Both the position numbers and the translations under genes were made by a program. Positions 1 to 64,000 of a stretch of 64,000 nucleotides of DNA are shown piece after piece. The notes beneath the pieces were generated by a model. The model did no database searches. It was not told the origin of the DNA and saw only the letters and a program-made list of their open reading frames with translations. The first letter of the stretch is position 1. Each line of letters begins with the position of its first letter. Source of the stretch: a virus. Taxonomy: Duplodnaviria; Heunggongvirae; Uroviricota; Caudoviricetes. The stretch is taken from positions 10,654 through 74,653 of IMG/VR virus record IMGVR_UViG_3300036770_002544, one strand, 5' to 3'.

Positions 1-8
1 TGACACAC

Positions 9-1112
9 TTGCATCAAAATACACAAATTGTCAAAGGCTACGCCGAAACATGGACTTTGGAATTTACAAAACAGCAGTTGAGTAACAAAAATCAAGTTGC
101 TAGGCTAGAAATTGACAACCATACATATGATGATGTAGATTTTAAATCAAGTAAAATACACTGGGATAAAACTGATTTTATTAGTCCCAACGACTGGCTT
201 CCTTTAGAAGTAGCTCGTGGTTGTGCTTTTAGCTGTCATTACTGCGACTATCCTAGGCGTAGTAATTTTGACAGTTACAAGAACGCCGAAGCTCTCAAAC
301 AAGAACTTGTTCGCAATTACGAAGAGTTTGGCGTCACTCGATATCTCTTGGTTGACGACCTGTACAACGACAGTCGCGACAAAGTTCGTATACTTTACGA
401 TAAGGTATGGAGTCAACTGCCATTTAAACCCGAATGGGCCAGCTACATGCGCCTAGACATGTTCTGGGCAGACCCCGAAAGCATAGAAATCGTGCGTGAG
501 TCTGGCGCAAGGATCGGTAGTTTCGGCATCGAAACCTTGCACGATCGTGCGGGCAAAGGCGTGGGCAAAGGACTAGGTCGAGAACGAATCTTACAAACTT
601 TGACAAACCTAAAACAAAGTTGGGGAGACCAGGTCTTGGTTTGTGCAAATTTTATAGCAGGACTTCCGCTTGAGCCATTGGACAGCATAAAGGAAACCAT
701 GGCCTGGTGCCTAGAAACTGATTTGCTGTACAGTTATGCATGGAACCCAATGAACATCAGTAATAGCGCAAGGATTGAAATTGCTAGCGACAAAAAATAT
801 TTGCACAAAATCACGCAAAACAATCACAAATACGAAATAAAGTGGCTGACCCATGACAACTGGGTCAATTCTCAAGGAGTTACCTGGGAACAGGCAGATC
901 AGTTGGTCATGGACCACATGAGCAAGGTCCCTCATGGTATCAAAGTGAATTTTACTGACTATGTTGATTTACGAATGTCCGGGCTAGATCACAATGACAT
1001 CGTAGGCCTAAAATCAGGTGCTACACAACGAGTCAAACTGATTACCGCAGTTGATACAATTAGATCTCGAATTCGTTCTAGACTAGAATCGGTAGTGAAC
1101 ACTAAAATTTAG
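9..1112 (+). CDS. radical SAM domain protein (the 5' end may lie upstream of the window)
   Basis: Cx3Cx2C cluster motif CAFSCHYC near the N-terminus. Long ORF with coding-like composition. Confidence 0.6.
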   Translation: MHQNTQIVKGYAETWTLEFTKQQLSNKNQVARLEIDNHTYDDVDFKSSKIHWDKTDFISPNDWLPLEVARGCAFSCHYCDYPRRSNFDSYKNAEALKQELVRNYEEFGVTRYLLVDDLYNDSRDKVRILYDKVWSQLPFKPEWASYMRLDMFWADPESIEIVRESGARIGSFGIETLHDRAGKGVGKGLGRERILQTLTNLKQSWGDQVLVCANFIAGLPLEPLDSIKETMAWCLETDLLYSYAWNPMNISNSARIEIASDKKYLHKITQNNHKYEIKWLTHDNWVNSQGVTWEQADQLVMDHMSKVPHGIKVNFTDYVDLRMSGLDHNDIVGLKSGATQRVKLITAVDTIRSRIRSRLESVVNTKI

Positions 1113-1123
1113 TCAAAAAGTAG

Positions 1124-1152
1124 TTGACAATAAATTCATAGTTTGCTACAAT
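1124..1152 (+). promoter_or_regulatory. sigma70-type promoter (TTGACA-N17-TACAAT)
   Basis: ttgacaataaattcatagtttgctacaat. It precedes a roughly 800-nt ORF-poor, GC-richer stretch and the tRNA array. Confidence 0.45.
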
Positions 1153-1961
1153 AGATACATGTTAAGAAATTAACAAAACAGAAAAGTTGTTCGCTGTAAA
1201 GAAAACACTCGTGCTAGTCCTGAAAATTTGCGGTAATGATTATAATCCGCGAGCATGGACCTGCTAATCATTGTTCTTTAAAAATTTCGGCTAAGATTTT
1301 TTCTTAGCATTGTTGAGCATACTGACTTTGCTTAACCTCTATCTCAGTATACATGAGAATAAGTTAAGTAAGGCTCGTGAGACCAACGCTAGAGGATGGG
1401 AAGATTGTTACCTACCCCAAAAGCGTCTAAACAATCTGTGGTTCAGTGTGTTCAACAATGTTAAGATGTTAAGATTTTAAGGGCAGTTTATTGTCCTGTA
1501 GCGTATGGTTCGCCCAGCGTTACGAAGAATAAGTCGAGTGATCGACCCAAAGGAGGTAAGCCTACGCAACTCCGCCAGCAATGGTTCGTGTAAACAAGCC
1601 TGCTCACTGCCGCGAGGCAGCGTTCACTGATAAGACCGGTGGATGTATATGTGAAGCAAGTGTAGTGGAAAGAATGTCTGCTCAAGCGCCAGCAATGGTA
1701 ACGCAAGTGGATAGAGAGAAACAGGTGGTGCTGTCCTCACTACAAAACCAACTTGTCAGCAAGTATGAGAAAGGGTAGTGTTATGATCCGAGGAGTCGCT
1801 CCCAAGGGTTGTAGTGCATTGTTAGTGGTTAGTGGGTATAGCAATATACACACCGGTCGCAAAACAACACTGAGTAGTCCGCGAGACAAAAGGTATTTGG
1901 TGAGTTGTATTGGGTAGAGCAAAACTTTATTCAGCAACTGAGTCAGCTCATCAAGGTAGGT

Positions 1962-2034
1962 TCAGTTATAGCACAATTGGTAGTGCATCTCCCTGTTAAG
2001 GAGACGGCTGAAGGTTCAACTCCTTCTAACGTTT
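1962..2034 (+). tRNA. tRNA-Asn(GTT)-like, weak acceptor stem (possible pseudo-tRNA)
   Basis: D-arm gcac/gtgc. Anticodon arm ctcc-CTGTTAA-ggag. T-arm gaagg-TTCAACT-ccttc. The acceptor halves do not pair well. Confidence 0.45.
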
Positions 2035-2453
2035 AAAAAGCAAAGACTGACTCGGTTATCAGTGAAAAGCATCTAATGCTTGACACGCAAGTGAATCAAG
2101 TCCATCGTAGCTCGCAAGGCGAAAGTGGTTTGTACTAGAAGTTTCGTAAGGTGTTAGCGCACTTGAATGGCTCGCAAGGTCAACGGAGAAGAAGGTACAG
2201 AGTAACTGGTAACGACAAGCCTACTGCCTGGCTTTAAAAACGGCGATGCTGACAACAGACAGTGATACCGCAAGGGTTGCTGTGGATGTCGAGAGAAGGT
2301 ATGCTCGCAAGGTGTACTATAATGCTCGAGGTGTTGTTGGCTTAAGGTGTAATCTCAACCTTAGGCACTATTATAAAACACATTACTAAGAGTCCAGGTT
2401 CAGAGCGTGGCATAGTGTGTTTCATAATAGTTATAAATAACTGTAACAAATTG

Positions 2454-2530
2454 ACGCGGTGTGTTAGAAGTGGTATCTGGCCAGGCTCATAACCTGGAGA
2501 TCGGAGGTTCGAATCCTTCCACCGCAACCA
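2454..2530 (+). tRNA. tRNA-Met/Ile2 (CAT)
   Basis: Anticodon arm ccagg-CTCATAA-cctgg. T-arm ggagg-TTCGAAT-ccttc. 3' end caccgca-a-CCA. Confidence 0.6.
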
Positions 2531-2577
2531 AATTCTGGCGTGTTGTATAAATACAACACTTGAAAAACAAATCGTGG

Positions 2578-2606
2578 TTGACACGAGAAGGTAAATAAAG
2601 TACAAT
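2578..2606 (+). promoter_or_regulatory. sigma70-type promoter (TTGACA-N17-TACAAT)
   Basis: ttgacacgagaaggtaaataaagtacaat. The roughly 185-nt unit it drives ends at the hairpin terminator at 2769-2797. Confidence 0.5.
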
Positions 2607-2768
2607 AGGACTTATGATGAAACACACAAAACATTCACAGTTGAACTCTACAATGTGCCAAGCGCAAGCCTGGTCACGTGGGTTTACGATTGTGAATAGT
2701 ATTCCCGGTAGTCAAGGGTCCGTTGGAGACAAAGTGTAACCTAAAAGTACACTAAGAATCTAAAAGGA

Positions 2769-2797
2769 CCCTGGAACTAAAAACTCCAGGGTTTTTC
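2769..2797 (+). terminator. rho-independent terminator
   Basis: ccctgga-actaaaaac-tccaggg followed by ttttt. Confidence 0.7.
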
Positions 2798-2983
2798 ATT
2801 TTAGTGCAAGGCAACGCGAGCCTGTATCACTTTAAACTACAAATGGGCGGCCTGTAGGATGAAGCACTTCTTGTAGTGTGAAAAATTACAGCGTATCGAA
2901 GCATTTTCAGGCCGCAAGGCAAGTGGGTTCATCCATGTAGAATGCTTCGATACACACATTGGAAACAGTGTGTTAAAAATTAT

Positions 2984-3058
2984 GGGCTGTAGGTGTTGTT
3001 GGGGGCACACGGGCTTTGCAAGCCTGGAGGAACGGTTCGATCCCGTTACGGTCCACCA
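2984..3058 (+). tRNA. tRNA-Ala(TGC)
   Basis: Acceptor gggctgt/acggtcc with G:U pairs. D-arm gtgt/acac. Anticodon loop TTTGCAA. T-arm aacgg-TTCGATC-ccgtt. CCA encoded. Confidence 0.7.
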
Positions 3059-3065
3059 TAATTGT

Positions 3066-3139
3066 ATCTCGCTGGTGTAATGGCAGCATAGCGGTCTCCA
3101 AAACCGTTGGTCGGGGTTCGAGTCCCTGGTGGGATGCCA
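3066..3139 (+). tRNA. tRNA-Trp(CCA)
   Basis: Acceptor atctcgc/gtgggat. Anticodon arm gcggt-CTCCAAA-accgt. T-arm cgggg-TTCGAGT-ccctg. Ends in gCCA. Confidence 0.65.
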
Positions 3140-3181
3140 AGTTTGGTTGTAGTCGCAGGTTCGAGTCCTGCCCGCTGGTCA
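3140..3181 (+). pseudogene. tRNA 3'-half fragment (T-arm plus acceptor remnant)
   Basis: gcagg-TTCGAGT-cctgc T-arm with no matching 5' half. It shares a cgctggt direct repeat with the preceding tRNA. Confidence 0.35.
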
Positions 3182-3193
3182 AGTTAAAAGCAG

Positions 3194-3216
3194 CCGCGGT
3201 AGTTTAGAGGTAAAAC
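3194..3216 (+). pseudogene. tRNA 5'-half fragment
   Basis: gccgcggtagtttagaggtaaaac resembles acceptor plus D-arm (compare the tRNA-Phe 5' end gccgcggtagctca). No downstream anticodon or T arms. Confidence 0.3.
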
Positions 3217-3233
3217 AACACCATTTTTATTGT

Positions 3234-3308
3234 AGGGGGTTCGCCAAGTGGTAAGGCATCTGATTTTGATTCAGACATCCGGTGGTTCGATCCCATCACC
3301 CTCTGCCA
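3234..3308 (+). tRNA. tRNA-Gln(TTG)
   Basis: Acceptor agggggt/accctct. D-arm gcc-aagtggtaa-ggc. Anticodon arm tctga-TTTTGAT-tcaga. T-arm ggtgg-TTCGATC-ccatc. gCCA. Confidence 0.7.
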
Positions 3309-3315
3309 AAAATTT

Positions 3316-3340
3316 AGCCGTGTAGCTCAGAGGAAGAGCA
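3316..3340 (+). pseudogene. tRNA 5'-half fragment immediately upstream of the HNH gene
   Basis: gccgtgtagctcagaggaagagca equals acceptor plus D-arm. No anticodon or T arms follow. Confidence 0.35.
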
Positions 3341-3381
3341 AATCGTATGCAGAGCATAAATACATGTAAGGAGTGCTCTGT

Positions 3382-3762
3382 ATGAAAGCAGTATGTAAAA
3401 CATGCAAAAATGAATTTGTAGTTGGAAGAAGTTCTACCGGAAAGTATTGTTCGTTAACTTGTTCAAAAGTAGGACAATCAAACGACCGTAGGCAAAACTT
3501 TTTAGAAGGTAAAATGACTAGCCGTGCACTCATGAAAGTTCATATGACTGACATACACGGCTGGAAATGTATGTGTTGTAATAATACTGAGTGGAACAGT
3601 AAGCCTATACCACTCGAATTAGATCATATCGACGGTAATGCAGGAGATAATAGGCCACAAAATTTAAGATTACTGTGTCCAAATTGTCATGCGCAAACGC
3701 CAACACATAAAGCAAAAAATAAAGGAAACGGAAGAGGTAGTCGAGGTCTTCCGTGGTATTAA
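3382..3762 (+). CDS. HNH homing endonuclease
   Basis: HNH motif ELDHIDGNAGDNRPQNLRLLCPNCHA plus N-terminal Cys pairs. SD taaggag 9 nt upstream of the ATG. Confidence 0.8.
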   Translation: MKAVCKTCKNEFVVGRSSTGKYCSLTCSKVGQSNDRRQNFLEGKMTSRALMKVHMTDIHGWKCMCCNNTEWNSKPIPLELDHIDGNAGDNRPQNLRLLCPNCHAQTPTHKAKNKGNGRGSRGLPWY

Positions 3763-3763
3763 C

Positions 3764-3828
3764 ACCAGGTTAGCTCAGTGGTAGAGCAGCGGCTTGATAA
3801 GCCGTTGGTCGCAAGTTCAAATCTTGCA
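3764..3828 (+). tRNA. tRNA-Ile(GAT)
   Basis: Perfect acceptor accaggt/acctggt. D-arm gctc-agtggtag-agc. Anticodon arm gcggc-TTGATAA-gccgt. T-arm gcaag-TTCAAAT-cttgc. aCCA. Confidence 0.8.
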
Positions 3829-3834
3829 CCTGGT

Positions 3835-3930
3835 ACCAAACAATCCACTGTAGGCTTGGACGCCCGGAATGCATGCGCCGAAGAGACGGTTCGATTCCGT
3901 CCTTGGATAAACCAGGTTCGATCCCTGGAC
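3835..3930 (+). tRNA. atypical roughly 95-nt tRNA-like RNA with two T-arm-like hairpins (class II tRNA, composite or pseudo-tRNA)
   Basis: Perfect 7-bp acceptor ccactgt...acagtgg. Two hairpins gacgg-TTCGATT-ccgtc and ccagg-TTCGATC-cctgg. No clean anticodon arm was found by eye. Confidence 0.35.
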
Positions 3931-3943
3931 AGTGGGCCTTTTT

Positions 3944-4014
3944 ATTCCGCAGAATCCGAGCTAGGTGCACGGACTTGACTGTTAATCAATGATTAGCTGG
4001 GTTCGAACCCCAGA
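3944..4014 (+). tRNA. tRNA-Asn(GTT)-like, degenerate acceptor and D arms
   Basis: Anticodon hairpin ttga-CTGTTAA-tcaa. T-arm ctggg-TTCGAAC-cccag. 3' end atgcgga-g-CCA. The 5' acceptor pairs only 5 of 7. Confidence 0.4.
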
Positions 4015-4018
4015 TGCG

Positions 4019-4094
4019 GAGCCAAACATGGGGGCAGCAGAGGGCTGCGGTGATCCCTTGCAAGGATCATGACTACAAGGGTTCGATACCCTGG
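4019..4094 (+). tRNA. tRNA-Ala(TGC)-like second copy, imperfect acceptor
   Basis: Anticodon arm gatcc-CTTGCAA-ggatc. T-arm aggg-TTCGATA-ccct. Ends ggcctcc-a-CCA. Confidence 0.45.
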
Positions 4095-4123
4095 GCCTCC
4101 ACCAAATAAGCAGATGACGTTTC

Positions 4124-4131
4124 TGCTCTTT
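4124..4131 (+). promoter_or_regulatory. TATAAATA box (T4-type late-promoter-like)
   Basis: tataaata lies 29 nt upstream of the 4160 ATG. A second copy sits at 2432-2439 upstream of a tRNA. Confidence 0.3.
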
Positions 4132-4159
4132 TGTATAAATAAAACAAAGGAGATCGAGC

Positions 4160-4546
4160 ATGAACGTTAATCAAAAGGGCAACATAGGCTTGCTAAAAGT
4201 CATAGGAGACTTGTATAATAAAGGCTACACAGTGTTTAAGCCTTTTGACGATTACAATCCAGTTGACTGTATTGCGATGAACGCAGAAGGCAAGACATTT
4301 AGATTACAGGTGAAGTATCGCAGTCCCGATCGAGATGACTCGTACGAGATTTCTGCTTCATCTATGGTAAATGGTAAGAGAGCACAAATTAACCGCGGAC
4401 TCATTGATTATTGGGCTGTATACCTGTCAGATTTAGACCAGGTAGTGTACATGCCGATAAGTATGATGGAAGGTAAAAAAGTTCACTACATTACCAGAAA
4501 ACAATTAGGTGAGATGGATGAGAGGTTGAAATCGGCACCCTGCTAA
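4160..4546 (+). CDS. hypothetical protein (possible small PD-(D/E)xK-like nuclease)
   Basis: RBS aaggagatcgagcATG. The 3' end overlaps the 5' half of tRNA-Ser by about 38 nt. Confidence 0.5.
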   Translation: MNVNQKGNIGLLKVIGDLYNKGYTVFKPFDDYNPVDCIAMNAEGKTFRLQVKYRSPDRDDSYEISASSMVNGKRAQINRGLIDYWAVYLSDLDQVVYMPISMMEGKKVHYITRKQLGEMDERLKSAPC

Positions 4547-4599
4547 GGTGTTTTCTTAGGAAACTAGGGACGTGGGTTCGAATCCCACTCTCACCACCA
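4508..4599 (+). tRNA. tRNA-Ser(GCT), class II
   Basis: Acceptor ggtgaga/tctcacc. Anticodon arm gcacc-CTGCTAA-ggtgt. Long variable arm. T-arm gtggg-TTCGAAT-cccac. aCCA. Confidence 0.8.
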
Positions 4600-4629
4600 A
4601 TTCGAAGTCTAGCAAACTTCAAAGTTTTC

Positions 4630-4703
4630 GCCCCTGTAGTTAAATGGTAGAACATCGGTTTTGTAATCCGAGGACGGGAGTTCGATTCTCTCTAGGGGCA
4701 CCA
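4630..4703 (+). tRNA. tRNA-Thr(TGT)
   Basis: Acceptor gcccctg/taggggc. D-arm gtt-aaatggtag-aac. Anticodon loop TTTGTAA. T-arm gggag-TTCGATT-ctctc. aCCA. Confidence 0.7.
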
Positions 4704-4710
4704 AATTTAT

Positions 4711-4786
4711 TCCTCAGTAGCTCAGTTGGTAGAGTAGCGGACTGTTAATCCGTTGGTCGCTGGATCGTGCCCAGCCTGGGGAGCCA
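4711..4786 (+). tRNA. tRNA-Asn(GTT)
   Basis: Acceptor tcctcag/ctgggga. D-arm tagctcagttggtagagta. Anticodon arm gcgga-CTGTTAA-tccgt. T-arm gctgg-ATCGTGC-ccagc. gCCA. Confidence 0.85.
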
Positions 4787-4794
4787 AACAAAAT

Positions 4795-4870
<76 letters not shown>

Positions 4871-4876
4871 GGATCA

Positions 4877-5909
4877 GATGTATACTCTAGACTTTTGCGA
4901 AGTTTATATCACTAATGTATGCAATTTAAATTGCACTCATTGTAATCGTTTTAATAATTTTGCTTTTGCAGGACACTCGCGGTGGGAAGATTACCAGCAC
5001 GATTACCAGCAATGGGCAAAAAAAGTAAATTTTAACAGTATCAGTATCCTTGGTGGAGAACCGTTATCCAACCCTGATTTTTTAAATTGGATGCATGGTA
5101 TTGCCACCGTGTGGAACAGTGCAGAAATATCTATTCTCACCAATGGGACACAGTTAGATAGATGGCCCAGTTTGTACAAAGAAATAAAAAAATACAACGG
5201 TCGTGTCACTGTTGTTATAAGCGAACATAGTCCGCAGCACTGGCTTGATGCCATTGGCAATGTAAAAAATTTTTTGCAAGGAACAATAGAAAATCAGGAA
5301 CATAAAACTTGGAAACAGTCTTATGATTCGATCAAAGATTCGTCATGGCCCGACTGCAATACCCCTGATGATTTTTATACCTTGCCTGAGCACATTCAAA
5401 CCGAATGTCAAACAGTGTTTAACATACACCCAACAAACAATGAATTTTCAGCCACCAGCGAGCGTGTTCATTTTTACAAAGACTCTAACAATGTAAAAAT
5501 TCTACTAGAGCCAAGTTGGATGTTTAAACCTAATGCATTGATATACCAAAGCACAAATCAAATTGATTTATACAACAGTGATCCAGAAAAAGCAATAAAA
5601 GCATGCACCATGAAAAAATGTCCGCAGTTCAGTCGCGGCAAACTTTACAAGTGCCCGCCGGTGACTGTGCTAGGTGATTTCATACAGCAATTCTCAATCA
5701 ATGTGTCTGACGCTGATAAGCAACTGATAGATGCGTATAAGCCTGCGTCACACTGTTGGCCTGATGATCAACTTAAGAAATTTTTAGATGATTTAACAGA
5801 TTTAAAAACAATCCCACAATGCAAGTTTTGTCCAGAAGAACTTCCATTTATTAAGTTTTCAGCTGGGACTAAAAAAATCAAACTGTTAAAAAAACAAAAC
5901 TTATCATAA
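4877..5909 (+). CDS. radical SAM protein with C-terminal Cys-rich (SPASM/twitch-like) region
   Basis: CNLNCTHC Cx3Cx2C at residues about 15-22. Extra Cys pairs near the C-terminus (CTMKKCPQF, CKFCPE). The table ORF 4767 start runs through tRNAs; the true start is taken as ATG 4877. Confidence 0.7.
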
Positions 5910-5913
5910 AAAA

Positions 5914-5989
<76 letters not shown>

Positions 5990-6038
5990 AACAAGCCTAC
6001 ACTCAATCCTGCCGCGATGACAGTCCCTGGGCTTTTAC

Positions 6039-6117
6039 ACCACTTTAGCTCAGTTGGACTTAGAGCACTGTGCTACGAACGCAGGGGTCGGGAGTTCGAA
6101 TCTCTCAGGTGGTACCA
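6039..6117 (+). tRNA. tRNA-Arg(ACG)
   Basis: Acceptor accactt/aggtggt. D-arm gctc/gagc. Anticodon arm ctgtg-CTACGAA-cgcag. T-arm gggag-TTCGAAT-ctctc. aCCA. Confidence 0.85.
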
Positions 6118-6242
6118 TTTTGTAATACTTGTGTTTGCCAAAAAGGTAAACCAAAGTATACATTTTTCGGGGCTCGGACGTTTTACAGCGATTCTTTTCT
6201 GCAGAACGTACAAAGATCCACAAGCAAGTAAAACAACAGCAA

Positions 6243-6271
6243 TTGACTCAAAATGACATCTGTTGTATAAT
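6243..6271 (+). promoter_or_regulatory. sigma70-type promoter (TTGACT-N17-TATAAT)
   Basis: ttgactcaaaatgacatctgttgtataat, upstream of the tRNA-Lys pair. Confidence 0.5.
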
Positions 6272-6379
6272 ACATTTTTAATTAGGAACATTGACATGAA
6301 ACGTTCAGCGAAACGATAGTGTCGTCTCAGTACCCTGTATGGTCTGGGATGGCACGTAAAAGACAATTTTTACATCCAT

Positions 6380-6454
6380 CCCTTTGAGATGTTAAGGCAG
6401 CATGCCGGACTCTTAATCCGTGACGTGTGGGTTCGACTCCCACCAGAGGGACCA
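6380..6454 (+). tRNA. tRNA-Lys(CTT)
   Basis: Acceptor ccctttg/cagaggg with G:U pairs. Anticodon loop CTCTTAA. T-arm gtggg-TTCGACT-cccac. aCCA. Confidence 0.7.
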
Positions 6455-6458
6455 TATA

Positions 6459-6535
6459 GGGTTGATAGTTTAATGGCTAAAACATCCGGCTTTTAACCGG
6501 TAAGAGTCAGGGTTCGAATCCCTGTCGACCCACCA
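6459..6535 (+). tRNA. tRNA-Lys(TTT)
   Basis: Acceptor gggttga/tcgaccc. Anticodon arm ccgg-CTTTTAA-ccgg. T-arm caggg-TTCGAAT-ccctg. aCCA. Confidence 0.85.
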
Positions 6536-6668
6536 TATAAAAACATTTTTGACGGGCATCATCGCCAACGCATAGTCGCGGTGCTCTGTTCGGTGACCCT
6601 GGCAGGTTGCGAAAATCTATTGTGCCAGCAATAAGAGAATTATTGAAAATGTTTCTATATGGTATTAT

Positions 6669-6743
6669 GGAGTCGTTAGTTTAGTGGTAAAACCGCGGGT
6701 TGTGATTCCGCTATCACGGGTTCGATTCCCGTACTTCTCCCCA
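6669..6743 (+). tRNA. tRNA-His(GTG) with G-1
   Basis: Anticodon arm gcggg-TTGTGAT-tccgc. D-arm gtt-tagtggtaa-aac. T-arm acggg-TTCGATT-cccgt. 3' end acttctc-c-CCA with an extra 5' G. Two internal acceptor mismatches. Confidence 0.65.
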
Positions 6744-6744
6744 A

Positions 6745-6819
6745 GGTGATATGACGTAGACGGATGCGTAGCGGTTTCATAAGCCGACGAGGTTGGGTCG
6801 GTACCAACTATCACCACCA
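6745..6819 (+). tRNA. tRNA-Met(CAT)-like with non-canonical T-loop
   Basis: Perfect acceptor ggtgata/tatcacc. Anticodon loop TTCATAA. T-arm gttgg-GTCGGTA-ccaac lacks TTC. aCCA. Confidence 0.55.
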
Positions 6820-6820
6820 C

Positions 6821-6895
6821 CGGTCCTTATTTCAATGGATAGAATGCCATGCTTCGAACTTGGCGATGTGGGTTCGATTCCTGCAGGACCGGCCA
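6821..6895 (+). tRNA. tRNA-Arg(TCG), anticodon assignment tentative
   Basis: Perfect acceptor cggtcct/aggaccg. Anticodon loop CTTCGAA. T-arm gtggg-TTCGATT-cctgc. gCCA. Confidence 0.55.
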
Positions 6896-6938
6896 AATGA
6901 TTTGTTAGTGCTGTATATGAACGAATAAATATTTTTTT

Positions 6939-7703
6939 ATGACTATTACTAAATTCACTACTGCACAACAACAGCTTTTGAAATTTGTATTAACGTGTGT
7001 CTCTTCTGTGCTGGGTATCTATGTATACCTAATACTAGGCGGCACCTTACTCAAGGCATTTCTGATATATCTATGTTTTGTATTAGTATCTAGAGTTGCA
7101 AACCTAGGTTATCATAGATGGCTGGCACACAACTTGTTAGAACCTGATTTGTTTGGTAGAATTTTTATACTATGGTGTATGGTAAGTTCGGCGTTAGTGA
7201 AGCCTTTGCCCTATGTCATAGGTCATAGACTGCATCACAAATATTCAGACACTGATAAAGATCCTCATCATCCCGGACTAGGGTTATGGGCTTGCTTGAT
7301 AGGAAACTTTAATGTCGTTGAAAACTTAACAATACCAGTAAAAGATTTGTATAGAAAAAAAGAAGTAATGTTTGTCAATAGATATTACTATCAATTATAT
7401 CTTGCAAACTTGCTATTGTTTTGGTTCATTGACAAAGATATAGTGCTACTAAGTTTCTCACTGTTAAACTTGCGTATGTGGGTCAACATAACTGTGTTCA
7501 ACTATCTTGCACACGGAGGTAAGCACGGAAAATCTCCTAAAAATTTGCCAGCCTGGACTAGTTACGTGTTAGGATATTCGGGAGAACAGTTACACAAAAA
7601 TCATCATGATGATCCTTCGTCTAGCGATTTTGGTAAATTGTCAAGATGGAATTTTGATATCATGTACAAAGTGTACAGCAAAATAGTCAAAGTTAAAAAT
7701 TAA
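6939..7703 (+). CDS. membrane fatty-acid (acyl-lipid) desaturase, delta-9-like
   Basis: Three His boxes HRWLAH, HRLHH, HKNHH. Multiple hydrophobic segments. Confidence 0.8.
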   Translation: MTITKFTTAQQQLLKFVLTCVSSVLGIYVYLILGGTLLKAFLIYLCFVLVSRVANLGYHRWLAHNLLEPDLFGRIFILWCMVSSALVKPLPYVIGHRLHHKYSDTDKDPHHPGLGLWACLIGNFNVVENLTIPVKDLYRKKEVMFVNRYYYQLYLANLLLFWFIDKDIVLLSFSLLNLRMWVNITVFNYLAHGGKHGKSPKNLPAWTSYVLGYSGEQLHKNHHDDPSSSDFGKLSRWNFDIMYKVYSKIVKVKN

Positions 7704-7752
7704 CACTCGGTGATTTCTGTACTACTATTAATCATAGTGTAGGTTATCATCT

Positions 7753-7781
7753 AGTTGACAACAAAACAATCTGCTGTTATA
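7753..7781 (+). promoter_or_regulatory. sigma70-type promoter (TTGACA-N17-TATACT) with palindrome over the -10
   Basis: ttgacaacaaaacaatctgctgttatact. gctgt-tatacta-cagc inverted repeat. Upstream of tRNA-Val. Confidence 0.5.
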
Positions 7782-7818
7782 CTACAGCATGTTCTTTAAA
7801 AATTAAGTTTGATAGTTT

Positions 7819-7903
7819 GCCCCTGTAGCTCAGTGGTAGAGCATCGCTTCGACAAAGCGAGGGTCGGTGGATCGTTCCCACCCAGTGGTACCAGTGTTAT
7901 TTA
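7819..7903 (+). tRNA. tRNA-Val(GAC)
   Basis: D-arm gctc-agtggtag-agc. Anticodon arm tcgct-TCGACAA-agcga. T-arm ggtgg-ATCGTTC-ccacc. cagtggt-a-CCA. Confidence 0.75.
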
Positions 7904-8088
7904 CACTGAGAATCTATCCAGGCCAGTGCCGACATCATGTTGGTAAAATAGCGCATGGTAAGTTTTTCATCGTAAATATCATTGACAAAGATGTAACAAG
8001 CGTCAGCAGTGTCGTTAACTGATAGGTGTATATGCATGTATCCGTTGGCAACTATGAAGTCTCGTGTTTGCATATTTTTATTTATTTT

Positions 8089-8162
8089 GCGGGATTGGCA
8101 TAAGGGTTGTGCAGTAGCCTTCCAAGCTACCCATAGCGGTTCGAGACCGCTATCCCGCTCCA
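8089..8162 (+). tRNA. tRNA-Gly(TCC)
   Basis: Perfect acceptor gcgggat/atcccgc. Anticodon arm gtagc-CTTCCAA-gctac. T-arm agcgg-TTCGAGA-ccgct. tCCA. Confidence 0.8.
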
Positions 8163-8169
8163 CAATTTA

Positions 8170-8244
8170 GGGTGATTAGCTCAGCGGTAGAGTCGCTGCC
8201 TTACACGCAGTTTGTCGGGAGTTCGATCCTCTCATCACCCACCA
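8170..8244 (+). tRNA. tRNA-Val(TAC)
   Basis: Acceptor gggtgat/atcaccc. D-arm gctc-agcggtag-agt. Anticodon arm gctgc-CTTACAC-gcagt. T-arm cggga-GTTCGAT-cctct. aCCA. Confidence 0.85.
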
Positions 8245-8252
8245 ACTTATTT

Positions 8253-8330
8253 CCGAGTGTAGCGCAGTCTGGTTAGCGCATCTGCTTTGGGAGCAGAGGG
8301 TCGTAGGTTCGAATCCTACTACTCGGACCA
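8253..8330 (+). tRNA. tRNA-Pro(TGG)
   Basis: Acceptor ccgagtg/tactcgg. D-arm gcgc-agtctggtta-gcgc. Anticodon arm tctgc-TTTGGGA-gcaga. T-arm gtagg-TTCGAAT-cctac. aCCA. Confidence 0.85.
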
Positions 8331-8337
8331 ATTCAAT

Positions 8338-8415
8338 GTACAGGTGGCAGAGTGGCCCAATGCAAGGGATTGCAAATCCCTAAAGCCGTCGGTTCAAATC
8401 CGACCCTGTACTCCA
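8338..8415 (+). tRNA. tRNA-Cys(GCA)
   Basis: Acceptor gtacagg/cctgtac. Anticodon arm aggga-TTGCAAA-tccct. T-arm gtcgg-TTCAAAT-ccgac. tCCA. Confidence 0.8.
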
Positions 8416-8420
8416 TCTAA

Positions 8421-8510
8421 GGAAGCGTGGTCGAGTGGTCTATGGCTCCGGTCTTGAAAACCGGCGATTACGAAAGTGGTCCGTGAGTTCGAATCTCACC
8501 GCTTCCACCA
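8421..8510 (+). tRNA. tRNA-Ser(TGA), class II
   Basis: Acceptor ggaagcg/cgcttcc. Anticodon arm ccggt-CTTGAAA-accgg. Long variable arm. T-arm gtgag-TTCGAAT-ctcac. aCCA. Confidence 0.85.
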
Positions 8511-8515
8511 TATAT

Positions 8516-8591
8516 GCCGCGGTAGCTCATCAGGTAGAGCAGCAGACTGAAAATCTGTGTGTGGCTGGTTCGAGTCCAGCTCGTGGCACCA
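8516..8591 (+). tRNA. tRNA-Phe(GAA)
   Basis: Acceptor gccgcgg/tcgtggc. D-arm tagctcatcaggtagagca. Anticodon arm gcaga-CTGAAAA-tctgt. T-arm ctggt-TCGAGTC-cagc. aCCA. Confidence 0.85.
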
Positions 8592-8592
8592 A

Positions 8593-9234
8593 TCAATGTC
8601 TATTAGGATCTCGAGTTTTTTCAAACTCTGGCACATGTTCGTTGCAACCAGGAAACCATGCTGGGGCAGGTGGAAGATCACACACTTCTCTAGTGAGATC
8701 TATCAACAAAATGAGACGCCGCTCTGAAGTGTTGTTCCAAACACTATGCAACTTTTGATTGTTGAAAGAAAAGACATCATCCCATAGTACAATTTCGTTT
8801 TCAACTTCGAAACCAATGTCGCCATCAGGAACGTACAAAGGAATATGGATGCGAATGCTTTTGGCATCTCTGTTTTCTATGCCAGTGTGTCTGTAAATAA
8901 TAGAGTTGGGTTCTACAATACTGTAACCAGCTAGGTGGCAGTGTTGTCCAAAAGCTTCAACTAATGAAAATGCAGTGGGATACCGAAGTCTATTGGATTC
9001 TGCAAGAACTCCTGATATATGTTTGATGCCTGATATTTTCCAGGCATTTTCTTTATCGTACAAGGTAGAATTTTGTCCAGTAGGATTTTGACGGTAAGGC
9101 ACGCTAGTAAATTTTTCTCCCGACTGGAAGTCTGGGTGCGCTTTGACAAAGTCTGCAAGTAAAGCAGGTTGTAACGCTCTAAACAATGCAGCAAATTTAA
9201 CTTCGTCGCCGCGATAGATATTTTTAAGTTCCAT
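8593..9234 (-). CDS. aspartyl/asparaginyl beta-hydroxylase-family (AspH-like, 2OG-Fe oxygenase cupin) protein
   Basis: Motif HTGIENRDAKSIRIHIPL matches the AspH H-x-G...N...R-x-H-x-PL signature. Paralog of 10868-11545. Confidence 0.6.
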   Translation of the reverse strand: MELKNIYRGDEVKFAALFRALQPALLADFVKAHPDFQSGEKFTSVPYRQNPTGQNSTLYDKENAWKISGIKHISGVLAESNRLRYPTAFSLVEAFGQHCHLAGYSIVEPNSIIYRHTGIENRDAKSIRIHIPLYVPDGDIGFEVENEIVLWDDVFSFNNQKLHSVWNNTSERRLILLIDLTREVCDLPPAPAWFPGCNEHVPEFEKTRDPNRH

Positions 9235-9291
9235 AGATACTTTCTTTAAAAATATTTATTGATCGTTATGGTACATTTATAATTTAACATT

Positions 9292-9366
9292 GTCCCTGTA
9301 GTTCAATGGATAGAACCGGTTCCTCCTAAGAACAAAATATCAGTTCGATTCTGGTCAGGGATACCA
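9292..9366 (+). tRNA. tRNA-Arg(CCT)
   Basis: Acceptor gtccctg/cagggat. D-arm gttcaatggatagaac. Anticodon loop CTCCTAA. T-arm atcag-TTCGATT-ctggt. aCCA. Confidence 0.75.
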
Positions 9367-9371
9367 AGCAT

Positions 9372-9448
9372 GCCCTGGTGGTGGAATTGGCAGACACACT
9401 GCGTTGAGGTCGCAGGTTCTACGGGTTCGAGTCCCGTCTAGGGTACCA
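9372..9448 (+). tRNA. tRNA with anticodon GAG (Leu-decoding) but short variable loop
   Basis: Acceptor gccctgg/ctagggt. Anticodon arm ctgcg-TTGAGGT-cgcag. T-arm acggg-TTCGAGT-cccgt. aCCA. At 77 nt it lacks the class II long arm expected of bacterial tRNA-Leu. Confidence 0.65.
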
Positions 9449-9802
9449 AGTTTTGTAGTAACCAGAGTCCTGTGTAAAAGGTGTTGCGGACGTCATGCGC
9501 TCTTTTTATCGCATGGGTCAATAAAGATCGAAGCGCAAACTAATAAGGTTGTGTCCTTGCCTACTACAGATTAGTTTTGCAAACAATAAAAACGTGTAGG
9601 GGTAATACCCCTTGAAGCTCTGTGCAGAGATGCACATCTTCTATGGATCAGTTGGTGGGATGAGAGGTCCTTCCCTGTTGCCGGTGTCAAGAGTTATCCA
9701 TTGTGGGAGCCGGAGTGCCAACCCAGGTCGATAGTTTACAGCCACACGCCCTAGCGAAACCGGATTGTTTGCAATTTTTTATTGTTGTTGAGAAGAAAAG
9801 AA

Positions 9803-10018
9803 ATGTATAAAATAGCAGAAAAAGAATTTGCCAATCTGGAGTTGGCAATGGCACATGCCAGGCAGTTAAATGAGTTTGTAACTATTGCTGGACCCGACTT
9901 TGAAGTTTGTGGCCGCTTTGGGGTAGATAGCGTTGAACGCGGGCTGTGCCCTGATGGTATTGCATACGATTGGAACAAGGCCAGTCGTACAGGTCGCGTA
10001 CAACGCGAACGAGTCTAA
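9803..10018 (+). CDS. hypothetical small protein
   Basis: ORF following a roughly 330-nt structured noncoding stretch. Weak RBS. Confidence 0.3.
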   Translation: MYKIAEKEFANLELAMAHARQLNEFVTIAGPDFEVCGRFGVDSVERGLCPDGIAYDWNKASRTGRVQRERV

Positions 10019-10108
10019 CGGAGGGTTAACTGGGCTGGGCCCAGCACTGTCTCGAAAACAGATGGACTGTGAAAACGGTTGGAGTTCGATTCTGCCATCC
10101 CTCTTCCA
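10019..10108 (+). tRNA. tRNA-like element (Ser CGA-type loop) with non-canonical T-arm
   Basis: Acceptor ggagggt/tccctct-t-CCA. Hairpin ctgt-CTCGAAA-acag. D region ctggg-ctgggc-cccag. The T-arm does not fold canonically. Confidence 0.3.
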
Positions 10109-10113
10109 ATTTT

Positions 10114-10184
10114 TGGCTCACTCTAGCTGATCTTGCGGGGTCCAAACTCTCAAGTCTCGGGTGCGATTCCTGAAGGGCCAGCCA
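10114..10184 (+). tRNA. tRNA-like element (acceptor plus T-arm only clearly foldable)
   Basis: Acceptor tggctca/agggcca-g-CCA. T-arm tcggg-TGCGATT-cctga. No clear anticodon arm. Confidence 0.3.
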
Positions 10185-10241
10185 TATACCGGTTTACACA
10201 AAACCGTAATATCAAGTATAATATATACTTGTGCAACCAAT

Positions 10242-10318
10242 GCCCCTGTGATGGAATTGGTATACGTGTCGGATTCAAAATCCGAATTTTGCGGGTTCGA
10301 GTCCCGCTGGGGGCACCA
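10242..10318 (+). tRNA. tRNA with anticodon CAA (Leu-decoding), short variable loop
   Basis: Acceptor gcccctg/tgggggc with G:U pairs. Anticodon arm tcgga-TTCAAAA-tccga. T-arm gcggg-TTCGAGT-cccgc. aCCA. Confidence 0.6.
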
Positions 10319-10333
10319 TTTTATAGAAAGACC

Positions 10334-10807
10334 ATGATGAAGAAAATCGATCTAGAACAAGTACGCCAGTTTATTGAAGCACAAACACCAGAAACAAAAA
10401 TCTATCTGGGTTGTGACTCCGAACGTCTGCGTGTCGACGGCCGTTGGTATGCCGATTATATTCTAGCGATTGTTGTTCACATCAATGGCAACAACGGTTG
10501 TAAGATTTTCGGCGAAGTACATCGTGAACCGGTGTGGGATGCCAAGCCAGGCAAGCCAAGTATGCGTCTTATGACCGAAGTGTACAAAGTCAGCGAACTG
10601 TATCTCAAGTTAGCAGAAGTGTTAGAAGGTCGACAAGTCGAAGTTCACTTGGACATCAACCCCGACGAACACTATGGATCAAGCTGTGTTATTAGCCAAG
10701 CTGTGGGCTACATCAAAGGCACTTGCAACGTGGTTCCGTTCGTCAAGCCACATGCGTTTGCTGCTAGTTATGCTGCTGACCGATTCAAGGGTTTGAGAGC
10801 AGCCTAA
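10334..10807 (+). CDS. hypothetical protein
   Basis: ATG immediately after the tRNA. The table ORF 10133 start runs through the tRNA, so the internal Met start MMKKIDLEQ is taken. Followed by a strong terminator. Confidence 0.5.
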   Translation: MMKKIDLEQVRQFIEAQTPETKIYLGCDSERLRVDGRWYADYILAIVVHINGNNGCKIFGEVHREPVWDAKPGKPSMRLMTEVYKVSELYLKLAEVLEGRQVEVHLDINPDEHYGSSCVISQAVGYIKGTCNVVPFVKPHAFAASYAADRFKGLRAA

Positions 10808-10817
10808 ACAAACATGG

Positions 10818-10858
10818 CCCCCGTCAGTTGCCTACTAGGGACTGCTCGGGGGTTTTTC
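10818..10858 (+). terminator. bidirectional rho-independent terminator between convergent genes
   Basis: cccccg-tcagttgcctactagggactgct-cggggg followed by ttttt. Confidence 0.7.
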
Positions 10859-10867
10859 TTGATTAAA

Positions 10868-11545
10868 TTATTGCTGACAACTATGTAACATCTTGGGCAG
10901 TTGTCCTCGTACAAAATCTGGTACATGTTGATACCGAGTTACATCAGTTTTTATTCCCGGTTCAAGCCCCAGCACATCACGATGAAGGTCTAGCAAGTAG
11001 ACCAATCTGCGATGATCAGTATAATTGTATGCACTGTGTATGAACTGATTGTCAAACGCAAACAAATCTGACCAATCAATCTCTACGCCTTCAACTTCAA
11101 AGAAAATATCGCCAGGTGGCACTATCAACGGTATGTGTATTCTCACATACAGTCCATCTCTGTTTTCTACGCCGGTATGTCGTGAAATCACTGCATTATG
11201 CTCTAAGATACTGTAGGTGCTAACTGGGCAGGCATCGCCATATTTTTCAGTTAGTGCAACTGCTGTGGGGAAACGTTCTCGAATATCGTTGTGTTTGGTC
11301 TTGTCTATGACCAAATTGTGTCGAGGATTGGTATATTTTAATGGATCAACTTTCCAAGCATCGGGCCTGCTTTTGTAAGGATCGGTACTGAATATTGGGT
11401 TTTGATATGGGACACCTTTGGCAAAGTCGCCTTGAACAAAGTCAGTGTGGTAGGCCAAAAACTCTTCTAGTAGTTTAGGTGCTAGGGCTAGTAACTCGTC
11501 GGCTATTGGGATTTCTTCTCGGAGCCATATAGATTTTCTTGTCAT
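10868..11545 (-). CDS. aspartyl/asparaginyl beta-hydroxylase-family protein (paralog)
   Basis: HTGVENRDGLYVRIHIPL motif. Roughly 45 percent identical by eye to the 8593-9234 product. Confidence 0.6.
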   Translation of the reverse strand: MTRKSIWLREEIPIADELLALAPKLLEEFLAYHTDFVQGDFAKGVPYQNPIFSTDPYKSRPDAWKVDPLKYTNPRHNLVIDKTKHNDIRERFPTAVALTEKYGDACPVSTYSILEHNAVISRHTGVENRDGLYVRIHIPLIVPPGDIFFEVEGVEIDWSDLFAFDNQFIHSAYNYTDHRRLVYLLDLHRDVLGLEPGIKTDVTRYQHVPDFVRGQLPKMLHSCQQ

Positions 11546-11613
11546 AAAAATATTTACTCTAGTAATTCCGTGCGGAACAAAAATCAGTTGTGCAAATCGA
11601 GGTATATAAAGTT

Positions 11614-12165
11614 ATGCCTAACTGTTTTGAAATTCAACTTGCACTTCCGGTGTTGTTTGACCCCAGGCCATATGACACTGATCTAAGTCCTGCACCTTAT
11701 TACATTGATCCTGGGTCGGAGTTTGTTGTATGGTTGCATAGTCTTGGATTAGAAATAACAAAAGCTGGTGCGGAACAGTTCTATACTCCACCTGGCGGAA
11801 CCATTCCTGTTCACATCGACGGTAGAAATTTTGACAACAAAGTGAAGTTAAACTTTCAACGTGGGGGAAAAGGTAGCACCATGCGATGGTACCAGTTAAA
11901 CAACGCCAATTCAACCATGAACTCAAAAAATGGAGATTTTGGTGAGTTTTTTATGATACAACCGGAGCAGGTAACACAGACATGGCAAGCAGAAATTGGA
12001 TCCCCTAGTTTGATCAATGCAGGAATCTTACACAATGTTGTTAACGGCCCTGAACCCAGATGGGTTGTGAGTGTACCTTTATGGGATGTGACTGCTAATC
12101 AAAACTTACAATGGCATACTGCAGTAGATAAATTTCAACAATGGATTGTTCAAAAACATGATTGA
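11614..12165 (+). CDS. hypothetical protein
   Basis: ORF, with a possible GTG start at 11590. Its stop overlaps the next start (ATGATTGA). Confidence 0.45.
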   Translation: MPNCFEIQLALPVLFDPRPYDTDLSPAPYYIDPGSEFVVWLHSLGLEITKAGAEQFYTPPGGTIPVHIDGRNFDNKVKLNFQRGGKGSTMRWYQLNNANSTMNSKNGDFGEFFMIQPEQVTQTWQAEIGSPSLINAGILHNVVNGPEPRWVVSVPLWDVTANQNLQWHTAVDKFQQWIVQKHD

Positions 12166-12985
12166 CGTCGACCTAACAGATTTAAAAACAAGAGGTTTTG
12201 CGGTTGTAAAGAATTTTCTAACCGACTTGGAAATTAAACCACAATTACAAAATTACGAGATTCAAAAAAACAATCAATCGTCCCAAATCAAAATAAAAAA
12301 TTACTCTGTGATCAAAGCAAGCACTGAGCATAATTTAACTGACAAAATTAAACGTTTACTTGACAAAGTTGCTCAACAAACAGACATATCTATAAATCTT
12401 GTGGGACCAACAGGTGTGTATTTTGACACACAACTAGTAAATACTGGATGGCATCAAGACCATTTATCTTATTATACTTGGCAAACAGGCTACCATCAGA
12501 TAAACTTTTGGATACCTTTGATCAAGCCGTGCCCAACCATGTCAGGGCTTTGCGTGGTTCCAATGGATACGTTAAAAACACACATAGGCGATTTGTTCGA
12601 ACAACACATATTGGATCAAGGTGCAAAGAGATTTATACCAACAGACAACCGTACTCATGTGATTGACGACGACTCCGGACATGAGTTTGAGTTACCAGTT
12701 AATCTCAATGATATTGCAGTGGCTCCAGAACTGCAAGCAGGTGATTTGCTGATAGTCAGAGGAGATGTAATACATACTACCCAGGATTCTGACACCAATC
12801 GTGTTGCCCTTGCAATAAGAGCAGTAGACGGAAACAAGGCAGTTGATCGAACAAAGTTTCAACAGCAGTGCAACATGAAAAAAATGTTGCTCGACGCTGA
12901 TTCGGGCACTAAAAAAATTAACAATTACTTTGCTGCTGGACACAATCAGTTTGTCATACACGACCTTTATAGAGGACGTATTTGA
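12158..12985 (+). CDS. phytanoyl-CoA dioxygenase (PhyH)-family 2OG-Fe(II) oxygenase
   Basis: GWHQDHLSY motif, and a distal His in GDVIHTTQDS. Confidence 0.65.
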   Translation: MIDVDLTDLKTRGFAVVKNFLTDLEIKPQLQNYEIQKNNQSSQIKIKNYSVIKASTEHNLTDKIKRLLDKVAQQTDISINLVGPTGVYFDTQLVNTGWHQDHLSYYTWQTGYHQINFWIPLIKPCPTMSGLCVVPMDTLKTHIGDLFEQHILDQGAKRFIPTDNRTHVIDDDSGHEFELPVNLNDIAVAPELQAGDLLIVRGDVIHTTQDSDTNRVALAIRAVDGNKAVDRTKFQQQCNMKKMLLDADSGTKKINNYFAAGHNQFVIHDLYRGRI

Positions 12986-13031
12986 CCTGGCGTACTACAA
13001 TTTAAAACATATACCTAGGAGTTGCTAGTTA

Positions 13032-13331
13032 ATGATTGGAATTGACTTAGTTGATGTTCGTAGATTTGAGGCAACAACAAGACTGCCTCAATTTATCAAA
13101 CGATTCCATGTTAGTGGGGACTCGCCACTGGATGTAGCAAAAACTTGGGCATGTTTGGAAGCCATTATCAAAGCAGAAGATCAACCGTTTGACCCAACAA
13201 GTATTAGTATTCAATTTGTCGCAGGACAACGACCGCAAGTCAATGATCCGCACAATATACTAAGCAAGCCGTATATACTAAGTCTGAGCCATGATGCAGA
13301 TCTGGTCATCGCAGTAGCATTGCGGACTTGA
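13032..13331 (+). CDS. acpS: holo-ACP synthase-like 4'-phosphopantetheinyl transferase
   Basis: N-terminal MIGIDLVDVRRFE and LSLSHDADLVIAVAL resemble AcpS signatures. SD aggag 8 nt upstream. Confidence 0.6.
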   Translation: MIGIDLVDVRRFEATTRLPQFIKRFHVSGDSPLDVAKTWACLEAIIKAEDQPFDPTSISIQFVAGQRPQVNDPHNILSKPYILSLSHDADLVIAVALRT

Positions 13332-13356
13332 CAAGTGTTGTATTTTTTGTTATACT
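13328..13356 (+). promoter_or_regulatory. sigma70-type promoter (TTGACA-N17-TATACT)
   Basis: ttgacaagtgttgtattttttgttatact. Shares the TATACTACA box with promoters 7753 and 19741. Confidence 0.5.
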
Positions 13357-13378
13357 ACACAATCACAAAAGGTGCTAA

Positions 13379-13699
13379 ATGAGCAACGATCTAGCAAAAT
13401 TCTTAAACAGCCGCAGGCGCCATAAAACTGACGTAGCAATTGCCCGGCAAGTTAAAATTGCCAAGAGTCACGGCTTGGGATTTAACGACAAACACATTAA
13501 AGAACCACATCGGCATGCTAAACATCATGCTATGGACTGCGGTAACCCACAATGTGGACTATGCGGCAATCCACGACATGTTCGCAAAGGTGGTTCAGGT
13601 GGTGGCGGACTAACTGTACAAGAACGTCGACAGCATCAAGATCTTGAACGCACCACCGATCGACACTCAAACGGCATTAAACCAAAGGACTCAGAATGA
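13379..13699 (+). CDS. hypothetical basic Cys/His-rich protein
   Basis: ORF with SD aaaaggtgctaaATG. Gly-rich linker GGSGGGG. Confidence 0.45.
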   Translation: MSNDLAKFLNSRRRHKTDVAIARQVKIAKSHGLGFNDKHIKEPHRHAKHHAMDCGNPQCGLCGNPRHVRKGGSGGGGLTVQERRQHQDLERTTDRHSNGIKPKDSE

Positions 13700-13968
13700 A
13701 AATTAACCCCAAAGACCCTACCATTGGCCTTTCAAATCAAGCCGCTGTTGACGCAATCGGCAACCGTTACGATCTAGTTTTGATTGCTGCTCGTCGAGTG
13801 CGAGAACTGCATCGCGGTGATGCTCGTAAGGTAGACGAGCACCGATGCGGTGCTACATTAACTGCACTGCTAGAAATTGAAGAAGGCAAAGTAGGTCGTG
13901 ACTATTTGTACAAAGAAACCGACGTTGAGACTCGCCGAACAAGAAAACATCGTACTAGTACTTTGTAA
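13696..13968 (+). CDS. rpoZ: RNA polymerase omega subunit (RpoZ)-like protein
   Basis: AVDAIGNRYDLVLIAARRVRELHRGD...TLTALLEIEEGKV parallels E. coli RpoZ ([23 protein letters not shown]...IALREIEEGLI). Confidence 0.5.
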   Translation: MKINPKDPTIGLSNQAAVDAIGNRYDLVLIAARRVRELHRGDARKVDEHRCGATLTALLEIEEGKVGRDYLYKETDVETRRTRKHRTSTL

Positions 13969-13981
13969 TTACTTTTACTGA

Positions 13982-14010
13982 TTGCCCAAAATCTCCTGAT
14001 GTGCTATAAT
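13982..14010 (+). promoter_or_regulatory. sigma70-type promoter (TTGCCC-N17-TATAAT) embedded in an inverted repeat
   Basis: ttgcccaaaatctcctgatgtgctataat. The inverted repeat aaaatctcct / aggagatttt spans the -10 and the SD. Confidence 0.55.
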
Positions 14011-14032
14011 AACGCATATTAGGAGATTTTTT

Positions 14033-14251
14033 ATGTTTGACTGGCTTAAACAATTGTTCGGCAAAGGTACTGTTCGTGTTGAATTTGAGGCAGTCGACGA
14101 TAAGTTTGATGTGCTCAAGGGCAGTGCAAAAGTGCCATATATCGGCCGATATGACGAAGATGAAGTCAAGCGCATTGTGCGAAACAAAATTGCAGTGCAG
14201 CATGGCGTTATCGTTACCAAAATTAATGTAGTTGCCCGCGACGGGTTTTAA
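14033..14251 (+). CDS. hypothetical protein
   Basis: SD aggag. First gene of a tightly coupled operon. Confidence 0.5.
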   Translation: MFDWLKQLFGKGTVRVEFEAVDDKFDVLKGSAKVPYIGRYDEDEVKRIVRNKIAVQHGVIVTKINVVARDGF

Positions 14252-14260
14252 GGAAATAAC

Positions 14261-14674
14261 ATGCCCTGGATTCAGAACGTTAGCATGAGCGATGTCAAGC
14301 AAGGCTTGCACTTCGACGCCGGTGTTAACAGTATGCTGATCCAAATTGTTGATCCGGCATACGAGTTTCCCGTTCCGTTGAAGAAGTTCAAGGAAGTACA
14401 CCAGTTTGAGTTCTTGGACGTTGAGGCAACGGATAAGGAATTTGAGGAGTTTGCTTGCACACAAGAGCAGGCTGCAGAACTTGTTCGCTTGCTCAAGCAT
14501 GCATTGTCTAATCGTATGAACGTTGTAGTTCACTGCCACGCCGGTATTTGCCGATCGGGTGCAGTCTGCGAAGTGGGTACTATGATGGGGTTCGATGATA
14601 CAGAAGTGTTTCGTGCGCCTAATCTGTTGGTCAAGCATTTGATGATGAAGCAATTAGGATGGACTTATGAATAA
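14261..14674 (+). CDS. protein tyrosine / dual-specificity phosphatase
   Basis: CX5R active-site motif VVHCHAGICRSGAV. SD aaggaaataacATG. Confidence 0.7.
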   Translation: MPWIQNVSMSDVKQGLHFDAGVNSMLIQIVDPAYEFPVPLKKFKEVHQFEFLDVEATDKEFEEFACTQEQAAELVRLLKHALSNRMNVVVHCHAGICRSGAVCEVGTMMGFDDTEVFRAPNLLVKHLMMKQLGWTYE

Positions 14675-14975
14675 AGTAATTCGGGATGGAATGGTTGCAG
14701 TGCTGTACTCTCCCGAACACGGTGCAGGCTGGTGGACCTGGAATACCGAGCACACAGATATGTTGTTTGACCCGGGCATGGTTGGCCTAGTTGAAAAGTA
14801 CGATGTTGAGCAGATGCGTGTTTATGCAGAACTCAAGTGGCCCGATGCTTACTTAGGTGGATTGGACAGCCTACAAATCGAGTGGCTCCCAGAAGGCTCA
14901 AAGTTTATTGTAGAAGAATACGATGGGTTTGAAAGTATTCTTACTATCGAGAACACTGTTTGGATAACAGCATGA
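14667..14975 (+). CDS. hypothetical protein (C-terminus ESIL...W resembles the downstream array family)
   Basis: ATGA start/stop overlap with both neighbours. Confidence 0.45.
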   Translation: MNKVIRDGMVAVLYSPEHGAGWWTWNTEHTDMLFDPGMVGLVEKYDVEQMRVYAELKWPDAYLGGLDSLQIEWLPEGSKFIVEEYDGFESILTIENTVWITA

Positions 14976-15136
14976 AAAACCCTTTGCAGTGGCAATACAA
15001 TGGTGCGGCGCCAATGCAAGTACTCATAGCCTGGTGTGAGCAACACATTCCCGATGAGTATGTTTATCACGGTTGGGAAAGTATTTTGTTTCTAACTGAA
15101 CGTGCAAAGACATTATTTTTGCTGAGGTGGTCATGA
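14972..15136 (+). CDS. LRWS-family small protein, array member 0 (54 aa, below the ORF-track cutoff)
   Basis: Hand translation MKNPLQWQYNGAAPMQVLIAWCEQHIPDEYVYHGWESILFLTERAKTLFLLRWS. ATGA overlap upstream; TGAGGTGGTCATGA junction downstream. Confidence 0.5.
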   Translation: MKNPLQWQYNGAAPMQVLIAWCEQHIPDEYVYHGWESILFLTERAKTLFLLRWS

Positions 15137-15372
15137 AACCCTGTGAACTACAACCAATGATAGTCCGAGCCGTGGAAAGAATAGGAATAAATGATTATTG
15201 GCAACTTCCTCCGGAAGCAAGAGTAATTACCGGCAATCCTAAATATGACGCACAACTTCATTATATGTTAGTTGAGTTTGGGGTGGAAGTAGAGTTAGAT
15301 CGATACGGCATGAAAGATTACCGTGTAGTTGATGAACAAAAATTCATGATGTTTTTGTTGAGGTGGTCATGA
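15133..15372 (+). CDS. LRWS-family small protein, array member 1
   Basis: Ends ...EQKFMMFLLRWS. Junction tgaggtggtcATGa. Confidence 0.6.
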   Translation: MKPCELQPMIVRAVERIGINDYWQLPPEARVITGNPKYDAQLHYMLVEFGVEVELDRYGMKDYRVVDEQKFMMFLLRWS

Positions 15373-15581
15373 CAGCACAATACAGTCGTAGCCGAGATCT
15401 TGTTCATCGTGTGGAAGTGCCACATTCGGGTGGTTGGGTCTGGGGCGAGGATCAAAGGTTTGAATGGTGCAAACAGAACTGCCAGGACGATTATCGTGGC
15501 GCAATGTTTCGCCGAGACCGAACTGTGTGGCATTTTAAATCACAGAAGGATGCTGTGATGTTTGCGCTGAGGTGGTCATGA
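15369..15581 (+). CDS. LRWS-family small protein, array member 2
   Basis: Ends ...QKDAVMFALRWS. Identical junction. Confidence 0.6.
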   Translation: MTAQYSRSRDLVHRVEVPHSGGWVWGEDQRFEWCKQNCQDDYRGAMFRRDRTVWHFKSQKDAVMFALRWS

Positions 15582-15817
15582 CAATACCCGAACATTACAA
15601 CCATCGAGTACAAGTAAAGTTAAAATTGCGAGACATCTTTGAACTTGAACATAGACTCGAGGAATTAAATTATATCCGCGCTTGGTTAGACGAATTAGTA
15701 GAATGGCAACCGGATGCGTTTACGATAAAATATTATGATCGAGGAAATGGTGCTGTAATCGATGTTTGGTTTGCCGATGAACGACATGCTATGATTTGTG
15801 CGTTGAGGTGGTCATGA
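15578..15817 (+). CDS. LRWS-family small protein, array member 3
   Basis: Ends ...ERHAMICALRWS. Identical junction. Confidence 0.6.
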   Translation: MTIPEHYNHRVQVKLKLRDIFELEHRLEELNYIRAWLDELVEWQPDAFTIKYYDRGNGAVIDVWFADERHAMICALRWS

Positions 15818-16014
15818 AATACTGGAACAAAGACAAACGGATTCGCCAGCAGAACTGGTATGCAGTCCCATCGGGTAACAGGCGGCCCTATGCTGACACC
15901 AAACGCGAGTTACAACTATTTGACAGTCCGGGTAAGTTTTATCTATACTACGGCAGTAGCACTATTTGGTTTGAGCGTGAACAAGATGCATTGTGGTGGA
16001 GATTGAAATCATGA
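15814..16014 (+). CDS. LRWS-family small protein, array member 4
   Basis: Ends ...EQDALWWRLKS. ATGA overlap. Confidence 0.55.
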   Translation: MKYWNKDKRIRQQNWYAVPSGNRRPYADTKRELQLFDSPGKFYLYYGSSTIWFEREQDALWWRLKS

Positions 16015-16199
16015 AAGTTTATCAAGTTGCAGGTTATCCAAAGAATCATTATTTTGTCAAAGACTTTCAAGAGTTATTGAACATAATGAGTTGGATGACC
16101 AAGAACGATGTAGGTTACTTGCACGAATCTAGCAGCATACATGGCTATGGGTTTAGTGTTAAAAAGAATTTTGAATGGTTTAGTTTGAAGTGGTTATGA
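16011..16199 (+). CDS. LRWS-family small protein, array member 5
   Basis: Ends ...KNFEWFSLKWL. ATGA overlap. Confidence 0.55.
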   Translation: MKVYQVAGYPKNHYFVKDFQELLNIMSWMTKNDVGYLHESSSIHGYGFSVKKNFEWFSLKWL

Positions 16200-16405
16200 G
16201 TTACGAAGTTGTAATACCGTATGATCCTGCTTGGGAACCACTAGACTGGGCCAAGGAACATTGTCCTAGTTATATTACAAACCGAGCAATTGCTCAAGAA
16301 ACAAAATATGATATAATAGTTCGTGCGTACTATAACGATTACGATGTTGTCTATTATTTCAGCGAAGGAAAGGATGCAACAGCGTTTGCATTGAAGTGGA
16401 AATGA
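16196..16405 (+). CDS. LRWS-family small protein, array member 6
   Basis: Ends ...GKDATAFALKWK. ATGA overlap. Confidence 0.55.
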   Translation: MSYEVVIPYDPAWEPLDWAKEHCPSYITNRAIAQETKYDIIVRAYYNDYDVVYYFSEGKDATAFALKWK

Positions 16406-16656
16406 AACTAATAAAATTAAATCAAAGACACAACCTAGGACGCAGAGGTTTTAAGTATGCGTTTGTGTTTACTCGTTACGGCCCTGATGTGCCCAACGAA
16501 TTCAAGGTAGAACGGTTAGTAAAAGATGCAGAAGGTATGGGTACATTTTATGGCAATACCTTTTATGGTAAGCGCAAGGATCGTAGTTCTCGTTCGCCTT
16601 ACTACATTGGGTTCAACCACGAATCAACTGCTACTCTAGTGCAGTTACAATTGTAA
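16402..16656 (+). CDS. small protein, terminal array member (divergent, lacks the C-terminal motif)
   Basis: ATGA-coupled to member 6. Followed by the palindrome gtaatact-ca-agtattac. Confidence 0.5.
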   Translation: MKLIKLNQRHNLGRRGFKYAFVFTRYGPDVPNEFKVERLVKDAEGMGTFYGNTFYGKRKDRSSRSPYYIGFNHESTATLVQLQL

Positions 16657-16670
16657 TACTCAAGTATTAC

Positions 16671-16699
16671 TTGCCCAAAAAGCAGTTTTCTGCTATAAT
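16671..16699 (+). promoter_or_regulatory. sigma70-type promoter (TTGCCC-N17-TATAAT)
   Basis: ttgcccaaaaagcagttttctgctataat. SD aaaggagg follows. Confidence 0.55.
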
Positions 16700-16724
16700 A
16701 AGCAATTAAAGAAAGGAGGCGACT

Positions 16725-17339
16725 ATGCCCGCAGTATTTTTAGTTAGCGACACGCACTTTGGTCACACAGGCGTATGTCGCTTTACCCGAGAGGACGGGG
16801 TTACAAAGTTACGGCCCTGGGACTCGGCCGAAGAAATGGACGAGGCGATGATCAAGTCTTGGAACGAGCGTGTTCGTCCCAACGATAAGGTCTATCACTT
16901 GGGCGATGTGGTTATTAACCGCCGTGCGTTAAAGACATTAAGCCGCTTAAACGGCGACAAAGTTTTAATCCGCGGCAACCACGACATCTTCCGTGACACA
17001 GAGTACATGGAATATTTCCGCGAGTTACGTGCATACCACGTTATGAACGGAATGATCTTAAGCCATATTCCTGTACACGAAGCAAGTTTAGGGCGCTTTG
17101 GTACTAACATTCACGGTCACTTACATGCCAGTCGTGTAAAGCGGGCTCGCGGTGTTGATGCAAAGACTGGTGCAGTGTTATACAGCGATGAAAACGATTT
17201 ACGTTATCACTGTGTATGTGTAGAGCAAACACCCGACTTTGCACCTATCTTGTTAGAAGATGTGTACAAGCGCATCGAAGCCGAAGGCGGAACAGTAGGG
17301 TTCAATCCCAATGCTTACGGCAACGGTAGTGCCATGTGA
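16725..17339 (+). CDS. calcineurin-like metallophosphoesterase (Ser/Thr phosphatase-like)
   Basis: DTHFGH, GDVV, GNHD, GHLH motifs. SD aaggagg. Confidence 0.75.
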   Translation: MPAVFLVSDTHFGHTGVCRFTREDGVTKLRPWDSAEEMDEAMIKSWNERVRPNDKVYHLGDVVINRRALKTLSRLNGDKVLIRGNHDIFRDTEYMEYFRELRAYHVMNGMILSHIPVHEASLGRFGTNIHGHLHASRVKRARGVDAKTGAVLYSDENDLRYHCVCVEQTPDFAPILLEDVYKRIEAEGGTVGFNPNAYGNGSAM

Positions 17340-17346
17340 GACCGGT

Positions 17347-17709
17347 ATGCAGTTTATCCTAGATGAACAGTATATTTGCGATGTAACGGTTAGAACGGAA
17401 CACGATTTTATCAAGGACCGTTCTAACCCTACAAACGAAGATCTTATTAAAATCCTTAAAGGATGGGACAAGAGTCTAACCATTAGTAACAAAGATCACG
17501 ACGAGTTTACAAAACTACGCAACCAACTTGCAGAACTGGGGTATATCGAAATCCAACGAGGTTGGTGGAATGGCGATCGTGTACTAAAACCTTTTATGCT
17601 TAACGAGTGGCGGTTCCATAAGGGTCATAAATTCCCTAGTGCGGCGGCTTTGCGTAACAGTATAGAGTGTGCTCGTAAGCATGGTTGGAAGGGTATTAGT
17701 AGTTTATAA
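17347..17709 (+). CDS. hypothetical protein
   Basis: ORF directly after the phosphoesterase. Confidence 0.4.
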   Translation: MQFILDEQYICDVTVRTEHDFIKDRSNPTNEDLIKILKGWDKSLTISNKDHDEFTKLRNQLAELGYIEIQRGWWNGDRVLKPFMLNEWRFHKGHKFPSAAALRNSIECARKHGWKGISSL

Positions 17710-17793
17710 GGTAAGAGGCAAGAACCAAATGCTTGCACTATATTCGTAAATGATATTTTAAAACGCAGGTTTATACGTGCAATTAAATACAAT

Positions 17794-18138
17794 ATGCGTC
17801 TCGAAAAAAGTGTTGCTGTTGCAGTTGAATTTGCTGAAAAAGTTGCTCTGGCTCGAGTGCGATTTAAAAATGCAAAACTTTCCCAAATGGATATGGATTG
17901 GTACGAATCAAAATGGAAAACATTTTCAAATTCTGCCGAAGTAGATCACATGCTCAACACGTTAACTGATGCTTTATCGTTGTATTGGGACGTTGATCAG
18001 GAACTAAAATTAGACCCTACAAATTTAAAATTATTTTTAAACAGGGCAGAAATGACCAGACAAATTAGCAAAATTAGGCACAAGTTATTTTTGTTAGCAT
18101 CTGATGCTAACACAAACAAAGCATCAGATGGCATATGA
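17794..18138 (+). CDS. hypothetical protein
   Basis: ORF. Confidence 0.4.
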   Translation: MRLEKSVAVAVEFAEKVALARVRFKNAKLSQMDMDWYESKWKTFSNSAEVDHMLNTLTDALSLYWDVDQELKLDPTNLKLFLNRAEMTRQISKIRHKLFLLASDANTNKASDGI

Positions 18139-19693
18139 TTGTATTATTTTTACAGATGTAACTTACACAAATCTGGTGTATAAGCCAATGGGTGCTTATA
18201 AGTTAGCAAATCATCTGAGATCCAGTGGGTACAGTTGTTTAGTAGTTGATCATTTTCATACTTTTACTCAGCAGCAAATTTTAGATATTATTGCTGCGTC
18301 AGTAGGACCAGAAACTAAATTTGTTGGGTTTAGTATTGCTTTCTTCAATAGTGTAGAAGGTACTAATCCAATGGATCCGATATCTGATAATACCTATAAA
18401 CCGTTAGAATATAATCAATCGTTTTGTCCGCAAGGACAGGCATTTGAAATTGCATTGGTCTCTGCCATTCACGATATCAACAGCCATTGCAAAATAGTAT
18501 TAGGTGGTGCGGCCAGGATCAGCAATCAGATTAAAAATCCCAGGGTAGATTACGTGATTTCGGGATTCGCCGAAGTTGCTATATTAGATTTAGTGCATTC
18601 TTTGGAGCTTGGTCAGGTTCCGGGTACAGCAGTAAAAAATATATGGGGAACGCACATCATAGATGGTGGATCAGCTGAGTCATTTGACTATCAGCACAGC
18701 GAGATGGTATGGCAACCCGAAGATGTGGCTGGTATAAAAGTTTTACAACTCGATGTATCTCGTGGCTGCAAATTTAACTGTACTTTTTGCGACTGGAGCA
18801 TGCGTGGTACCAAGAATAACAAATGGACACGCGAAATAGACGTTCTTGCTTCAGAACTTCAGCGCAATTATGATCAGTATGGCATATATCGATACTTTGT
18901 ACATGACCATACTTTTAACGAAAGTGACTACAAACTCAATGTAGTCAAACAAGCAGTCAAACAATTAACATTTCAGCCCATCATCTGGTGTCACGTCAGA
19001 CCAGATTTACTAGTTAAATACCCCAACCGTACTGATACCATGTACGAAGTTGGTGTCAGGAGCATGATGATGGGTATCGAGACCCTGGACCCAGATGTGG
19101 CCAAAACTGTAGGCAAAGGTCTTGCACCAGAAAAAATCATTGCTGAATTAAAAAATATTCAACAACGCTACGGCAACGAGTTGTTGACCCATGGTAATTT
19201 TGTCATTGGCTTACCAGGCGAATCTATTGACAGTGTTCTTGCTACCGCTGCACGATTAGAAAACGGAGATATTTCGTTGCACCATTGGAGCTACAATGCA
19301 TTGATGATCAGCACAGATCATAACAATTGGTGGGGGTCTACATACGAACAAGATCCGGCCAGATACGGCTACACAGAAAACAAAAACACAATCACGACAG
19401 GATTTAATATTGATTATAGAAAAAATTCACTGATGAACTGGCGCAATGATCATATGACCTTTGAACAAGCTATGCATCTGAACAAAAAGTTATACGACTC
19501 GGCAGCCGATAACCCAGCCTATCTGGTAGACAGCATGGTCAGTTGGGCATTGATGGGTTTCACTGACCTAGACTTTAAAGGCATACAGAAGTTGCGTCCC
19601 CGGGATATTGATTGGTTTTCAGTGTCCAAGCAACGATTGCACTATCTATACGATTACAAGAAAAATATAATTAAACATGTGCACGGTAAATAA
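18128..19693 (+). CDS. radical SAM protein with N-terminal B12-binding-like domain (class B-like)
   Basis: CKFNCTFC Cx3Cx2C at about residue 210. The N-terminal region is Rossmann-like. Confidence 0.65.
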   Translation: MAYDCIIFTDVTYTNLVYKPMGAYKLANHLRSSGYSCLVVDHFHTFTQQQILDIIAASVGPETKFVGFSIAFFNSVEGTNPMDPISDNTYKPLEYNQSFCPQGQAFEIALVSAIHDINSHCKIVLGGAARISNQIKNPRVDYVISGFAEVAILDLVHSLELGQVPGTAVKNIWGTHIIDGGSAESFDYQHSEMVWQPEDVAGIKVLQLDVSRGCKFNCTFCDWSMRGTKNNKWTREIDVLASELQRNYDQYGIYRYFVHDHTFNESDYKLNVVKQAVKQLTFQPIIWCHVRPDLLVKYPNRTDTMYEVGVRSMMMGIETLDPDVAKTVGKGLAPEKIIAELKNIQQRYGNELLTHGNFVIGLPGESIDSVLATAARLENGDISLHHWSYNALMISTDHNNWWGSTYEQDPARYGYTENKNTITTGFNIDYRKNSLMNWRNDHMTFEQAMHLNKKLYDSAADNPAYLVDSMVSWALMGFTDLDFKGIQKLRPRDIDWFSVSKQRLHYLYDYKKNIIKHVHGK

Positions 19694-19740
19694 AAACAGC
19701 AGCGCCAACAAGGGTTGACGCCGGATTTCAATACAGACGC

Positions 19741-19769
19741 TTGACATGTAGATGTCTTTACTGTAGAAT
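19741..19769 (+). promoter_or_regulatory. sigma70-type promoter (TTGACA-N17-TAGAAT) with palindrome
   Basis: ttgacatgtagatgtctttactgtagaat. ctgtag-aatatac-tacag inverted repeat over the -10. Confidence 0.5.
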
Positions 19770-19842
19770 ATACTACAGAACGCCTGCCGTATGCAGAGTT
19801 CTTCTGCAAGCTAATACAACCATAATATTTTTAGGAATTAAC

Positions 19843-20811
19843 ATGATTCGATCATTCTCACGCCTGGTTGCGTTTGCGCTAGCCAGTATTGCTATCACTT
19901 CTGCTAATGCAGAAGTCTACCCTTCAAAACCCATCAATATCGTTGTGCCATACAACGCTGGCGGCGGTATGGATAACGTTATCCGTAAAATGACCACCGA
20001 ATTAGAAAAGGAACTTGGGCAGCCAGTTACTGTTGTAAATCAAGCAGGAGCTGGTGGTAATGTTGGCACTCGTAAACTTGCTGAATCTGCCCCTGATGGT
20101 TATACCATTGGTATGAGCGGTGGCTCTACGTTTGGCACTAATCAGGTATTCAACAAAGAAGTACCATATGATGCAGGCAAACAATTTGAGTTTGTTAGCA
20201 TGGTTGGTACTTTGCCACGTATTGTTGTGGTCAGTGCTGCAGGCCCAATTAAAACAATCGACGACCTAAAGAAAGAAGCACTAACTAATCCCAAGTTTAC
20301 AATGGCGGCTGCACTCAACAGTCCAGACATCTTGATGGGTGAAATTTTCAAACACAAAATGCTAGGCAAGCCAGTTATTGCCAGTTACGGTGCAGCAACT
20401 AACACCATGATGGTCGATTTGGTTGGTGGCCGTATTCATGCAGTATGGAACAGCGTTCCAGCATTGAATGCTTGCTTGACTAACAATACCTGTGTAGCAC
20501 TTGCAGTTACTGGCAAACAACGTCTCAAAGGCTTGCCCAATGTCCCAACCTTTGCCGAAGTGGGTCTTGCTGAAGTAGATGCTCCTGCTTACTATGGCAT
20601 CGTTACACCCAAAGGTGTTGCTGCTGACAAGATTGCCAAACTAAACCGTGCGTTTAACCGTGTAATTCAAAATGAAAAAGTTGCCAGCGATCTTGATAAA
20701 ATGGGTGTGGTTACTATTGTGAGTTCTCCTGCCGAAACCAAAGAACAACACTTACAAGGTATTGCTAATGCCAAGAAGTATGCCGCAGTGGCAAACATTG
20801 TGGCAAAATAA
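19843..20811 (+). CDS. TctC-family (tripartite tricarboxylate transporter) periplasmic substrate-binding protein with signal peptide
   Basis: Signal peptide MIRSFSRLVAFALASIAITSANA. Typical Bug/TctC-like region YPSKPINIVVPYNAGGGMDNVIR. Confidence 0.65.
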   Translation: MIRSFSRLVAFALASIAITSANAEVYPSKPINIVVPYNAGGGMDNVIRKMTTELEKELGQPVTVVNQAGAGGNVGTRKLAESAPDGYTIGMSGGSTFGTNQVFNKEVPYDAGKQFEFVSMVGTLPRIVVVSAAGPIKTIDDLKKEALTNPKFTMAAALNSPDILMGEIFKHKMLGKPVIASYGAATNTMMVDLVGGRIHAVWNSVPALNACLTNNTCVALAVTGKQRLKGLPNVPTFAEVGLAEVDAPAYYGIVTPKGVAADKIAKLNRAFNRVIQNEKVASDLDKMGVVTIVSSPAETKEQHLQGIANAKKYAAVANIVAK

Positions 20812-20814
20812 ATC

Positions 20815-21432
20815 ATGCATGTTCTAGTCACAGGAGCATCCAGTGGAGTTGGTCTTGCTTGTGCAAAATTGCTAGAGCAACAAGGACACGCTGTGACCAC
20901 GTGGTCCAGTGCAGACTGTGACTTTGATTATCCGGATAGAATCTTTGATCATGATCTATCCGGATATGACATGATTATAAACTGTGCAGGGCATGGTCAA
21001 GGGCATAATCATAATTTTTTTACCAACACCTGGCAAAATCAACTTAGCCAGGTCATGGTTAACTACGTATCAAACATATTCCTGTATAAACATTATGTAA
21101 ATTCTGTGAGCACAGGAAGATATGTTTGGGTAGGATCTAGACTCACTGCATGCCCTAACAGCAAGCCTTGGCAGGCTGTGTACACCACTACTAAATCTGC
21201 TAGCGCAATAACAATTGAATCGGCTAATCAAGATCAATCACATGTGTCTACGCTGGAGGTTATGTTAGGGCTTACTAGATCTAATTTTAGATACAGAAGT
21301 CAATTGGGTTTCACTGATCAACAAGAAATTGAACAAATGTGGAATTCCCAAGGAGCAATCAGTTCAGATCAAGCAGCCAGTCGAATCATTGAGTCTGCAT
21401 TCAGTGATTGCAAAAAAATATTAATAGAATAA
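20815..21432 (+). CDS. short-chain dehydrogenase/reductase (SDR)-like
   Basis: N-terminal TGASSGVG NAD(P)-binding motif. Confidence 0.6.
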   Translation: MHVLVTGASSGVGLACAKLLEQQGHAVTTWSSADCDFDYPDRIFDHDLSGYDMIINCAGHGQGHNHNFFTNTWQNQLSQVMVNYVSNIFLYKHYVNSVSTGRYVWVGSRLTACPNSKPWQAVYTTTKSASAITIESANQDQSHVSTLEVMLGLTRSNFRYRSQLGFTDQQEIEQMWNSQGAISSDQAASRIIESAFSDCKKILIE

Positions 21433-21433
21433 T

Positions 21434-22024
21434 ATGTTTTACACAATATTAGATTGTCCTCCTTTGCCAGTTGAGTTTGAGCAAGAAGTTATTGCAACAG
21501 TAAGGGGCACAGAACGACTTAAAGTTAAAACGTTCAAAGATGCCCCAGGTCGCAAAGAATATAGAGAACGTATAGTAACCATGCCCGATGGCAGTCGATG
21601 CACTAGCGTCACTAGTCAAAAGTGGTCAATTAGTGCAGAACTTGAGCAGTGGATTCGAGACAATGTCTACAACGGGCCATGGGTAGATGTTGGTATTAAC
21701 AGCCATAATACTGTCAGCAACGTAATGGGACCACATGTCGACGATATTAAAAACGAAATTATTCTTTATGTTGTTGAAACTGGCGGGGACAATGTAGAGA
21801 CTGCTTGGTGGCAGGAACAAGGCTTTCCTGTAGAGAGACCAGACAAACTGCCAGCAAACAACAACGGCGAATTCTATACCAGCACAGACGACTACAGCAA
21901 GCTCGTTGAACTTGAGCGTGTGTGTTTGCCCACTGGTAAATGGGTACGCATGAACACCTTGGTATTACACAGTGTTGAAAATATCACTGGTGTAAGAACC
22001 ATTGTCAAGATTGGGTTAGACTAA
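21434..22024 (+). CDS. hypothetical protein (paralog A)
   Basis: C-terminus ...WVRMNTLVLHSVENITGVRT parallels the next gene. Confidence 0.45.
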   Translation: MFYTILDCPPLPVEFEQEVIATVRGTERLKVKTFKDAPGRKEYRERIVTMPDGSRCTSVTSQKWSISAELEQWIRDNVYNGPWVDVGINSHNTVSNVMGPHVDDIKNEIILYVVETGGDNVETAWWQEQGFPVERPDKLPANNNGEFYTSTDDYSKLVELERVCLPTGKWVRMNTLVLHSVENITGVRTIVKIGLD

Positions 22025-22629
22025 TGTTTACGTGGATGCCGATGGCACATTTACCACAGGTACCCGAGTACCTGGTCAACATTGCACAAAATTTAATCAG
22101 TACTAAGACAGACGGGGATAGCGATTTTACCAAAGAAATTGACCACTCGAAGTATCTAAACAGATGGTTAGATCTAAACGATGGCTCTCGCGTACAATCA
22201 AGATCGCAACGTGGCATAATGATGCCACAAATTTGGGACGATTGGGTAAAGGCAAACATCACACAAAAATACATCGAAACCAGCATACGTGTAAGTGAAG
22301 GTAATAGTACCACACACGGCGCACATTGCGACTTTAGACGCAAGTGGAAATTATATTATTTGCTGAGCCGCGGCGGCGATAACGCAACAACTTATTTTTA
22401 TCGTCAAAAAGGACACCCAATTGTTCGTGAAGAGATTACCGATGACGACACACGGCTTATTGCAGTTACTGACTACTCTGAACTAGAAGTGGTTGACTCA
22501 GTGCAATGGCCATTGAATCAATGGGTTCTGCTGAATACCATGATACTGCACGGAGTAGAAGGCATAACTGGCTTGCGATCAAATTTTACTGTTGGTATTC
22601 CTCCTGATTATTCTTTGTTGTTTAATTAA
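22024..22629 (+). CDS. hypothetical protein (paralog B)
   Basis: C-terminus ...WVLLNTMILHGVEGITGLRS. ATG overlaps the preceding stop. Confidence 0.45.
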   Translation: MFTWMPMAHLPQVPEYLVNIAQNLISTKTDGDSDFTKEIDHSKYLNRWLDLNDGSRVQSRSQRGIMMPQIWDDWVKANITQKYIETSIRVSEGNSTTHGAHCDFRRKWKLYYLLSRGGDNATTYFYRQKGHPIVREEITDDDTRLIAVTDYSELEVVDSVQWPLNQWVLLNTMILHGVEGITGLRSNFTVGIPPDYSLLFN

Positions 22630-22632
22630 TGT

Positions 22633-23784
22633 ATGAGCCTAAAAACATTTGACACAGCAGATTACTACTGGCAAGTAGGTGATCAAAAAACTTTTAGTAA
22701 GCAGCAGGCTATTATCTGGGCAGGCGGTGACGTTAGCAAAATACACTATTACTTCATGGACGAATTGTGGGATTCACAAGACTGGACACAAAAGCCCAAG
22801 CACACAGTACACGAACTCATGCGTACCAGGTGCAGGCAACTGAGATCACAATACAAAAATGTGCGTGTGGCTTACAGTGGTGGGTATGACAGTCAAGGTA
22901 TCATTGATGCATTTGCTAGATCAAGTATTCCTGTTGATAGTGTGTTAATACGAATTAAAAACTACAAAGTTACTCCAGAAAACAAAATTGCGGTACAGCA
23001 AGCTCGTGCGTTACAAAATACCATATGGCCCAATCTAAAAATAGAAACCGTTGAACTAGAAGCCAACGACTTTTACCAATTCTATCAGCAGCACAAGGAT
23101 GACTGGATTGTGCAACCTGCTGGCGGTTACGAGCCTTGGTTTTACAAAGTAAACCTGAGTTTTCTTGAAAACTACAATCCAGATTTTCAACGTGCTCGAG
23201 ACAACTATGTCACACAAAATACCTGTGATGTTTACGGTATAGAAAAGCCAAGGCTTTGGATTGAAAATGGTGCATGGTATGCTACCATGATTGACAAAAC
23301 ATTGAACTGGGTAGCCAACACCAGTGTTGAAAGTTTTTATATCAGTCGAGACTTACCCGAGTTGCATGTAGCACAAACTTGGGCCATGCTTGACTGGATT
23401 GAGAGCCAACCATTTACTACACAAGAAGAAGTACATACATTTTTACACTCAATACAAAGTCACAAACAAGGGTGGGACAAGTACAGAGATTGGAACTTAG
23501 CAATAGGTCGCAGCATGGTACTCAACATGTATAGTTACGAAGGCGGCGGTACTAAGGGTTATAATAGTGGGGACCCAAGAAACAACAAAGGATGCCAGGA
23601 TTTAATGGCTGAAGCAAGGCGCACTCATGCTGATGCAATTGCAACGTGGGAAGGCGTACTTGGAGATTTCGAAACACAGTACGCTAATGCAATCGAAAGC
23701 AGTGGCGAAATTGCCGGGTGCTGGAGTAAAAAATATTACATCAAACCAGTAGAGCCCGGACGTTTGAATAGGAACAAACAATGA
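22633..23784 (+). CDS. hypothetical protein
   Basis: ORF. Confidence 0.45.
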   Translation: MSLKTFDTADYYWQVGDQKTFSKQQAIIWAGGDVSKIHYYFMDELWDSQDWTQKPKHTVHELMRTRCRQLRSQYKNVRVAYSGGYDSQGIIDAFARSSIPVDSVLIRIKNYKVTPENKIAVQQARALQNTIWPNLKIETVELEANDFYQFYQQHKDDWIVQPAGGYEPWFYKVNLSFLENYNPDFQRARDNYVTQNTCDVYGIEKPRLWIENGAWYATMIDKTLNWVANTSVESFYISRDLPELHVAQTWAMLDWIESQPFTTQEEVHTFLHSIQSHKQGWDKYRDWNLAIGRSMVLNMYSYEGGGTKGYNSGDPRNNKGCQDLMAEARRTHADAIATWEGVLGDFETQYANAIESSGEIAGCWSKKYYIKPVEPGRLNRNKQ

Positions 23785-24416
23785 AAAAACTCTATGACTT
23801 TTTATACCAAACACAAGTAGACCCTGCAAATCCTGGGCGTTGGTATACTTTACGTCCAAATCAGCCTTTGCTTGACTGTCTCAGCGAAATGAACATTCGT
23901 TCTTGCAAATTGGAATCATTTGTTACCACCTATAATGATTACAATTATACAAAACAGGCTGCACAGTTCAATATGACTGTAGAAGAAATAAAAAGTTGGA
24001 TGCTTGATCCCGAATATCAGCGATACTCAGACAATGCCAATAGTCGAATTGCTATATTACCCACAGACTTAGAATCACGTATAAGACACGAATTGGCAGA
24101 ATACCTAGGGCTTGTTGAGGATACCTTGCTCATGCGCATTCAAGTACAGGCGCCCGGCGAAATGATTGCTTTGCACCTAGACCCGTTAAAGACAAAACTG
24201 TTTGGCGCAGAGGACGAAGAAATTTTAAGATATGCTTGGTTTTTAGAAGATCAAGCACCCGGACAAATTTGGATCATGGGCGAAACAAATCAACCTGTGT
24301 TTTGGAGGTCTGGGGATTTGGTTTATTTTGACAATACTAAATTACCTCATGCCACTGCCAATGTTGGGTATAACGATCGTTACGTTATGATCATCACTGG
24401 CACAAAGAGCAGTTAA
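23781..24416 (+). CDS. putative 2OG-Fe(II) oxygenase-like (HxD...H) protein
   Basis: ALHLDP and KLPHATANVG motifs. Confidence 0.4.
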   Translation: MKKLYDFLYQTQVDPANPGRWYTLRPNQPLLDCLSEMNIRSCKLESFVTTYNDYNYTKQAAQFNMTVEEIKSWMLDPEYQRYSDNANSRIAILPTDLESRIRHELAEYLGLVEDTLLMRIQVQAPGEMIALHLDPLKTKLFGAEDEEILRYAWFLEDQAPGQIWIMGETNQPVFWRSGDLVYFDNTKLPHATANVGYNDRYVMIITGTKSS

Positions 24417-25813
24417 TCTTCTTCTAACCATGTGTTGTACTCAGATCCTTTTTTGCCTATCTTTGGTATGCGCAATTGAAATTTGAGAGTGTCTCCTTCG
24501 TGCAGTTCGCAATCATGTAACTCGTAATCCCCGATTGTAGTAACTGTACCGTCTTTGGCAATTTTAGTTGCACATGATATTGCATGCCAGTCCTTGTTTA
24601 AGTCAGTCCATAAATCTTGTTCTTGTTTCCTCAGCGAACCTTCGTAAGGAACTTCGTAGCTGTCCGAATGTTGAGCAAATGATATGTAATAGTGAGACCA
24701 ATTAAAGTGAACATTGATCAATACTATCATACCTTTGAGTACCTTGACTTCGGCTAATGCCATGCGCTCTTCTGCAGGAATCCATTGCGGAAAGTCACCT
24801 TCGAGAATAACTCTATCATCAAACATAGATCCGGGTATTGTTGTGCCTGAGTATTTCCAATGTCTGCGTATTTTTACATCTATTCTAGTGTCAGGATCAT
24901 ACACAGATCCTACCAATTTAAATTTACGATAAATTAGATCGTTCCAGTAGGGTTCTCGACGGCCAAACACCACAGTCTTTTGTAGTTTAAGTCCACCTTT
25001 TCTGTGATCCATACAGGTACCTAGATCACTGTGGTTGAATGGATCGTGCCCCCATTCTGAGTTTCCTAAATTTTTAAGTTTGTATCCTTTTTCTTGATAC
25101 ATTAATTTTAGTTCGTCAAAAACATTGCCGTCGGCGCGGCTAGACAACTTTAAAACTTTTTCTGTTACATATAACTCTGCAAATTCTGTTAAAAACTCTC
25201 CTGCAAGGGAACGATTCCAACAAAGCCAACCTGTCTCTGTGCTACCACGGCCATCGTGCCAATCAGGCATAACATACTCTCTGCCCAAGTACGAAACAAC
25301 CTCATTATGAGACGGTGCCATTTTTTCAAGTAAATTGTGAGTTACTTGATCAAAAATAAACACGTCAGCATCAAGCCATATCAATCTATCTGCTGTGGAC
25401 TTTTTGTGTGCAATGTATTGTGCAATCACTTTGTAAGAATATTTTAAAGCATTAGCCGATGACATTGAGATTTGCCCCCAGTTGGTACGAGCTAGCCAAC
25501 CCGAAACATGTGCTGAATCCTGTTCACTAGGGACTAGTCCGGTGCAATCAGGACGCTCCTTCCATTTTTTTCTTGTTGCAGCATACTCTAAATGTTCAAC
25601 ATCAATGTCTAGCACAATCACTCTAGGACTCTCGTGCTCAAACACAAAATCATTGATCACTACATACAAGTTGGTATCTTCAGGAAAATACTTGACAAAG
25701 TTGTCAACAAATGTTTTTCCATATAATTCGTATGCAGTTTTATGAAAACTAGTAACAACATCAAACTTCAATTTGTACTCTCCAAAATTTCCTAGTAGTA
25801 TTGATACCAGCAT
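24413..25813 (-). CDS. putative nucleotide-sugar glycosyltransferase (DxD)
   Basis: WLDADVFIFDQ DxD motif. 466-aa ORF. Confidence 0.45.
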   Translation of the reverse strand: MLVSILLGNFGEYKLKFDVVTSFHKTAYELYGKTFVDNFVKYFPEDTNLYVVINDFVFEHESPRVIVLDIDVEHLEYAATRKKWKERPDCTGLVPSEQDSAHVSGWLARTNWGQISMSSANALKYSYKVIAQYIAHKKSTADRLIWLDADVFIFDQVTHNLLEKMAPSHNEVVSYLGREYVMPDWHDGRGSTETGWLCWNRSLAGEFLTEFAELYVTEKVLKLSSRADGNVFDELKLMYQEKGYKLKNLGNSEWGHDPFNHSDLGTCMDHRKGGLKLQKTVVFGRREPYWNDLIYRKFKLVGSVYDPDTRIDVKIRRHWKYSGTTIPGSMFDDRVILEGDFPQWIPAEERMALAEVKVLKGMIVLINVHFNWSHYYISFAQHSDSYEVPYEGSLRKQEQDLWTDLNKDWHAISCATKIAKDGTVTTIGDYELHDCELHEGDTLKFQLRIPKIGKKGSEYNTWLEED

Positions 25814-26666
25814 TGTCTATTTTACGATGTAGTACATATCTGTTGTCCCAGATTACTATTTGGTCTGGACGCCATCTGTGTTGATATATCCATGCAGGAT
25901 TGTTTAGCTGTTGCTTCAACATGTTAACAATAGCATCGCTTTCGGCCTCTGACAAGTTCAACAGCCGAGGATGATCTTTTGGACTAAAATTCAACCAATC
26001 ATTGTTTTTTACAATTTTATCAACAAACGGCGTTGGAATATGAGTTTTTAATTTAAAAATTGCAGCCACAACATCTTTAATGTTGCCGGACTTTAGTGCA
26101 TGCTGCATTGCTAATGACAAGTAATAATGATGATTCCTATAAAATGTACTAGTGTGTTCTATCTCCAACTGTGACAGCAGATTTTTGATCGGATCACTTA
26201 GCGAATCGTAAATTCCTTTGAGATTGCAAAAACTTGTATCCCCTAATAGCTCATTACCATCAGACTTGCTAAACTTTACAGTAGCGATTCCAATCATTCG
26301 TTTGTCAGTGTAGCTTGCGCCATCTTGATGCCAGTCGTTTAGATCTATAGACTTTGGTAGCCCCGGGGCGGTTACAGAAGTAAGATCGTCTACCCCAATG
26401 TCGGATCCAGTGTAGTAATCAAGTTCTGTAGTTGGTGTTATTTTGTAATAGGACACCTGAGGAAACAACTTTCCAATTTTTTGAGCATAGTCAACCAGAC
26501 ATTGTTGAGTATTAATGCTAGCGTTTTGAACTACTAATACCTTGTGTTTTTTCAAAAGGTCAATGACCTGTGATGGTTCTAGACTTTGTGCATCAAGTTG
26601 AGCCCCAAAACTCCAGTTTAATGTTTGCATCACAATATTTAACACAGCCAATGTTGCTTTAAACAA
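25761..26666 (-). CDS. TauD/TfdA-family 2OG-Fe(II) dioxygenase
   Basis: WHQDGASY and VIWDNRYVLHRKI...R motifs. Confidence 0.6.
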   Translation of the reverse strand: MFKATLAVLNIVMQTLNWSFGAQLDAQSLEPSQVIDLLKKHKVLVVQNASINTQQCLVDYAQKIGKLFPQVSYYKITPTTELDYYTGSDIGVDDLTSVTAPGLPKSIDLNDWHQDGASYTDKRMIGIATVKFSKSDGNELLGDTSFCNLKGIYDSLSDPIKNLLSQLEIEHTSTFYRNHHYYLSLAMQHALKSGNIKDVVAAIFKLKTHIPTPFVDKIVKNNDWLNFSPKDHPRLLNLSEAESDAIVNMLKQQLNNPAWIYQHRWRPDQIVIWDNRYVLHRKIDNAGINTTRKFWRVQIEV

Positions 26667-26684
26667 AAGTATTAATTTTTAGAG

Positions 26685-26713
26685 TTGACTGAATATTCGT
26701 CGTTTGCTATAAT
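26685..26713 (+). promoter_or_regulatory. sigma70-type promoter (TTGACT-N17-TATAAT, TGn extended -10)
   Basis: ttgactgaatattcgtcgtttgctataat. SD aaaggag follows. Confidence 0.55.
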
Positions 26714-26743
26714 ACACACATGTTAACGCAAAAGGAGTCAACA

Positions 26744-26920
26744 ATGAGCAAGATGAGTGAACTGGCACTGGACATTGAGTACCTTCTCAAAGAAGGCCGG
26801 AGTTTTGCGCAAATTGCACGTGAGCTAGAAATCCCAGTGCAATTTGTAGTTGAGGCCGCAGACGTCATCGAACGCGACAACGATCAAGACTGTAGCCCTT
26901 TTGCAACAATCAACAGTTGA
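26744..26920 (+). CDS. hypothetical small acidic protein
   Basis: SD aaaggagtcaacaATG. Confidence 0.45.
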   Translation: MSKMSELALDIEYLLKEGRSFAQIARELEIPVQFVVEAADVIERDNDQDCSPFATINS

Positions 26921-26989
26921 CTGATAATTCACAATCCTATACAATATAGGCTTAGTTAAACAATTTCCCCACCACCGAAAGGCACTGCA

Positions 26990-28075
26990 ATGAGCGATAC
27001 CCGCACCGTAACTTCCGTCCAAGCCCGCAAGTCTATTCTGACTGCGTTCAAAGTCAAACGTCCCATCTTCCTGTGGGGTCCTCCTGGTATCGGCAAGTCC
27101 GAACTGGTTGAAGGTATTACCAAGGATCTTGGCGGCGTCATGTATGACCTGCGTCTGGGTCAAATGGAACCCACTGACATTCGTGGCATTCCGTTTTATA
27201 ACAAAGAAAATGGCAAGATGGACTGGGCTGCTCCTATTGACTTGCCCGATGCTGAAACTGCTGCTCAGTATCCTGTTGTCGTCCTGTTCTTGGACGAAAT
27301 GAACTCGGCCCCTGCCTCAGTGCAATCGGCTGCCTACCAGCTGATCCTGAACCGCCGAATTGGCAAGTACGTACTGCCCGACAACGTGGTTATCGTTGCA
27401 GCCGGTAACCGTGAAAGCGACAAAGGCGTTACTTTCCGCATGCCAACTCCACTGGCAAACCGTTTCTTGCACCAAGAAATGAAGGTTGACTTCCCGTCTT
27501 GGCAGGAATGGGCTGTGCAAAACAACATCCACAAGGACGTGGTTGGTTACTTGAGTTTTGCCAAGCAAGATCTGTATGACTTTGATGCCAAGAGCTCAAG
27601 CCGTGCGTTTGCTACTCCACGTAGCTGGACTTTCGTGAGCCAGTTGCTGAACGACGAAGCACTGGATGACGACACTGCTACCAACCTTGTGGCTGGTACT
27701 GTGGGCGAAGGCCTTGCTGTTAAGTTCATGGCACACCGCAAGATTGCAGGTCGCATGCCTAGCCCAACTGACATTCTCAAAGGCAAGGTCAAGGACTTGA
27801 ACGTCAAGGAAGTGTCGGCTATGTACTCGCTGGTTATTTCCATGTGCTACGAACTCAAGGCTGCTGTGGAAGCCAAGATGGACATGAAAGAGTTCCATGA
27901 AATGGCAGACAACTTCTTTGCCTACATGATGAAGAACTTTGAAACTGAGTTGGTTGTTATGGGAGCAAGGATTGCACTTACGACCTATAATTTGCCATTC
28001 CAACCTACCAAGCTCAAGAACTTCGACGAGTTCCACCAGCGTTTTGGTAAGTACATTTTGCAGGCTAGCGCCTAA
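26990..28075 (+). CDS. MoxR/CobS-like AAA+ ATPase
   Basis: Walker A FLWGPPGIGKS, Walker B VVVLFLDEMN, sensor VIVAAGNRE. Confidence 0.75.
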   Translation: MSDTRTVTSVQARKSILTAFKVKRPIFLWGPPGIGKSELVEGITKDLGGVMYDLRLGQMEPTDIRGIPFYNKENGKMDWAAPIDLPDAETAAQYPVVVLFLDEMNSAPASVQSAAYQLILNRRIGKYVLPDNVVIVAAGNRESDKGVTFRMPTPLANRFLHQEMKVDFPSWQEWAVQNNIHKDVVGYLSFAKQDLYDFDAKSSSRAFATPRSWTFVSQLLNDEALDDDTATNLVAGTVGEGLAVKFMAHRKIAGRMPSPTDILKGKVKDLNVKEVSAMYSLVISMCYELKAAVEAKMDMKEFHEMADNFFAYMMKNFETELVVMGARIALTTYNLPFQPTKLKNFDEFHQRFGKYILQASA

Positions 28076-28113
28076 TTGATGGTGGTGGGGGGCAGTGGCA
28101 ACACTGCCCCTTT

Positions 28114-28449
28114 TTGTTTATGCACTATAAAATCACAAAAATGGATGGTAGGTACAGCCACTATGGCTACACTTATCTGCTTGAATTTTCAAAGCATGTT
28201 TATACTGGCACTGGCGTGTTAGACTTTGATCGTAGCCGACGTTGGTTTAACGAACACTTTGGGTGGAGTCAAGATGTTGAGACTCGTGCCAAAATGAAGG
28301 AAAATCTGTACTACCACAAAGGTGCTTATACCCCCGAAGACATCAATCCTGTGTGGGCTTATGCAGTTAAGTACGGCGATTATCGAATCTATGTAGATAA
28401 CGAAAAGACCTTGAGTTGGTTTGTAATGGCACATCCATGCGCGGAATGA
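28114..28449 (+). CDS. hypothetical protein
   Basis: ORF. Overlaps the next ORF. Confidence 0.35.
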   Translation: MFMHYKITKMDGRYSHYGYTYLLEFSKHVYTGTGVLDFDRSRRWFNEHFGWSQDVETRAKMKENLYYHKGAYTPEDINPVWAYAVKYGDYRIYVDNEKTLSWFVMAHPCAE

Positions 28450-28670
28450 CACACAGATTTGACTTTCGAGCCCAGGACATTGATCCGTTGCCTCGAATAA
28501 AGTGGTGCCGGGAAAATCTTGGACCGCGTGGTCAACGCTGGGACTTTGATGGTGGGCGTGGTATAACTATATACATCCGGGATCAAGCAGACGTTGATCT
28601 CTACGAAAAAACCTGGAGATTTTGGAATGTCCTCAAAGGTGATTGTAAAGAAGAATCTCGTAATATTTAG
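28416..28670 (+). CDS. hypothetical protein
   Basis: ORF. Overlaps both neighbours, so a possible frameshift. Confidence 0.3.
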   Translation: MVCNGTSMRGMTHRFDFRAQDIDPLPRIKWCRENLGPRGQRWDFDGGRGITIYIRDQADVDLYEKTWRFWNVLKGDCKEESRNI

Positions 28671-28926
28671 AAAGCGTTCTGATTGGGAAGAAATCTGGCA
28701 ACGCATAAAGCAAGAGTACGGTGCCAAAATTACCATCAGTTATGTGTGCCGTCGAGAGCTTGGATTTACAGTTAGAACCCATACCGAATGGATTCAGTTC
28801 GATATTAGTGGTGGCCGCCCTCGCTACTATGCAGAGGAGCAAATTCACCTGGACTTCTACAACGAAAGTACACAGAGTTGGTTCTTGCTACGCTACTTAA
28901 ACAATTCTGCAGGCGCAGATGCATAA
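28594..28926 (+). CDS. hypothetical protein
   Basis: ORF. Confidence 0.35.
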   Translation: MISTKKPGDFGMSSKVIVKKNLVIFRKRSDWEEIWQRIKQEYGAKITISYVCRRELGFTVRTHTEWIQFDISGGRPRYYAEEQIHLDFYNESTQSWFLLRYLNNSAGADA

Positions 28927-28997
28927 AACGTCAAAAGAATCGCTGTAAAACGTCCGAACTACCAAAAATGTATACTTTTTTAGTACTAGGTTTTTGG

Positions 28998-29026
28998 TTG
29001 ACCCAAAATTCGCCTTTTGCTATAAT
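28998..29026 (+). promoter_or_regulatory. strong sigma70-type promoter, repeat copy 1 (TTGACC-N17-TATAAT)
   Basis: ttgacccaaaattcgccttttgctataatata. Near-identical to the copies at 29968 and 30294. Confidence 0.6.
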
Positions 29027-29052
29027 ATAAGCATAGTAAGAAGGAGTTAGTA

Positions 29053-29217
29053 ATGGACAACCCCTACACCAACAACCCAACTGAGCGCGGTCCGGAAGTT
29101 TATGTCAAGCCTGTTCTGGCTAAAGATTTTCAAGATGAGGCTTGGCAGCGCTTCAAGCAGATCATGGAAGCGGATACCGAAATCATTGAAGCAATCAAAC
29201 GTTTGAAGGATAAGTGA
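29053..29217 (+). CDS. small hypothetical protein (54 aa, below the ORF-track cutoff)
   Basis: SD aaggag. Hand translation MDNPYTNNPTERGPEVYVKPVLAKDFQDEAWQRFKQIMEADTEIIEAIKRLKDK. Confidence 0.45.
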   Translation: MDNPYTNNPTERGPEVYVKPVLAKDFQDEAWQRFKQIMEADTEIIEAIKRLKDK

Positions 29218-29218
29218 A

Positions 29219-29413
29219 ATGATTGAAAACGGAATGCCCATTTACATCATTCAGATCAACATGGCAGAACCCAATCAAAATCCCGAGTGGGACAACATGG
29301 GCGTCTATCAAGACTACAATCAAGCACTGAAGCACATTGAATGGTGCAAGGGCGAATACGGCACCGAGATCGAGTTCCGTGTTGATGTGCAATCGTTTTA
29401 CGCAAAGGCTTAA
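29219..29413 (+). CDS. small hypothetical protein
   Basis: ATG 1 nt after the previous stop. Confidence 0.4.
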   Translation: MIENGMPIYIIQINMAEPNQNPEWDNMGVYQDYNQALKHIEWCKGEYGTEIEFRVDVQSFYAKA

Positions 29414-29414
29414 T

Positions 29415-29669
29415 ATGAACGAACGAATTAAACAACTTGCTGAACAGGCAGGACTTAAAGTCGAATCGTGGATGACTAATCCGCCCAAGCCTTTTCAGAT
29501 TCTTGGTAGCACTGAACAGTTTGAAAAGTTCGCCGAGTTGATTGTTCGGGAATGTGCTAACGCCGCAGACATGGCACAAGACGCTGGTTGCGAATATGCC
29601 GGTGACTATGTTGCTGAGTACATGGGCTATGGTCAAGAAGAAGGCGTAACAGAATGGAGAGCAAAATGA
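29415..29669 (+). CDS. hypothetical protein, paralog of 31623-31853
   Basis: MNERIKQLAEQAGL...FEKFAELIVRECANAADMAQ versus MNPHIAKLAEQAAQ...IQRFAELIVQDCVNIANTAE. Confidence 0.5.
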   Translation: MNERIKQLAEQAGLKVESWMTNPPKPFQILGSTEQFEKFAELIVRECANAADMAQDAGCEYAGDYVAEYMGYGQEEGVTEWRAK

Positions 29670-29971
29670 GCATCCAAACCGTAGCACAAAATCTGCGTAA
29701 CACAATCGCCGGCAAGGAACAGCACCTGAAAACTTTGAATAGGACTCTGGCTACTGCGGATCTCAACGACACTGAACGCACTGTAATCAGAACCACTAGT
29801 ATGTTTCTGGAAGTGAATCTAGATGAACTCCGGCGTATCCTTGCTGATGTGGAGGCATGTGAATCTCCAGCAAATCCTACTTGCACAGTGCAAGACTGGA
29901 TTACTAACCCGGATCGTATGGGTGGGCAGTTTACACAAGAAGAAATTGATAACGCAAATCGCTGGATTTGA
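29666..29971 (+). CDS. hypothetical protein
   Basis: ORF; alternative ATG at 29654. Confidence 0.4.
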   Translation: MSIQTVAQNLRNTIAGKEQHLKTLNRTLATADLNDTERTVIRTTSMFLEVNLDELRRILADVEACESPANPTCTVQDWITNPDRMGGQFTQEEIDNANRWI

Positions 29972-29996
29972 CCTAAAATTCGCCTTCTGCTATAAT
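29968..29996 (+). promoter_or_regulatory. strong sigma70-type promoter, repeat copy 2
   Basis: ttgacctaaaattcgccttctgctataatatacacataac. Confidence 0.6.
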
Positions 29997-30024
29997 ATAC
30001 ACATAACACAACCAAGGACACACA

Positions 30025-30297
30025 ATGGCTTTGCCCAAAGAAGTTACACTTACTAAAGACGGCGGCAACTTTTATCGAGCGATGGCTTTTCACTATCTTG
30101 TGGTCGCAGTAGCCATTGTCCCGGTCTTGGCCCTGCTACTGCTGGCTATCATCAATCCTTTTTGGTTCCGCGACAGTGCCTTTAACTGGGCTGAACGCCG
30201 AGTAAACCAACTGTCACGCTGGCGAAATCTTGTGAAGTATCGCATCTACTTGGGCACTGATCCTGAACTGTGGCATGCACTCAAAGACCGCAATTGA
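30025..30297 (+). CDS. small membrane protein
   Basis: Hydrophobic helix LVVAVAIVPVLALLLLAIINPFWF. Confidence 0.45.
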   Translation: MALPKEVTLTKDGGNFYRAMAFHYLVVAVAIVPVLALLLLAIINPFWFRDSAFNWAERRVNQLSRWRNLVKYRIYLGTDPELWHALKDRN

Positions 30298-30322
30298 CCA
30301 ATAAATCGCCTTCTGCTATAAT
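30294..30322 (+). promoter_or_regulatory. strong sigma70-type promoter, repeat copy 3
   Basis: ttgaccaataaatcgccttctgctataatatacacataacgc. Confidence 0.6.
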
Positions 30323-30349
30323 ATACACATAACGCAACAAAGGACACCA

Positions 30350-31621
30350 ATGACTGCCACTACTGCTAACAAAGACGACAAGCAAAAATTCGCTAACTTG
30401 CTGGGTCCAACTGACCCTAAAATTGACCGCGAAGTTCGCGAAAAACTGATTACTGCCCGCGTGGGTTTGTTGCTTCGTGCCAGTTTCTTTGGCAACTTGG
30501 CTACCCGTCTCAAACTGACCAACGCCGACGAATGGTGTTCTACTGCGGCCACTGATGGTCGTAACTTCTATTACAACAGCCGATTCATTCAAATGCTTCG
30601 TCCCAAAGAGATCGAATTCTTGTTTGGTCACGAGGTTCTGCACTGCGTTTATGATCACTTTGGTCGCCGCGGCGATCGCGATCCGCAACTGTTCAACATT
30701 GCCAACGACTTTGCTGTCAACGCAGACTTGATCAAGCACCGTGTGGGCGAAAAGATTACCACAGTGCCTTGCCTGCACGATACCAAGTACGATGGTATGA
30801 GTTCCGAAGAAATCTACGATCAACTGTACGAAAACGCCAGCAAGATCAATCTCAGCGACCTGCTGGACAAGATGATCGACGAGCACTTGGACGGCGAAGG
30901 TGATAGCGAGGGCGAAGGTGATAGCGAGGGCGAAGGCAAAGGTCGCCCCAAGCTCAGCGAAGAAGAAAAGCGCCAGATCCGCGACGAGATCAAGGAAGCC
31001 ATGCTGGCAGCGGCTCAAACTGTCGACGGTGCAGGCAACATTCCTGCTGGCGTTATGCGCATGATCAAGGAGCTTACTGAGCCCCAAATGAACTGGCGTG
31101 AACTGCTACGCATGAACTTGGAGTCTACTATCAAGTCGGACTTTACTTGGATGCGAGCAAGCCGACGCGGCTGGCACATGGATGCTGTCATGCCTGGCAT
31201 GAAGAACGACGAAATGATTGACATTGCTATTGCAATTGATACTTCGGGCTCAATTGGCGAAAAGATGCTCAAAGATTTCCTCAGCGAAATCCAAGGTATC
31301 ATGGACTCGTTCCCTGCATACAAGATCCATATTGTTAGCTTTGATACTGACACTTACAATCCTGCTCAGTACGATAGCGATAACTTGGATTCTATTGTTG
31401 ACTACGAACCTGCTGGCGGCGGAGGTACCGACTTTGACGCCATCTATCGCTATCTCAAGGACGAGGAAATCCAACCTCGACGCTTGGTAGTGTTTACAGA
31501 CGGCTACCCATTTGGTAGCTGGGGCGATGAAGAATACTGTGACGTGACTTGGATCTTGCACGGTACTACTACCATTGTTCCACCTTGGGGTGCTTATGCC
31601 TACTACGAGGAAAAGAAGTAA
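30350..31621 (+). CDS. VWA-domain protein with N-terminal HExxH metallopeptidase-like domain (DUF2201/CobT-like partner of the MoxR ATPase)
   Basis: HEVLH zinc-binding motif. MIDAS DTSGS. Acidic linker GEGDSEGEGDSEGEG. Confidence 0.65.
   Translation: MTATTANKDDKQKFANLLGPTDPKIDREVREKLITARVGLLLRASFFGNLATRLKLTNADEWCSTAATDGRNFYYNSRFIQMLRPKEIEFLFGHEVLHCVYDHFGRRGDRDPQLFNIANDFAVNADLIKHRVGEKITTVPCLHDTKYDGMSSEEIYDQLYENASKINLSDLLDKMIDEHLDGEGDSEGEGDSEGEGKGRPKLSEEEKRQIRDEIKEAMLAAAQTVDGAGNIPAGVMRMIKELTEPQMNWRELLRMNLESTIKSDFTWMRASRRGWHMDAVMPGMKNDEMIDIAIAIDTSGSIGEKMLKDFLSEIQGIMDSFPAYKIHIVSFDTDTYNPAQYDSDNLDSIVDYEPAGGGGTDFDAIYRYLKDEEIQPRRLVVFTDGYPFGSWGDEEYCDVTWILHGTTTIVPPWGAYAYYEEKK
30895..30950 (+). repeat. 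in-frame tandem 18-nt repeat encoding a GEGDSE linker
   Basis: ggcgaaggtgatagcgag x2, then a partial copy. Confidence 0.6.
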
Positions 31622-31622
31622 T

Positions 31623-31853
31623 ATGAATCCGCATATTGCCAAACTTGCCGAACAGGCAGCACAAGAATCGTTTGATCCCGAAAACGATACCGCACTGGAG
31701 GTATCAGACGATGAAGTGTCCTACCAAATTCCAGAAGGATTTATCCAGCGTTTTGCTGAGTTGATTGTACAGGACTGTGTGAATATTGCTAACACCGCAG
31801 AACCGTATCAGTCAGCTGATCTTATACAAAAGCATTTTGGAGTTGAATCATGA
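31623..31853 (+). CDS. hypothetical protein, paralog of 29415-29669
   Basis: See 29415. Confidence 0.5.
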   Translation: MNPHIAKLAEQAAQESFDPENDTALEVSDDEVSYQIPEGFIQRFAELIVQDCVNIANTAEPYQSADLIQKHFGVES

Positions 31854-32026
31854 TTAAGATGTTTACAATGTGGCTTATGTTGAGTGCCGCAATCGGGCTT
31901 GGTATCATAGCATTTCGGCAAATGTCGGGCAAGGAGCAATGGCAATTGACAAAATTAGTTGCCTATGCTACAATGTGCTCACTAATTGCTGTAGTGTTAT
32001 TGGGCATTATGGTTATTTTGTTTTAA
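31850..32026 (+). CDS. small membrane peptide (58 aa, below the ORF-track cutoff)
   Basis: ATGA overlap with the preceding stop. Two hydrophobic segments. Confidence 0.35.
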   Translation: MIKMFTMWLMLSAAIGLGIIAFRQMSGKEQWQLTKLVAYATMCSLIAVVLLGIMVILF

Positions 32027-32121
32027 AGGATGTATATGATCAATGACGTTTGGCTTAGGCCGCTGTATTTTGTTCTTGGTTTTGCATTTTGTTTCTTTCT
32101 TTTTTCTACAGGAGTTCTTTA

Positions 32122-32916
32122 ATGAAAAGCGTTTTTAAAATTGGTTTTATCGCGGCCGCGGTTGCTCTCGCTACCGGTTGTACTCGTATCGAAACTGGTG
32201 AGGTTGGTGTCCGTGTTGGCTTTGACAAGCAAGTTAAGTCTGGCGAACTGCTACCCGGCTCGTTCAACCAAGTGCTAATTGGTGATGTGTTGACATTTCC
32301 TGTTAAGGACGTTAATGTGGTCCTAGAGAATATGACTCCCGTGGCCAAAGACAACAGCACCATGAAAGAAATGGATGCTGTGGTTGTTTATAACATCAAC
32401 CCACAGAGTGTTGCAGAGTTGTATTCAACCAAGAACAAGGCATTCCACGCTGATGCCAAAGGCGACACTTATGTGATGTATAACTACATCGTCCAAAATG
32501 CTCGTAACGCCATTTACAAGGCTGCACGTAAGTACGAAGCATTGGATATGGCAGACAATCGCAGTGACATGGAAAACTTCATCAAGGAAGAAATCGTTCG
32601 TAACCTTGCTGAAGAAAAACTGGACGGTAGTATCACTATCAGTCAAGTACTAATCCGTAACGTAGTGCCTGCTGATTCGGTTGTGGAAAGTGCCAACGCA
32701 CTGGTTCGTAGTAAAAACGAACTCAAACAAAAAGAAGTTGAAGTGAAGACTGCCGAAGCAGAATCACGCCGTATGGCTGCTCTTGCTAACAACAGCCAAA
32801 GTTCTATCCAGTTCATGCAGGCACAGGCTATGCTGAACATCTCCGAAGGTATCAAGAATGGTAAAGTGCAGACCATTGTTGTTCCTAGCAACTTCACTGC
32901 ACTAATGACCAAGTAA
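32122..32916 (+). CDS. SPFH/band-7 domain lipoprotein
   Basis: Lipobox LATGC after the signal peptide MKSVFKIGFIAAAVA. Stomatin/prohibitin-like core with C-terminal coiled coil. Confidence 0.55.
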   Translation: MKSVFKIGFIAAAVALATGCTRIETGEVGVRVGFDKQVKSGELLPGSFNQVLIGDVLTFPVKDVNVVLENMTPVAKDNSTMKEMDAVVVYNINPQSVAELYSTKNKAFHADAKGDTYVMYNYIVQNARNAIYKAARKYEALDMADNRSDMENFIKEEIVRNLAEEKLDGSITISQVLIRNVVPADSVVESANALVRSKNELKQKEVEVKTAEAESRRMAALANNSQSSIQFMQAQAMLNISEGIKNGKVQTIVVPSNFTALMTK

Positions 32917-33024
32917 TATGAACTCGGACAAGGCTTTCTTTGGCACCATCCTGGCAATGATGGCCTTGTTGTTTGGTCATCCTGGTACTGCATTGTTAAT
33001 CTTTATTTTAGGGTGTATATTGTA

Positions 33025-33291
33025 ATGTTTAACTGGTTTAACAAAGAAAAATCGTACAGTGACGCCAGCTATGCCGCAGATCAACGATATTACAACAAAC
33101 TGGAAAAGAAAATGACAGAAACAGACGAACCATATCGTGTTGGCGTTACACTAGATGGAAAAGTTACACTAACTCTTATTGCCGGTGTAGGAAACAGCAT
33201 GACTTTAACTATGAGCCCGGAAGCATGTGAAGCGATGATCCGTGTTCTTCGTGCAACCTATACAACCGAAAAGGCGGCAGAAAATGTATAA
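33025..33291 (+). CDS. hypothetical protein
   Basis: ORF. Confidence 0.35.
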   Translation: MFNWFNKEKSYSDASYAADQRYYNKLEKKMTETDEPYRVGVTLDGKVTLTLIAGVGNSMTLTMSPEACEAMIRVLRATYTTEKAAENV

Positions 33292-33517
33292 AACTGCGTA
33301 CAAAGAAGTTGAAATTGAAATTGATCTCAGTGACTTCGACGACGATGATTTGATTGAAGAAATCGAAAGTCGCGGCATTGATCTCAATTCTAAGTACATT
33401 AGTGGTGACGAAATGCGAGAACTGCTGACCAAAGTTTGGCAGTATCGTAGGGAAGGTCGGGACTATCAACGAGAACTAGATGATCTAATTTGGTACGGCA
33501 TTGGAAGAGTGGTATGA
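33284..33517 (+). CDS. hypothetical acidic protein
   Basis: ORF overlapping the upstream stop. Confidence 0.35.
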   Translation: MYKTAYKEVEIEIDLSDFDDDDLIEEIESRGIDLNSKYISGDEMRELLTKVWQYRREGRDYQRELDDLIWYGIGRVV

Positions 33518-33762
33518 TTAACTTAATTTTATATTGTGCATTAGGTATTGCACTAGCAGCCAGCGGCATCAGTATCGTGGATAAACCATGGCAGTTTATT
33601 GTGATCATAATCATAGTCGTTGCCATTGATTACTACGGAAGACTAGGATGAGCGAAATAACCAAAGTTGACTGGTTTGTTTTGGGACTATTAGTTGGATA
33701 CTTTTGGTATCCAATTTGGACTATAGCAAAGAAGATTGTACACGAAGCAAAGGTAGCAAAAA

Positions 33763-33966
33763 ATGAGTGGCGAAAACCAAGAGACTGAGACTCGGACACG
33801 CTTTGATCTTGAGCAAGAGATTCTGGAGTGCTGGAAAGTTACTACAGACATCAAAATGTTTGCCGAGCAAGGCGGAGATTTAAAAGTACTGTCTGCATAC
33901 TACGAACAAAAATTCGAACGTTTGTGGAACACGTTTGAATCACTTGTGCACGAATCCAAACTGTAA
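33763..33966 (+). CDS. hypothetical protein
   Basis: SD aaggtagcaaaaaATG. Confidence 0.4.
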   Translation: MSGENQETETRTRFDLEQEILECWKVTTDIKMFAEQGGDLKVLSAYYEQKFERLWNTFESLVHESKL

Positions 33967-34205
33967 TGGGCAATCAAACTGATTATTTCAATCGTATTGG
34001 CTACAAGCCTACGTACCATATTGGCGATCGTGTAATCGGTAAATGGAACAAGATCCCGTTTGTAGGCACTGTTGGCAACGATCGGTTAATCAATCATAAT
34101 GACGGACCTGAAATAACTGTACACTTAGATCTTCCAATCAAGTATCGAGATCGGGTATATACGTTCTTAATAGTCAAGCATAAAGACGTTAAACCCTACA
34201 AATAA
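33966..34205 (+). CDS. hypothetical protein
   Basis: ATG overlaps the previous stop (TAATG). Confidence 0.4.
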   Translation: MGNQTDYFNRIGYKPTYHIGDRVIGKWNKIPFVGTVGNDRLINHNDGPEITVHLDLPIKYRDRVYTFLIVKHKDVKPYK

Positions 34206-34223
34206 ATTTGTTGGCCATGTGCA

Positions 34224-34436
34224 TTGTTAGTAAATATCTGCATGGAAAACAAACAATTAACCATTGCTGATCTAGCATCGATTCAATCGTTACTAGACAC
34301 TGCTTGTGCTCGTGGCACATTCAAAGGGCACGAGATGCGAGCAGTTGGTGAGATTTACGATAAGCTGACTGCGTTTTTAACCGCAGCAAAAGCAACTGCT
34401 CAAGCTTCAGAGCAACAACCCCCACAAGGAGATTAA
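34224..34436 (+). CDS. hypothetical protein
   Basis: ORF. Confidence 0.4.
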   Translation: MLVNICMENKQLTIADLASIQSLLDTACARGTFKGHEMRAVGEIYDKLTAFLTAAKATAQASEQQPPQGD

Positions 34437-34437
34437 C

Positions 34438-35175
34438 ATGTTAAAACACATCGGAAGACACGGCGATCGCAAGGTAGCCATTTTGTTTAGAGAAGTACCT
34501 GGCGAAGATCACATGTGCCTTGTGATTTATCCCGAAGTGCTGCCCAGCCACATTCATGATTCAATTATGAAAACACTGGAAAGCCCAGTTGGTCAACAGG
34601 CCACAAACTTAGCCGATGCACTACATCGCAACCTGCTGCCAGATGGTCGTGTGCAACTAGAAGCTTTGCATCGCGAAGGCATGATCAAGAAGATTCCTAC
34701 CAATCAAGTTATTGTAACTCCTAATGCCACTAGCAGTGTCAAACTGGACGAACTCAACAAGATTGTGCGTGAGATGGAAACAGGCGAAAACGCTGTGAAA
34801 CGTTTGCAAGAAATTGACGCTGCCACTGGCATCGTTGATCCGCTGACCAAACGCAAAGCCGAAGCTGAGTTTAAACGTAGCCAACAGAACCCCCAACCAG
34901 CAGTTGAGCCTATGCAAGCCACTATGGATGGTGCGTTAGATGACAAGACCTTGGCCAACAACATGCTAGCACAAGCCAAGCGCATGGAGGTCGAGGCCAA
35001 GAGCATGATCGCCGAAGCGGCCAGAATGAAGAAAGAAGCTCAACGTATGCATCCAAGTGTGATTGCTGCTGAGCCAGTGGCTGCAGCACCCGTTGCTGAA
35101 ACAGCACCATCAAAACGTCGCGGACGTCCTTCTAACGCAAACAAGGCGATGGCAGGTGATGCAGTTCAGCGATGA
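34438..35175 (+). CDS. hypothetical protein with C-terminal coiled coil and Ala/Pro tail
   Basis: ORF. Confidence 0.45.
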   Translation: MLKHIGRHGDRKVAILFREVPGEDHMCLVIYPEVLPSHIHDSIMKTLESPVGQQATNLADALHRNLLPDGRVQLEALHREGMIKKIPTNQVIVTPNATSSVKLDELNKIVREMETGENAVKRLQEIDAATGIVDPLTKRKAEAEFKRSQQNPQPAVEPMQATMDGALDDKTLANNMLAQAKRMEVEAKSMIAEAARMKKEAQRMHPSVIAAEPVAAAPVAETAPSKRRGRPSNANKAMAGDAVQR

Positions 35176-35461
35176 GTTCTTGGACAAGTGGGAACACATC
35201 ATTGAAGAAGTGACCAAGACCGAAGTTCCACTTGAATGCATTAAAAAAGTAGTGATTAGACTACATGGCAAGAAACAACGCACTGTTAATCTTGCTACAC
35301 TACGAAAACAAGGATTGGACATCGATGAAATCGAAGTAGTCCTTTCCCGAACACTAACCGAGATCGGCGATCAGGTTCGTGATATCGACTTTGTAGTTGA
35401 CGCTGCATTAGTAGCTGAGATTGCACAGCCCGCAACCGACAAACTGCTCAACGGCCTATAA
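35159..35461 (+). CDS. hypothetical protein
   Basis: ORF overlapping the previous stop. Confidence 0.4.
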   Translation: MQFSDEFLDKWEHIIEEVTKTEVPLECIKKVVIRLHGKKQRTVNLATLRKQGLDIDEIEVVLSRTLTEIGDQVRDIDFVVDAALVAEIAQPATDKLLNGL

Positions 35462-35490
35462 GCTGTTGAGCTTTTTACTCCTTAACTATT

Positions 35491-36168
35491 ATGAATGTAT
35501 CCCTGGTATCCTACAGTCAACCCACTGAACAATTTGCCCAACAAGGCATCAATGATGCTCAAGAACTTATTGCGTATTGCGCCCGTGTGTCCAATCCTGC
35601 CAATCAGTTTAACACTGAGACAAGCGAAAAGCTCATCCGATACCTTATCAAGCACCAACACTGGAGCCCACTCGAAATGGTCTCGGCCTGTATTGAAATC
35701 ACTACAACCCGAGACATTGCACGACAGATTCTACGTCACCGAAGTTTCAGCTTTCAAGAGTTCTCCCAGCGATATGCTGATCCTACAGCTGAACTCGACG
35801 AAGCGTTTGTGCTACGTGAGGCACGATTGCAAGACACCAAAAATCGACAAAACAGTATAGAAACTGATGATACCATGCTAGCCATTGAGTGGGAACGTGC
35901 TCAAAAACGAGTGTTGCATGTGGTCAAGCAAGAATACAAGTGGGCTATTGATGCAGGTATTGCCAAAGAACAGGCTCGTGCAGTGCTGCCCGAAGGTCTT
36001 ACCATCAGCAGATTGTATATGAACGGCACTCTGCGTAGCTGGATCCATTTTATTCAACTACGTGCCGGCAACGGAACACAAAAAGAGCATCAACACATTG
36101 CCCTAGCCTGTGCTCAAGCAATCGCAGCAATCTTCCCAATGGCAACCGATCTAGTTGTAAACAGCTAA
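35491..36168 (+). CDS. thyX: flavin-dependent thymidylate synthase
   Basis: ThyX signature RHRSFSFQEFSQRY. Confidence 0.8.
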   Translation: MNVSLVSYSQPTEQFAQQGINDAQELIAYCARVSNPANQFNTETSEKLIRYLIKHQHWSPLEMVSACIEITTTRDIARQILRHRSFSFQEFSQRYADPTAELDEAFVLREARLQDTKNRQNSIETDDTMLAIEWERAQKRVLHVVKQEYKWAIDAGIAKEQARAVLPEGLTISRLYMNGTLRSWIHFIQLRAGNGTQKEHQHIALACAQAIAAIFPMATDLVVNS

Positions 36169-36177
36169 TGCCAATGC
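36151..36177 (+). promoter_or_regulatory. sigma70-type promoter (TTGTAA-N17-TATAAT, TGn)
   Basis: ttgtaaacagctaatgccaatgctataat. Confidence 0.4.
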
Positions 36178-36188
36178 TATAATAGCAC

Positions 36189-36506
36189 ATGGCTATTACC
36201 ACAGCATTTGACAAAACACAGTTTCGACCTAGAGAAACTAAAGTAATCGATGGACAAGCAATTACATATAGTGATGTGCTTGTCCATTCTTTTGTGCTGT
36301 CCGATGTCGATGACCCTGAAATATATGCCGCCGGGCCAATCTGGGATTGGCAACATAGCGAGCAAGGACAATGGGTATTAGAGCATGCAGTCAATGAGCC
36401 TTGGTATACAATAGATGTAGACTTTGCATCATACGGATACCGATGCAGAATTGTTGCTAGGCTAGCAGAACAAGATCAAACATTTTTTAAATTAAAGTGG
36501 AAATAA
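36189..36506 (+). CDS. hypothetical protein
   Basis: ORF. Confidence 0.4.
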   Translation: MAITTAFDKTQFRPRETKVIDGQAITYSDVLVHSFVLSDVDDPEIYAAGPIWDWQHSEQGQWVLEHAVNEPWYTIDVDFASYGYRCRIVARLAEQDQTFFKLKWK

Positions 36507-36507
36507 A

Positions 36508-37476
36508 ATGAAATTTTTAGTAACAGGCGGACACGGTCTTATTGGGCACAATGTGGTTCAACGACTACAAGCAAGGGAAGAAGATGTAGTTGTTGTTGAC
36601 AATCATACTAACTACGGCATTATTCCGCAAGCAGAAATTGATTACTTAATCGGCGAGCGTCTCAAGAAACTCAAAGATCATACACAATATAGTTACGATA
36701 TTGCCAATACAGATGTAGTTGAAGCAGTGTTTGCTAACGAAAAACCCAATGTAGTAATTCATTGTGCAAGTTTTCCTAGACAAAAAGTAGTCAATGCAAA
36801 TCCCGTACACGGCGCCGATGTAATGATGCGTGGATTAATCAACTTGCTCGAGGGTGCCAAATCTCACGGTGTTGAGCGTTTTGTTTACATTAGTTCTAGC
36901 ATGGTCTACGGCGACTTTGAAGATCAAGTATTAGAAGGTGATGCTTGTAATCCGCAAGGACAATACGGCATCATGAAACTAGCAGGAGAATGGCTTGTCA
37001 AAGATTATGCGCGAAGAACTGGTATGGAATATGTCATTATCCGTCCGTCGGCGGTCTATGGGCCTTTGGATGTGGAAGATCGAGTTGTTGCGAAATTTAT
37101 GCTCACGGCCATGCGTGGCGGAACACTCAAGGTTAACGGCGCAGGAGAAACACTCGATTTCACGTATGTTGACGATGCAGCAGCAGGTATTGTGGCAGCA
37201 GCGACTCGCATCATGGCAAAGAACAACACTTACAATATTACTAAATCTCATTCAGTCACCCTCTATGAAGCCGCCCAGATGGTGGTTGACATTGTGGGCA
37301 AAGGCAGCATCGAAGTGAGAGACAAAGACGCAGACTTTCCGTCACGCGGCGCATTAAATATTGATCGTGCTCGTACCATTCTTGGTTACGATCCTAAAGT
37401 AGATGTAGAAGAGGGGTTCCGTGCCTACTACACTTGGCTTACAAATTCCGTTTACTGGTCTCCGAAAACAGTATAA
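36508..37476 (+). CDS. NAD-dependent sugar epimerase/dehydratase
   Basis: N-terminal VTGGHGLIGHNV Rossmann motif. SDR-extended fold (YxxxK context). Confidence 0.7.
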   Translation: MKFLVTGGHGLIGHNVVQRLQAREEDVVVVDNHTNYGIIPQAEIDYLIGERLKKLKDHTQYSYDIANTDVVEAVFANEKPNVVIHCASFPRQKVVNANPVHGADVMMRGLINLLEGAKSHGVERFVYISSSMVYGDFEDQVLEGDACNPQGQYGIMKLAGEWLVKDYARRTGMEYVIIRPSAVYGPLDVEDRVVAKFMLTAMRGGTLKVNGAGETLDFTYVDDAAAGIVAAATRIMAKNNTYNITKSHSVTLYEAAQMVVDIVGKGSIEVRDKDADFPSRGALNIDRARTILGYDPKVDVEEGFRAYYTWLTNSVYWSPKTV

Positions 37477-38524
37477 CAACCTTCGCGAAGAAGTCCTGGC
37501 TGCAACTGATGAAGTGCTGCGGTCAGGAAATCTTATGAACGGCAATTATACTGCTGAGTTTGAGCATTGGCTAGCAAAAAAGAATCGTACACAGTATGCA
37601 GTAACTTGCCACTCAGGTACACATGCACTAGAAATACTCGCTGAGTATTATATTACTCAAACAACTGTACATCCAAAGATCCTTGTACCTACACTAACTT
37701 ATGTTGCATCGGCTAATGCATTCTTACGTGCAGGATGGGATGTTGAACTTGTAGACACAGATGCCTACGGGCTTATGGATCTAAAAAAGATTCCCGATCA
37801 CTCATATGAAGCGGTGCTGCTAATTGGATTATACGGTCATTCCATTTTGCACTACTACGATGTTAGGCAGTGGACCAGTTGGATTACTGGAAACACCATT
37901 GTATTAGAAGATGCTGCACAACACTGGTTAAGCTCTGATTGTACACGCATAGGTCAAGGTGCTGCTATCAGTTTTGATCCGATGAAGAACTTGTCTAACT
38001 ACGGCAACGGTGGTGCAGTTGTAACAAACAGTTTTGAGTTGGCAGAGTTTGCAAGGGGCTGGCGAGATGCTGGCAAACCCAACTACGATTATGCAGGTAC
38101 TAACAGTCGCATGAGCGAAGTTGACTGTGCCACTATGCTAGTTAAAACCAAGCACTTGGATCGCTGGCAGGCACGTAGGGCTAGTATTGCAGACTATTGG
38201 CGCAGTAGATTTAAAGATTCTAACATACGATGTTTAATTACAGAGAATAATAGTCATAATCACGCACATCACAAGTTTGTTATCGATATCAATAACAGAG
38301 ATGCGGTTAAGCAACGTTTAGCCGACTACAAAATAGAAACCAAGATTCACTACGAGCGCCCACTGCACGAAGTTGAAATGTTCGCCGCACACTGTTACGG
38401 TCCGGACATGTTGTCTGCTGCATCTTCTTTATCAAGACGTGCACTAAGTCTACCATTTTACTCTGAGCTAACAGACTTAGAAGTTGAATACATTAGCGAT
38501 CGGGTACTAAGTTGCGTTGCATAA
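37421..38524 (+). CDS. DegT/DnrJ/EryC1-family PLP-dependent sugar aminotransferase
   Basis: Family-typical N-terminus and SFDPMKN Lys region. GTG start overlapping the upstream gene. Confidence 0.6.
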   Translation: MPTTLGLQIPFTGLRKQYNNLREEVLAATDEVLRSGNLMNGNYTAEFEHWLAKKNRTQYAVTCHSGTHALEILAEYYITQTTVHPKILVPTLTYVASANAFLRAGWDVELVDTDAYGLMDLKKIPDHSYEAVLLIGLYGHSILHYYDVRQWTSWITGNTIVLEDAAQHWLSSDCTRIGQGAAISFDPMKNLSNYGNGGAVVTNSFELAEFARGWRDAGKPNYDYAGTNSRMSEVDCATMLVKTKHLDRWQARRASIADYWRSRFKDSNIRCLITENNSHNHAHHKFVIDINNRDAVKQRLADYKIETKIHYERPLHEVEMFAAHCYGPDMLSAASSLSRRALSLPFYSELTDLEVEYISDRVLSCVA

Positions 38525-41087
38525 ACGCATAACTTGCTAACCACGCCCAATCATAACTCTTGCGCAGTTCTGTAAAGTCACCATTGACTGCTTTGTAATA
38601 TTCAACAGCATCCTCTGCGCCATACACACTCCACTGTTCGTTATCAACTAATCCATTGGTTTCAGGATCAAGCCATTGTCGAAGTCTGTACTGGCTTTCT
38701 ACATCGGGGCTACCGCATAGTTTAACGACTTCACGGAAAGCAGTGCGCCAGGCCATCCAAGGAGTATAACTGTAGTAAGCAGTACCAGACATAATAGGTA
38801 CAACTTCGTGTGCGCTGTCTAGCGTAAAGTCTAATCCCACACCCGGATTGCCTAATGTCAATTGCCGATTGTACGCAATCATTGCCTGATGACCATACTC
38901 GAGACCGTTTACAGGATTACGTGCATGGAAGATATAATGCTTAGGCTGCTGCATACGATCCGGTTGCCACGCCCAATTAAACTCAGGGTTGATTGCTAGT
39001 TTAGCAAACACAGCAAAGAACCAAGGTGTAGTACTGGCTTGTGCTGCTGCATGATAAGCAGCAACACGGCCATTAATACCGTCAACTCTGTGCAGTTTGT
39101 TCGGTTGATGGCCTACTACATTGCTGAGCATTTTCCAATTTGTTTCTGCATTGGGTTCACCGTTGCTAATAAACACAACATCCAGAGGTTGGTCACTTAG
39201 ACGTCTAGTGTATGTTTTGTCTATGTAAGGATAATCATACAACTGTTTTTTGATGCTGCCTTTGGCAATATTAGGAACAATAACTGCATTTGCGCCTTTG
39301 CTCAGAGGCACAATAGTCTTTGTTTCTTGGCGCCATAACGGAACAGTAGGCACGGTAACGGGCACGCCATTGGTAGTGAACAATGCCAAAGGCCCTGACC
39401 AATCTGTGGTCTTAACTATATCAACATGTGAATCGCTAGTGTGCTCAACAACCGGCATTGATCTGCGTGGCACAGATACATCCACAAAGTTCACGTCGTA
39501 CCATTCTAGTAGTGCTTTCTTTTCAGCTCTAGCAGCAAAGGTAGGCACATGCATGTAGAACGTGTCTCCAAACTTTTGTTCGTTAGAACGGAAAACATGC
39601 AGCATGGTGGCTTGCCACTGCTCAGGATGCCAGGAAAAGTCAAAGCCAGAGTAGTCACAGATTGAGCTGCACACCCACACCCATTCATGTTCAGTACCGA
39701 TGCTCTTGGCCAAGCGTATGAGTGTATCTCTATAGTTGTCAAAGTAACGCACACGTCGAACAGTGTTGGGTATTTGTCCTGCTAAACCATCCATGTGATC
39801 TATTTCGTAGATTGCTGCTGCGCCTGCTGTGGTCTCGATGCGAATCTGATCCACATACTTGACTTCTGTTGCACCAGGAACTGTGTATTGCGGCCCACCT
39901 GTACGCTGATGTTGCGTAGCAAACTGATACACATAAGGTGGTTCTGTTGCGTCAGGATGCCAGGTCCAATCAAATGTGCTAGTATCCACCCCGTCTGGCA
40001 CAGTCCAGTTGTTGTCTCGGGAGGTCTTTACTGCACGTGGCAGCGACACATACTTGACTTCTGTTGCCCCGGGCACTGTGTAAACTGGCCCGCCTGTGCG
40101 TTGCCATTGGGTGCCGAACTGATAGATCAGTGGAGGATCTCCTGGATCAGGGCACCAAGTAAAATCAAAAGACTCCAGACCCTCGGGCACAGTCCAGCAA
40201 TCAGCTACATCAATCAATCTAGCACGTGGCCAGCTCACATACTTGCGTTCCGTTGCGCCAGGCGCATGATATTCAACTGTAGGCATGATTTCAGCAGGCC
40301 ACCACTGGTTGCCAAACACATAGATGTAAGGAGGATCTCCTGGGTCAGGTTGCCACGAATAGTCCCAGTCACAATCCACTAGAGTATGCCAGCGATTGCA
40401 GTGTCGTTCGGGCAGTCTAGCGTGTGGATGAGTAACATACTTGACTTCTGTTGCACCGGGTACTGAGTATTGTACAGTAGGAAATACTTCAGCAGGCCAC
40501 CACTGATTGCCAAACACATAAGTGTATGGTGGGTCTTGCGGATGCGGGCGCCATGAATAGTCAAACTCACAATCAGTAAACTGTTTCCACCAAGGCAAAT
40601 CTGGTTTGGCTCGTAGCTGTGCTTTGGGTACTAAGTGATGTTTGATACTAGTGTACCCTGGTTCTGTATACACAGGGCCGCCTTCGTCCCACCATTGCGT
40701 GGCAAATTCATGCAGGTACGGAGGATCTGCTGGATCAGGGTGCCAACTGGTATCCCAGTCAACTATGTCTGGACCAACAGCCCAGTTCAACGGATTAGGC
40801 TTTCGTGTTATAATCGGACTTACATGATAGTTGGTTTCACTGTAGCCTGCTTTGGGAACAAGATACACTCCAGAATCTTTTTGGTGTTGACTGGGCCATG
40901 CATGTCGTTGTGTCGACTCCCAAGGCTTGGGTACATAAAGCCAATCCCAGTGATCTAGATCAGCTAAGTATGTGATCCACCAAAAATACTCTGTACGACT
41001 CAACCGCTGTGCATGTTCCAAACTGTCAGCTGGCTGCTCATGCGCTACAGCATTGGGCTTGGTTCCGAAATAAAATACATCAAACAT
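38493..41087 (-). CDS. large repeat-containing protein (five ~66-aa W-x-PDPxDPPY-x-Y-x-F-x-QW repeats plus C-terminal domain)
   Basis: 864-aa ORF. Tandem repeats visible at protein level at about aa 112-415. Confidence 0.6.
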   Translation of the reverse strand: MFDVFYFGTKPNAVAHEQPADSLEHAQRLSRTEYFWWITYLADLDHWDWLYVPKPWESTQRHAWPSQHQKDSGVYLVPKAGYSETNYHVSPIITRKPNPLNWAVGPDIVDWDTSWHPDPADPPYLHEFATQWWDEGGPVYTEPGYTSIKHHLVPKAQLRAKPDLPWWKQFTDCEFDYSWRPHPQDPPYTYVFGNQWWPAEVFPTVQYSVPGATEVKYVTHPHARLPERHCNRWHTLVDCDWDYSWQPDPGDPPYIYVFGNQWWPAEIMPTVEYHAPGATERKYVSWPRARLIDVADCWTVPEGLESFDFTWCPDPGDPPLIYQFGTQWQRTGGPVYTVPGATEVKYVSLPRAVKTSRDNNWTVPDGVDTSTFDWTWHPDATEPPYVYQFATQHQRTGGPQYTVPGATEVKYVDQIRIETTAGAAAIYEIDHMDGLAGQIPNTVRRVRYFDNYRDTLIRLAKSIGTEHEWVWVCSSICDYSGFDFSWHPEQWQATMLHVFRSNEQKFGDTFYMHVPTFAARAEKKALLEWYDVNFVDVSVPRRSMPVVEHTSDSHVDIVKTTDWSGPLALFTTNGVPVTVPTVPLWRQETKTIVPLSKGANAVIVPNIAKGSIKKQLYDYPYIDKTYTRRLSDQPLDVVFISNGEPNAETNWKMLSNVVGHQPNKLHRVDGINGRVAAYHAAAQASTTPWFFAVFAKLAINPEFNWAWQPDRMQQPKHYIFHARNPVNGLEYGHQAMIAYNRQLTLGNPGVGLDFTLDSAHEVVPIMSGTAYYSYTPWMAWRTAFREVVKLCGSPDVESQYRLRQWLDPETNGLVDNEQWSVYGAEDAVEYYKAVNGDFTELRKSYDWAWLASYAFMQRNLVPDR
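39845..40755 (-). repeat. five in-frame roughly 198-nt tandem repeats inside the 864-aa gene
   Basis: WHPDPADPPY / WRPHPQDPPY / WQPDPGDPPY / WCPDPGDPPL / WHPDATEPPY units, each followed by GATEVKYV. Confidence 0.6.
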
Positions 41088-42177
41088 GCTTAGAATAGAC
41101 GAGATTTACAATAATACATTTTGGCCTTGGTTGCGCCAACATAGACCAGGTGTTAGATTGTTGACCTGTGACCCATTTGGCCGAAGCGACCCCGACAGTG
41201 TGATTGGCTATGGTCATGAAGACGTACACGAATACAATTATATATTCTTTTTTGATCAAGAGCCAATACATTTGAACATACACACCGCAACATTTGATCG
41301 TGTTAGAGCAAACAACGGGGACTTACCTCCCGGAGGCTTTATTTGTACTAGCGAGAAAGATAGTGAAAATGTAGATGTAGTATGCGATAAATTTGGTTGG
41401 AAACCCTTGTACTACTTCTTTCACGGGTGGGCTGCACTAGACTGGTACAGAGGCTATGACAAAACGTTTTTGATCAGGCCGTTTGAACAACGAGCAATCA
41501 CTCGTACATTCTTAGCGCCTAATCGGATTGTAGCCGGAGAACGACAGCATCGATTAGAAATGCTGTATCATATATTCCGAAACAACCTGCAGCACAATCA
41601 CATCAGTTGCCCTGCTGTGTGCCCTGCTGAAAATATTAGCATACTGGATGCTGTTAAACCACTCAAAGACAAGTATCCTGACATTGAATCGGTGTTTGCT
41701 GCTCAATCCTTGCCCATTAACTTTGCAGGAGAAACTGATCATCCTATGCACTCGTGTTGGCTTAGTTTGTTTGATCAAGCAGGTGAAAGTATGTTATATC
41801 TAGTAACAGAAACAGTTGCTACTGGTCGCAGACACCACATCACTGAAAAAACATTCAAGCCTATTGCCCTGGGTATGCCGTTTGTTATTGTGGGCACCCG
41901 TGGCAGTTTGGAGTATCTGCGTAGCTATGGCTTCAGAACCTTTGATGGTATATGGGACGAAAGCTACGACTTAGAAGAAGATAGCGTCCGAATTGAACGC
42001 ATCGCTAGTCTGCTGCGTAGTCTCGACGAGCTGCCAGCAGCAGCTAAACAAGACTTGTTCAATCAGTGCCAAGAAGTAGTTGAACACAATTGGAACCACT
42101 TCTACAACGGTGGCTTCGAAGCGGTGTTGTGGAAAGAACTTAACGAGATGTTAAATGGAATTGAATCTAGTAGCTGA
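41086..42177 (+). CDS. TEKxFKP-family protein (putative glycosyltransferase-like), paralog 1
   Basis: C-terminal TEKTFKPIALGMPFVIVGTRGSLEYLRSYGFRTFDGIWDESYD. Confidence 0.5.
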   Translation: MLRIDEIYNNTFWPWLRQHRPGVRLLTCDPFGRSDPDSVIGYGHEDVHEYNYIFFFDQEPIHLNIHTATFDRVRANNGDLPPGGFICTSEKDSENVDVVCDKFGWKPLYYFFHGWAALDWYRGYDKTFLIRPFEQRAITRTFLAPNRIVAGERQHRLEMLYHIFRNNLQHNHISCPAVCPAENISILDAVKPLKDKYPDIESVFAAQSLPINFAGETDHPMHSCWLSLFDQAGESMLYLVTETVATGRRHHITEKTFKPIALGMPFVIVGTRGSLEYLRSYGFRTFDGIWDESYDLEEDSVRIERIASLLRSLDELPAAAKQDLFNQCQEVVEHNWNHFYNGGFEAVLWKELNEMLNGIESSS

Positions 42178-43333
42178 CAACGTTGTTAAAGGACGTATCT
42201 ACCCTGCATTTGCTACGCATCAAGCAAGGCCTTATACACAAGCCTGGCGTGAATTTGGTCTACATTTTCCGTACACTATTCCTCTACGACTGCAAGAATA
42301 CTGTGACCACCACGGAGTTAACATCTGCATTCATCATATGCACAGTAATCTACCTCCGAACACTTTTTATCCTGTGGGCTTAGGATTCTTTGACTTTGGC
42401 ATTGATTATTTTACATTGTTACCTACAGAAGTATTTGCCAGTGTGTTTAAAGGCAAGATAAAAGTATTGTTCTACTATCACGAAGGAGACAACCCTGATA
42501 GGATCAAGCAACGACTAGACCAACTGGCACAGCATGCTCGACTGCCTGTTAACTGCTATGTGTTCGTGAGCGCTAACTCTGCTGCTAAAGACATTCCCGG
42601 CTTTGTATACTTCAATGACTTTGAGTTATGGTACTGGCAACGTAATCAGGAAGTAGAACCATTATCTGTGCATTCTGATTCCCGGGAGTGCGAGTTTACT
42701 GTGTTAAATCGTTTGCACAAAAGTTGGCGAGCCACTGCGATGGCAGACTTGCATCGTCAAGGCTTACTAAACAACAGTTATTGGAGCTACTGTGAAACAG
42801 GTGAGCTGGACAACAACAATCCTATCGAAATTAACAGCTTTGCACAACTAGAGTATGATACTCTGAATTTCCTTGCAGGAGCACCATACTTTAGCGATGA
42901 ACTAGATCAAGCCGAACGCAACAATCACGCTATTACTCAAGCCAAGTATCATTCAAACAGCTATTGCAGCATAGTAATGGAAACACATTTTGACGCAGAT
43001 CAGTCCGGCGGCACATTCTTAACTGAAAAAACATTTAAGCCCATCAAGCATGGACAGATGTTTTTTATTGCAGGACCTGCAGGCAGCTTGCAAGCATTGC
43101 GTGACCTAGGCTATCGTACATTTGATTCAGTATTAGACAACACCTACGACCGAATTCAAAACAATACTCAACGTTGGGCTAAATTGTGTGATTCTATAAA
43201 GCAGTCCCGGCACAGATTGTCAGATAGATTTGCTGCAGTCAAGGCAGATATCGAGCACAACCAACGGTTATTTTCAGAGCTCAAGACTCAACGTTTAAAT
43301 AACTTAATCAAGGACATACATGAACAAAGTTAA
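42155..43333 (+). CDS. TEKxFKP-family protein, paralog 2
   Basis: TEKTFKPIKHGQMFFIAGPAGSLQALRDLGYRTFDSVLDNTYD. Confidence 0.5.
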   Translation: MELNLVADNVVKGRIYPAFATHQARPYTQAWREFGLHFPYTIPLRLQEYCDHHGVNICIHHMHSNLPPNTFYPVGLGFFDFGIDYFTLLPTEVFASVFKGKIKVLFYYHEGDNPDRIKQRLDQLAQHARLPVNCYVFVSANSAAKDIPGFVYFNDFELWYWQRNQEVEPLSVHSDSRECEFTVLNRLHKSWRATAMADLHRQGLLNNSYWSYCETGELDNNNPIEINSFAQLEYDTLNFLAGAPYFSDELDQAERNNHAITQAKYHSNSYCSIVMETHFDADQSGGTFLTEKTFKPIKHGQMFFIAGPAGSLQALRDLGYRTFDSVLDNTYDRIQNNTQRWAKLCDSIKQSRHRLSDRFAAVKADIEHNQRLFSELKTQRLNNLIKDIHEQS

Positions 43334-44345
43334 TTCGTACACTAGTTGGCAACCGTTAGAAGAAGTTATAGTGGGGCGTGCCTACAGTCCGGACTACTTT
43401 GATTTTATTGATAATCCCCAAGTGCGCAATCAGCTACAACAGATTCTAGCCGAAACTGAGGAAGATCTTGACAATCTAAGCAAGACTATCCAACGCTATG
43501 GTGCCACTGTTCGTAGACCCAATCTGCCCAGCAAAGACAGCTTTGTGTGGCATCAAACCGAGGGCGGTGGTGCTCCATTGCCGCCGCTCACACCGCGTGA
43601 TTGGCAAATCACCTTAGGCGACAAACTGCTGCGAGTGCTTAACATGGAAGAACTAGACGAGATCTGCGCTGAGTACGGAGATCAAGTGGTCAACCCGCAT
43701 GCTAGCCGCTGGGACGAAAACTGCATTCTTAACGGTGCATCAGCTTCGTGCATAGTGCGTGTGGGTCGTGATGTATTCTTTGACAATTCAGACTTCTTAC
43801 GGCCCGAACAAACTCGTTGGATTGTGGACAATGTACTGGGTCCTGAATATCGCATACACGAAGCAGTCACAGATGGGCACGGCGATGCTGTGTTTGCTAT
43901 TCTCAAGCCGGGTGTACTATTAAGTTCTAAGCATGATGTTAACCTAGACTTAGCACGTGATTTTCCTGGTTGGGATGTGTGCAAGATCTGGGATAGCTCA
44001 ATTTGGGCAGCAATGGAAGTAGGCAAATTCAAGTATGAACAAAGCCCGGGTGCTTGGTATGTGCAAGGACAAACTCCTACTCCTGAGTTCACACAGTTTG
44101 TTGACACTTATCTAAGCAAGTGGACAGGATTTGTAGCCGAGACAGTTTTCGATGTTAACTGTCTTGTGCTAGACGAAGAGAATGTAATCTTCAGCGCCTA
44201 CAACAAGCAGGTGTTTGATTACTGTAAGCAGCATCGGATTAATCCGATTATCAGTGAGTTGCGTCACAGCTACTTCTGGGACGGCGGTATATCGTGTTGT
44301 ACGCAGGATATCCGTCGTCGTGGAGGTTTAGAAACTTATCTATAA
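43320..44345 (+). CDS. guanidino-group-modifying (amidinotransferase / agmatine-deiminase superfamily)-like protein
   Basis: C-terminal catalytic-Cys motif DGGISCCTQDI. Confidence 0.45.
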   Translation: MNKVNSYTSWQPLEEVIVGRAYSPDYFDFIDNPQVRNQLQQILAETEEDLDNLSKTIQRYGATVRRPNLPSKDSFVWHQTEGGGAPLPPLTPRDWQITLGDKLLRVLNMEELDEICAEYGDQVVNPHASRWDENCILNGASASCIVRVGRDVFFDNSDFLRPEQTRWIVDNVLGPEYRIHEAVTDGHGDAVFAILKPGVLLSSKHDVNLDLARDFPGWDVCKIWDSSIWAAMEVGKFKYEQSPGAWYVQGQTPTPEFTQFVDTYLSKWTGFVAETVFDVNCLVLDEENVIFSAYNKQVFDYCKQHRINPIISELRHSYFWDGGISCCTQDIRRRGGLETYL

Positions 44346-44368
44346 AAAAGCCCCGCAAGGGGCTTTTT
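44345..44368 (+). terminator. bidirectional rho-independent terminator
   Basis: aaaaagcccc-gcaa-ggggcttttt between convergent genes. Confidence 0.75.
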
Positions 44369-44370
44369 CT

Positions 44371-45849
44371 TTAGCTACACACCTTAACACCGTATTGCTG
44401 TTCAAATCGATCAGCGTCTGCTCTATCGTTGACCATGGGCTCGCCACGTATGTTTAAACTAGTGTTGAGCAACATAGGGCAGTCGGTCATTACATACCAT
44501 TTTTCAAGCAGTTGTCTAATTCCTGATCCATCTTTCGGCACTGTCTGGACACGACTAGTACCGTCAGCGTGAACGATAGCAGGAAATAAGTCAGGAAGCC
44601 TGCAACGAGCGACGACTTGCATATACCTACTGTCGTTCCAGCCACGAGGCATATCAAAGTAAGTATCAGCCAGTTCCTCCAAAATAACGGGCGCAAAAGG
44701 TCTAAATTTTTGTCTACGTTTGATTTCATTTACTCGATCCTTGATTTCTGGTCCTCTTGGGTCTGCAAGAAGGCTTCTGTGTCCAAGGGCCCGTGGCCCC
44801 CACTCAGCTCTACCACTAGCAACGCCAACAATCCGATCAGTGACAAGCACATCAAGTATATTGTTAACTGGATAAGGACCAGGAATATTATGACCGAGGT
44901 AAGCACTGGTCCAGTTGAGGCGCTGCCCATAAGCCAAAGCAGCGGCTCCGAGACTACTGCCAGCATCACTAGGACAAGGCATAATCCAAATATTTTCAAA
45001 GCATTCTCCCAATCTACGATTTGCGCTGCAATTCAATGCTACACCGCCCATGTAGACTAAATTATCGCTCCAACCAAATGCACGAGCACGGCGCATTACA
45101 TTCATTATTAAATCTTCTGCAAGATCTTGTGCACCAGCAGCAATATCCATGTCGCCAACATAGCTCAAGTACTTTTGGCTTAGGCCCATGTGCAGATTTT
45201 CTTTGAATGTAATCTCCCACGGATCAGCTACCAAGTCCTGCCGCATGAGATCGCCAAACCCACGTTCACCGTAGGCCGCCATGCCCATCAAAATATATTC
45301 TTCGTCTAGTACGCGGAGGCCAACGCGGCTAGTCGCTGCTGAATAAAAGAGTCCGATACTATGTGGGTAGCCGCGACTCCACAATTTTTTATAATGCGCT
45401 TGATCATGTTGATCATATTCTGCTCCCCAGATTGTAATTGTGTCCCATTCACCTATTGCATCAATAACCACAACTGTAGCGCGATTGTAAGGACTGGTTT
45501 GAAATCCCGCTGCTGCATGACACAAGTGATGGTTGTGTGTACTGATAGGTACGCCTCGATATCTGTTGCCAGTTTCGCTGCGTATGATTTGTTTGGCGGT
45601 TAACTGATCCCAGTCAACACCTTGCCCGGCCCAGAGTTGTCGTGCTTGGCGTGCCCAGGGACGCTCGTAATACGCAATATGTCCGATGCTGTATTCGTCT
45701 ACGTCATCTAGCAATGCATCGCAGAGATTTTTATCGTGCTTGTTTTTACTGTAGCGTTCACTGTGGCTGGCAAATTTTATATCTCCAGAATCACTTACCA
45801 CAGCAACTGCAGCATCATGAAACCCTGAGCTGATTCCTAAATAGTTCAT
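44371..45849 (-). CDS. NodU/CmcH-family carbamoyltransferase
   Basis: N-terminal YLGISSGFHDAAVAVV and the HHLCHAA motif. Confidence 0.7.
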   Translation of the reverse strand: MNYLGISSGFHDAAVAVVSDSGDIKFASHSERYSKNKHDKNLCDALLDDVDEYSIGHIAYYERPWARQARQLWAGQGVDWDQLTAKQIIRSETGNRYRGVPISTHNHHLCHAAAGFQTSPYNRATVVVIDAIGEWDTITIWGAEYDQHDQAHYKKLWSRGYPHSIGLFYSAATSRVGLRVLDEEYILMGMAAYGERGFGDLMRQDLVADPWEITFKENLHMGLSQKYLSYVGDMDIAAGAQDLAEDLIMNVMRRARAFGWSDNLVYMGGVALNCSANRRLGECFENIWIMPCPSDAGSSLGAAALAYGQRLNWTSAYLGHNIPGPYPVNNILDVLVTDRIVGVASGRAEWGPRALGHRSLLADPRGPEIKDRVNEIKRRQKFRPFAPVILEELADTYFDMPRGWNDSRYMQVVARCRLPDLFPAIVHADGTSRVQTVPKDGSGIRQLLEKWYVMTDCPMLLNTSLNIRGEPMVNDRADADRFEQQYGVKVCS

Positions 45850-45948
45850 TTATAGATAAAAGGATCTCTTTTGCGTAGTTCTTTTAACTTTTTACGATAT
45901 CGAATTTCCAAGGTGATCCGTGCCCATAAAGTTTTGATCCAGTTCATA

Positions 45949-46155
45949 TTATATCCTTCTGAATTTTGGAGTAGCGTCTGCACCGGCTTCGTATTCCAAG
46001 CCTGTTAATGCATCAGCTAGGTCTTGTAGTGATTTTTGATCCAGTCTGTGTCTAATCACTTCTGCTGTGCCACTGCTGTACACAAAATAAAACAAATCTT
46101 GTGGGTTTTGACTCAACTGAGTTTTAAATATTTCTTGGACTTGATCTAGTGTCAT
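45949..46155 (-). CDS. hypothetical small protein
   Basis: ORF coupled to the upstream gene. Confidence 0.35.
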   Translation of the reverse strand: MTLDQVQEIFKTQLSQNPQDLFYFVYSSGTAEVIRHRLDQKSLQDLADALTGLEYEAGADATPKFRRI

Positions 46156-47195
46156 GTTAATATCCTTGTTTGTTGTTCTTGGTAGTTGTTGTCGCTCCAG
46201 CGGTATTCATATGTTGCTGCTGCTTGAGAAGTTTTAATTGAGTACACGTCAGTAAAATTACTTAGCTGTCCCCAAATGCTGTTATAATCAGTTGTGCCAA
46301 AGCTGCGAATCAGATCTACTTGTCCCACTTGTGGGTGACCAATAGTTAAACTTTTATCTTCGGGGTCAAACCCGTTATTGGTTAACCATTCTTTGAATTC
46401 TGCTAACTGTTTGATCTGCCAGTGGTAAGCCCCTGGATCCTTGGCCCATTCGATGTCAAAATCTCCTGCAGCCAACGTCTGGCCATGTAGTGTAGTAGTA
46501 GTAAGTTCGTTTATTCTACTGTCGCGCCCTTCGTCATTGAACACTTCCCAATGATGCTTGCCTACTGCTTTATTAACACCCAAATAAACACCGCCTAGTT
46601 TGCGATTGATTGTTTCAATACCAAATAATTCAAAGTCCTGCTCATCTAATTTAAAGCGTGGCGCTTGTAGCCAGCACATGAGCTGACTAGGGCGTTGCCA
46701 TTCGGGAGCAGTGTGTAATTTACGAACGCTGAGAATAAGACTTTCGTATTCGTGACACAGCAAGTTTAATTGTCTAATATGCCAGCGAGTATTTGCATCT
46801 GCTTTTAGATAATAAGGGCTAATGTTTTGTGCTGTGCCTTGTAAATCTTCAAAGTAACGATGCAAGTGATTTGTACGGTCGTGATTTAAACGCCATTCGT
46901 CCTCGACTGTATTTTCAACAGTAAAATGATCATTGATTTGATACCCTACATCACTGGCGTTAATTGCAGCGATGCTAGCATTAATTTGTTTGCAAACAAA
47001 GTCTGGGGTTCTATCACCGGTTGCAAACCCTAAAAAACAATAATTCTTTTCTAAATGATAATTTTGTTCTATTAGATTGTTTAATGCTGCTAACCATTTT
47101 CTGCTAAGGCTGTTATCTTCTACATTAATAAACACTGGCAAAATGTTGCCATGTTTATTCCTCAAAGTCATTGTAATACAATCAAGCAATGCCAC
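46152..47195 (-). CDS. hypothetical protein
   Basis: ORF. Confidence 0.45.
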   Translation of the reverse strand: MALLDCITMTLRNKHGNILPVFINVEDNSLSRKWLAALNNLIEQNYHLEKNYCFLGFATGDRTPDFVCKQINASIAAINASDVGYQINDHFTVENTVEDEWRLNHDRTNHLHRYFEDLQGTAQNISPYYLKADANTRWHIRQLNLLCHEYESLILSVRKLHTAPEWQRPSQLMCWLQAPRFKLDEQDFELFGIETINRKLGGVYLGVNKAVGKHHWEVFNDEGRDSRINELTTTTLHGQTLAAGDFDIEWAKDPGAYHWQIKQLAEFKEWLTNNGFDPEDKSLTIGHPQVGQVDLIRSFGTTDYNSIWGQLSNFTDVYSIKTSQAAATYEYRWSDNNYQEQQTRILT

Positions 47196-48474
47196 GCCAC
47201 CATGCTCCTATTTCTGGTCTACTATTTAATATAGTTTCCATGCTAGTAATAGATTGTCGAATACTTTCTAACTTCAACGCACGTTGTTTGCCTTTAACAA
47301 GCCCAGCACGATATTCGTCAGGCCATTGTTCTTCAAATGTAGGACGATTCTTTAACTGAGTCAATATTCCACGCATTTCGCCGCTGGTACAGTCTACCAG
47401 CAGTTCGTCCACCCAGGGATCTAATAGATGTCTTGGTAGTGCTAGTGGGCTCATTACAATGTCGGGTGTAAAACTAAAGATTACTTTTGCCAACAATTCT
47501 ACACCATACTGCTGTGCCAGTTGTTGTATATTGTTAACTTCAAACATGCCGGGTAAGGTCAGTGTAAAATCTAACCGCATTTGCCTACGATTCTTTTGGT
47601 GCTTTAGTCCTGCTTCAAAGTTTCGACAAAACTGATTGTAGTCCAGTCCGGTTCGTATGTATTCGCCAATAGCTCCGGTTCCATCAAGACTGGCACATAT
47701 TTGCCAATCACGTATGTGATCAAGTATATCACTGTACAGATTAATACCGCGATAATCCACGCGGCTGAGGTTAGTATTATATCTAGCGTAAACACGAGGT
47801 CCATCTCCTAATTCTACAATGCGCTGCATATAGCGCCAGTGCTGTTCATACATTAAAGGTTCGCCGCCAACCCAATAGACCTCTTCGACAGCATGATTTT
47901 CAACGGCGGTAGAGAACTCGGCTTCAACTTGACTATCTTGGAACTGTGTGATTGCATCACGACTATCTTTTCGCATCCAATTATTCTTTGGGTTAGCCCA
48001 GTTAACCATGTTATATTGCTTTTCCTCACTCTCCCATGACGATGAAAGCATATCTCCGCAAGTTCTGCATTTGAAATTGCATAAATTGGAAAACCTATAA
48101 TCCCACGAAACAGGTGCCATAGTTGTCGAACCATCGGGCAGCGTTTTATTGTAAACTTCGGCAAGTTTGTGCCCGAATAAATGATCGAAGTAGGTTCTAT
48201 AGACACTAGTGTTAAGGAGTCGGTCATTGCATACCTCGCATTCCGGTAATGTTTCTCCGGCCATCATACGACGGCGCACTGATTTCATATGCTCACTATT
48301 CCAGTGCTGTTCCAGCGTTAAAGGAATATATTTTCCTGTGCCCGTTGCTGTGTCAATGTATTGTTCAAAATTTTGTGCAGGCTCACGGCTAGCACAGCAC
48401 ATCCTACGCTCAGTTTGCGGGCTCAGATAAGTGTGTGTCCAGGGTGCTAGGCACAGGGTATTGGGTTTATCCAT
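47182..48474 (-). CDS. radical SAM protein, Cys-rich N-terminal family, paralog 1
   Basis: CNFKCRTC. N-terminal LCLAPWTHTYLSPQTERRMCC. Confidence 0.65.
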   Translation of the reverse strand: MDKPNTLCLAPWTHTYLSPQTERRMCCASREPAQNFEQYIDTATGTGKYIPLTLEQHWNSEHMKSVRRRMMAGETLPECEVCNDRLLNTSVYRTYFDHLFGHKLAEVYNKTLPDGSTTMAPVSWDYRFSNLCNFKCRTCGDMLSSSWESEEKQYNMVNWANPKNNWMRKDSRDAITQFQDSQVEAEFSTAVENHAVEEVYWVGGEPLMYEQHWRYMQRIVELGDGPRVYARYNTNLSRVDYRGINLYSDILDHIRDWQICASLDGTGAIGEYIRTGLDYNQFCRNFEAGLKHQKNRRQMRLDFTLTLPGMFEVNNIQQLAQQYGVELLAKVIFSFTPDIVMSPLALPRHLLDPWVDELLVDCTSGEMRGILTQLKNRPTFEEQWPDEYRAGLVKGKQRALKLESIRQSITSMETILNSRPEIGAWWRGIA

Positions 48475-49477
48475 TTATGAAATCAAACATGGGTTGTTGT
48501 ATTGTGCTCAATGCTAACTGTTTAGTTATGCTAGCATCAAAGAACCTGTGTTGATTATAACGTAGTTTTTCTAGTACTTTAGGTTGATCTACGCTGCGTC
48601 GATCAAACTCCAAGAGTACATTGACAATGTATTGCACACGTTGCTTCCAGTCTGTAATATCGTCATATTGCTCATCAAACAATTCAGGGAAAGTTTCAAA
48701 TCCTTGGCTTCGTAGATATGCCAAGCTACCTGGAGTGCTAACTAGCAGCAAAGGGTGTTGAGCTGCTAAAGGTTTGTAGCTTTTTTCACACAAGAACAAA
48801 TGATTTTGACGGGTTAGACTGTAACCCGAAGTGGCTTCACTTATATAAGTTTCCACTGCTAGTGTACATGCTGTGTTGTGCATCCAGTCGGGGTTGATAT
48901 AACGTTGCTGCAGCACAGGATCATGATAATCATTGGGCAAATTGATGCCGCGAGCTTGATAACTGTGTATGCTATCTAACAAATGGTTGCCTAGACTTTC
49001 GTACACATAGTCACGTTCAGGACGTTGCTTGCCCAGACTCATAAAGAATTTTTTCTTAGAGTCCGATGGGGTCCACACAACTTCGTGCACTCCTGTATTG
49101 CGCATCTGCACTTGATCCATTATCCAATACCAATGAGGTGTGGCAATGATTTGCACGCCAGGCAAGGGATTGGGCTCATGTCCTGAAATAATAAAACAGC
49201 CTTGTCCCGGGTGCTGCATGAAACTATACAATACATGATGCATTTCGTAGTGTATGTAATGTTCATTTTTGGCGTCAAAAATTACTCGATAACCTTGTGC
49301 CAAATGTGTTGCAATACGATCATGCCCAGGGCCATACATGTTATAATAGAACACAGTGTCTTGAGGATACTTAACAGCAGGATTAAAGAATTCAAATTTA
49401 GTGCCTTCGGGAACAATCATTCTCATTGTTTCCTTAGGTGCCCCAAAAGGATCGTAAACAAATACTAGCTTAGCCAT
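48467..49477 (-). CDS. TEKxFKP-family protein, paralog 3
   Basis: CEKSYKPLAAQHPLLLVSTPGSLAYLRSQGFETFPELFDEQYD. Confidence 0.5.
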   Translation of the reverse strand: MAKLVFVYDPFGAPKETMRMIVPEGTKFEFFNPAVKYPQDTVFYYNMYGPGHDRIATHLAQGYRVIFDAKNEHYIHYEMHHVLYSFMQHPGQGCFIISGHEPNPLPGVQIIATPHWYWIMDQVQMRNTGVHEVVWTPSDSKKKFFMSLGKQRPERDYVYESLGNHLLDSIHSYQARGINLPNDYHDPVLQQRYINPDWMHNTACTLAVETYISEATSGYSLTRQNHLFLCEKSYKPLAAQHPLLLVSTPGSLAYLRSQGFETFPELFDEQYDDITDWKQRVQYIVNVLLEFDRRSVDQPKVLEKLRYNQHRFFDASITKQLALSTIQQPMFDFING

Positions 49478-50690
49478 TCTTTTTGTAATCTAGTAATTGA
49501 GCCATTTCGGGTGCTACTTGTGCAAAATCCTGATTTCTTTTTTGATCTAGATCTTGTATTTTCATTCTAGTCATGAACCCGTCTGTGCTAGCGCCACCGT
49601 TCATGAAATCAATTATTCGATCAAATTCTTGTTTGAACTGCAGAGGTATTGAAGCTGTTTGCAGGTACGCAGTAACAGCTTGTTTAGCAGTATCTGGTAA
49701 GGTAGCAATGGAGAAATACCAAGCGTCATGCATGATATTCCAATATACAAAATCAAATGATTCCTGATTTTGATCTATCCAGTGTGCCAATTGATCTATA
49801 TAACGCACGTTGAATATGTTTACTGTGGCGCATATTTGCAACTGAATGTTCGTGTGTATTTCTTTAAGGTCTCTAAAACGATCTAGATTTTCACACACTT
49901 CGGTCCACACTGCATTACTACGCTGATATTCAAAGCGCTCACCTAAATCATCAATACTAAATGCAATTTCTACAGTTTTAAAATGCTTCCAGATCTGCTC
50001 TGCAGATTCTGGATATTGGGTGCCATTAGTGTTGTAGTGTATTTCTACCTGGTGTGCGATACCACGATCTACAATACCTTGCAGCATTTGAAAATGCTCT
50101 TGAATCATAAAAGGCTCACCGCCGGTGAATTCGATATAACGTATGTCGCCAAGGACCGCATCAATTTCATTCCAGAATTGAGTATTTTCTCTGGGCCAGG
50201 AGCCTGCCCGCAGCATAGTGTATGCGTGTGACTTTTTTTGTTCTGCCCGGTCCATGAACTGTAGTTCTTCAGTAGCAAATTGACTTGAACTCCATGAGCC
50301 GCATATGCGGCATTTCAAATTGCAGATGTTGCCCAGCTTCAGGTCAAGAAACTGCAAAGGCTTGGCGTCTGTGGTCCAGTCTGTGTCTGTCACAGTGTGC
50401 TTGAGTCTGTTAAGAGTGTGCATGCGCTTTGATGTACGGCCAGCACGTTCTTCATTCCAGCACTTGCGACAGGTCTGCGGTTTTTGCCCAGCTAAAAACT
50501 GTTCTCTCAGTTGTTGCATGGAGTTGCTGTTTTGAATTTCTACAAATGTAGCAGTATGCAAACTAAACTTGTTACCACTGTTATCTACTAACTCGTCATC
50601 GGCTAGGCAGCAGGGACGCACAGTACCAATAGGACTAGCTTCTAAGCTAATCCAAGGTAGTACGCAAAATCGATCGTGTGGTAAGTTCAT
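49470..50690 (-). CDS. radical SAM protein, Cys-rich N-terminal family, paralog 2
   Basis: CNLKCRIC. FCVLPWISLEASPIGTVRPCC. Confidence 0.65.
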   Translation of the reverse strand: MNLPHDRFCVLPWISLEASPIGTVRPCCLADDELVDNSGNKFSLHTATFVEIQNSNSMQQLREQFLAGQKPQTCRKCWNEERAGRTSKRMHTLNRLKHTVTDTDWTTDAKPLQFLDLKLGNICNLKCRICGSWSSSQFATEELQFMDRAEQKKSHAYTMLRAGSWPRENTQFWNEIDAVLGDIRYIEFTGGEPFMIQEHFQMLQGIVDRGIAHQVEIHYNTNGTQYPESAEQIWKHFKTVEIAFSIDDLGERFEYQRSNAVWTEVCENLDRFRDLKEIHTNIQLQICATVNIFNVRYIDQLAHWIDQNQESFDFVYWNIMHDAWYFSIATLPDTAKQAVTAYLQTASIPLQFKQEFDRIIDFMNGGASTDGFMTRMKIQDLDQKRNQDFAQVAPEMAQLLDYKKNG

Positions 50691-51949
50691 AGTAAAGCTC
50701 GTAATTCAGGAATAATATCCAAGCAAGATTCGTTTCTAATGCTGTCTAGTTCATTGGTCTTTCGCCAGAATGTATCTATTAGATGAGTGTTGTCTGTGGC
50801 GTGCATAAAAGCAATTGCTGATTCAAATCCTACTGTAGCGCGGTTAAGTCGATCTAACGGTTTTAACCACGCTAGGTGAGATTGATACAGTTCGGTTAAT
50901 TCTTGCTTGTACTCAGCTGGCGCAATGTCGATTCTGTAGTGTGCAGGATCTTGCAGGATATTTACGTTTAAATCCTGCGGCTTAATCAACCCTTTTTCAA
51001 CCCACACACGATGGAACTTAGGCAAATGTCGTGCATTCAGGATGCTCAATGTAGGGCTAATGTAAAAATCTACCTCTGGACAAATAGACAGCATATCTTT
51101 ACGATTCTTTTCTACTTGTCCCCATGCGGTGCCTTTGCGTATGTATTCTGCACGGGTGCCCATGTCATCTAAACTAGCGCCTACAGCAACACTCTTAAAC
51201 TGCTTCCAGTATTCAAATACACTCTTACCTTTTAAATCAGTGTGTGTAAAGTTAGTATTGTATATTAAACGGACATCTGTACGCCCTCTGCGCACTAACT
51301 CGTCAAGAATGCGATAATGTTCTTCCATTAGCAATGGTTCGCCGCCTGCAAAGTAAATTTGTTCTACATAGTCTAAGTGAGGTTCAAGTTGTTCCCACAT
51401 GTCTAGTTCCGTACGGCCTGCATAATTCAATACAGTGTTGTGTTCTTTCCAATTGCCGCCAGCAAGTTTGGCTTGATCTTGATACCATTGACTGCTAAAG
51501 ATGTGCCCGCAACTACGGCAACGCAAATTACACAAGTTACTAAAGCGAATATCCCAGTAAGTTAACTCAAAAGGATTGCTATCTAACTTTTTAATTTGAT
51601 GCCCGTGATGCTTGTTGGCACTACGACGACCACTAAAGAATCCCGACTCTTCTTGTTCGTAGCATCGAGTACATGCCGGATGCTTTGTTTCATTGAGCAT
51701 ATCTTGGCGTAATTTTTCTAGAGGTTCGCTACGCCAAATTTCTTCTAACGTTTGTGTTCTACAATTACCGATTACACCAGGCTTCATTTCGGCGTGGCAG
51801 CAAGGGTATGCTTCGCCAGTAGGATAAGCATGCAGGTGTATCCAAGGATAGATACAAAATGTTTTTGATTCTTTTAATAAGAATTCTTCACGTTCTGTAA
51901 GTTCTACAGGACGTACAAGGTCAGCAGAATTATATTTGTATTGACTCAT
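50687..51949 (-). CDS. radical SAM protein, Cys-rich N-terminal family, paralog 3
   Basis: CNLRCRSC. FCIYPWIHLHAYPTGEAYPCC. Confidence 0.65.
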   Translation of the reverse strand: MSQYKYNSADLVRPVELTEREEFLLKESKTFCIYPWIHLHAYPTGEAYPCCHAEMKPGVIGNCRTQTLEEIWRSEPLEKLRQDMLNETKHPACTRCYEQEESGFFSGRRSANKHHGHQIKKLDSNPFELTYWDIRFSNLCNLRCRSCGHIFSSQWYQDQAKLAGGNWKEHNTVLNYAGRTELDMWEQLEPHLDYVEQIYFAGGEPLLMEEHYRILDELVRRGRTDVRLIYNTNFTHTDLKGKSVFEYWKQFKSVAVGASLDDMGTRAEYIRKGTAWGQVEKNRKDMLSICPEVDFYISPTLSILNARHLPKFHRVWVEKGLIKPQDLNVNILQDPAHYRIDIAPAEYKQELTELYQSHLAWLKPLDRLNRATVGFESAIAFMHATDNTHLIDTFWRKTNELDSIRNESCLDIIPELRALL

Positions 51950-53313
51950 AAACTATTGTACCAGTCTACTAGTAGGTCGCCGGGGCTACGAATACCAAAC
52001 TCTCTTAAGGGATCAAACGATGATGTAAAACTCTTACTACGGCGGATATCATACTGCTCATAGAATCTTTTAAAATCGTTGTGCAGTGCAGGTCGATCAA
52101 ACGTATCGCTGTGCGGTGTTTTAACTACATCCAAGTAATCGATTAGTCGCTGGGTATGATTAATTTCGTGCTCGTGCAGTAGTTCTGCGTTATGCTGTTG
52201 ATTGTGTTTTAACCAGCGGCACAGTACATTACCATAATGCTCGCGAAGTTTGTCGCTTAGTACTAGTGGGCTTTGGAAGCTAGGGAATCTCAAAATGTTT
52301 AGTGTAAAGTTGATATAATCTTTACCGTACTGGCGTTTCCAAGCAAGCAATTGATTCAAGTGTGCTGGCAAACTGTTTAAACACAGTGCGTTAATTGTGC
52401 ACATGCAGTGAACCACAATACCAGCATCTAGCAATTTTGTAACATTCTTGCGCCAGGTGGCGTAGTCTAATCCGTCGCGAATGTATTCTGCTTCGCGACC
52501 AACTGCTTCCTGACTAGTATAAATTTCTACATCTAGGCCTTGAATGCTATCTAGTAAGCGATCAACATCAACGTCTGCACCGAGGTTACTGTTAATTGCC
52601 AGGCGTGTATTACTGCGCCCAGGGTTGTTCTTAAACCAATCAATTAGTTTCCAGGTGTGCCCCGACATTAGTGGCTCGCCGCCGGTTATTCGCAGTTCTT
52701 GCAGTGTGCGGTGGAGGTCTGATTCCCACCAGGCAAAGAACGCTTCCACGTAAGGATTAGTCTCACCGAATTTATAAAGTTGAGCACTATCATGAGTGTG
52801 AGTAAAGTGGTTCCTACCGTCACTAACCAGGTTGGTGTAAGGTCCATTCTGTTTAATGTCTTTAACCCAGGTACTACTAAAAGCAGGGTTGCAATAAGAG
52901 CAAGCAAACTGACAAGTTCTGTCGAATGCGATTTCAAGAGTTTTGAGATTGACGTCTTGATCTGCAGGAGTATTGTATGCTTCATGTAATGCCTCAATGG
53001 GATAAATTTTACTTTTATACACACGATCGCTAACTGCATTACGACCCATGTCTTCGATCTTCCAGCAATACTCGCAGCCAGCAGGACGTTCGCCTGCTAA
53101 CATCTTGCGACGATCATCTTTCTTTTGATCGGTATTGTGCAGCAGCCTAGGGTTGGCACTGACTTTATCTTTGTCAACCAAATGGGCCGGCGGGTGGTGG
53201 CAGCTAGTGCTCATGCCGCTACCAAGCCAAATGGTAGCATTATACCACTTTGCAGCACAAAAACTATCGCTAAGTTTGTCCAGCACTTGCTGGCGGAATT
53301 CAAGATCTGTCAT
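51946..53313 (-). CDS. radical SAM protein, Cys-rich N-terminal family, paralog 4
   Basis: CQFACSYC. FCAAKWYNATIWLGSGMSTSCHHPP. Confidence 0.65.
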   Translation of the reverse strand: MTDLEFRQQVLDKLSDSFCAAKWYNATIWLGSGMSTSCHHPPAHLVDKDKVSANPRLLHNTDQKKDDRRKMLAGERPAGCEYCWKIEDMGRNAVSDRVYKSKIYPIEALHEAYNTPADQDVNLKTLEIAFDRTCQFACSYCNPAFSSTWVKDIKQNGPYTNLVSDGRNHFTHTHDSAQLYKFGETNPYVEAFFAWWESDLHRTLQELRITGGEPLMSGHTWKLIDWFKNNPGRSNTRLAINSNLGADVDVDRLLDSIQGLDVEIYTSQEAVGREAEYIRDGLDYATWRKNVTKLLDAGIVVHCMCTINALCLNSLPAHLNQLLAWKRQYGKDYINFTLNILRFPSFQSPLVLSDKLREHYGNVLCRWLKHNQQHNAELLHEHEINHTQRLIDYLDVVKTPHSDTFDRPALHNDFKRFYEQYDIRRSKSFTSSFDPLREFGIRSPGDLLVDWYNSL

Positions 53314-54421
53314 TGAGGTATTGTTCTAAACTAACAGGAAGTTGGGCACGTTGTTCACGGTTGTACTCTACAAGACGTTGCTGGTTGTATTTACAAATGT
53401 CACGACTAGCATCCCAGAATTTAGCAGCACCGGTCCGGCTAATGTCGCGCACTGTATCTATTATACGCTCTGCACGGGCTTGCGGGCAATCAATTTGATC
53501 GTAGTGTTCATCGATCAATGTATCAAACGTTTTAAATCCTGCGTTACGCAAGTCACGCAAATAACCTGCATTGGCCGCTACCACAAATGGGTGTGCCATC
53601 AAAACGGGCTTCCAAATCTTTTCTGTTCTAAATGTATGAGGATAGTCGTAAATGGTTTCTGTTACCAGACTGAACCAGGTGTCTGTATAGCAGCGTGGAT
53701 TTACTATGGCGTCGCCCCAGGTGTTGTTGAACAGTTTGTGTTTGACAAATCCGCCATCAGTATAAAGATCAGGTGTTAATCTTTCTCTGGCACGTTCTAT
53801 TTCGTATTCCTGGGGCAGCAGTCTAATAGGCTCTGTTTTAAATGTACTCAACTGGGATGTAAATGCCATTTCTACATGACTACCCAAATTGGTCCATAAT
53901 GCATGTGTCAGCAAACCTTGATCTTTAAGACCATCAATTAGATATTTGCGATGCGGACGTAGCCGACCGTTTAAAAAAAGAAATTCGTACGGACGGTGTG
54001 TTTTATAGTCCAAGGCGCCTTGTAGTTGTGCAGCTTTATTTTCGTCGTACTCAACAATATTACTAAAGTAACAGTCTGTTTTGCAGTAGTTCCAGCCCGG
54101 TTCTAAATCGCCTGACGTTAGTAGGCCAATACGCCCGTCGCGCACATGGTCAGTAATTCGCAGTCTCGTGAGCTGTAGTAACACAGTTTCAGATCCTTCA
54201 GCAGGATTTGAAAAAATGATACGTCCGGGGTATCGATTGGCAAGATCAATAATTCGTGTCCAATTTTCTTTTAAGACCACACGACCTACAATGTACGTAG
54301 CCTCAGGGTCAAAAGAATCAGGCCATTGCCAAAATGATGCGTCTGCATAAGGTTTAAGCAGATCCCAGGTTTCGGCCCATTCATCAACAATCAGTTTATG
54401 AATTCCTAGCATGGTACTCAC
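53300..54421 (-). CDS. TEKxFKP-family protein, paralog 4
   Basis: TEKIWKPVLMAHPFVVAANAGYLRDLRNAGFKTFDTLIDEHYD. Confidence 0.5.
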   Translation of the reverse strand: MSTMLGIHKLIVDEWAETWDLLKPYADASFWQWPDSFDPEATYIVGRVVLKENWTRIIDLANRYPGRIIFSNPAEGSETVLLQLTRLRITDHVRDGRIGLLTSGDLEPGWNYCKTDCYFSNIVEYDENKAAQLQGALDYKTHRPYEFLFLNGRLRPHRKYLIDGLKDQGLLTHALWTNLGSHVEMAFTSQLSTFKTEPIRLLPQEYEIERARERLTPDLYTDGGFVKHKLFNNTWGDAIVNPRCYTDTWFSLVTETIYDYPHTFRTEKIWKPVLMAHPFVVAANAGYLRDLRNAGFKTFDTLIDEHYDQIDCPQARAERIIDTVRDISRTGAAKFWDASRDICKYNQQRLVEYNREQRAQLPVSLEQYLNDRS

Positions 54422-55787
54422 ATTCTGTCCACCAGGACTTCATTTCAGGGAATGTTCTTAAAAAATCAGTTCCGCGGCGACGATCGTGTTCACTAAAGAA
54501 CCGATAGAAATCAGCCTTGGCTGCTGAATGGTCTTGCTGCTGACCTGCTCGCATCCAGGCGATATCACGCTCTAGACGCTGCACTTCGTAGTCCTTGAAT
54601 CCATGCAAGGGGTTAGATTCAGTGACCAGATTGGCCAACATGTAGTCTCGCACTGACTCAAGCTTTTGGGCATAGCTCTCGGGCATGATCTGCAAGCTTT
54701 GCCAAGCAGGTTCCCGCAGTACCGGAGTATCAAACCACACACGCTGATATGTATGAGAATATAATTTTCGCAAGTGCAAGATCCATTCCATATAGGTTTG
54801 CAGTCCAGTGATACTGAGATTGTTCATTGTAATGATAAACGTTAAACTATTGCGATGCGGAGCTTCGGTAAGATAACGATTTACGTTGGTTGCAACACGA
54901 TGCGAATCCATACCGTGTCTGATGTATTCTGCTTGTAATCCATTGCCCGAGTCCAGGCTCACATACTGCATGAAATGTTCGATCTGAGTGTTGCACAGAC
55001 GCTTGACATAGTCTAGATACTTTTCAAACAGTGCATCATCAACTGAAAAATTCGATGTCACATTTAAATGCAAATCAGATTTGGGCAATGCTAACACATA
55101 GTCAAACACACGATAGGTGTTTTTATCCATAAGTGGTTCGCCACCAGTCATGCGGAAATGCTTCAGCTGAGGATACAGCGTGGGCCACCACTGCCAAAAT
55201 GCTTCAACATAGGGATTGTGTTCCCTAGCGGGAATAACACGCCTAGCCCCTGTAAAGTGTTCAGGAGCATTATGTGGTGAGGCAGTAGGGAAAGCGCCAA
55301 AACGATTAGCTTCGTCTGCCCAGCTAGAGCTAAACTGGGGAGAGCAATAACTGCACTTGAGGTTACAAGCATTGTTAAAATTAACCTCAACATAGCTAGG
55401 GATGACGTCATCTTCTGTTCCTGTACTGTTCTTTATACGTTCAAAGTCCACCGCTGCCCAGGGTTCACCTGATCTATAGTGTCTGTCACTCAGCTTATTT
55501 TCAGCTTCCATGTTCCAGCAGTAGCTGCATTCCGCAGGTTTTTGCTGCTGCAACATCAAGACACGTTGCGCTTTCTTGTGTTCAGTATTGTGCAGGGCGC
55601 CAGGATCGGCAGCAATGGCAGCAGGATCAATTGGATGCAGTGGCGGGTGATAGCACGAGTTGTTCATGCCTGTCTGCAGGTGCAAACTGACCTGTTTCCA
55701 TTTGGCAAGACAAAGAGCAGGACCTAGGTCCTGCTTCATTTGTTCAGCAGTTCCCATAAATGTTGATTTGTCTGTTGATTGGGTCAT
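54396..55787 (-). CDS. radical SAM protein, Cys-rich N-terminal family, paralog 5
   Basis: CNLKCSYC. LCLAKWKQVSLHLQTGMNNSCYHPP. Confidence 0.65.
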   Translation of the reverse strand: MTQSTDKSTFMGTAEQMKQDLGPALCLAKWKQVSLHLQTGMNNSCYHPPLHPIDPAAIAADPGALHNTEHKKAQRVLMLQQQKPAECSYCWNMEAENKLSDRHYRSGEPWAAVDFERIKNSTGTEDDVIPSYVEVNFNNACNLKCSYCSPQFSSSWADEANRFGAFPTASPHNAPEHFTGARRVIPAREHNPYVEAFWQWWPTLYPQLKHFRMTGGEPLMDKNTYRVFDYVLALPKSDLHLNVTSNFSVDDALFEKYLDYVKRLCNTQIEHFMQYVSLDSGNGLQAEYIRHGMDSHRVATNVNRYLTEAPHRNSLTFIITMNNLSITGLQTYMEWILHLRKLYSHTYQRVWFDTPVLREPAWQSLQIMPESYAQKLESVRDYMLANLVTESNPLHGFKDYEVQRLERDIAWMRAGQQQDHSAAKADFYRFFSEHDRRRGTDFLRTFPEMKSWWTECEYHARNS

Positions 55788-56383
55788 AGATATTGTTTCA
55801 AAAACTCAAGTACTTCAGCATTGCCCTGTGCGCTCATGTGGTTCGTGCTGCCTGGGTGAGCTTTCCAAACGTTGTGTAGACTTTTAACCTTAGGTAACTG
55901 ATAATCAAAAAATGTTATATGCACAGCATCGGGTAGTTTCCCCACAGCATAGCTAACCAGCAAGCTATGCGTGAACTCAGCTTGTTCTATGTCAAATACA
56001 TTTTCAAACCACCAAACCACATCAGCAGCATACTGATCAGGCAGTCTAGCATGCATGTCTGCATACAGCAAGTCGCAATTGCGATGCGTAGCACTGGTTC
56101 TGTAATAAGGGTTTGTCTCTACATAGATTCTATTGGGACTGGTGTGAACAAAGATTACCTTGCTATACTTGCTAGTATCAATTGAGTTGAGCTTTTTTAT
56201 CAGTCTATATTCACTGCTGCCACACATGGAAACGTTGTCTACAACATAGTTATCAATACACATAGTCCAGCTTGGTGTATCGGTGCTGGCACTAAAACTA
56301 TCACCAATGATCAGTAGCTTCTTTACCATGCTTGTGAAAGTGTATCTAATTTGCGAATAAAACTGGTGCTGAGAACAGAGCAA
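55784..56383 (-). CDS. SGNH/GDSL-like hydrolase
   Basis: N-terminal LLIIGDSFSAS. Confidence 0.45.
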   Translation of the reverse strand: MLCSQHQFYSQIRYTFTSMVKKLLIIGDSFSASTDTPSWTMCIDNYVVDNVSMCGSSEYRLIKKLNSIDTSKYSKVIFVHTSPNRIYVETNPYYRTSATHRNCDLLYADMHARLPDQYAADVVWWFENVFDIEQAEFTHSLLVSYAVGKLPDAVHITFFDYQLPKVKSLHNVWKAHPGSTNHMSAQGNAEVLEFLKQYL

Positions 56384-57150
56384 CAGTATTGCTTTTCAAG
56401 TCTGGGACGAATCCAGTAGTCTACCCAGCTCATGTGTACGTTGCTGGGTGGGTGCATTTTGTTTATATCATTGTATATGGGCAGGTTGTTGTTCATGGCA
56501 TATTGAATCAGTGACACAAACTCGAACCATTCCGAACTCAACACAGGCTTTATCTTTGCACTCAAAGGCTGACTTAAAAAGTCATGTCGCTGTAGTTCGG
56601 CACCTTGTGTTAGGTATGCGTTTATTTCCTGCTCCTGGTACTGCCATATTTCCATGTCAAATAACGGGAAAAGATCTATGCCACGACTCTCACACAGCTT
56701 TTCCAGGGCGCTAAACACAAGCATATTGTTGACACAAGCAATGTCTGGGTCGAAGAAGTTGTTGTAGTAATGTTGTTTTATCAAGGGCCAGTGCGATCCT
56801 GTGCTCCAAAATCCAAACTGACCAGGCACAGCAGGTTGTCCTGCAATGTCTATGGGACGGTGCTTTTCGTTAATATAGTCAGCAGTTTGACTAGGATTTA
56901 GATACATGTCAAACTTGTCAATGCCAGTGAACATAGGCATGCACAAGGTGTTTTTTGAATCAGCATTTAGTATAGCATTGATACAACTAACCGCAATATA
57001 ATAGTTACTAGTACCGCGAGCACTGAGATTGATCACTCGGCGAGGCCGTAGTATTTCGCATACAATATCTGCCCATGTAAACCAAGGGCTTGCAGTTATG
57101 CTAGCACCGCTAATGATCAGTGTATCAATTTGTTTCATAACAGTTGACAA
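56323..57150 (-). CDS. SGNH-like hydrolase (divergent)
   Basis: N-terminal LIISGASITASPW. Confidence 0.35.
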   Translation of the reverse strand: MSTVMKQIDTLIISGASITASPWFTWADIVCEILRPRRVINLSARGTSNYYIAVSCINAILNADSKNTLCMPMFTGIDKFDMYLNPSQTADYINEKHRPIDIAGQPAVPGQFGFWSTGSHWPLIKQHYYNNFFDPDIACVNNMLVFSALEKLCESRGIDLFPLFDMEIWQYQEQEINAYLTQGAELQRHDFLSQPLSAKIKPVLSSEWFEFVSLIQYAMNNNLPIYNDINKMHPPSNVHMSWVDYWIRPRLEKQYCCSVLSTSFIRKLDTLSQAW

Positions 57151-58279
57151 AGTGTTTTAGTTCTTCCATTACACCAAGATTGTGTGCGCGAAACTGTTGT
57201 TCAAGTTTGCCGCTCCAGGCCAGTTCAAAATTGTGCTCTACTGAGGGCTGGGCCATTCTAGCTAAGTCCGGTACAGGCGTTTCTAGTATCCAGTTAATTT
57301 GGCTTAGTATTACTTCCAAGCGTTGGTTGTCGTTAAAGGCACCATCATAGTCACGGGCCCATACATAGTCAAATACAAAGCCCCAGGATTCTAGCTGTTT
57401 TTTGAGTCCAGCTTGTCCAGTAAACAAAATAGCGTTGCCCCCAAACAAGGGCTTCCAAGTTTTTTCTGTTATGTAAGGGGTAGGTAATTTGCCAAACTCC
57501 GGAGTTTGACTCAAGGACTGTGTTTCGTTGATGGAGTTTATAACTGTGTCAAAATAAGCAGGATGATTAAAACAAGAACCACTAAGTGGATTGTTATCAA
57601 ACTGTTCTGCATTAACACTATTGTTTTTTAAAAACTCTTTGTATTCCAGCAGTTTGTCAGCATGATAAAGCCCGTGTGGTTCAAACACAAATCCATCTTG
57701 ATTTCTAATATCAAAGCCTCGATTCCAAGTATACAATGCATGGGCACTTTGCATACTGTGTAGTTTGGCTGTTACGTAAAACTTAAATTCATTAAGTCTT
57801 GAGCTTAGGCTGCTTAACTTGTATTTGCGTTTTGATAAATCAATCTGTGTTGGAGGATTGTTTTTAATGTGTATGGCCCGAAACCAGGTGGCATGATGTA
57901 TTATTTGAAATACTTTTACTCTTTCAAGGTTGGCAAATCCGTTTGGTTGCGCATCTGTTATAACAACAAACTGCGCCTGCGGATTACGGTTGTATAAGTC
58001 TAAAAACCATAAATCACCAAATGGTTCAAAGAACCATGACAGAATGTACAGTTCTTTTCCGTTGGGCACAGTAGGACAACATGGTTGTTGGCTAGCAATG
58101 TTCATCAAGCAGTAAGTATTTTTGTTGTGCTTTTTGAGCCAGGAGAAGTCTGCGTCAACAAACTCAAAGTTTCCGTTTTCTACAGTTTGATTTAGTTTAT
58201 AAAACCAATTGTGCATTACCAGCCTTCCTGCTGACGAATTACATCCATTTCTCTGACCATAACACCTCGATTGCGCCAA
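57125..58279 (-). CDS. TEKxFKP-family protein, paralog 5
   Basis: TEKTWKPLFGGNAILFTGQAGLKKQLESWGFVFDYVWARDYD. Confidence 0.5.
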   Translation of the reverse strand: MAQSRCYGQRNGCNSSAGRLVMHNWFYKLNQTVENGNFEFVDADFSWLKKHNKNTYCLMNIASQQPCCPTVPNGKELYILSWFFEPFGDLWFLDLYNRNPQAQFVVITDAQPNGFANLERVKVFQIIHHATWFRAIHIKNNPPTQIDLSKRKYKLSSLSSRLNEFKFYVTAKLHSMQSAHALYTWNRGFDIRNQDGFVFEPHGLYHADKLLEYKEFLKNNSVNAEQFDNNPLSGSCFNHPAYFDTVINSINETQSLSQTPEFGKLPTPYITEKTWKPLFGGNAILFTGQAGLKKQLESWGFVFDYVWARDYDGAFNDNQRLEVILSQINWILETPVPDLARMAQPSVEHNFELAWSGKLEQQFRAHNLGVMEELKHFVNCYETN

Positions 58280-59139
58280 TCACCACGATAGTGATGCTTG
58301 AAGAATGCCGACTGCTCTGCTTCAAGTATAGCCATAGGCAAATCTAATTGTGTTCCAAGATCAGGACCAATTTGATTAGCCAGTATACGAGGATTGGAAT
58401 CTTTTACCGTGTCCCACAACTTAGCGAGAGCATCGAAGTCTTGAACTTGTGTGTGATCCCAATTTGTAAGCATAGTCATATAAGTGCCTTGGCGGGCACC
58501 AGCAATTGCCCATTCACCGTGTTCAGCATCAACACCTACATTGTGCCAAATTGTTAGATGGTCTAGGTTGCGTAGGACTTGATTTTTGAATTCGTCAATA
58601 GTAGGTTTGCGTCCGCGCTGCAAACACATTTTAACACCCTCACGAAATCCCGCACGCCACGCTTGGAAAGGCGAACCGTTGGGATACGTCGTCGAAAAAC
58701 AATCGTGCATCGCCCAATAAAGGGGATCGAAACAGAACTCCACCTGCGTTTCGTGGGATCCATTTGAATGTTCATGAGTTTGCATATTATGTACAAACTC
58801 CTTCGTCCATGAAGATAAACCACCATTGCCATACATCAGTCCATTAATCTTGTTACGAGCACGCCAGCGGAACACAGCGTTCTCATATTCTTCATTAGGA
58901 AAAACAAGCGTTTGATTAAAAAACGTTGGATCAGGCAAGTTGTCACCGTCGATGAGAATAAATCTGGCTGTATCTGAGGCCTGGGCTGCCGCTTTGTGAG
59001 CAGCATCGCTGCCCTTAACGCCGTCCACCCGTTTGGCCCAAGGCACCATGTTCTTAATTTTAACCCAAAATTCTTCACGTTGTGGCTCATCGTATGTAAG
59101 GTAAATGCAATCTAAATCTGCAATGTCAATTTGTTTCAT
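58216..59139 (-). CDS. hypothetical protein
   Basis: ORF. Confidence 0.45.
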
Positions 59140-59497
59140 AAGTTATTTTGTTCCAAAGTTGATGCGGTTGGTCTGCGCTGACTACTACAGCAACATCTCT
59201 AGGATCACACATGGTCCCTTGTGTATCACTAATTTCTAGTCTGGCAGTGGTCTGCCAGGTTAATTCTACCAATTGCCCGTTGCGAACACGCACGTTGCTG
59301 GCATTACGATGATACTGTTCTTGCGTAATCTCAATGTATGTACCTGGCAAATCTTCCATGCTGTAGAATAAAGGAATACCCTGTGCATCGTGATACAGCC
59401 TATAAAAGACCGGGACCACAGCAGGAACAGCATTTAAAATGTCCCAAAACTCTTGCTCAGTCATGTTCTTTGTGCCCTGTAATGTATAGCACCCCAT
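59126..59497 (-). CDS. hypothetical protein
   Basis: ORF. Confidence 0.4.
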
Positions 59498-60228
59498 TGC
59501 GCTACGGTATTAATTCGATAAGGATCGCTTTCAAACGTTAGTTCATGCATCCAATCTTCGGTCGCTGTACCAGCATGATGTCGCTTCATATGTACAATCT
59601 GTGGGTAGGTTGCAAACGGCAGCGTTACACGATCCCTACCCATGATTTCTGCTGCCATTGCGTATACTAAATCTGTACTAGCACGTTCTTCGGGAAACTT
59701 TAATAAAATCTTGTAGGATTCCCAGTTTGTAAAGATTTCCTTGACCAAATTAAAAAATTCTTGTGCAGTTTCGCTCAATCGCCAGTAGGTAATTGCATTG
59801 TACACATCGGGCAAGTTGTTGGCATCAAAACATTTTCTATAGTTACGTGCAGTACTTGTATCTCCGCGCCAGGTTCTGCATCCAGTACTAATCACAACGT
59901 CTCGATGTCTAAACAAATCCCACCAATGATCAATTGGTGTAGCAATCAACATGTCTGCTTCAAGTTTAATTGTTTCTCTAAATGGTGTGTTCTTAAACAC
60001 TAACCAATCGTTTGCCCAGGGATTGTCAGTGTCAATGTTTTCAACTATATGTGTATAGGCAAACAGTGCGGGCTCAGCTGCATATTTCTCATTGGTCAGC
60101 AAACAAATACGTGCATTGGGATTATGTGCCAAAAGCGTTGTAGCCAATGCACGGGCACAGTCAACATAGTCTGTCTTGCCTATGTTCCAGGCAGGAATAA
60201 TATAACCTTGTTCTTCAACGGGACGCAA
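59461..60228 (-). CDS. putative glycosyltransferase-like protein
   Basis: ORF; weak nucleotide-sugar transferase-like N-terminus. Confidence 0.35.
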
Positions 60229-61018
60229 TTATCTTCTCCAACTGGCTTTTGCCCATGGCATGAAAGTCTATGCCTGAGGTGCCTACTTGACGAGCAACAT
60301 TGTTAGAATCAATATATTCCAATGCAAAGTAATCATCCCGTAATTGAGAAACCGCAGCAGTAGGCAATACAGATGCCAAACTCCAAGGAATTTTATCAAC
60401 ATGATTAGTATGTCCGCTAACAATACCTAATGCAATGCTCAATGCAAAATCATTTCTATATGTTGATCGGTCAATGTGATACAAGTCTCGATAGTGCTGC
60501 CAATTTTCACGCACCATTGTCATTGCATCGAAAATATATTGGACGACGTTTGTACGTTTAAAACACATAACTGTGGCCCACCACATGGGCATTTGATGAC
60601 GTCCAAAAGTATTAAGACCGTCGAGTGGTAGGCCAGTTGTTACATCCCAGGCATTTTTATGGCAAAGAAAATCTGTGTCAATATCCCAGAGTTGATTTAA
60701 AGCATCGCTGCAAACCACATAGTCAGCATCTAGTACCAGTGTATGGTCCCAGGGTGTTAGATTAAACGCATCAACCCGTCCGGCATTGTGCCAAGACACA
60801 GTGTTTTGATAATCTTCAAACCAACGTGTTCCACCGGTGGCCGCAGATGCCATAATGACTTTCTCAAAACCCTGAGTTCGGCTTGTATCCTTGCAATCTG
60901 TGACGACTGCAACTGGAATGTCGAGGTGGCGACGAATACGTTGAGCACTCCAGTGAGCCATAGCAACGTAGTCGGTTTGTTCATTGTTAAAAGCAAAGAT
61001 AAGTGCGCCGCGAGTCAT
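60215..61018 (-). CDS. putative glycosyltransferase (DxD)
   Basis: LVLDADYVV DxD motif. Confidence 0.45.
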   Translation of the reverse strand: MTRGALIFAFNNEQTDYVAMAHWSAQRIRRHLDIPVAVVTDCKDTSRTQGFEKVIMASAATGGTRWFEDYQNTVSWHNAGRVDAFNLTPWDHTLVLDADYVVCSDALNQLWDIDTDFLCHKNAWDVTTGLPLDGLNTFGRHQMPMWWATVMCFKRTNVVQYIFDAMTMVRENWQHYRDLYHIDRSTYRNDFALSIALGIVSGHTNHVDKIPWSLASVLPTAAVSQLRDDYFALEYIDSNNVARQVGTSGIDFHAMGKSQLEKIIASR

Positions 61019-61320
61019 CGTTTTTTATTGTTTGCTTCGTGTTCTATTAACCAAGCGTTCATGATTTCTTGAAAGCGTTCACCTACCTGGTGTCCTAGTT
61101 CAATGGTATTAATTTTGACAGGGTTTCCATACAAGTCTAGTATTACTGCTTCTTCGGTTGGTATTGCTTGCAGTAGTACCATCAAGTGCTGGTCAGCACG
61201 AAACATTCCGCCGTTGTATGCAAACAACATTCGCGCTTCGTACTTTTCTTTAAGAATTCGTTTTGCAGTTTCGTGATCAAAACGGGCTCGTGCGTGAGCC
61301 ACAAGGGCATTGGTATCCAT
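61015..61320 (-). CDS. hypothetical protein
   Basis: ORF. Confidence 0.4.
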   Translation of the reverse strand: MDTNALVAHARARFDHETAKRILKEKYEARMLFAYNGGMFRADQHLMVLLQAIPTEEAVILDLYGNPVKINTIELGHQVGERFQEIMNAWLIEHEANNKKR

Positions 61321-61352
61321 CGTGTTATTTTACAGGAAAAGAGAACAAAAGT

Positions 61353-61373
61353 AAAGGGGCTGCTGCCCCTTTT
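61353..61373 (-). terminator. hairpin terminator (minus-strand transcription, after the tail-fibre genes)
   Basis: aaagggg-ctgctg-cccctttt. Confidence 0.5.
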
Positions 61374-61375
61374 GG

Positions 61376-62344
61376 TTAGACTGTTGTAGCTGCTACTGTG
61401 GGTGTGCCCCAACTTGCACTAGTCAAATATGTAGTCGAGGGTGGATAATAGGTACAAATTGTACATGGTGCTGTACCCGGTGTCGCGCCGCTGGCTGCGG
61501 TACCGCCTGAAATTGGGTCGCCATCGCTGGCCGACCAAACTGTAGCAAATGTTAGCACTGTGCTCGCAGCATTTAAAGATGCAGTAACTTGAATATAGTT
61601 GCTAGTGTATGGAACGGTGTCTGCAAACTGTTTGTAAATTATTACCCCTGCGCCACCAGCAGTCAAATCATAAAACCCAGTGGTAGTAGCCAAAGTGTTG
61701 GGTGTACCAGTTCCGCCAATTTTGGTTGTGCCTGTGTAAGCTGTACCAGCAATAGTAGCTGTACCTGTTCCGCCAGTGAAGTAAATGTCGCCGCACAAGG
61801 TGTTGGCCAAGTCGTTCCATTCTGGGTCACCTAGTGCACCTGTCGCTGTTTTGCTAAAATCCAGTTTGATACGTCCGCCACCGTTGAAAAAATAACGAGC
61901 AGCAGCAGCACTAGCAAATGTCACAGTGTTAGTAATGGTAAAACTCCAGGTGGCGCCCGAAGTGGCAGCAGTCTTTGAGTTAGTTCCAGTCCAACCAGTG
62001 TACTGTGATCCATTACCAACAGCATTGCGTCGGTTGTTAGTAATGTTAGTTAAGTCAGTGTTCAGAGCAGCAAGAATCTGAATCAGATTGCCAGTAACAG
62101 GAGCAGTCCTAGAAGTAATAGTTGTGCCAGTTTGGCTAGCCATGCTCGAAATGGTGTTAACAAGACTGGCCCAGTTAGTAGCTGTAACTGTTCCGCTGGC
62201 GCTGACAGTGCTCAGTGCGGTTTGTCCCCACCCTTTATCGCTTGAGCCGGTGCTCCAAAGGTCGTTAACGTTAGCGCCTGCTGTAGTGCTTGCAAAACCG
62301 TTAAAGTCTGTGGCCTGGATCAAGCCGCCTGATGAATAAGTCAT
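61376..62344 (-). CDS. tail fibre / structural Gly-Thr-rich protein
   Basis: Low-complexity T/G/A-rich composition typical of fibre proteins. Adjacent to the fibre gene. Confidence 0.5.
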   Translation of the reverse strand: MTYSSGGLIQATDFNGFASTTAGANVNDLWSTGSSDKGWGQTALSTVSASGTVTATNWASLVNTISSMASQTGTTITSRTAPVTGNLIQILAALNTDLTNITNNRRNAVGNGSQYTGWTGTNSKTAATSGATWSFTITNTVTFASAAAARYFFNGGGRIKLDFSKTATGALGDPEWNDLANTLCGDIYFTGGTGTATIAGTAYTGTTKIGGTGTPNTLATTTGFYDLTAGGAGVIIYKQFADTVPYTSNYIQVTASLNAASTVLTFATVWSASDGDPISGGTAASGATPGTAPCTICTYYPPSTTYLTSASWGTPTVAATTV

Positions 62345-62357
62345 TTTTTTATCCTAA

Positions 62358-63929
62358 TTATTTGCTTATGGTTACAATAGCCTCAACTTCGCCTAGTTCG
62401 GGAGTCAGCTTGTGTGCCAACGCACGACCTAGAACGTTGAACGCAGTTGCTTCTCCAGGTCGGGCAGCTCGCGCAACTCCGTTACCAGCTGATACCAATC
62501 GATCACCTTTGTTTACCGTACCAATCACCTGAACCGGAACTCGTCCAGTCATGGCCACAGCAGGGTGAGTATTGTCATCGCCAGCACCGCCGTTCATCAG
62601 ATAAGCAGCACGGGTACTAATAACACCAAACACATTGTCGCTGAGTTCGTCTCGGGCACGAGTGATTTCTTTTTCGCCACCCAGTTCAACTACCGTACCA
62701 GCTTCAAGCACTTCGTCAGCAGCAAAACGTTCTGCAACGTCAGCGTACAAGGCTGTAGTAGATTGAGCAAACACACGGTTAAACGGATTCGAAGCAGAAC
62801 CAATGTTGCCGGTTGCGTTACCTGCTGTAGTAATGTTGTTTACGTTAACAACGTTAGCATACACTGTGCTGGTGTCAATTACAACCACATTGGACACGCC
62901 GCCTACGTTGAAGTTGATGTTACCGCCCGAAGTACCAATCGCACCTTCTGAGGTACCGTTCTGGAACTTAGTAACACTAACGCCTAAGCTCAAACCAGTC
63001 AGTTGCGAGCCATTACCAAGGAAATATGTACCCGAAATGTTAGCACTGCTGGTAATGTTACCTGTTGCAGTAATCAAGCCAGCAGTGCTGACGTTGCCAG
63101 CAATCACGTTAGCAGTCGCGCTAACAGTGGCACCTTGTACTAGAGCTGCAGTCAGCACGTTGCCACCAGTAATGTTGGCGGTTGCACTGACTTGTCCGGC
63201 AGTGACCAAATTACCGCCTGTGACGTTGCCAGTTACCCCAAGTGTTGTGCCCACTGTGGCAGCGTTAGCAATAGCAAAAGTACCGTTGGAACCCAAGGCA
63301 CGAGCCACGTTATAGGTTGTGCCACCCACGTTGGCTTGAATAACCAAGTTACCGTTTGAAATGTCGCTCTTAACGTTAGCATCTGTTGTGGTAGTGTTCA
63401 CATTGAACACGTTAGCAGCACCAACAAACAAACCTGTGTTATTTTGCACACGCACAGTACCTGTAGTCGCTGTATTAGCAGTGGCTCTCATGAAGTCTGT
63501 GGAGTCTAAATTGTCTAACAACTGAGCATTGGTTGCGCTGCCGGAAAACACTGCCGAACCACCTAGACCTGAGGTGGGCAATGTAATACCAGTAGAGATT
63601 GTAGGGAATGTAGTAACTGTAGGAGCAGCAGGAGTAAAGTCAGCATCCTTGCTGACAATGGCAACTCTAGTGTTGTTCACATACAAGCTAGTAACAAAGT
63701 GCGGTGTGCCGCCGTTGTCGTTGATTGTTTCAGGAATAGCGCCAGTTGTACCTTCAGCTGATGTAAACGCAGGACCAACCACAATAAAGCCTGTGCCTGT
63801 GTATACTTTGACCTGCTGGTTGACGGTATCGTACCACAAGTCACCAGTAACGTTAGATGTTGGCGCAGTAGAGCTAGAAGTTGCTGCACTGATGGTTTTG
63901 AACAGTGTGCCGTTGTAAACCTTCAGCAA
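62358..63929 (-). CDS. tail fibre protein with internal short repeats
   Basis: Repeats of ...ANITGGNVLTAALVQGATVSATANVIAGNVSTAG... Confidence 0.6.
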   Translation of the reverse strand: MLKVYNGTLFKTISAATSSSTAPTSNVTGDLWYDTVNQQVKVYTGTGFIVVGPAFTSAEGTTGAIPETINDNGGTPHFVTSLYVNNTRVAIVSKDADFTPAAPTVTTFPTISTGITLPTSGLGGSAVFSGSATNAQLLDNLDSTDFMRATANTATTGTVRVQNNTGLFVGAANVFNVNTTTTDANVKSDISNGNLVIQANVGGTTYNVARALGSNGTFAIANAATVGTTLGVTGNVTGGNLVTAGQVSATANITGGNVLTAALVQGATVSATANVIAGNVSTAGLITATGNITSSANISGTYFLGNGSQLTGLSLGVSVTKFQNGTSEGAIGTSGGNINFNVGGVSNVVVIDTSTVYANVVNVNNITTAGNATGNIGSASNPFNRVFAQSTTALYADVAERFAADEVLEAGTVVELGGEKEITRARDELSDNVFGVISTRAAYLMNGGAGDDNTHPAVAMTGRVPVQVIGTVNKGDRLVSAGNGVARAARPGEATAFNVLGRALAHKLTPELGEVEAIVTISK

Positions 63930-63932
63930 GTT

Positions 63933-64000
63933 GTTGGTTTTGTCCCACCACAGCTGACCAGTTAGCGGAGCGCTTGGAGCTGTAGTGTTTGAACCACTTT
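63933..64000 (-). CDS. 3' end of a further structural gene (truncated by the window edge)
   Basis: The open frame continues to the window edge on the minus strand. Confidence 0.3.

Follow-up and report, generated by a model that had tools for sequence, protein, structure and literature searches.

An omega subunit homologue of RNA polymerase with a remodelled N-terminus encoded in a putative jumbo phage genome

Phages bind, covalently modify, or inhibit the host RNA polymerase (RNAP), or they bring their own enzyme. Omega is the least understood subunit of RNAP; since mutants show only mild phenotypes, its role and that of ppGpp site 1 are still under debate. The locus described here raises the question of what a phage would do with an omega subunit of its own. 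It lies in a 64,000-nt stretch of the uncultivated virus record IMGVR_UViG_3300036770_002544 (hereafter “the window”), in which a first-pass annotation, made from the sequence alone, had read the product of a small gene as an RpoZ-like protein that could modulate host RNAP assembly or (p)ppGpp sensitivity during infection.

Sequence and fold of the omega-like product

The 90-aa product reported in the first-pass annotation is the exact translation of an ATG-initiated ORF at positions 13696–13968 of the plus strand (90 codons plus the stop codon), and no canonical start codon other than the ATG at 13696 was found 5′ of the conserved core. The RNA_pol_Rpb6 model (PF01192) gave the product a score of 41.6 bits (gathering cut-off, 26; E-value, 1.2e−10), with residues 18–66 corresponding to profile positions 3–51 of 53, and the NCBIfam rpoZ model TIGR00690 gave 36.3 bits (cut-off, 23.6). 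The scores for two lineage-specific equivalog models were below the cut-offs (NF001579, 30.2 vs 58; NF001588, 14.1 vs 76), which places the window omega outside those cellular sub-lineages. The alignment with E. coli omega, originally made by eye, was reproduced by HMMER: when PDB sequences were searched with phmmer, E. coli omega residues 6–64 aligned with window residues 14–71 (E-value 2.7e−9), the best match was the Vibrio cholerae omega (9gdo_E, E-value 3.6e−10), and all 25 matches were omega chains. The identity to omegas of the E. coli/V. cholerae type was 45–49% over approximately 58–60 residues. The similarity extends over the whole conserved core (aa 14–72, positions 13735–13911 of the plus strand), which holds the motifs IGNRYDLVLIAARRVREL and TALLEIEEGKVG, and the sequence is not of low complexity.

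The predicted structure agreed with the sequence models. The AF2 model contains helices at residues 15–21, 24–40, 53–62, and 68–72, with a pLDDT of 83–94 in the core, and it superposed on E. coli omega with an rmsd of 1.5–1.6 Å over 62 columns. Against the E. coli and Vibrio omega chains, Foldseek gave TM scores of 0.62 (normalised to the query) and 0.75–0.80 (normalised to the target), and the 48 best PDB matches were all omega chains in RNAP complexes. The elements of the omega fold are present, namely, the short N-terminal helix, the long helix with the pattern NR[FY]xLVxxAxxRAxxL, and the third helix with the pattern ALxEIxxG. The columns of these motifs were invariant or at least 90% conserved among 116 relatives, in which N23, R24, Y25, L27, V28, L29, R34, R36, E37, and L38, and in a second block L58, E60, I61, E62, and G64, were invariant or nearly so. 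Sequence models, predicted fold, and conserved motifs thus all bear out the RpoZ-like identity, and the ORF is very probably a phage-borne omega homologue. It shares its fold, core motifs, and approximate size with the bacterial RpoZ of E. coli and V. cholerae.

Phage context and distribution of the family

If the window were a cellular contig of a small or unusual bacterium, the gene would simply be the rpoZ of that organism. Related genes do occur on contigs binned to metagenome-assembled genomes (MAGs) of Haliscomenobacter, Polynucleobacter, and Lentimicrobiaceae, the JGI annotation labels the gene an ordinary omega subunit, and neither a capsid nor a terminase gene could be recognised among the 64 kb of the window. 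However, 26 tRNA genes are packed into 8 kb of the window, no rRNA or ribosomal protein genes were found among the window genes scanned, and bacterial rpoZ lies in a gmk–rpoZ–spoT operon, whereas this type of neighbourhood is absent at the window omega, the neighbours of which are phage-type genes. The best phage matches of the window proteins were to the phages PA5oct, Phosso, Atu_ph07, and DLP_6; for example, the MoxR ATPase and the DUF2201-type protein shared 51% and 45% identity, respectively, with proteins of the jumbo phage PA5oct. Omega relatives were carried by 15 IMG/VR contigs and occurred on contigs of 221–318 kb, and one homologue (P0112) adjoins genes for a T4-type DNA polymerase, UvsX, and DnaB. 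One of the MAG contigs (L025) has the same phage synteny (RNaseH-like, up106, omega, and DSPc genes; up106 is described below), and the core identity was 57–69% among the phage clades compared with 40–43% to the five cellular omegas sampled. A cellular origin is therefore extremely improbable. Indirect evidence suggests that the window derives from a T4-related jumbo phage. Megablast searches of its 12–16-kb and 1–25-kb regions against cultured phages returned only tRNA genes. The most similar omegas, TctC, and the stray MAG contigs hint at a proteobacterial host, perhaps a member of Burkholderiales.

The gene might alternatively encode a subunit of a phage multisubunit RNAP located elsewhere in the genome, of which the 64-kb window is only a part. 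Such RNAPs are encoded by some jumbo phages (PMC7598289), and Rpb6 homologues reportedly belong to the polymerases that eukaryotic large DNA viruses encode for themselves (PMC10881513). Against this, the nearest cultured relatives of several window proteins are PA5oct-like and T4-like phages, a group without RNAPs of their own (PMC7824862), and the promoters in the window are sigma70-like. The largest ORF of the window (863 aa, 38493–41087, minus strand) was considered as a hidden RNAP subunit and rejected: it had no match in PHROGs, Pfam, or PDB sequences, the RNAP chains in the PDB included. We regard this origin, too, as extremely improbable.

The first-pass annotation had called a phage copy of omega unusual, and the databases agree. 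PHROGs contains no omega family, and when 50,697 phage records were searched by tblastn with the window omega and with P0112, no omega was found that we judged to be of genuine phage origin; the matches were E. coli/Salmonella-type rpoZ genes in short, evidently contaminated, or misassigned records, and bacterial WGS contigs. Omega is unmentioned in two jumbo-phage reviews, and a literature search for phage-encoded omega found nothing relevant. A single-protein scan of GTDB genomes gave no match, and the matches in a profile scan were confined to a few stray contigs in MAGs and to genuine omegas of betaproteobacteria, with 43–47% identity. In metagenomes, the family comprises more than 130 sequence clusters, and it is under purifying selection (median dN/dS of about 0.16 for 42 usable pairs). 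Although rpoZ has been used as a “bacterial” marker gene for metagenomes (e.g., PMC10134851), part of the rpoZ sequences in data of this kind are viral.

The family presents natural variants in three N-terminal designs, in which the MAR motif of cellular omegas is retained, is replaced by MGLS, or gives way to an extension followed by a sequence with Gly. The MAR- and MGLS-type phage omegas (P0112 at loci L019/L020, P0093 at L021, and P0104 at L023) belong to the same family as the window omega (57–59% mean core identity) and share its locus, beside an RNaseH-like (DUF458) gene, or precede a block of DSPc, AAA_33, Metallophos, and HD_4 genes. They differ in that they are shorter (68–77 aa), start with MARIT or MGLS, and lack the Zn-knuckle gene that precedes the window omega. 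P0112 and P0093, the latter on a 221-kb contig with an HD_4 gene, keep MARIT.

The two-gene unit of up106 and omega

The gene had initially been assigned to the same operon region as an AcpS-like PPTase and phosphatases, which proved imprecise: the AcpS-like ORF does end just upstream, but the genes are not obviously one operon. A candidate sigma70-like promoter (13328–13356, plus strand; TTGACA, a 17-nt spacer, and TATACT with the TG of an extended −10, matching at 11 of 12 positions) begins 4 bases before the stop of the AcpS-like ORF and falls largely within the gap that precedes the next gene, up106, with its −10 element ending 22 nt 5′ of that gene. Sites scoring 10–12 of 12 precede the orthologous gene in six of 11 related loci (L001, L004, L012, L013, L017, and L025), and the total number of promoters in the region does not exceed that in shuffled sequences; its sequence suggests that the site may function as a promoter. 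The first gene of the unit, up106 (13379–13699, plus strand), encodes a 106-aa Zn-knuckle protein with invariant His50, Cys54, Cys59, and Cys62 (HCCC) and a CGNPR motif. In the sequence ATGA, the stop codon of up106 runs into the start codon of omega, and overlaps of 4, 8, or 11 nt were present in 12 of 12 loci. The Shine–Dalgarno sequence of omega, AAAGGA (13684–13689, plus strand), lies inside the last codons of up106 (P-K-D), 6 nt before the ATG, and the junction carrying it is conserved in the relatives.

Directly 3′ of the omega stop codon is a terminator-like 17-bp hairpin (13988–14030, plus strand) that ends in a U-run (dG −25.3 kcal/mol, z −6.9), and none of 200 shuffled sequences was equally stable. 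The hairpin, in which the AGGAG ribosome-binding site of the gene that follows is also buried, is a putative terminator; with its 9-nt loop and AT-rich stem, it was missed by a scan for consensus terminators. Overlapping it is another candidate promoter (13982–14010, plus strand; TTGCCC-17-TATAAT with TGCTATAAT as an extended −10), at which the next transcription unit would begin. The sequence TGCTATAAT occurs seven times, always on the plus strand, compared with 0.86 occurrences expected. With a promoter-like site of its own and a strong hairpin after its stop codon, omega is not obviously in the operon of the AcpS-like and phosphatase genes. Together with its true operon partner, the up106 gene in front of it, omega forms a compact two-gene unit in the order promoter, up106, omega, hairpin.

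This arrangement bears on the possibility that the RNAP-bound phage omega is a docking platform, recruiting a phage factor or nucleic acid through its N-terminal extension and its basic C-terminal tail. One candidate recruit is the translationally coupled up106: the two genes overlap without exception at the loci of the extended clade, and up106 is absent beside the MAR- and MGLS-type omegas. Furthermore, the tail KETDVETRRTRKHRTSTL (13912–13965, plus strand) is basic (net charge +3) and predicted to be disordered, whereas the tail of E. coli omega is acidic and Gln-rich. A precedent comes from the gene transfer agent (GTA) of Rhodobacter capsulatus, an omega-dependent phage-like element whose activator GafA is reported to act by directly binding the host omega (PMC9638019). 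However, that element uses the omega of its host, whereas the window phage encodes an omega itself. The up106 family, moreover, has more than 2,300 relatives, approximately 17 times the size of the omega family, and jumbo-phage contigs with the gene order NifU, up106, rubrerythrin have no omega downstream. Because up106 is so often found without omega, it was downgraded as a dedicated omega partner, and the docking-platform reading is unlikely. Apart from a weak match to phrog_4499 in PHROGs, searches of Pfam, PDB, and cultured phages with up106 gave no match, and its AF2 model (pLDDT 60.6) was too poor to justify a fold search.

The N-terminus, ppGpp site 1, and a possible role in infection

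Both ends of the window omega differ from the cellular protein, and at the N-terminus the difference falls on residues of known function. In proteobacteria, residues 2–5 of omega, jointly with β′, coordinate the phosphates of the ppGpp bound at site 1 of RNAP (PMC7676912), and the MAR motif is a recognised marker for site-1 function (PMC6416229, PMC8743543). The remodelled N-terminus of the window omega (13696–13734, plus strand) consists of an 8-residue clade-specific extension, MKINPKDP, followed by T9-I10-G11-L12-S13; the stretch MKINPKDPTIGLS thus stands where MARIT would. In the alignment, T9, I10, G11, L12, and S13 correspond to M1, A2, R3, V4, and T5 of E. coli omega, so that the position of Arg3 is occupied by Gly and the free N-terminus is absent there. 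The signature of a site-1-competent omega, M-A-R-[V/I]-T at residues 1–5, is accordingly missing from the window omega, whereas it is present in the cellular betaproteobacterial omegas found. The N-terminal region has a low pLDDT in the AF2 model. Among 120 relatives, 88 had an extension followed by G[L/I][S/T], 21 had MAR at residue 1, and four had MGLS. In the extended clade, an extension of 6–20 residues and then [A/T]-G-[L/I]-[S/T] take the place of MAR(I/V)T, and in the subclade nearest to the window omega, the PKDP motif is conserved.

A laboratory counterpart of this design is known. When RNAP lacking omega was combined with an omega deleted for residues 2–5, the Kd for ppGpp was >100 µM, compared with approximately 6–8 µM for intact sites (PMC7676912). 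In that mutant, the residues are deleted, whereas in the phage omega they are substituted and the N-terminus is extended, and the core is intact in both. Judged by its sequence, the phage omega is a natural analogue of the omega-Δ(2–5) construct. In E. coli, removing only site 1 has a modest impact, since site 2 (DksA) is retained (PMC7676912).

These features can be combined in the following explanation. An uncultivated T4-related jumbo phage, without an RNAP of its own and transcribing with the host enzyme, would carry a functional omega. An early-type sigma70-like promoter would drive its expression, with omega in second place in the two-gene unit and translationally coupled to up106. Because the whole omega core is kept, the protein would most likely dock on the host β′ where omega normally sits, entering either freshly assembled RNAP or the RNAP fraction without omega (some cellular RNAP is without omega; PMC7676912), producing a phage-modified core enzyme in which the phage omega would presumably replace that of the host. 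With the MAR(I/V)T residues replaced, this enzyme is predicted to assemble normally and to bind ppGpp poorly at site 1, like the E. coli omega-Δ(2–5) enzyme. The transcription of phage genes, including the 26 tRNA genes, would then continue through a stringent response caused by infection or starvation. That the phage omega binds host RNAP as omega does is probable, given the conserved core. We consider the explanation as a whole, as far as the incorporation of the protein into host RNAP, to be evenly balanced between right and wrong, and reduced ppGpp sensitivity as its selective value to be a tentative suggestion. Sister phage clades with a perfect MARIT mean that ppGpp blindness cannot explain the family as a whole, and the main benefit may be something common to all clades.

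Alternatively, the protein may simply be an assembly and stability factor, an extra omega that keeps host β′ folding and assembling during host shut-off, with end differences that are neutral or tune the affinity. This is the canonical role of omega, and the β′-binding core is conserved in the MAR, MGLS, and extended phage clades. Normal cells contain a fraction of RNAP without omega, and omega decreases approximately twofold in the stationary phase (PMC7676912). In contrast, the extension with G-[L/I]-[S/T] is kept in 88 of the 120 relatives and PKDP is conserved in the nearest subclade, a pattern not expected of neutral drift; the gain from an extra omega is also doubtful when omega is dispensable in E. 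coli. We therefore hold the assembly-factor reading to be possible but not favoured. The altered N- and C-termini, and the fact that phages in general do make mimic proteins, would also fit a decoy that acts outside RNAP, a free omega mimic titrating a host factor or defence sensor or sequestering ppGpp. However, the β′-binding core is the most conserved part of the protein, and omega is not known to bind ppGpp alone, site 1 requiring β′ (PMC7676912); a decoy is very unlikely.

A second gene offers a possible link to alarmone control. In 13 related phage loci, omega is followed, 1.8–8 kb further downstream, by a SpoT-type HD_4 hydrolase gene, and the HD_4 query also matched the gene immediately after rpoZ, spoT, in four betaproteobacterial genomes (L028–L031). 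The hydrolase is a different protein, the linkage of which points to interference with the same pathway, and in most relatives its pairing with the phage omega appears to echo the cellular rpoZ–spoT operon. HD_4 and AAA_33 genes were searched for in the window and neither was found, and among the relatives of the window, the linkage of omega and HD_4 is only loose. The replaced MAR and, in most relatives, the linked hydrolase make the original ideas about RNAP assembly and ppGpp, which are still conjectural, more concrete. A more speculative and rather doubtful extension is that a jumbo-phage lineage captured a host rpoZ–spoT fragment and turned it into an anti-stringent-response pair, consisting of a replacement omega with Gly for Arg3 and a capping extension, which would deprive host RNAP of ppGpp site 1, and, in most members, a stand-alone SpoT-type hydrolase that destroys the alarmone. 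If this were true, it would be the first virus to swap a core subunit of host RNAP to change its regulation.

The early factors with which phages lacking a polymerase of their own turn host RNAP to phage use, such as T4 Alt, ModA, ModB, AsiA, and Alc, and phiKMV Rac (PMC7824862), have the same strategic goal as that proposed for the phage omega. They are phage-specific binders or enzymes, whereas the phage omega is homologous to a core subunit and would therefore act by taking the place of a subunit, not by modifying or inhibiting it. The supply of a core-subunit homologue would be a different route to the takeover of host RNAP, and the phage may refit the host polymerase rather than only redirect it. 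The family also suggests that jumbo-phage infection is sensitive to the way in which the stringent response controls transcription.

Two details of the N-terminus are of interest. L12 and S13 are conservative matches for V4 and T5 of E. coli omega, so some ppGpp contact could survive. The plugging of the basic ppGpp pocket by an acidic extension was rejected as a general mechanism, because the net N-terminal charge in the PKDP subclade is 0 to +1 (three members tabulated); acidic extensions do occur in some subclades, e.g., QELEYEATLGLS.

Identity and distribution of the omega protein

The ORF at positions 13696..13968 (+) opens with ATG, and its product is the same 90-aa protein that the first-pass annotation had quoted as a homolog of the bacterial RNA polymerase (RNAP) omega subunit, RpoZ. 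This identity was borne out by profile, sequence, and structure comparisons. The protein scored 41.6 bits against PF01192 (RNA_pol_Rpb6; gathering cut-off, 26), with residues 18–66 covering nearly the full model, and 36.3 bits against the NCBIfam rpoZ equivalog TIGR00690 (cut-off, 23.6). When all PDB sequences were searched with phmmer, only omega chains were matched, the best being those of Vibrio cholerae (E = 3.6e−10) and E. coli (E = 2.7e−9), and residues 14–71 were aligned with residues 6–64 of the omega chain. The core of an AlphaFold2 model based on 116 relatives had a pLDDT of 83–94, with helices at residues 15–21, 24–40, 53–62, and 68–72. In a Foldseek search of the PDB, this model superposed on omega chains from the RNAPs of E. 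coli and Vibrio at an rmsd of 1.5–1.6 Å across 62 columns and a target-normalized TM score of 0.75–0.80. The HMM search and structural superposition proposed in that annotation thus both led to omega, and neither of its refuting outcomes occurred: hits to the RNA_pol_Rpb6 and RpoZ models were significant, and the similarity extended over the conserved core rather than a short low-complexity stretch. By all testable criteria except the MAR/ppGpp sub-feature, the protein belongs to the omega family.

Among 5.8 billion proteins searched, 133 related clusters (90% identity) were found, all of which contained PF01192; most members were 84–93 aa long and 55–86% identical to the window omega. In a library of 50%-identity representatives, 202 were matched at E ≤ 1e−3 and 18 at E ≤ 1e−10, and enterobacterial-type omegas entered the results only near 39–44 bits. 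Mean core identity was 57–69% among the phage clades versus 40–43% to the five cellular omegas sampled. The median pairwise dN/dS in 12 representative loci was 0.16, which can be taken only as a qualitative sign of purifying selection because dS was near saturation.

A phage copy of omega had been called unusual, and our surveys agree. PHROGs contained no omega family, and tblastn against a phage collection (50,697 records) found only bacterial contigs and, in records that were short, unannotated, or evidently contaminated, E. coli/Salmonella-type rpoZ. MG065691.1, MG065686.1, OR845831.1, and OR851528.1, labelled as Campylobacter, Escherichia, or Salmonella phage, each gave a 48.3% match, and an identical match occurred in two Salmonella enterica WGS contigs in the same collection; the matches in these four records probably stem from contaminating host DNA or chimeric assembly, not from phage omegas. 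The words omega and RpoZ were absent from a 224-genome comparative study of jumbo phages and from a 2026 review, and targeted searches of the literature likewise turned up no phage-encoded omega. The viral context of this protein is therefore undescribed in the curated resources and literature searched.

Phage genome context

At the DNA level, the window showed no similarity to the 50,697 phage records beyond its tRNA genes. These 26 genes, for many amino acids, occupy about 8 kb with small ORFs between them (2455–10318, +), and several are 81–93% identical to tRNAs of Achromobacter, Stenotrophomonas, Xanthomonas, and Ralstonia phages. The window also contains numerous densely packed small ORFs, together with auxiliary genes for radical SAM and sugar-modifying enzymes, TctC, ThyX, and TauD/PhyH-type dioxygenases. 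The MoxR-type ATPase (26990–28075) and the adjoining 423-aa protein (phrog_1314) share 51% and 45% identity, respectively, with their counterparts in the Pseudomonas jumbo phage PA5oct, followed by Sinorhizobium phage Phosso and Agrobacterium phage Atu_ph07; a 423-aa protein at the matching position in a related locus (L003) bears DUF2201. An RNaseH-like (DUF458) protein (10133–10807) is 61% identical to that of Stenotrophomonas phage DLP_6 (168 kb). Omega relatives are borne by 15 IMG/VR viral contigs and by metagenomic contigs of 318, 264, 244, 221, and 161 kb, and one relative from an uncultivated phage (P0112) lies directly 3′ of an RNaseH-like gene, with T4-type DNA polymerase B, UvsX, and a DnaB-like helicase within a few kb. 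A cellular origin of the contig is unlikely; the assignment to phage DNA is strong but indirect, because the 64 kb yielded no capsid or terminase gene. It is also unlikely that omega forms part of a phage-encoded RNAP; such jumbo phages (Iyer et al., groups 2 and 3) lack their own RNAP and hijack the host enzyme (PMC7824862).

Searches of Pfam, PHROGs, and PDB sequences returned nothing for an 863-aa ORF (38493–41087, −) elsewhere in the window. A large set of radical SAM paralogs lies within 44371–58279 (−), 9–1112 (+), and 18104–19693 (+): radical SAM families of Pfam or PHROGs were hit by six ORFs, including four in a minus-strand run of consecutive ORFs at 46–58 kb. In the vicinity are a Nol-type carbamoyltransferase (44371–45849) and oxygenases of TauD-, PhyH-, and Asp/Arg-hydroxylase-like types, a combination that suggests a peptide or small-molecule modification cluster.

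Transcription unit and neighboring genes

The first-pass annotation had placed omega in the same operon region as an AcpS-like gene and phosphatases, but omega does not appear to share one operon with them, as it has its own promoter-like site, partner gene, and 3′ hairpin. The promoter-like site (TTGACA-17-TATACT with an extended −10 TG, 13328–13356) shares its first four bases with the 3′ end of the AcpS-like ORF, the remainder lying in the gap before the next gene. It precedes a 106-aa gene (13379–13699, +) whose stop overlaps the omega start (ATGA) and whose final codons supply the AAAGGA Shine-Dalgarno sequence of omega; overlaps of 4, 8, or 11 nt were found in 12/12 loci examined from the extended clade, in which omega carries an N-terminal extension. 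Directly 3′ of the omega stop is a 17-bp hairpin ending in a U-run (13988–14030; ΔG −25.3 kcal/mol, z −6.9 versus shuffles). Omega thus looks like an early gene, transcribed by host RNAP in a compact bicistronic cassette.

The hairpin overlaps a promoter candidate, TTGCCC-17-TGCTATAAT (13982–14010), and sequesters the AGGAG ribosome-binding site of the following gene, so that within 13982–14035 the loop contains the −10 and the 3′ arm contains the ribosome-binding site. This superposition is kept 3′ of omega, ahead of the phosphatase gene, in some relatives (L015, L003, L005, and L013); it resembles the promoter-stem-loop cassettes of T4-type phages. The window contains seven copies of the extended −10 TGCTATAAT (14002, 16691, 26705, 29018, 29988, 30314, and 36175), all on the + strand, versus 0.86 expected, often with TTG(A/C)CCAAAA upstream. 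This suggests that a family of sigma70-type extended −10 promoters, which look like early promoters, is used by the phage.

As for the neighbors, the AcpS-like gene (13032–13331, +) aligned with the full-length Pfam model but scored 22.5 bits, below the threshold of 25, leaving its annotation as a phosphopantetheinyl transferase plausible. The dual-specificity phosphatase-like gene (DSPc; 14261–14674, +) has an intact HC-x5-R signature (HCHAGICRS), and its product adjoins omega in nearly all relatives at 59–70% identity. The metallophosphoesterase lies at 16725–17339, and all three genes appear to lie outside the omega operon. Between the two phosphatase genes, seven small paralogous ORFs (58–81 aa; 14960–16405, +) stand in tandem with overlapping stop and start codons, at the place where relatives have an AAA_33 kinase. 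GTG is the start codon of five of these ORFs (MVM or MVE), and a shared C-terminal motif (..LRWS, ..LKWL, or ..LKWK) closes most of them; the array had no family match.

More than 2,300 relatives of the 106-aa protein were found, on contigs of jumbo-phage size (up to 378 kb). The family is highly conserved, with a mean column identity of 66–67% and invariant H50, C54, C59, and C62 in an HCCC Zn-knuckle motif (H-x3-C-G-x3-C-x2-C-G-N-P-R). The protein had no match in Pfam, the PDB, or cultured phages and only a weak one to phrog_4499, and its AF2 model had a pLDDT of 60.6. The gene accompanies omega in every extended-clade locus and was absent beside omegas of the MAR- and MGLS-type sister clades, named for their N-termini. 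It does not look like a dedicated omega partner, because the family also occurs between NifU and rubrerythrin genes in jumbo-phage contigs without any omega; it is a widespread phage protein, and its adjacency to omega is incidental.

Omega termini and ppGpp site 1

In 13 related phage loci, a SpoT-type HD_4 protein (178–185 aa) is encoded 1.8–8 kb downstream of omega, in the order omega, DSPc phosphatase, AAA_33 kinase, metallophosphoesterase, HD_4. The block from DSPc to HD_4 is conserved in L001, L003, L021, and other relatives and does not occur in the window; HD_4 and AAA_33 genes were absent from the visible sequence of the window, L016, and L025. The AAA_33 P-loop kinase and metallophosphoesterase pair resembles bacterial Pnkp-type RNA repair enzymes. 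The HD_4 query matched the gene directly after rpoZ in four betaproteobacterial genomes (31–35% identity), a layout interpreted as the classical rpoZ-spoT arrangement, which has been described for Acidithiobacillia and E. coli (PMC6416229). This order is consistent with, but no proof of, an ancestral capture of rpoZ and the 5′ part of spoT by the phage lineage.

The omega core is canonical, and the N-terminus differs. When the window omega was aligned with E. coli omega and relatives, T9-I10-G11-L12-S13 corresponded to E. coli M1-A2-R3-V4-T5, preceded by MKINPKDP. An extension of approximately 6–20 residues followed by [A/T]-G-[L/I]-[S/T] was found in 88/120 relatives; 21 started with MAR[I/V]T, as proteobacterial omegas do (at least two of these 21 are phage-borne), and four with MGLS. 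In E. coli, omega residues 2–5, together with beta′ R417 and K615, coordinate the phosphates of ppGpp at site 1, and adding omega-delta2-5 to RNAP-delta-omega gives a ppGpp Kd of >100 µM (PMC7676912); the MAR motif serves as a marker of site-1 function (PMC6416229, PMC8743543). With MAR replaced and the core intact, the window clade has therefore kept the part of omega predicted to hold beta′ and rewritten the part that helps to hold ppGpp. At its C-terminus, the window omega has a basic tail (net +3) with predicted disorder, whereas that of E. coli omega is acidic.

The window omega probably docks on host beta′ in the manner of cellular omega, which would yield a phage-modified RNAP; a decoy function is unlikely. 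The idea that its selective value in the window clade lies in a weaker response to ppGpp at site 1 is attractive but doubtful, because sister phage clades retain MAR and the effect of site-1 loss is modest in E. coli. The leading alternative is a simple role in RNAP assembly or stability, and a docking platform provided by the new termini is possible. The finding is of interest mainly because the ppGpp hypothesis is directly testable with existing RNAP reconstitution and ppGpp-binding assays.

The C-terminus of the 106-aa protein (..GIKPKDSE*) and the N-terminus of omega (MKINPKDPT) are alike in both peptide and DNA (13676–13720). The similar strings, attaaaccaaaggac and attaaccccaaagac, lie approximately 26 nt apart in different frames and are confined to the PKDP subclade, which hints that the PKDP extension of omega may have arisen through local duplication.

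Follow-up and report, generated by a model that had tools for sequence, protein, structure and literature searches.

In the genome of a giant environmental phage, seven consecutive small genes of one protein family are joined by short junctions, at which the codons for the conserved C-terminus of each protein also spell a putative Shine-Dalgarno (SD) sequence for the next gene. The choice of these codons is tied to the presence of a downstream start codon. It is at the junction, too, that cassettes are gained and lost, and their order is shuffled among related phages; the first-pass annotation of this DNA had missed both. We consider it probable that these observations reflect a self-coupling, modular cassette array with a dual-use junction. 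The DNA analyzed, hereafter the window, is a 64,000 nt stretch of a Caudoviricetes genome (positions 10,654 to 74,653 of IMG/VR record IMGVR_UViG_3300036770_002544); features lie on its plus strand unless stated otherwise.

Organization of the array and its operon

Eight consecutive ORFs occupy positions 14972-16656, and each shares ATGA with the next, so that stop and start codons overlap at all seven junctions from 14972 to 16402. The first seven (14972-16405) belong to one family. Cassette m1 (14972-15136, 54 aa, C-terminus FLLRWS), which has an orthologue in the close relative L022, falls under the usual ORF cut-off, as had been pointed out before. It is followed by m2 (15133-15372, 79 aa, FLLRWS; orthologues P0025, P0051 and others), m3 (15369-15581, 70 aa, FALRWS), m4 (15578-15817, 79 aa, CALRWS; orthologues in L005, L007 and L015), m5 (15814-16014, 66 aa, WWRLKS), m6 (16011-16199, 62 aa, FSLKWL; many orthologues) and m7 (16196-16405, 69 aa, FALKWK). 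The most widely conserved cassette is m3, with more than 20 orthologues at 76-93% identity. Outside the motif, the paralogues in the array are only about 15-35% identical to each other.

The array had been described as eight-membered, but the final operon gene, m8 (16402-16656, 84 aa), is not of the cassette family. It matched neither of the two family HMMs even at E<=10, and the profile-profile comparison of the m8 family with the cassette family by hhalign gave a probability of 2%. With 13 homologues of its own, and with conserved orthologues that end with ESTATLVQLQL, m8 represents a separate conserved family, which leaves seven demonstrable members.

The array would form the distal part of a 12-gene polycistron starting at a sigma-70-like promoter candidate, TTGCCCAAAA-N13-TGCTATAAT (13982-14010), which matches the consensus at 10 of 12 positions and has an extended -10; the putative activity of this site is read from its consensus match. 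The full 29 nt pattern is present twice in the window versus 0 expected, the second copy (16671-16699) lying just past the operon at the head of the metallophosphatase gene. Inside the array we found no terminator stem-loop on the plus strand, the sole terminator-like site (16297-16282) being on the minus strand.

The first operon gene (14033-14251, 72 aa) is kept in L022. The second (14261-14674, 137 aa) encodes a dual-specificity/Tyr phosphatase-like protein with an HCxxGxxRS motif, which matches the DSP-type phosphatase family PF22785 of Pfam with 32.3 bits (cut-off 27) and scores under the cut-offs of Pfam DSPc and Y_phosphatase. The third (14667-14975, 102 aa) is outside the cassette family, has a weak match only to PHROG 16527, and its stop codon overlaps the ATG of m1 (ATGA). 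Past the operon, a metallophosphoesterase gene (16725-17339, 204 aa) with a strong SD (AAGGAGG) matches Pfam Metallophos with 28.6 bits (cut-off 21.5). These matches bear out the two flanking phosphatases named in the first-pass annotation. The ATGA-coupled operon that it had drawn from 14033 onward holds for the junctions from 14972 on, and is preceded by a 9 nt gap (14251/14261) and an 8 nt overlap (14667/14674). In the locus L020, a 27-member array is likewise followed by a Metallophos gene.

A large family under purifying selection

This junction and this family recur in at least 92 IMG/VR contig stretches, where the arrays reach 23-27 members; the first-pass annotation had missed this spread. 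By exhaustive search (E<=1e-3), the family comprises about 1,358 clusters at 50% identity. The phages that carry it are uncultivated and mostly jumbo-sized. The family domain is Trp-rich and nearly always ends at the last residues of the protein with L(R/K)W. The conserved protein motif, F-x-x-(E/D)-x-D-A-x-x-F-x-L-(R/K)-W together with an upstream W-C-x-E helix, extends well past the junction.

To recover the window members, we used an independent HMM (A5) built from 50 sequences, namely m3 and 49 diverse relatives, and including no other window member. Among the 858 ORFs of the window, it detected m1 (E=1.4e-9), m2 (6.7e-6), m4 (3.9e-6), m5 (1.6e-5), m6 (4.1e-9) and m7 (1.9e-9). Elsewhere in the window, an ORF of 105 aa (36189-36506) ending with FFKLKWK, whose TAA stop is followed by an ATG 1 nt on, is tentatively a solitary member; it scored E=2e-8 with an HMM containing that ORF itself and 0.04 with the independent HMM. 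A weak, diverged family-like ORF with a C-terminal extension (28446-28670; IKWCRENLGP...ITIYIRDQADVDLY) was detected by the independent HMM at E=2.3e-4.

The first-pass annotation had not recognized the family, and neither did the databases: when the window members and 50-92 relatives were searched against Pfam-A, PHROGs v4, NCBIfam, PADLOC and PDB sequences, none was assigned to a family. Matches in curated databases were sporadic and sub-threshold, and PF07068 (Gp23) was matched in two relatives in N-terminal extensions, outside the domain. What was found is neither a well-characterized domain family nor a duplication devoid of C-terminal protein conservation outside the junction.

The divergence of the paralogues had been attributed to diversifying selection. 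In contrast, orthologous cassettes of related phages (nine orthogroups; dS about 0.7-2.2) gave median dN/dS values of 0.10-0.28, that of m3 being 0.105. The cassettes are therefore under purifying selection, and each paralogue is an old, individually conserved protein.

Predicted fold and relatives

Each cassette is predicted to encode one small beta-alpha-beta-beta-alpha domain, the last helix of which would end with (E/D)xDAxxFxL(R/K)W. AlphaFold2 models of m3 (pLDDT 70) and m7 (pLDDT 76, pTM 0.65) share this order of elements. The top structural matches in the viral library BFVD were uncharacterised phage proteins (probability 1.0, TM 0.7-0.8); the uncultured Caudovirales proteins A0A6J7WHX3 and A0A6J5LK55, also annotated as uncharacterised, have the same family or fold. 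Compared with ferredoxin-like alpha/beta sandwiches such as the ACT, RRM and KH-like domains (beta-alpha-beta-beta-alpha-beta, four strands, in ACT and RRM), the predicted fold lacks the fourth strand, and sequence identity to these domains is 7-12%.

Among jumbo phages, the hypothetical protein XYS97803.1 of the cultured Sinorhizobium phage Phosso, a distant relative, matched the family HMM with E=1.1e-10 and ends with FKMRWASQ. It has no ATGA junction, the Arg of MRWASQ is written CGT, and the copy is solitary among the HMM-scanned ORFs of a 6.2 kb stretch. A protein of Agrobacterium phage Atu_ph07, likewise annotated as uncharacterised, is a possible relative with a weak match (E=0.3).

The junction repeat and its predicted pairing with 16S rRNA

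The sequence TGAGGTGGTCATGA is present in exactly four copies in the window (15123-15136, 15359-15372, 15568-15581 and 15804-15817) and no other, in agreement with the four identical 14-mer junctions noted before. It consists of the last 2 nt of a Leu codon, AGG (Arg), TGG (Trp), TCA (Ser) and the overlapped ATG/TGA, and the junction codons of the window thus read CTG/TTG-AGG-TGG-TCA-TGA, i.e. L-R-W-S-stop. The general form, YTG-AGG-TGG-(T/G)CA-TGA, encodes L-R-W-S/A-stop and simultaneously spells GAGGTGG. The degenerate pattern TGARGTGGNNATGA occurs six times in the window versus 0.03 times expected from shuffles.

At the four TGAGGTGGTCATGA junctions, GAGGTG lies 3 nt and GAGG 5 nt ahead of the ATG, and the duplex energy with the 16S rRNA 3′ end is -14.1 kcal/mol. 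Other gene starts average -3.4, 20-mers drawn at random from the window average -3.2, and the other overlapped junctions in the window range from -0.3 to -6.4. The remaining junctions of the array had been regarded as degenerate versions of the same sequence. This holds for the weaker versions at 16186-16199 and 16392-16405, the GAAGTGG junctions pairing less strongly with 16S rRNA (-5.9 and -3.7), but not for m5|m6, which is without the motif. There, m5 ends with WWRLKS (agattgaaatcATGA), having lost the C-terminal Trp and the SD, and a displaced GGAG is located 9 nt upstream of the next ATG (-7.9). The m5 orthologues elsewhere end with LRWS, LRWA or LKWV.

No SD could be detected for most other genes of the window, among them further ATGA-overlapped pairs, which indicates that translation across an overlap does not as a rule require an SD in this phage.

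The +1 frameshift site of prfB likewise has an SD-like element shortly before an in-frame UGA. The internal SD by UCA-UGA might then drive programmed frameshifting or readthrough to produce multi-domain fusions, and two-domain fusion proteins of the family do exist in databases (P0090 and P0092), as does a cassette in L006 that fuses the m2 type with another type. However, the observed fusions are continuous ORFs, i.e. gene fusions and not products of recoding. Moreover, each cassette lies in the -1 frame of the one before it and begins with an ATG of its own right at the overlap, and G-UCA-UGA, as read from the sequence, offers tRNA-Ser no slippery re-pairing in either direction. We give almost no credence to recoding.

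Codon choice at the junction is tied to a downstream start

Taken over 46 long window ORFs, AGG makes up 5.7% of 803 Arg codons. Inside the array ORFs it makes up 2 of 36, versus 4 of 4 at the window junctions. In 101 distinct canonical junctions from 21 related loci, 80 of 81 Arg codons are AGG. Across junctions, the Leu codon ends in G in 88% and the Arg/Lys codon in 92%. This codon bias persists at an orthologue dS of about 1.

A natural experiment is available, since some members are followed by a start and others are not. We collected 445 further distinct members from the 92 IMG/VR stretches, with the junctions by which the loci had been found removed. The share of AGG among Arg codons was 0.86 in the TGG-nn-ATG context, 0.82 with a GTG or TTG start at the same spacing, 0.69 with ATG at another spacing, 0.38 when the next start was further off, and 0.17 when no start was nearby, Arg being written as CGN or AGA or replaced by Lys as AAA. 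The canonical class differed from the last two (Fisher exact p=2e-8). In the members without a nearby downstream start, the Arg/Lys before Trp was mostly retained. Since the residues are kept while AGG falls to 17%, LRW is a protein motif and AGG would be driven by the SD. The codon bias is thus tied to the downstream start, and this extra nucleotide-level constraint on the LRW(S/A) codons fits an SD role. The idea that the LRWS codons double as the SD of the next gene, put forward from the window alone, is supported by these comparisons.

Alternatively, L-R-W-S might be kept solely for the C-terminal helix, the SD likeness being incidental. L(R/K)W is indeed kept across the roughly 1,358 diverged clusters, in members without a downstream start and in the Phosso homologue, and other overlapped genes of the window do without an SD. 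However, a constraint on the protein only cannot account for the frequency of AGG at the junction (86-99% versus the 5.7% background), for the preference for G-ending Leu codons, or for the drop of AGG when no start codon follows. This alternative is very unlikely.

Cassette gain and loss at the junction, and reordering of the arrays

We compared the order of orthogroups among loci, most of which are metagenome assemblies with possible assembly errors at repeats. The order is permuted: J-A in the window corresponds to A-J in L006, L007 and L009, F-B in the window to B..F in L002, L007 and L014, and orthogroups Q and I occur on either side of A. Independent assemblies share four of the arrangements (L006/L007, L008/L009, L011/L013 and L020/L021), which counts against such errors. 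The permutations could partly result from duplication followed by differential loss.

Relative to L022 (88-96% nucleotide identity), the window has m2 as an extra cassette and lacks one other. Both indel breakpoints fall inside the 18-21 nt junction repeat, TTTTTGyTGAGGTGGTCATGA and TGAAGTGGTTATGAGTTA. An indel of an m2-type cassette also separates L007 from L014. These breakpoints suggest recombination at the junction repeat, for which 18-21 nt is short if the recombination is homologous.

Tandem arrays commonly undergo unequal crossing-over, and the four identical junctions within one array, as well as the cassette indels, could be explained by recent segmental duplication or gene conversion, the 14-mers being functionless leftovers or kept by conversion. 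However, the paralogues are only about 15-35% identical outside the motif, and hundreds of distinct cassettes from the 92 or more stretches still carry the junction at an orthologue dS of about 1. Furthermore, the variable dinucleotide before ATGA follows the cassette (p=0.017) and not the genome (p=0.81), which argues against homogenization within genomes. We regard this origin as extremely unlikely.

The correlation between AGG and the start codon would also arise if the junction were kept mainly as a substrate of cassette mobility, with the SD likeness secondary or exapted. The indel breakpoints inside the repeat and the permuted order agree with this possibility, as does the loss of the motif at array ends, where a partner repeat is absent, and PeSL repeats that shuffle ORFans in T4-type phages provide a precedent (PMC2839356). 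On the other hand, any sequence would serve recombination, whereas this one is a near-perfect complement of the anti-SD at the optimal 5 nt spacing, and AGG is frequent wherever a start needs an SD, including GTG/TTG starts and slightly displaced ATGs. A junction kept primarily for recombination is unlikely; the recombination and SD roles are not mutually exclusive.

Proposed mechanism and implications

In the model that we favor, the array lineage would have fixed YTG-AGG-TGG-(T/G)CA-TGA for the end of the last helix. The same 13-14 nt would finish the protein, spell GAGGTG(G), a 6-9 nt complement of the 16S rRNA 3′ end located 5 nt before the next ATG, and overlap stop and start. A ribosome ending one cassette would pass to the next by termination-reinitiation aided by the strong SD, or would alternatively initiate de novo at each junction; coupling along the array is suggested by the overlaps and the spacing. 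Because each cassette would carry the ribosome binding site of its successor, any cassette could follow any other, and the junction would act as a universal adaptor for gaining and losing cassettes in frame. The 18-21 nt junction repeats may serve as microhomology for deletion, insertion and reordering of whole cassettes, in frame and with expression kept.

As for function, our guess, which is a tentative one, is that the cassette proteins are small binders of one domain each, in which the aromatic core is conserved and the surfaces are mutually different but individually conserved. They would be co-expressed, probably early, each against a different host or defense target. It is conceivable, although we rather doubt it, that this adaptor turns the whole family, with its more than 1,300 clusters of small candidate binders, into a recombinase-independent cassette system. 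If so, the system would generate diversity much as integrons or PeSLs do, but from within the coding sequence, and jumbo phages could gain, drop, duplicate and reorder candidate host-takeover or anti-defense factors with expression always intact.

With about 1,358 clusters and arrays of up to 27 genes, the family is a big piece of phage dark matter, for which there is now a profile, a fold prediction and access through one cultured phage, Sinorhizobium phage Phosso. It offers a clean case of dual coding, in which members with and without a downstream start allow the amino acid motif to be told apart from the choice of codons. It may also illustrate modular evolution in which the upstream cassette carries an expression signal that doubles as recombination microhomology, a testable route by which hyperplastic small-gene regions of phages could remain expressed while being shuffled. 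If the proteins are binders or anti-defense factors, a catalogue of them would already exist in the arrays, with the junction as a simple handle for finding them.

Comparison with known systems

An ATGA start/stop overlap with an SD inside the upstream gene is textbook translational coupling in bacterial and phage operons. The array resembles ordinary coupling in the 4 nt overlap, in the position of the putative SD, which lies among the final codons of the upstream ORF at the usual distance from the start, and in the skew of upstream codon choice by the SD. It differs in that the SD-bearing codons coincide with the defining C-terminal motif of the family and recur in each unit of arrays that reach 27 genes. 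The SD would thus belong to the family rather than to a gene pair, and the units would be interchangeable.

Like integrons, the array has small, promoterless and apparently interchangeable cassettes behind one upstream promoter, here a candidate, and its cassettes are gained, lost and reordered at a boundary that is conserved. Unlike attC, an imperfect palindrome, the boundary reads as a direct repeat in coding sequence; the cassettes are mutually homologous, and the mechanism is presumably general or microhomology recombination.

The closest phage parallel is with PeSL (promoter-early stem-loop) cassettes, through which ORFans of T4-type phages are shuffled as modules (Arbiol et al., 2010, PMC2839356; Comeau et al., 2014, PMC4122927). 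PeSLs are intergenic elements of about 100 bp that contain a sigma-70 promoter and a terminator stem-loop and end with an SD and a start codon, so that each ORFan is its own transcription unit, and mini-circles have been shown for them (PMC2839356, PMC4122927). In both systems, a short repeated regulatory element flanks small genes (non-essential in the PeSL case), supplies an expression signal of the next gene (at the array junction, the putative SD), and marks indel breakpoints, with PeSLs also those of replacements, between close relatives (for the array, the window and L022; L007 and L014). The array junction, unlike a PeSL, has neither a hairpin nor intergenic space, the overlaps being 4 nt, and its 14-21 nt contain no sigma-70 promoter hexamers, strong promoter-like motifs being present only at 13982 and 16671. 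The array cassettes are paralogues of one protein family in one polycistron, and their repeat of 14-21 nt lies inside the coding sequence, covering the last three to four codons and the overlapped stop and start. What appears new is a shuffling that resembles that of PeSLs but takes place at a repeat within the coding sequence itself.

Organization of the array and its operon

The region 14972-16656 (+ strand) holds eight adjoining ORFs of 54-84 aa (m1-m8), and each ATG overlaps the preceding stop codon as ATGA. The 14-mer TGAGGTGGTCATGA is present in exactly four copies in the 64 kb, at the junctions m1|m2, m2|m3, m3|m4 and m4|m5. A degenerate junction form, TGARGTGGNNATGA, was observed 6 times against 0.03 expected; the motif is absent from the m5|m6 junction. 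The first-pass annotation had described an ATGA-coupled operon; this holds for the array junctions, but among the upstream genes one junction has a gap of 9 nt and another overlaps by 8 nt. The phosphatases proposed to flank the array were both confirmed, one as a DSP-type phosphatase and the other as a metallophosphoesterase.

A promoter-like motif, TTGCCCAAAA-N13-TGCTATAAT, is found at 13982 and 16671, where its copies flank a 12-gene unit. Seven copies of the extended -10 motif TGCTATAAT are present in the window against 0.86 expected, all of them on the + strand (14002, 16691, 26705, 29018, 29988, 30314 and 36175), and these sites are probably host-type, perhaps early, promoters of the phage. 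The copy at 36175-36183 ends 5 nt upstream of the ATG of a family-like ORF at 36189, which suggests that the mRNA of this ORF is leaderless or near-leaderless. A search of 12500-18000 against Rfam gave no match to an RNA family.

Membership and distribution of the cassette family

Pairwise similarity among the array ORFs is weak (15-35%). We used an independent HMM of 50 sequences, consisting of m3 and 49 diverse relatives with no further member from the window, and this HMM matched m1, m2 and m4-m7 at E = 1e-9 to 2e-5. The array, initially read as eight-membered, is thus one family from m1 to m7, but m8 (16402-16656) showed no match at E<=10 and a profile-profile probability of 2%, and was rejected as a diverged member. 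It belongs to a conserved family of its own with 13 homologues (43-95% identity), an invariant ...PYYIGFNxESTATLVQLQL end and no annotation, and it occupies the last operon position both in the window and in the close relative L022.

When 1.84 billion representatives were searched exhaustively with a profile, 1,358 clusters matched at E<=1e-3. Almost all of these measure 55-120 aa and carry the domain at the extreme C-terminus, ending in ...F-x-x-(E/D)-x-D-A-x-x-F-x-L-(R/K)-W-(S/A...); a W-C-x-E-x-(F)G helix upstream of this motif is also common to the family. Bigger arrays of the same kind are present on related contigs. Nothing significant was found in Pfam, PHROGs, NCBIfam, PADLOC or PDB sequences for the window members and 50-92 relatives. 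Among cultured phages, a blastn comparison of 13000-19000 with INPHARED produced no more than a 68-nt match at chance level, and tblastn with two diverse relatives gave no match. Only the family consensus as query retrieved a cultured-phage protein, a weak match in Sinorhizobium phage Phosso that was then confirmed by the HMM. The family is widely distributed in uncultivated, mostly jumbo-sized phages, and is itself undescribed.

Elsewhere in the window, 36189-36506 is a possible solitary member, and the ORFs at 28446-28670 and 29219-29413 are weakly family-like. The stretches 28114-28926 and 29219-29413 contain a second set of small overlapping + strand ORFs with pieces such as IKWCRENLGP..., ...STQSWFLLRY... 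and ...IEWCKGEYG..., which the independent HMM matched at E = 2e-4 to 0.08 only; these ORFs may be degenerate or very diverged members.

Two m6 orthologues, P0057 and P0059, carry the JGI name 'transcription antitermination factor NusG'. The NusG domain is absent and their N-terminus is over-extended into the upstream cassette, and the name is probably an annotation artefact. PF07068 (T4 Gp23 major capsid protein) matches N-terminal extensions of some members in relatives (L020 6679-7059, L020 7931-8302, P0114, P0117 and P0195), e.g. ...ILASEIVGVQPMTDTT. Such a capsid fragment fused to the small domain could hint at an association with the capsid.

C-terminal codons and the probable Shine-Dalgarno sequence of the next gene

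The junction codons read YTG-AGG-TGG-(T/G)CA-TGA, within which GAGGTG is the perfect complement of the 16S rRNA 3′ end; inclusion of the Ser codon lengthens the pairing to 9 nt with one G.U, and 5 nt separate the end of GAGG from the ATG. The duplex energy with the anti-SD was -14.1 kcal/mol at the four identical family junctions, compared with means of -3.4 kcal/mol at other gene starts and -3.2 kcal/mol in random 20-mers of the window, and with -0.3 to -6.4 kcal/mol at its other overlapped junctions.

Codon usage followed the same pattern. The AGG share of Arg codons is 5.7% across 46 long ORFs and 2/36 within the array ORFs, but 4/4 at the junction. Across 101 distinct canonical junctions from 21 related loci, AGG was used in 80 of 81 cases, and the junction codons ended in G for 88% of Leu and 92% of Arg/Lys. 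As dS is near 1, this bias is not explained by shared ancestry.

Loci with different start contexts provided a natural experiment. Searching IMG/VR with a two-junction pattern yielded 92 stretches against an expectation of about 0; they come from contigs of up to 400 kb and contain 717 HMM members. With the retrieval junctions left out, the AGG share of Arg codons was 0.86 when the Trp codon was followed by nn-ATG, 0.82 when followed by nn-GTG or nn-TTG, 0.69 with ATG at another short spacing, 0.38 when the next start was farther off, and 0.17 without a start nearby (canonical context versus the last two classes, p=2e-8, Fisher's exact test). The 19 members with a C-terminal Trp and no nearby start retained Arg/Lys in every case, and encoded Arg as CGN/AGA in 10 of 12; another 47 members lack a Trp among their six C-terminal residues and fall outside the coupling-context classes. 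The Phosso homologue ends in MRW, with CGT for Arg. Since the AGG share depends on the start context while Arg/Lys is kept without a start, L-(R/K)-W is a feature of the protein, and the choice of AGG, together with YTG, is imposed by the downstream start. The amino acids are thus not due to the SD: the family C-terminus lies one synonymous step from a strong SD, which was then fixed in the array lineage. The proposal that the LRW codons double as an SD is supported by this start-dependent bias.

Two other readings of the junction were considered. Concerted evolution was rejected, because the dinucleotide 5′ of ATGA tracks the orthogroup (p=0.017) and not the locus (p=0.81). This variable dinucleotide goes with the cassette rather than the genome, and gene conversion thus does not account for the conservation. 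Fusion of cassettes by frameshift or readthrough appears unlikely from the junction sequences, in which a slippery site is absent and each cassette has its own ATG.

Most genes outside 13000-17400 have no detectable SD (e.g. the gene starts at 20815, 21434, 22633, 50687 and 51946), other ATGA-overlapped pairs included, and the mean anti-SD duplex energy over ~38 gene starts (-3.4 kcal/mol) equals that of random sequence. Either only a single class of genes uses SDs or some of the starts have been wrongly assigned. The lack of SDs may be a clue to the host.

Gain, loss and order of cassettes

Orthogroup clustering of the members at 19 loci revealed the same cassettes in different orders. The order is. 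J A I F B Q in the window, and. R E A J B L F G M C I S, ... N I. C Q A H, D H B A V. C, and. A G. E F B O C L at the related loci L007, L005, L017 and L010, respectively. The group A cassette, m3 in the window, is preceded by ~ten different neighbours and followed by a dozen.

The closest relative found, L022 (88-96% nucleotide identity over 13965-16798), has the same operon without m2 and with one extra cassette between m6 and m7. The alignments at these indels overlap within the junction repeat, TTTTTGyTGAGGTGGTCATGA (~21 nt) and TGAAGTGGTTATGAGTTA (18 nt), and the crossovers therefore lie inside the repeat. Another indel, of an m2-type cassette, distinguishes L007 from L014. Array size ranges from three or more cassettes on short contigs to 23 in a 15-kb IMG/VR stretch and 27 within a 7.8-kb segment of a 364-kb contig, in which a metallophosphatase again follows.

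Single ORFs that are two-domain fusions or chimeras were also found (P0090, P0092, L006 786-1094, and L012 5326-5577 and 5741-6064). They are apparently products of crossover or stop loss at or near the junction, and indicate that crossovers apparently occur inside the conserved C-terminal helix as well. Most comparison loci are metagenome assemblies; four arrangements recur across independent assemblies, and the k-mers typical of final assembly exceed the repeat in length. The permuted order could derive in part from duplication and differential loss, which is itself recombination at the junction level.

In a 338-kb relative (L002), the array is located between a DUF2201 VWA/metallopeptidase gene (L002 3930-5288, homologous to window 30350-31621) and a homologue (L002 9071-9370) of the window gene at 13379-13699. 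As the same two genes are 17 kb apart in the window, the neighbourhood of the array differs between relatives.

Protein properties and selection

AlphaFold2 predicted the same topology, beta1-alpha1-beta2-beta3-alpha2, for m3 (pLDDT 70, pTM 0.53) and m7 (pLDDT 76, pTM 0.65). The proteins are very rich in Trp, with ~6% W and 17.5% aromatic residues. A uniform charge, as in a DNA mimic or nucleic-acid binder, was rejected because the pI spans 4.7-9.9 within the window array (family median ~6.5-6.9). Hydrophobic or helix-capping residues occupy almost all of the conserved positions, which would fit a common core with differing surfaces across the family.

The divergence of the paralogs had been attributed to diversifying selection. 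This was contradicted by the orthologues: median dN/dS in nine orthogroups across related contigs was 0.10-0.28, with dS of ~0.7-2.2. Each cassette is an old protein under purifying selection, and the low identity between paralogues reflects age and not current positive selection. That the cassettes form a co-expressed repertoire of small binders directed against different host or defence targets is a tentative guess, which we consider rather doubtful.

Genomic context

The window appears to be a piece of a jumbo phage genome, and blastn against INPHARED found no near relative among cultured phages. A total of 26 tRNA genes covering most amino acids are located at 2455-10318 (+ strand), as would suit a jumbo phage that supplements translation by its own means. 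Radical-SAM/SPASM and further auxiliary genes are numerous; the region 44371-55787 (- strand) encodes at least four radical-SAM/SPASM enzymes and a carbamoyltransferase, and looks like a peptide- or sugar-modification pathway. Homologues of host-type proteins include RNA polymerase omega (13696-13968; PF01192, E=1e-10), 4′-phosphopantetheinyl transferase (13032-13331; weak) and a TctC-type tricarboxylate-binding receptor (19741-20811; E=5e-38). An omega subunit is, to our knowledge, unusual in a phage, and the TctC gene might point to a host among the proteobacteria.

Proposed working and comparison with known systems

Building on direct observations of the array anatomy, the family, the start-conditional codon bias, purifying selection and the junction breakpoints, we propose that a single mRNA would be transcribed from the candidate promoter at 13982. 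Ribosomes would be kept or recruited at each UGA by the strong SD that the final sense codons form, and would reinitiate at the AUG overlapping this stop, so that gene n would carry the ribosome-binding site of gene n+1. Because this site would belong to the upstream cassette, any cassette order should be expressed, and recombination between junction repeats should always be in-frame and yield expressed genes. The junction-mediated indels and shuffling of cassettes and the wide distribution go beyond the first-pass annotation, and the array is of interest for phage genome evolution and for the mining of small effector-like proteins.

ATGA coupling with an SD in the upstream gene is textbook knowledge. 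The new aspect here is an SD that falls on the very C-terminal motif by which the family is defined and that recurs with every unit. Among described systems, the promoter-early stem-loop (PeSL) of T4-type phages comes nearest; it is a repeated regulatory cassette that flanks ORFans, contains an SD and start codon at its end, and mediates shuffling (PMC2839356, PMC4122927). Like PeSL, the boundary repeat of the array carries the putative expression signal of the next gene and is the point of recombination. In contrast to PeSL, which is ~100 bp and intergenic, the array junction spans 14-21 nt, has neither a promoter nor a stem-loop, and lies inside the coding sequence.

Follow-up and report, generated by a model that had tools for sequence, protein, structure and literature searches.

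Why a phage should encode an exported solute-binding protein of the TctC family, with no membrane partner encoded nearby, is the question raised by an open reading frame on the plus strand of a viral DNA stretch of 64,000 nt, which was analysed whole and is referred to here as the window. The frame begins with ATG at 19843, ends with its stop codon at 20811 and encodes a 322-residue product; the boundaries given in a preliminary description proved exact, and so did its remark that TctA and TctB genes are missing from the vicinity, as none occurs in the 64-kb window, in which the sole real multi-span ORF (6939–7703) is fatty-acid-desaturase-like. Since most bacterial Bug proteins are themselves "orphans" (PMC5812351), the missing TctAB genes alone are uninformative. 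A longer ORF with TTG 19741 as its start was ruled out, because such an ORF would overlap the promoter, indels interrupt the upstream frame in relatives, and the homologues all start at the signal peptide. The features of the locus are collected in Table 1.

Table 1. Features of the TctC locus and its control region, in window coordinates
Feature	Position	Strand	Basis or remark
B12-binding radical-SAM protein, 529 aa	18104..19693	+	Directly upstream, outside the cassette-driven unit
TAAATAA motif, then hairpin SL0 (CGCC-xyz / z'y'x'-GACG)	19687..19723	+	Sequence, hairpin search
Cassette core unit, 49 nt	19736..19784	+	GACGC at start, AACGCC at end
Candidate -35 element, TTGACA	19741-19746	+	Cassette core
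Dyad GACAT/ATGTC	19743-19756	+	Cassette core
Candidate -10 element, TAGAAT	19764-19769	+	Inside dyad CTGTAG/CTACAG (19761-19778)
Leader hairpin SL3 (GCAGA GTTCT TCTGC) + AAGC	19793..19811	+	Stem differs among phages, hairpin kept
Shine-Dalgarno sequence, AGGA	19833..19836	+	6 nt 5' of the TctC ATG
Signal peptide, residues 1-23 (MIRSFSRLVAFALASIAITSANA)	19843..19911	+	Cleavage predicted after Ala23
Mature TctC/Bug-family solute-binding protein, residues 24-322 + stop	19912..20811	+	Pfam, structure model, alignment
Short-chain dehydrogenase-like protein, 205 aa, operon gene 2	20815..21432	+	Pfam adh_short, E 1.5e-10; 3-nt gap from TctC
c200 protein a, 196 aa	21434..22024	+	Local iterative search and alignment
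c200 protein b, 201 aa, paralogue of c200 protein a	22024..22629	+	Local iterative search and alignment
PPL, PP-loop-like protein, 383 aa	22633..23784	+	Motif S82-G-G-Y-D-S87
Aspartyl/asparaginyl-hydroxylase-like cupin, 211 aa, last operon gene	23781..24416	+	Pfam PF05118, E 1.7e-4, just under cut-off

The family assignment made in the preliminary description was borne out by an HMM search, in which Pfam PF03401 matched with an E value of 3.7e-38 and 132.1 bits, against a cut-off of 27, over residues 46–295 (profile positions 1–250 of 274); NCBIfam and PHROGs hold no family for the phage protein itself. BugE (2DVZ) is the best solved relative by sequence (E 2.2e-41), and BugE-type proteins are also the nearest named relatives. 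The AlphaFold model of the phage TctC (pLDDT 85.7, pTM 0.80) matches BugE, TBP, TphC, BugD, MatC, AdpC, and Bug27 in Foldseek searches (E 6e-30 to 3e-22, TM 0.71–0.90), with TTT binding proteins making up all of the top 17 PDB matches, and the predicted fold is the two-lobed type II periplasmic-binding fold, closest to that of BugE. The signal peptide that had been called earlier also stood up to a rule-based and comparative assessment, in which n-, h-, and c-regions were all present: the N-terminus MIRSFSR, with two arginines, is followed by the hydrophobic core LVAFALASIAIT (Kyte–Doolittle 2.44) and then by SANA, with alanine at −3 and −1 and a glutamate across the predicted cut. Ala23 is conserved in at least 90% of 120 homologues, the mature chains of solved structures begin their alignment at residues 22–26 of the phage protein, and the same type of N-terminus was present in all 14 distinct phage TctCs examined. 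In comparison with the related locus L083, pN is 0.115 in the signal peptide and 0.058 in the mature part; such faster amino-acid change is usual for signal peptides. The mature protein carries a clade-specific Cys211/Cys217 pair.

The two ligand pincer loops differ in how far they follow the family. The domain-1 loop of the TTT family, P-F-x-A-G-G-x-x-D, holds two waters that bridge the ligand carboxylate, and the phage loop 1, P36-Y-N-A-G-G-G-M-D44, which is invariant across the eight-member clade, fits this signature (signature from PMC5812351). Loop 2 (A155–I163) is divergent: the nearest bacterial members follow the pattern [ST]-x-G-x-[GC]-[SGT]-x-x-H, and the phage clade, which reads A-A-(gap)-L-N-S-P-D-I, does not fit it, as the Gly found in 112/112 of the nearest bacterial homologues is deleted, the Ser/Thr found in 112/112 is replaced by Ala, and the His found in 105/112 is replaced by Ile. 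A similar one-residue deletion occurs in a few bacterial subfamilies (L048, L032), and since loop 2 is variable family-wide, its alteration does not exclude membership of the TTT family. As loop 2 is remodelled, however, classical carboxylate binding by the phage TctC is not assured, and since the distal pocket of the TctC/Bug family is, in addition, not conserved (PMC5812351), ligand prediction from pocket residues was given up.

Six genes make up the operon that TctC leads, with intergenic gaps of 3, 1, −1, 3, and −4 nt. The short-chain dehydrogenase-like gene occupies the same position in four related loci (L002, L005, L083, L091), and the two c200 paralogues that follow carry a set of residues, H101-x-D103...H179...R188, that is invariant in 13 diverse members and appears 2-oxoglutarate/Fe(II)-oxygenase-like; c200 has no Pfam match and no PDB sequence match, and its hhalign comparison with the AspH-like neighbour was not significant. 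In PPL, the partner that accompanies the phage TctC genes most constantly, the motif positions S82, G83, G84, D86, and S87 are invariant in 38/38 sequences, its homologues numbering just 37, all metagenomic and unnamed. The PPL model (AlphaFold, pLDDT 90.8) gives weak Foldseek matches to carbapenam synthetase, LarE, NMN synthetase, MnmA, and TilS (E about 2e-4 to 1e-3, TM 0.2–0.4), Pfam PF01171 is reached by seven of the 38 members, all far under the cut-off, and NCBIfam LarE matches with an E value of 0.005; PDB sequence searches, Pfam, and hhalign yielded nothing significant for PPL. Because the partner proteins could not be placed in any family with significance, the terms "adenylation" and "oxygenase" reflect an interpretation of motifs and of weak fold resemblances. 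The PPL and c200 families were both found on phage-like contigs only. The cupin gene, which has homologues in L002, L086, and L091, overlaps the PPL gene by 4 nt and meets a convergent gene at 24413, and at the other end of the locus the radical-SAM gene also lies upstream of the cassette in L003, L083, L084, L091, and L098.

The operon is preceded by a non-coding cassette of ~125 nt that is better conserved than the TctC gene. The last three bases of its TAAATAA motif (19691–19693) form the stop codon of the radical-SAM gene, and the SL0 region is found in L083, L001, L003, L084, and L086, and in IMG/VR loci with covarying inner stem pairs. The promoter-like site at 19741–19769 is the best sigma-70-like match (11/12) within 16–26 kb, with a putative transcription start near 19776. 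The core unit is unique within the window, retains 90–96% identity in relatives with TctC genes at synonymous saturation, and persists where TctC identity falls to 34–38%; 16 IMG/VR contigs contain an exact 26-mer of the core, at times as tandem copies. The cassette was absent from 119 bacterial loci and showed no DNA similarity among 50,697 cultured or deposited phage records, and Rfam holds no family for the upstream element, a SNORD95 match (20.5 bits) being attributed to chance. In the leader, hairpin SL3 shows an A-U to U-A swap in three of six sequences, and IMG/VR loci carry wholly different stems at this site (GTAGA/TCTAC, GAATC/GATTC, GTAATAG/CTATTAC, and GCAATTTG/CAAATTGC); the distal leader around the Shine–Dalgarno sequence is poorly conserved (8/22 to 11/30 identities in L001/L003). 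RNAalifold proposes a four-stem structure for six cassette copies with just two covarying pairs, an alignment that cannot prove RNA structure as the copies are too alike, and visual inspection of the IMG/VR copies shows stronger covariation. A small RNA on the minus strand, with its end at the 19723–19700 hairpin, was considered and dropped, since its T-run is not conserved in relatives.

The location of TctC on a phage genome, as first described, is indicated by a tRNA array, MoxR, PHROG matches, and IMG/VR viral relatives. The window contains 26 tRNA genes (2455–10318) and no rRNA, together with PHROG matches; its phage-type MoxR ATPase is 51% identical to those of PA5oct-group jumbo phages and 83–86% identical to those of two viral loci in IMG/VR, L096 and L090, the latter on a contig of 320 kb. 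GC content is uniform across the window (0.40–0.49), IMG/VR viral contigs of 197–320 kb share its gene order, and capsid, portal, and terminase genes were not identified within the 64 kb. The window comes from a jumbo-phage-like genome. Its hosts are probably freshwater Burkholderiales, Polynucleobacter-like, judging from the affinities of the porin and TctA that other phages of the family encode: in an alignment-based scan of GTDB genomes, which succeeded where a first scan gave no match, the porin came closest to Polynucleobacter proteins, and among named proteins those of Burkholderiales are closest to the phage TctA. Polynucleobacter is among the TTT-carrying river taxa (PMC7597016).

In a search of 5.8 billion proteins, bacterial homologues were at most 38% identical to the phage TctC, against 62–100% for a metagenome-only clade. 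The phage copies form a single clade in 170 of 200 neighbour-joining bootstraps, in which long-branch attraction is possible, and dN/dS values of 0.07–0.09 (0.087 at an unsaturated dS of 0.75) indicate that this phage-only clade is under strong purifying selection. An IMG/VR scan with the TctC protein as query found no relative, exact-sequence look-ups of the TctC protein of the window, P0001, and P0002 returned no contig, and a metagenome scan with TctC gave only relatives of at most 40% identity, mostly bacterial, and did not recover the contig of the window itself. Among the 50,697 phage records, the 8-kb region had no DNA similarity, and tblastn found no match for the 383-residue protein and one weak TctC-like match (MT836965, 29%) for TctC. 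Nothing on phage TctC or on a TctC–PPL module was found in the literature, and a tctA domain on SUP05 phage contigs has received a passing mention (PMC4164917). The "host-derived auxiliary gene" of the preliminary description is phage-encoded as proposed, but the low bacterial identity, the phage clade, and the operon do not support a recently captured, free-standing gene. Long residence of TctC in the jumbo-phage lineage, and not a recent stand-alone capture from a host, is the best explanation, and is held with moderate confidence.

TctC adjoins PPL, or lies no more than ~2 kb from it, in at least nine diverged phage lineages in which gene order varies, and a c200 protein (~200 residues, HxD...H...R) is also present in most of these. 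The TctC–PPL loci were reached by three independent routes, through TctC (L002), through PPL (L083, L084, L086), and through the non-coding cassette (L090, L091, L093, L096, L097, L099), and the TctCs of the nine PPL-linked lineages are 12–51% identical. The conserved neighbourhood is evidence of linkage, not of a substrate–product relation. In one further locus, L101, TctC has intact flanks and no partner genes nearby. Several relatives carry transport genes as well: Porin_4 lies in the TctC module of L096 and L102; in L093, TctA (E 1.7e-142) and a 66-residue TctB-like ORF (E 5e-4, under the cut-off) are located directly upstream of cassette, TctC, and PPL; and L146 has TctA (Pfam on record) and TctC, with a TctB-like ORF upstream of TctA (by eye), two full-length PPL-family ORFs, and two weak ones.

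These TctA and TctB-like genes and porins make the uptake role proposed at the outset the best-supported reading of the phage TctC. In the form favoured here, which is regarded as about evenly balanced between right and wrong, TctC would capture an external acid and pass it to host TctAB, feeding the co-encoded enzymes. The sigma-70-type promoter cassette would drive TctC as the first of the six operon genes, and the Sec pathway would export the protein to the periplasm, where it may capture a small organic acid. The acid would be handed to TctA/TctB, presumably by docking to those of the host in this phage and to phage-encoded ones in some relatives, and the imported compound may then be the substrate of the cytoplasmic enzymes: PPL, which is PP-loop ATP-pyrophosphatase-like, would adenylate it, and the two HxD...H oxygenase-like proteins, the AspH-like cupin, and the short-chain dehydrogenase could act on it. 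Orphan Bug proteins encoded next to enzyme operons are believed to bring in the substrates of those enzymes (PMC5812351), and phage PstS is abundant in infected cells, with phosphate uptake increased (bioRxiv 10.1101/2021.07.20.453049). It is tentatively suggested, beyond this, that a family of freshwater jumbo phages has an "import and convert" system, complete in itself, with which a small molecule would be taken up from outside. The components might possibly be the private and extremely conserved cassette, an outer-membrane porin in some phages, the periplasmic TTT binding protein, TctBA (encoded by some and otherwise supplied by the host), and PPL, as a new PP-loop enzyme family, with new oxygenase-like proteins; from the imported acid these could conceivably make something required by the phage, for example a cofactor, a modified nucleotide precursor, or a signal.

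Stand-alone uptake, in which TctC would raise the import of a common nutrient (e.g. glutamate or aspartate, as for BugE/BugD) for energy or nitrogen and the neighbouring genes would be unrelated, is unlikely. The linkage to PPL outlasts the shuffling of gene order in nine lineages despite the divergence of their TctCs, both ligand loops are unlike those of BugE-like proteins, and no close host homologue was found, although BugE-type proteins are the closest relatives that are solved or named, cyanophage PstS provides a precedent, and the TctC of L101 stands without partner genes. A periplasmic sensor is a second alternative, in which ligand-loaded TctC would signal through a membrane sensor of host or phage, as in BctC–BctE; the phage would thereby read a small molecule that comes from outside or is self-made, and the enzymes could make the molecule that is sensed. 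Bug-family signalling is known (Antoine et al. 2005, as cited in PMC5812351 and PMC2864759), and the control region of the operon is elaborate, strongly conserved, and rich in dyad symmetries; however, sensor kinases and response regulators were seen neither in the window nor in the related loci, and what relatives add are transport parts (TctA with short TctB-like ORFs, porins) and not signalling parts, leaving this alternative quite improbable.

A periplasmic role other than transport, such as superinfection exclusion or the decoy of the preliminary description, sequestering a compound so that the host or rival phages cannot use it, would accord with the predicted export of TctC, its probable expression from a host-type promoter, and its remodelled binding loop. 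It is nevertheless judged very improbable, as strong purifying selection maintains the fold and a loop 1 typical of the family, the TctA genes of L093 and L146 argue for transport, and neither a lipobox nor a membrane anchor, features of the exclusion type, is found in the phage TctC sequences; the observations lean neither towards nor away from the decoy idea in particular. That the window is bacterial or a chimeric assembly and TctC an ordinary bacterial Bug gene is extremely improbable despite the great abundance of TctC genes in Burkholderiales and the lack of an identified capsid, portal, or terminase gene, given the tRNA array without rRNA, best matches to phage families and jumbo phages, the uniform GC content, the gene order shared with large viral contigs, the ceiling on bacterial identity, and the absence of the cassette from the bacterial loci.

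With uptake linked to co-encoded enzymes as the preferred reading, the phage TctC can be compared with several known systems. It shares Pfam family, size, signal peptide, and type II fold with BugE of Bordetella pertussis (2DVZ), BugD, Bug27, AdpC, MatC, and TphC/TBP, and shares with them the domain-1 loop P-[FY]-x-A-G-G-x-x-D and, as with most Bug proteins, the lack of adjacent TctAB. It differs from these proteins in that it is only 30–37% identical to them, lacks the near-universal Gly and His of the domain-2 loop, is phage-encoded, and heads an operon of unannotated enzymes. BctC of the Bordetella BctC–BctE system belongs to the same family and, beyond delivering substrate, signals to a sensor kinase, whereas the phage TctC has no linked kinase or regulator genes. 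Uncultured Caudovirales entries in UniProt (A0A6J5T247, A0A6J5L7K0, A0A6J5T9X7, A0A6J5M1T7, and A0A6J5LDG7) are likewise phage-encoded binding proteins of the TTT family, annotated automatically as "PBP2_Bug_TTT domain" or "Bordetella uptake protein" and matching the phage TctC model in Foldseek with E values of 1e-23 to 1e-11 at 18–20% identity; no paper analysing these entries was found in the literature.

In bacteria, orphan tctC genes beside catabolic operons (arylmalonate decarboxylase clusters, and terephthalate tphC with tpiBA) likewise place a binding protein next to enzymes, which in these cases use the imported acid while the membrane subunits are encoded elsewhere (PMC5812351). Their neighbours are known catabolic enzymes, whereas the phage partners PPL and c200 belong to no described family. 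The linkage of TctC to these partners, which match no Pfam family and whose homologues are all unnamed, and to a private control element offers a handle on the function of the two families, and likewise on which outside compounds jumbo phages require and on how orphan TTT binding proteins find their membrane partners. The ligand of TctC is directly searchable, since the protein is small and soluble and has solved relatives.

Phage-encoded binding proteins have so far been understood through one example, the cyanophage PstS (e.g. of P-SSM2), which borrows the phosphate permease of the host. The likeness would be that the phage supplies the periplasmic binding subunit only and uses the membrane subunits of its host. 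PstS, however, belongs to the ABC transporter class, is encoded by a host-acquired gene, and has phosphate as its ligand, whereas the phage TctC is of the secondary TTT class, is far from its bacterial homologues, and, unlike PstS, is linked to enzymes encoded downstream and to a promoter cassette of its own. The same logic would thus appear here in another transporter class and another ecosystem, that of freshwater Burkholderiales with genomes rich in orphan TctC; if the "import and convert" reading is true, it would be the first TTT-class uptake pathway encoded by a phage, its binding protein, enzymes, and control region having diversified together within phage genomes.

An open reading frame that the preliminary description had placed at 19843-20811, as a signal-peptide-bearing member of the TctC family (the binding proteins of TTT transporters), was confirmed in its position, on the plus strand, and in its family, and its signal peptide is upheld as a prediction. 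An AGGA is located 6 nt 5' of the ATG, and the 322-aa product scores 132 bits on the Pfam TctC profile (PF03401; cut-off 27). Its top solved relative by sequence is BugE (2DVZ; E 2.2e-41), a Bordetella glutamate-binding protein, and the best 17 Foldseek PDB matches of its AlphaFold model (13 input sequences; pLDDT 85.7) are all TTT-family binding proteins (TM 0.71-0.90), including BugE, TBP, TphC, BugD, MatC, AdpC, Bug27, and Polaromonas TctC. The N-terminus, MIRSFSRLVAFALASIAITSANA/EVYPSKP (the slash marks the predicted cleavage), has the tripartite make-up of a Sec signal peptide, and a rule-based reading puts Ala at -3 and -1; Ala23 is at least 90% conserved among 120 homologues, and the alignment of mature crystal chains starts at residues 22-26.

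The domain-1 ligand loop, P36-Y-N-A-G-G-G-M-D44, retains the family signature. In the domain-2 loop, a Gly found in 112 of the 112 nearest bacterial homologues is deleted, Ala replaces a Ser/Thr common to the same 112, and Ile replaces the His of 105 of them. A similar deletion in a few bacterial subfamilies indicates that this loop is variable family-wide, but BugE is no guide to the ligand specificity of the phage protein. The Cys-x5-Cys pair C211/C217 (NACLxNxxC) is invariant in the eight-member phage clade and is missing from all five bacterial homologues of the printed alignment, as well as from three related loci (L084, L086, and L087); it may form a periplasmic disulfide.

A search of 5.8 billion proteins returned one identical entry, from a 74.6-kb JGI contig, along with seven metagenomic relatives that are 62-90% identical; below that clade, identity drops sharply to 38% or less, to bacterial proteins mostly from Burkholderiales and Rhizobiales. 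This distribution speaks against the earlier suggestion of host derivation, if a recent host gene is meant. Purifying selection on the gene is strong inside the clade (dN/dS 0.087 against the related locus L083, dS 0.75), and its signal region evolves faster than the mature part. TctC proteins found via homologues of the PP-loop-like protein (PPL) encoded in the same operon are 33-38% identical to that of the window, and have (L/I)-N-(S/T)-x-D in loop 2 in common with it. In a neighbour-joining analysis with 124 other sequences, 170 of 200 bootstraps joined them to the window's protein, a grouping in which long-branch attraction is possible.

The five genes 3' of the TctC gene follow at gaps of 3, 1, -1, 3, and -4 nt, and encode, in order, a short-chain dehydrogenase-like protein (SDR), two paralogous proteins of ~200 aa each (c200), the 383-aa PPL, and an AspH-like cupin; the operon terminates at a convergent gene. 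PPL has only 37 homologues overall, every one unnamed, and all 38 sequences agree at the five positions of the SGGxDS motif. Fold comparison with its model (pLDDT 90.8) gives no more than weak similarity to carbapenam synthetase, LarE, NMN synthetase, MnmA, and TilS, which are PP-loop enzymes. The c200 family yielded no profile or structure match, and its invariant H-x-D...H...R is the 2-oxoglutarate/Fe(II) oxygenase pattern. All PPL homologues with examined gene context adjoin a TctC gene: L083 (84% identical; gene order as in the window), L084 (47%; on a scaffold of 195 kb, other copies being on contigs as long as 347 kb), and L086 (42%; order TctC-383aa-210aa). In local profile searches, TctC adjoins the PPL family in nine distinct lineages, in the orders TctC-PPL, PPL-TctC, TctC-c200-PPL, TctC-SDR-c200-c200-PPL, and porin-c200-TctC-PPL, and the association is not a search artefact, because the loci were retrieved via a non-coding pattern. 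Set against these nine lineages, the single informative TctC without partner genes (L101) would fit a free-standing nutrient-uptake gene, which is an unlikely reading. The flanks of the module are mosaic: a convergent pair beside the operon (a 466-aa protein and TauD) is missing in L002, where at 4548-4807 the operon joins straight to a homologue of window 26684-26776, and L001 is without ~5.8 kb corresponding to window 13965-19735.

The ~125 nt 5' of the TctC gene are conserved better than the gene itself, and better than all other coding regions nearby. This cassette is 90-96% identical among relatives whose coding regions are synonymous-site saturated, and is recognisable even at a TctC identity of 34-38%. 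It consists, 5' to 3', of TAAATAA, a covarying hairpin, GACGC-TTGACA-(17 nt)-TAGAAT, AACGCC, and a second hairpin whose stem sequence is wholly different from phage to phage. TTGACA-(17 nt)-TAGAAT is the top sigma-70-like match in 10 kb (11/12), two dyads overlap it, and the cassette has no Rfam match; it may be either a promoter regulated through operators or a structured leader RNA. In the first cassette copy of L089 and L102, CTGCAC/GTGCAG takes the place of CTGTAG/CTACAG, giving two compensatory pairs with loss of the -10 hexamer. The window holds one copy, an exact 26-mer is present in 16 IMG/VR contigs (in tandem in L089, L095, L102, and L103), and the related loci that bear the cassette are L001, L003-L005, L083, L084, and L086-L103; it was not found in 119 bacterial loci, nor in cultured phages. 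The ORF that follows encodes a signal-peptide-bearing TctC of one of several very different types (Pfam-confirmed in L090, L091, L093, and L099), a Porin_4 porin (L096 and L102), a small membrane protein (L088), or, in other loci, a PPL-family or c200-family member. A second promoter family, TTGAC[CT]-N17-TGCTATAAT with an extended -10 and, after it, ~15 conserved nt, is distinct from the cassette, and its six copies are probably general host-RNA-polymerase promoters of the phage.

As had been noted, TctA and TctB, the membrane subunits of TTT transporters, are not encoded next to the TctC gene, nor anywhere in the 64-kb window; a hydrophobicity scan of all its ORFs found one credible multi-span protein, which is fatty-acid-desaturase-like. 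Bacterial Bug proteins are mostly "orphans" sharing a few TctAB sets (PMC5812351), so this absence says little by itself. The IMG/VR contig L093, with 15 tRNAs, encodes a 12-span TctA (PF01970, E 1.7e-142) and has a TctB-like ORF of 66 aa (E 5e-4, below cut-off), both immediately upstream of cassette-TctC-PPL. The locus L146, on a 75-kb JGI contig, shares 73% identity with the window in its thymidylate-synthase-like protein (Pfam Thy1) and encodes TctA, with a TctB-like ORF upstream of it by eye, and TctC, along with two full-length PPL copies and two weak partial matches. Beside these transporter genes, a periplasmic sensor is quite improbable, and a decoy or exclusion factor is slightly less probable still. 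A signal-peptide-bearing class I cytochrome c of 98 aa (L093, reverse complement, 9537-9833) and a TRAP-type DctP binding protein (L146, 6219-7244, minus strand) are more exported host-like envelope proteins in the phage family. Among named proteins, those most similar to the phage TctA come from Burkholderiales (52-57% identity). The phage porin has its closest GTDB relatives in Polynucleobacter (42% and 40%), and its 42 GTDB hits are nearly all from Burkholderiales or other Betaproteobacteria. Polynucleobacter is among the river taxa with TTT genes (PMC7597016). The host of the window's own phage would be assigned by such family resemblance.

The window is very likely phage DNA, judging from 26 tRNA genes for 18 amino-acid specificities, with small ORFs between them and no rRNA; a MoxR-type ATPase that is closest, among database entries, to those of PA5oct-group, Phosso, and Atu_ph07 jumbo phages (51-39% identity), together with a DUF2201/VWA partner; a thymidylate-synthase-like gene with a PHROG match; other PHROG families; an even GC of 0.40-0.49; and the same cassette on IMG/VR viral contigs of 197-320 kb. 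The viral loci L096 and L090 also have MoxR proteins, at 83-86% identity. No capsid or terminase gene lies within the 64 kb, so that the phage assignment rests on indirect marks; against them, a non-phage origin of the TctC gene is highly improbable.

Oxygen-dependent enzymes are unusually concentrated in the window, and one run of consecutive genes encodes at least five radical-SAM proteins. In three of these a SPASM iron-sulfur domain lies N-terminal to the radical-SAM core, the reverse of the usual order. ARAGORN places tRNA-Asn and tRNA-Gly over the first ~100 nt of a radical-SAM ORF with a GTG start, so its true start is probably further downstream. A 30-40-nt repeat in four to five copies, ending ...TTGAGGTGGTCATGA and spaced 209-588 nt apart, resembles a recurring gene junction, with a ribosome-binding site and overlapping stop/start, in a small tandem ORF family. 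Two internal direct-repeat pairs, of 123 and 162 nt, with 72% identity and a separation of 195-198 nt, sit inside an 864-aa ORF with no Pfam or PHROG match, and imply a repetitive domain in its product. Another part of the window may encode a pathway of sugar modification, as suggested by genes resembling those for a nucleotide-sugar epimerase, an aminotransferase, and a NodU/CmcH-type carbamoyltransferase.

Coordinates of features in the window
Feature	Position	Strand
Cassette	19687-19811	
C211/C217 codons	20473-20493	
c200 genes of the operon	21434-22024, 22024-22629	+
PPL gene	22633-23784	+
AspH-like cupins (three) and PhyH-like enzyme	8593-9234, 10868-11545, 12146-12985, 23781-24416	-, -, +, +
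TauD-family dioxygenase	25761-26666	-
Desaturase-like membrane protein	6939-7703	+
Third, remote c200 paralogue	11590-12165	+
Convergent pair	24413-26666	
Second promoter family (repeat families D5, D7)	13982, 16671, 26685, 28998, 29968, 30294	+
tRNA genes	2455-10318	
tRNA-Asn; tRNA-Gly	4711-4786; 4795-4870	
Radical-SAM ORF overlapped by tRNAs	4767-5909	
Other radical-SAM genes	9-1112, 18104-19693	
Radical-SAM gene run	46152-55787	-
SPASM-first genes	47182-48474, 49470-50690, 50687-51949	-
Junction-like repeat (D9, D10)	15095-16405	
Internal direct repeats (D3, D6)	39852-40574	
864-aa ORF	38493-41087	-
Sugar-modification-like genes	36508-38524, 44371-45849	-

The simplest account using all the evidence is an uptake module of binding protein, TctAB, and enzymes, to which we give an even chance. 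The exported binding protein would take up an outside acid, preceded in some phages by a porin and followed by the phage TctA with its TctB-like ORF; TctAB would carry the acid into the cell, and the PP-loop-like and oxygenase-like enzymes would process it. The ligand, the partner chemistry, the transcription start, and the host are the elements that we infer. Phage-encoded TTT binding proteins are already in databases as automatic entries, and PMC4164917 makes mention of a tctA domain on SUP05 phage contigs; no literature analysis of a phage TctC or of the TctC-PPL module was found. The conserved module with its cassette adds a form to the theme of the transporter subunit "borrowed" by a phage, and may amount to more. 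For bacterial orphan tctC genes that adjoin enzyme operons, the logic of the uptake module has likewise been put forward (PMC5812351), and cyanophage PstS matches the first step of the proposed module (bioRxiv 10.1101/2021.07.20.453049).
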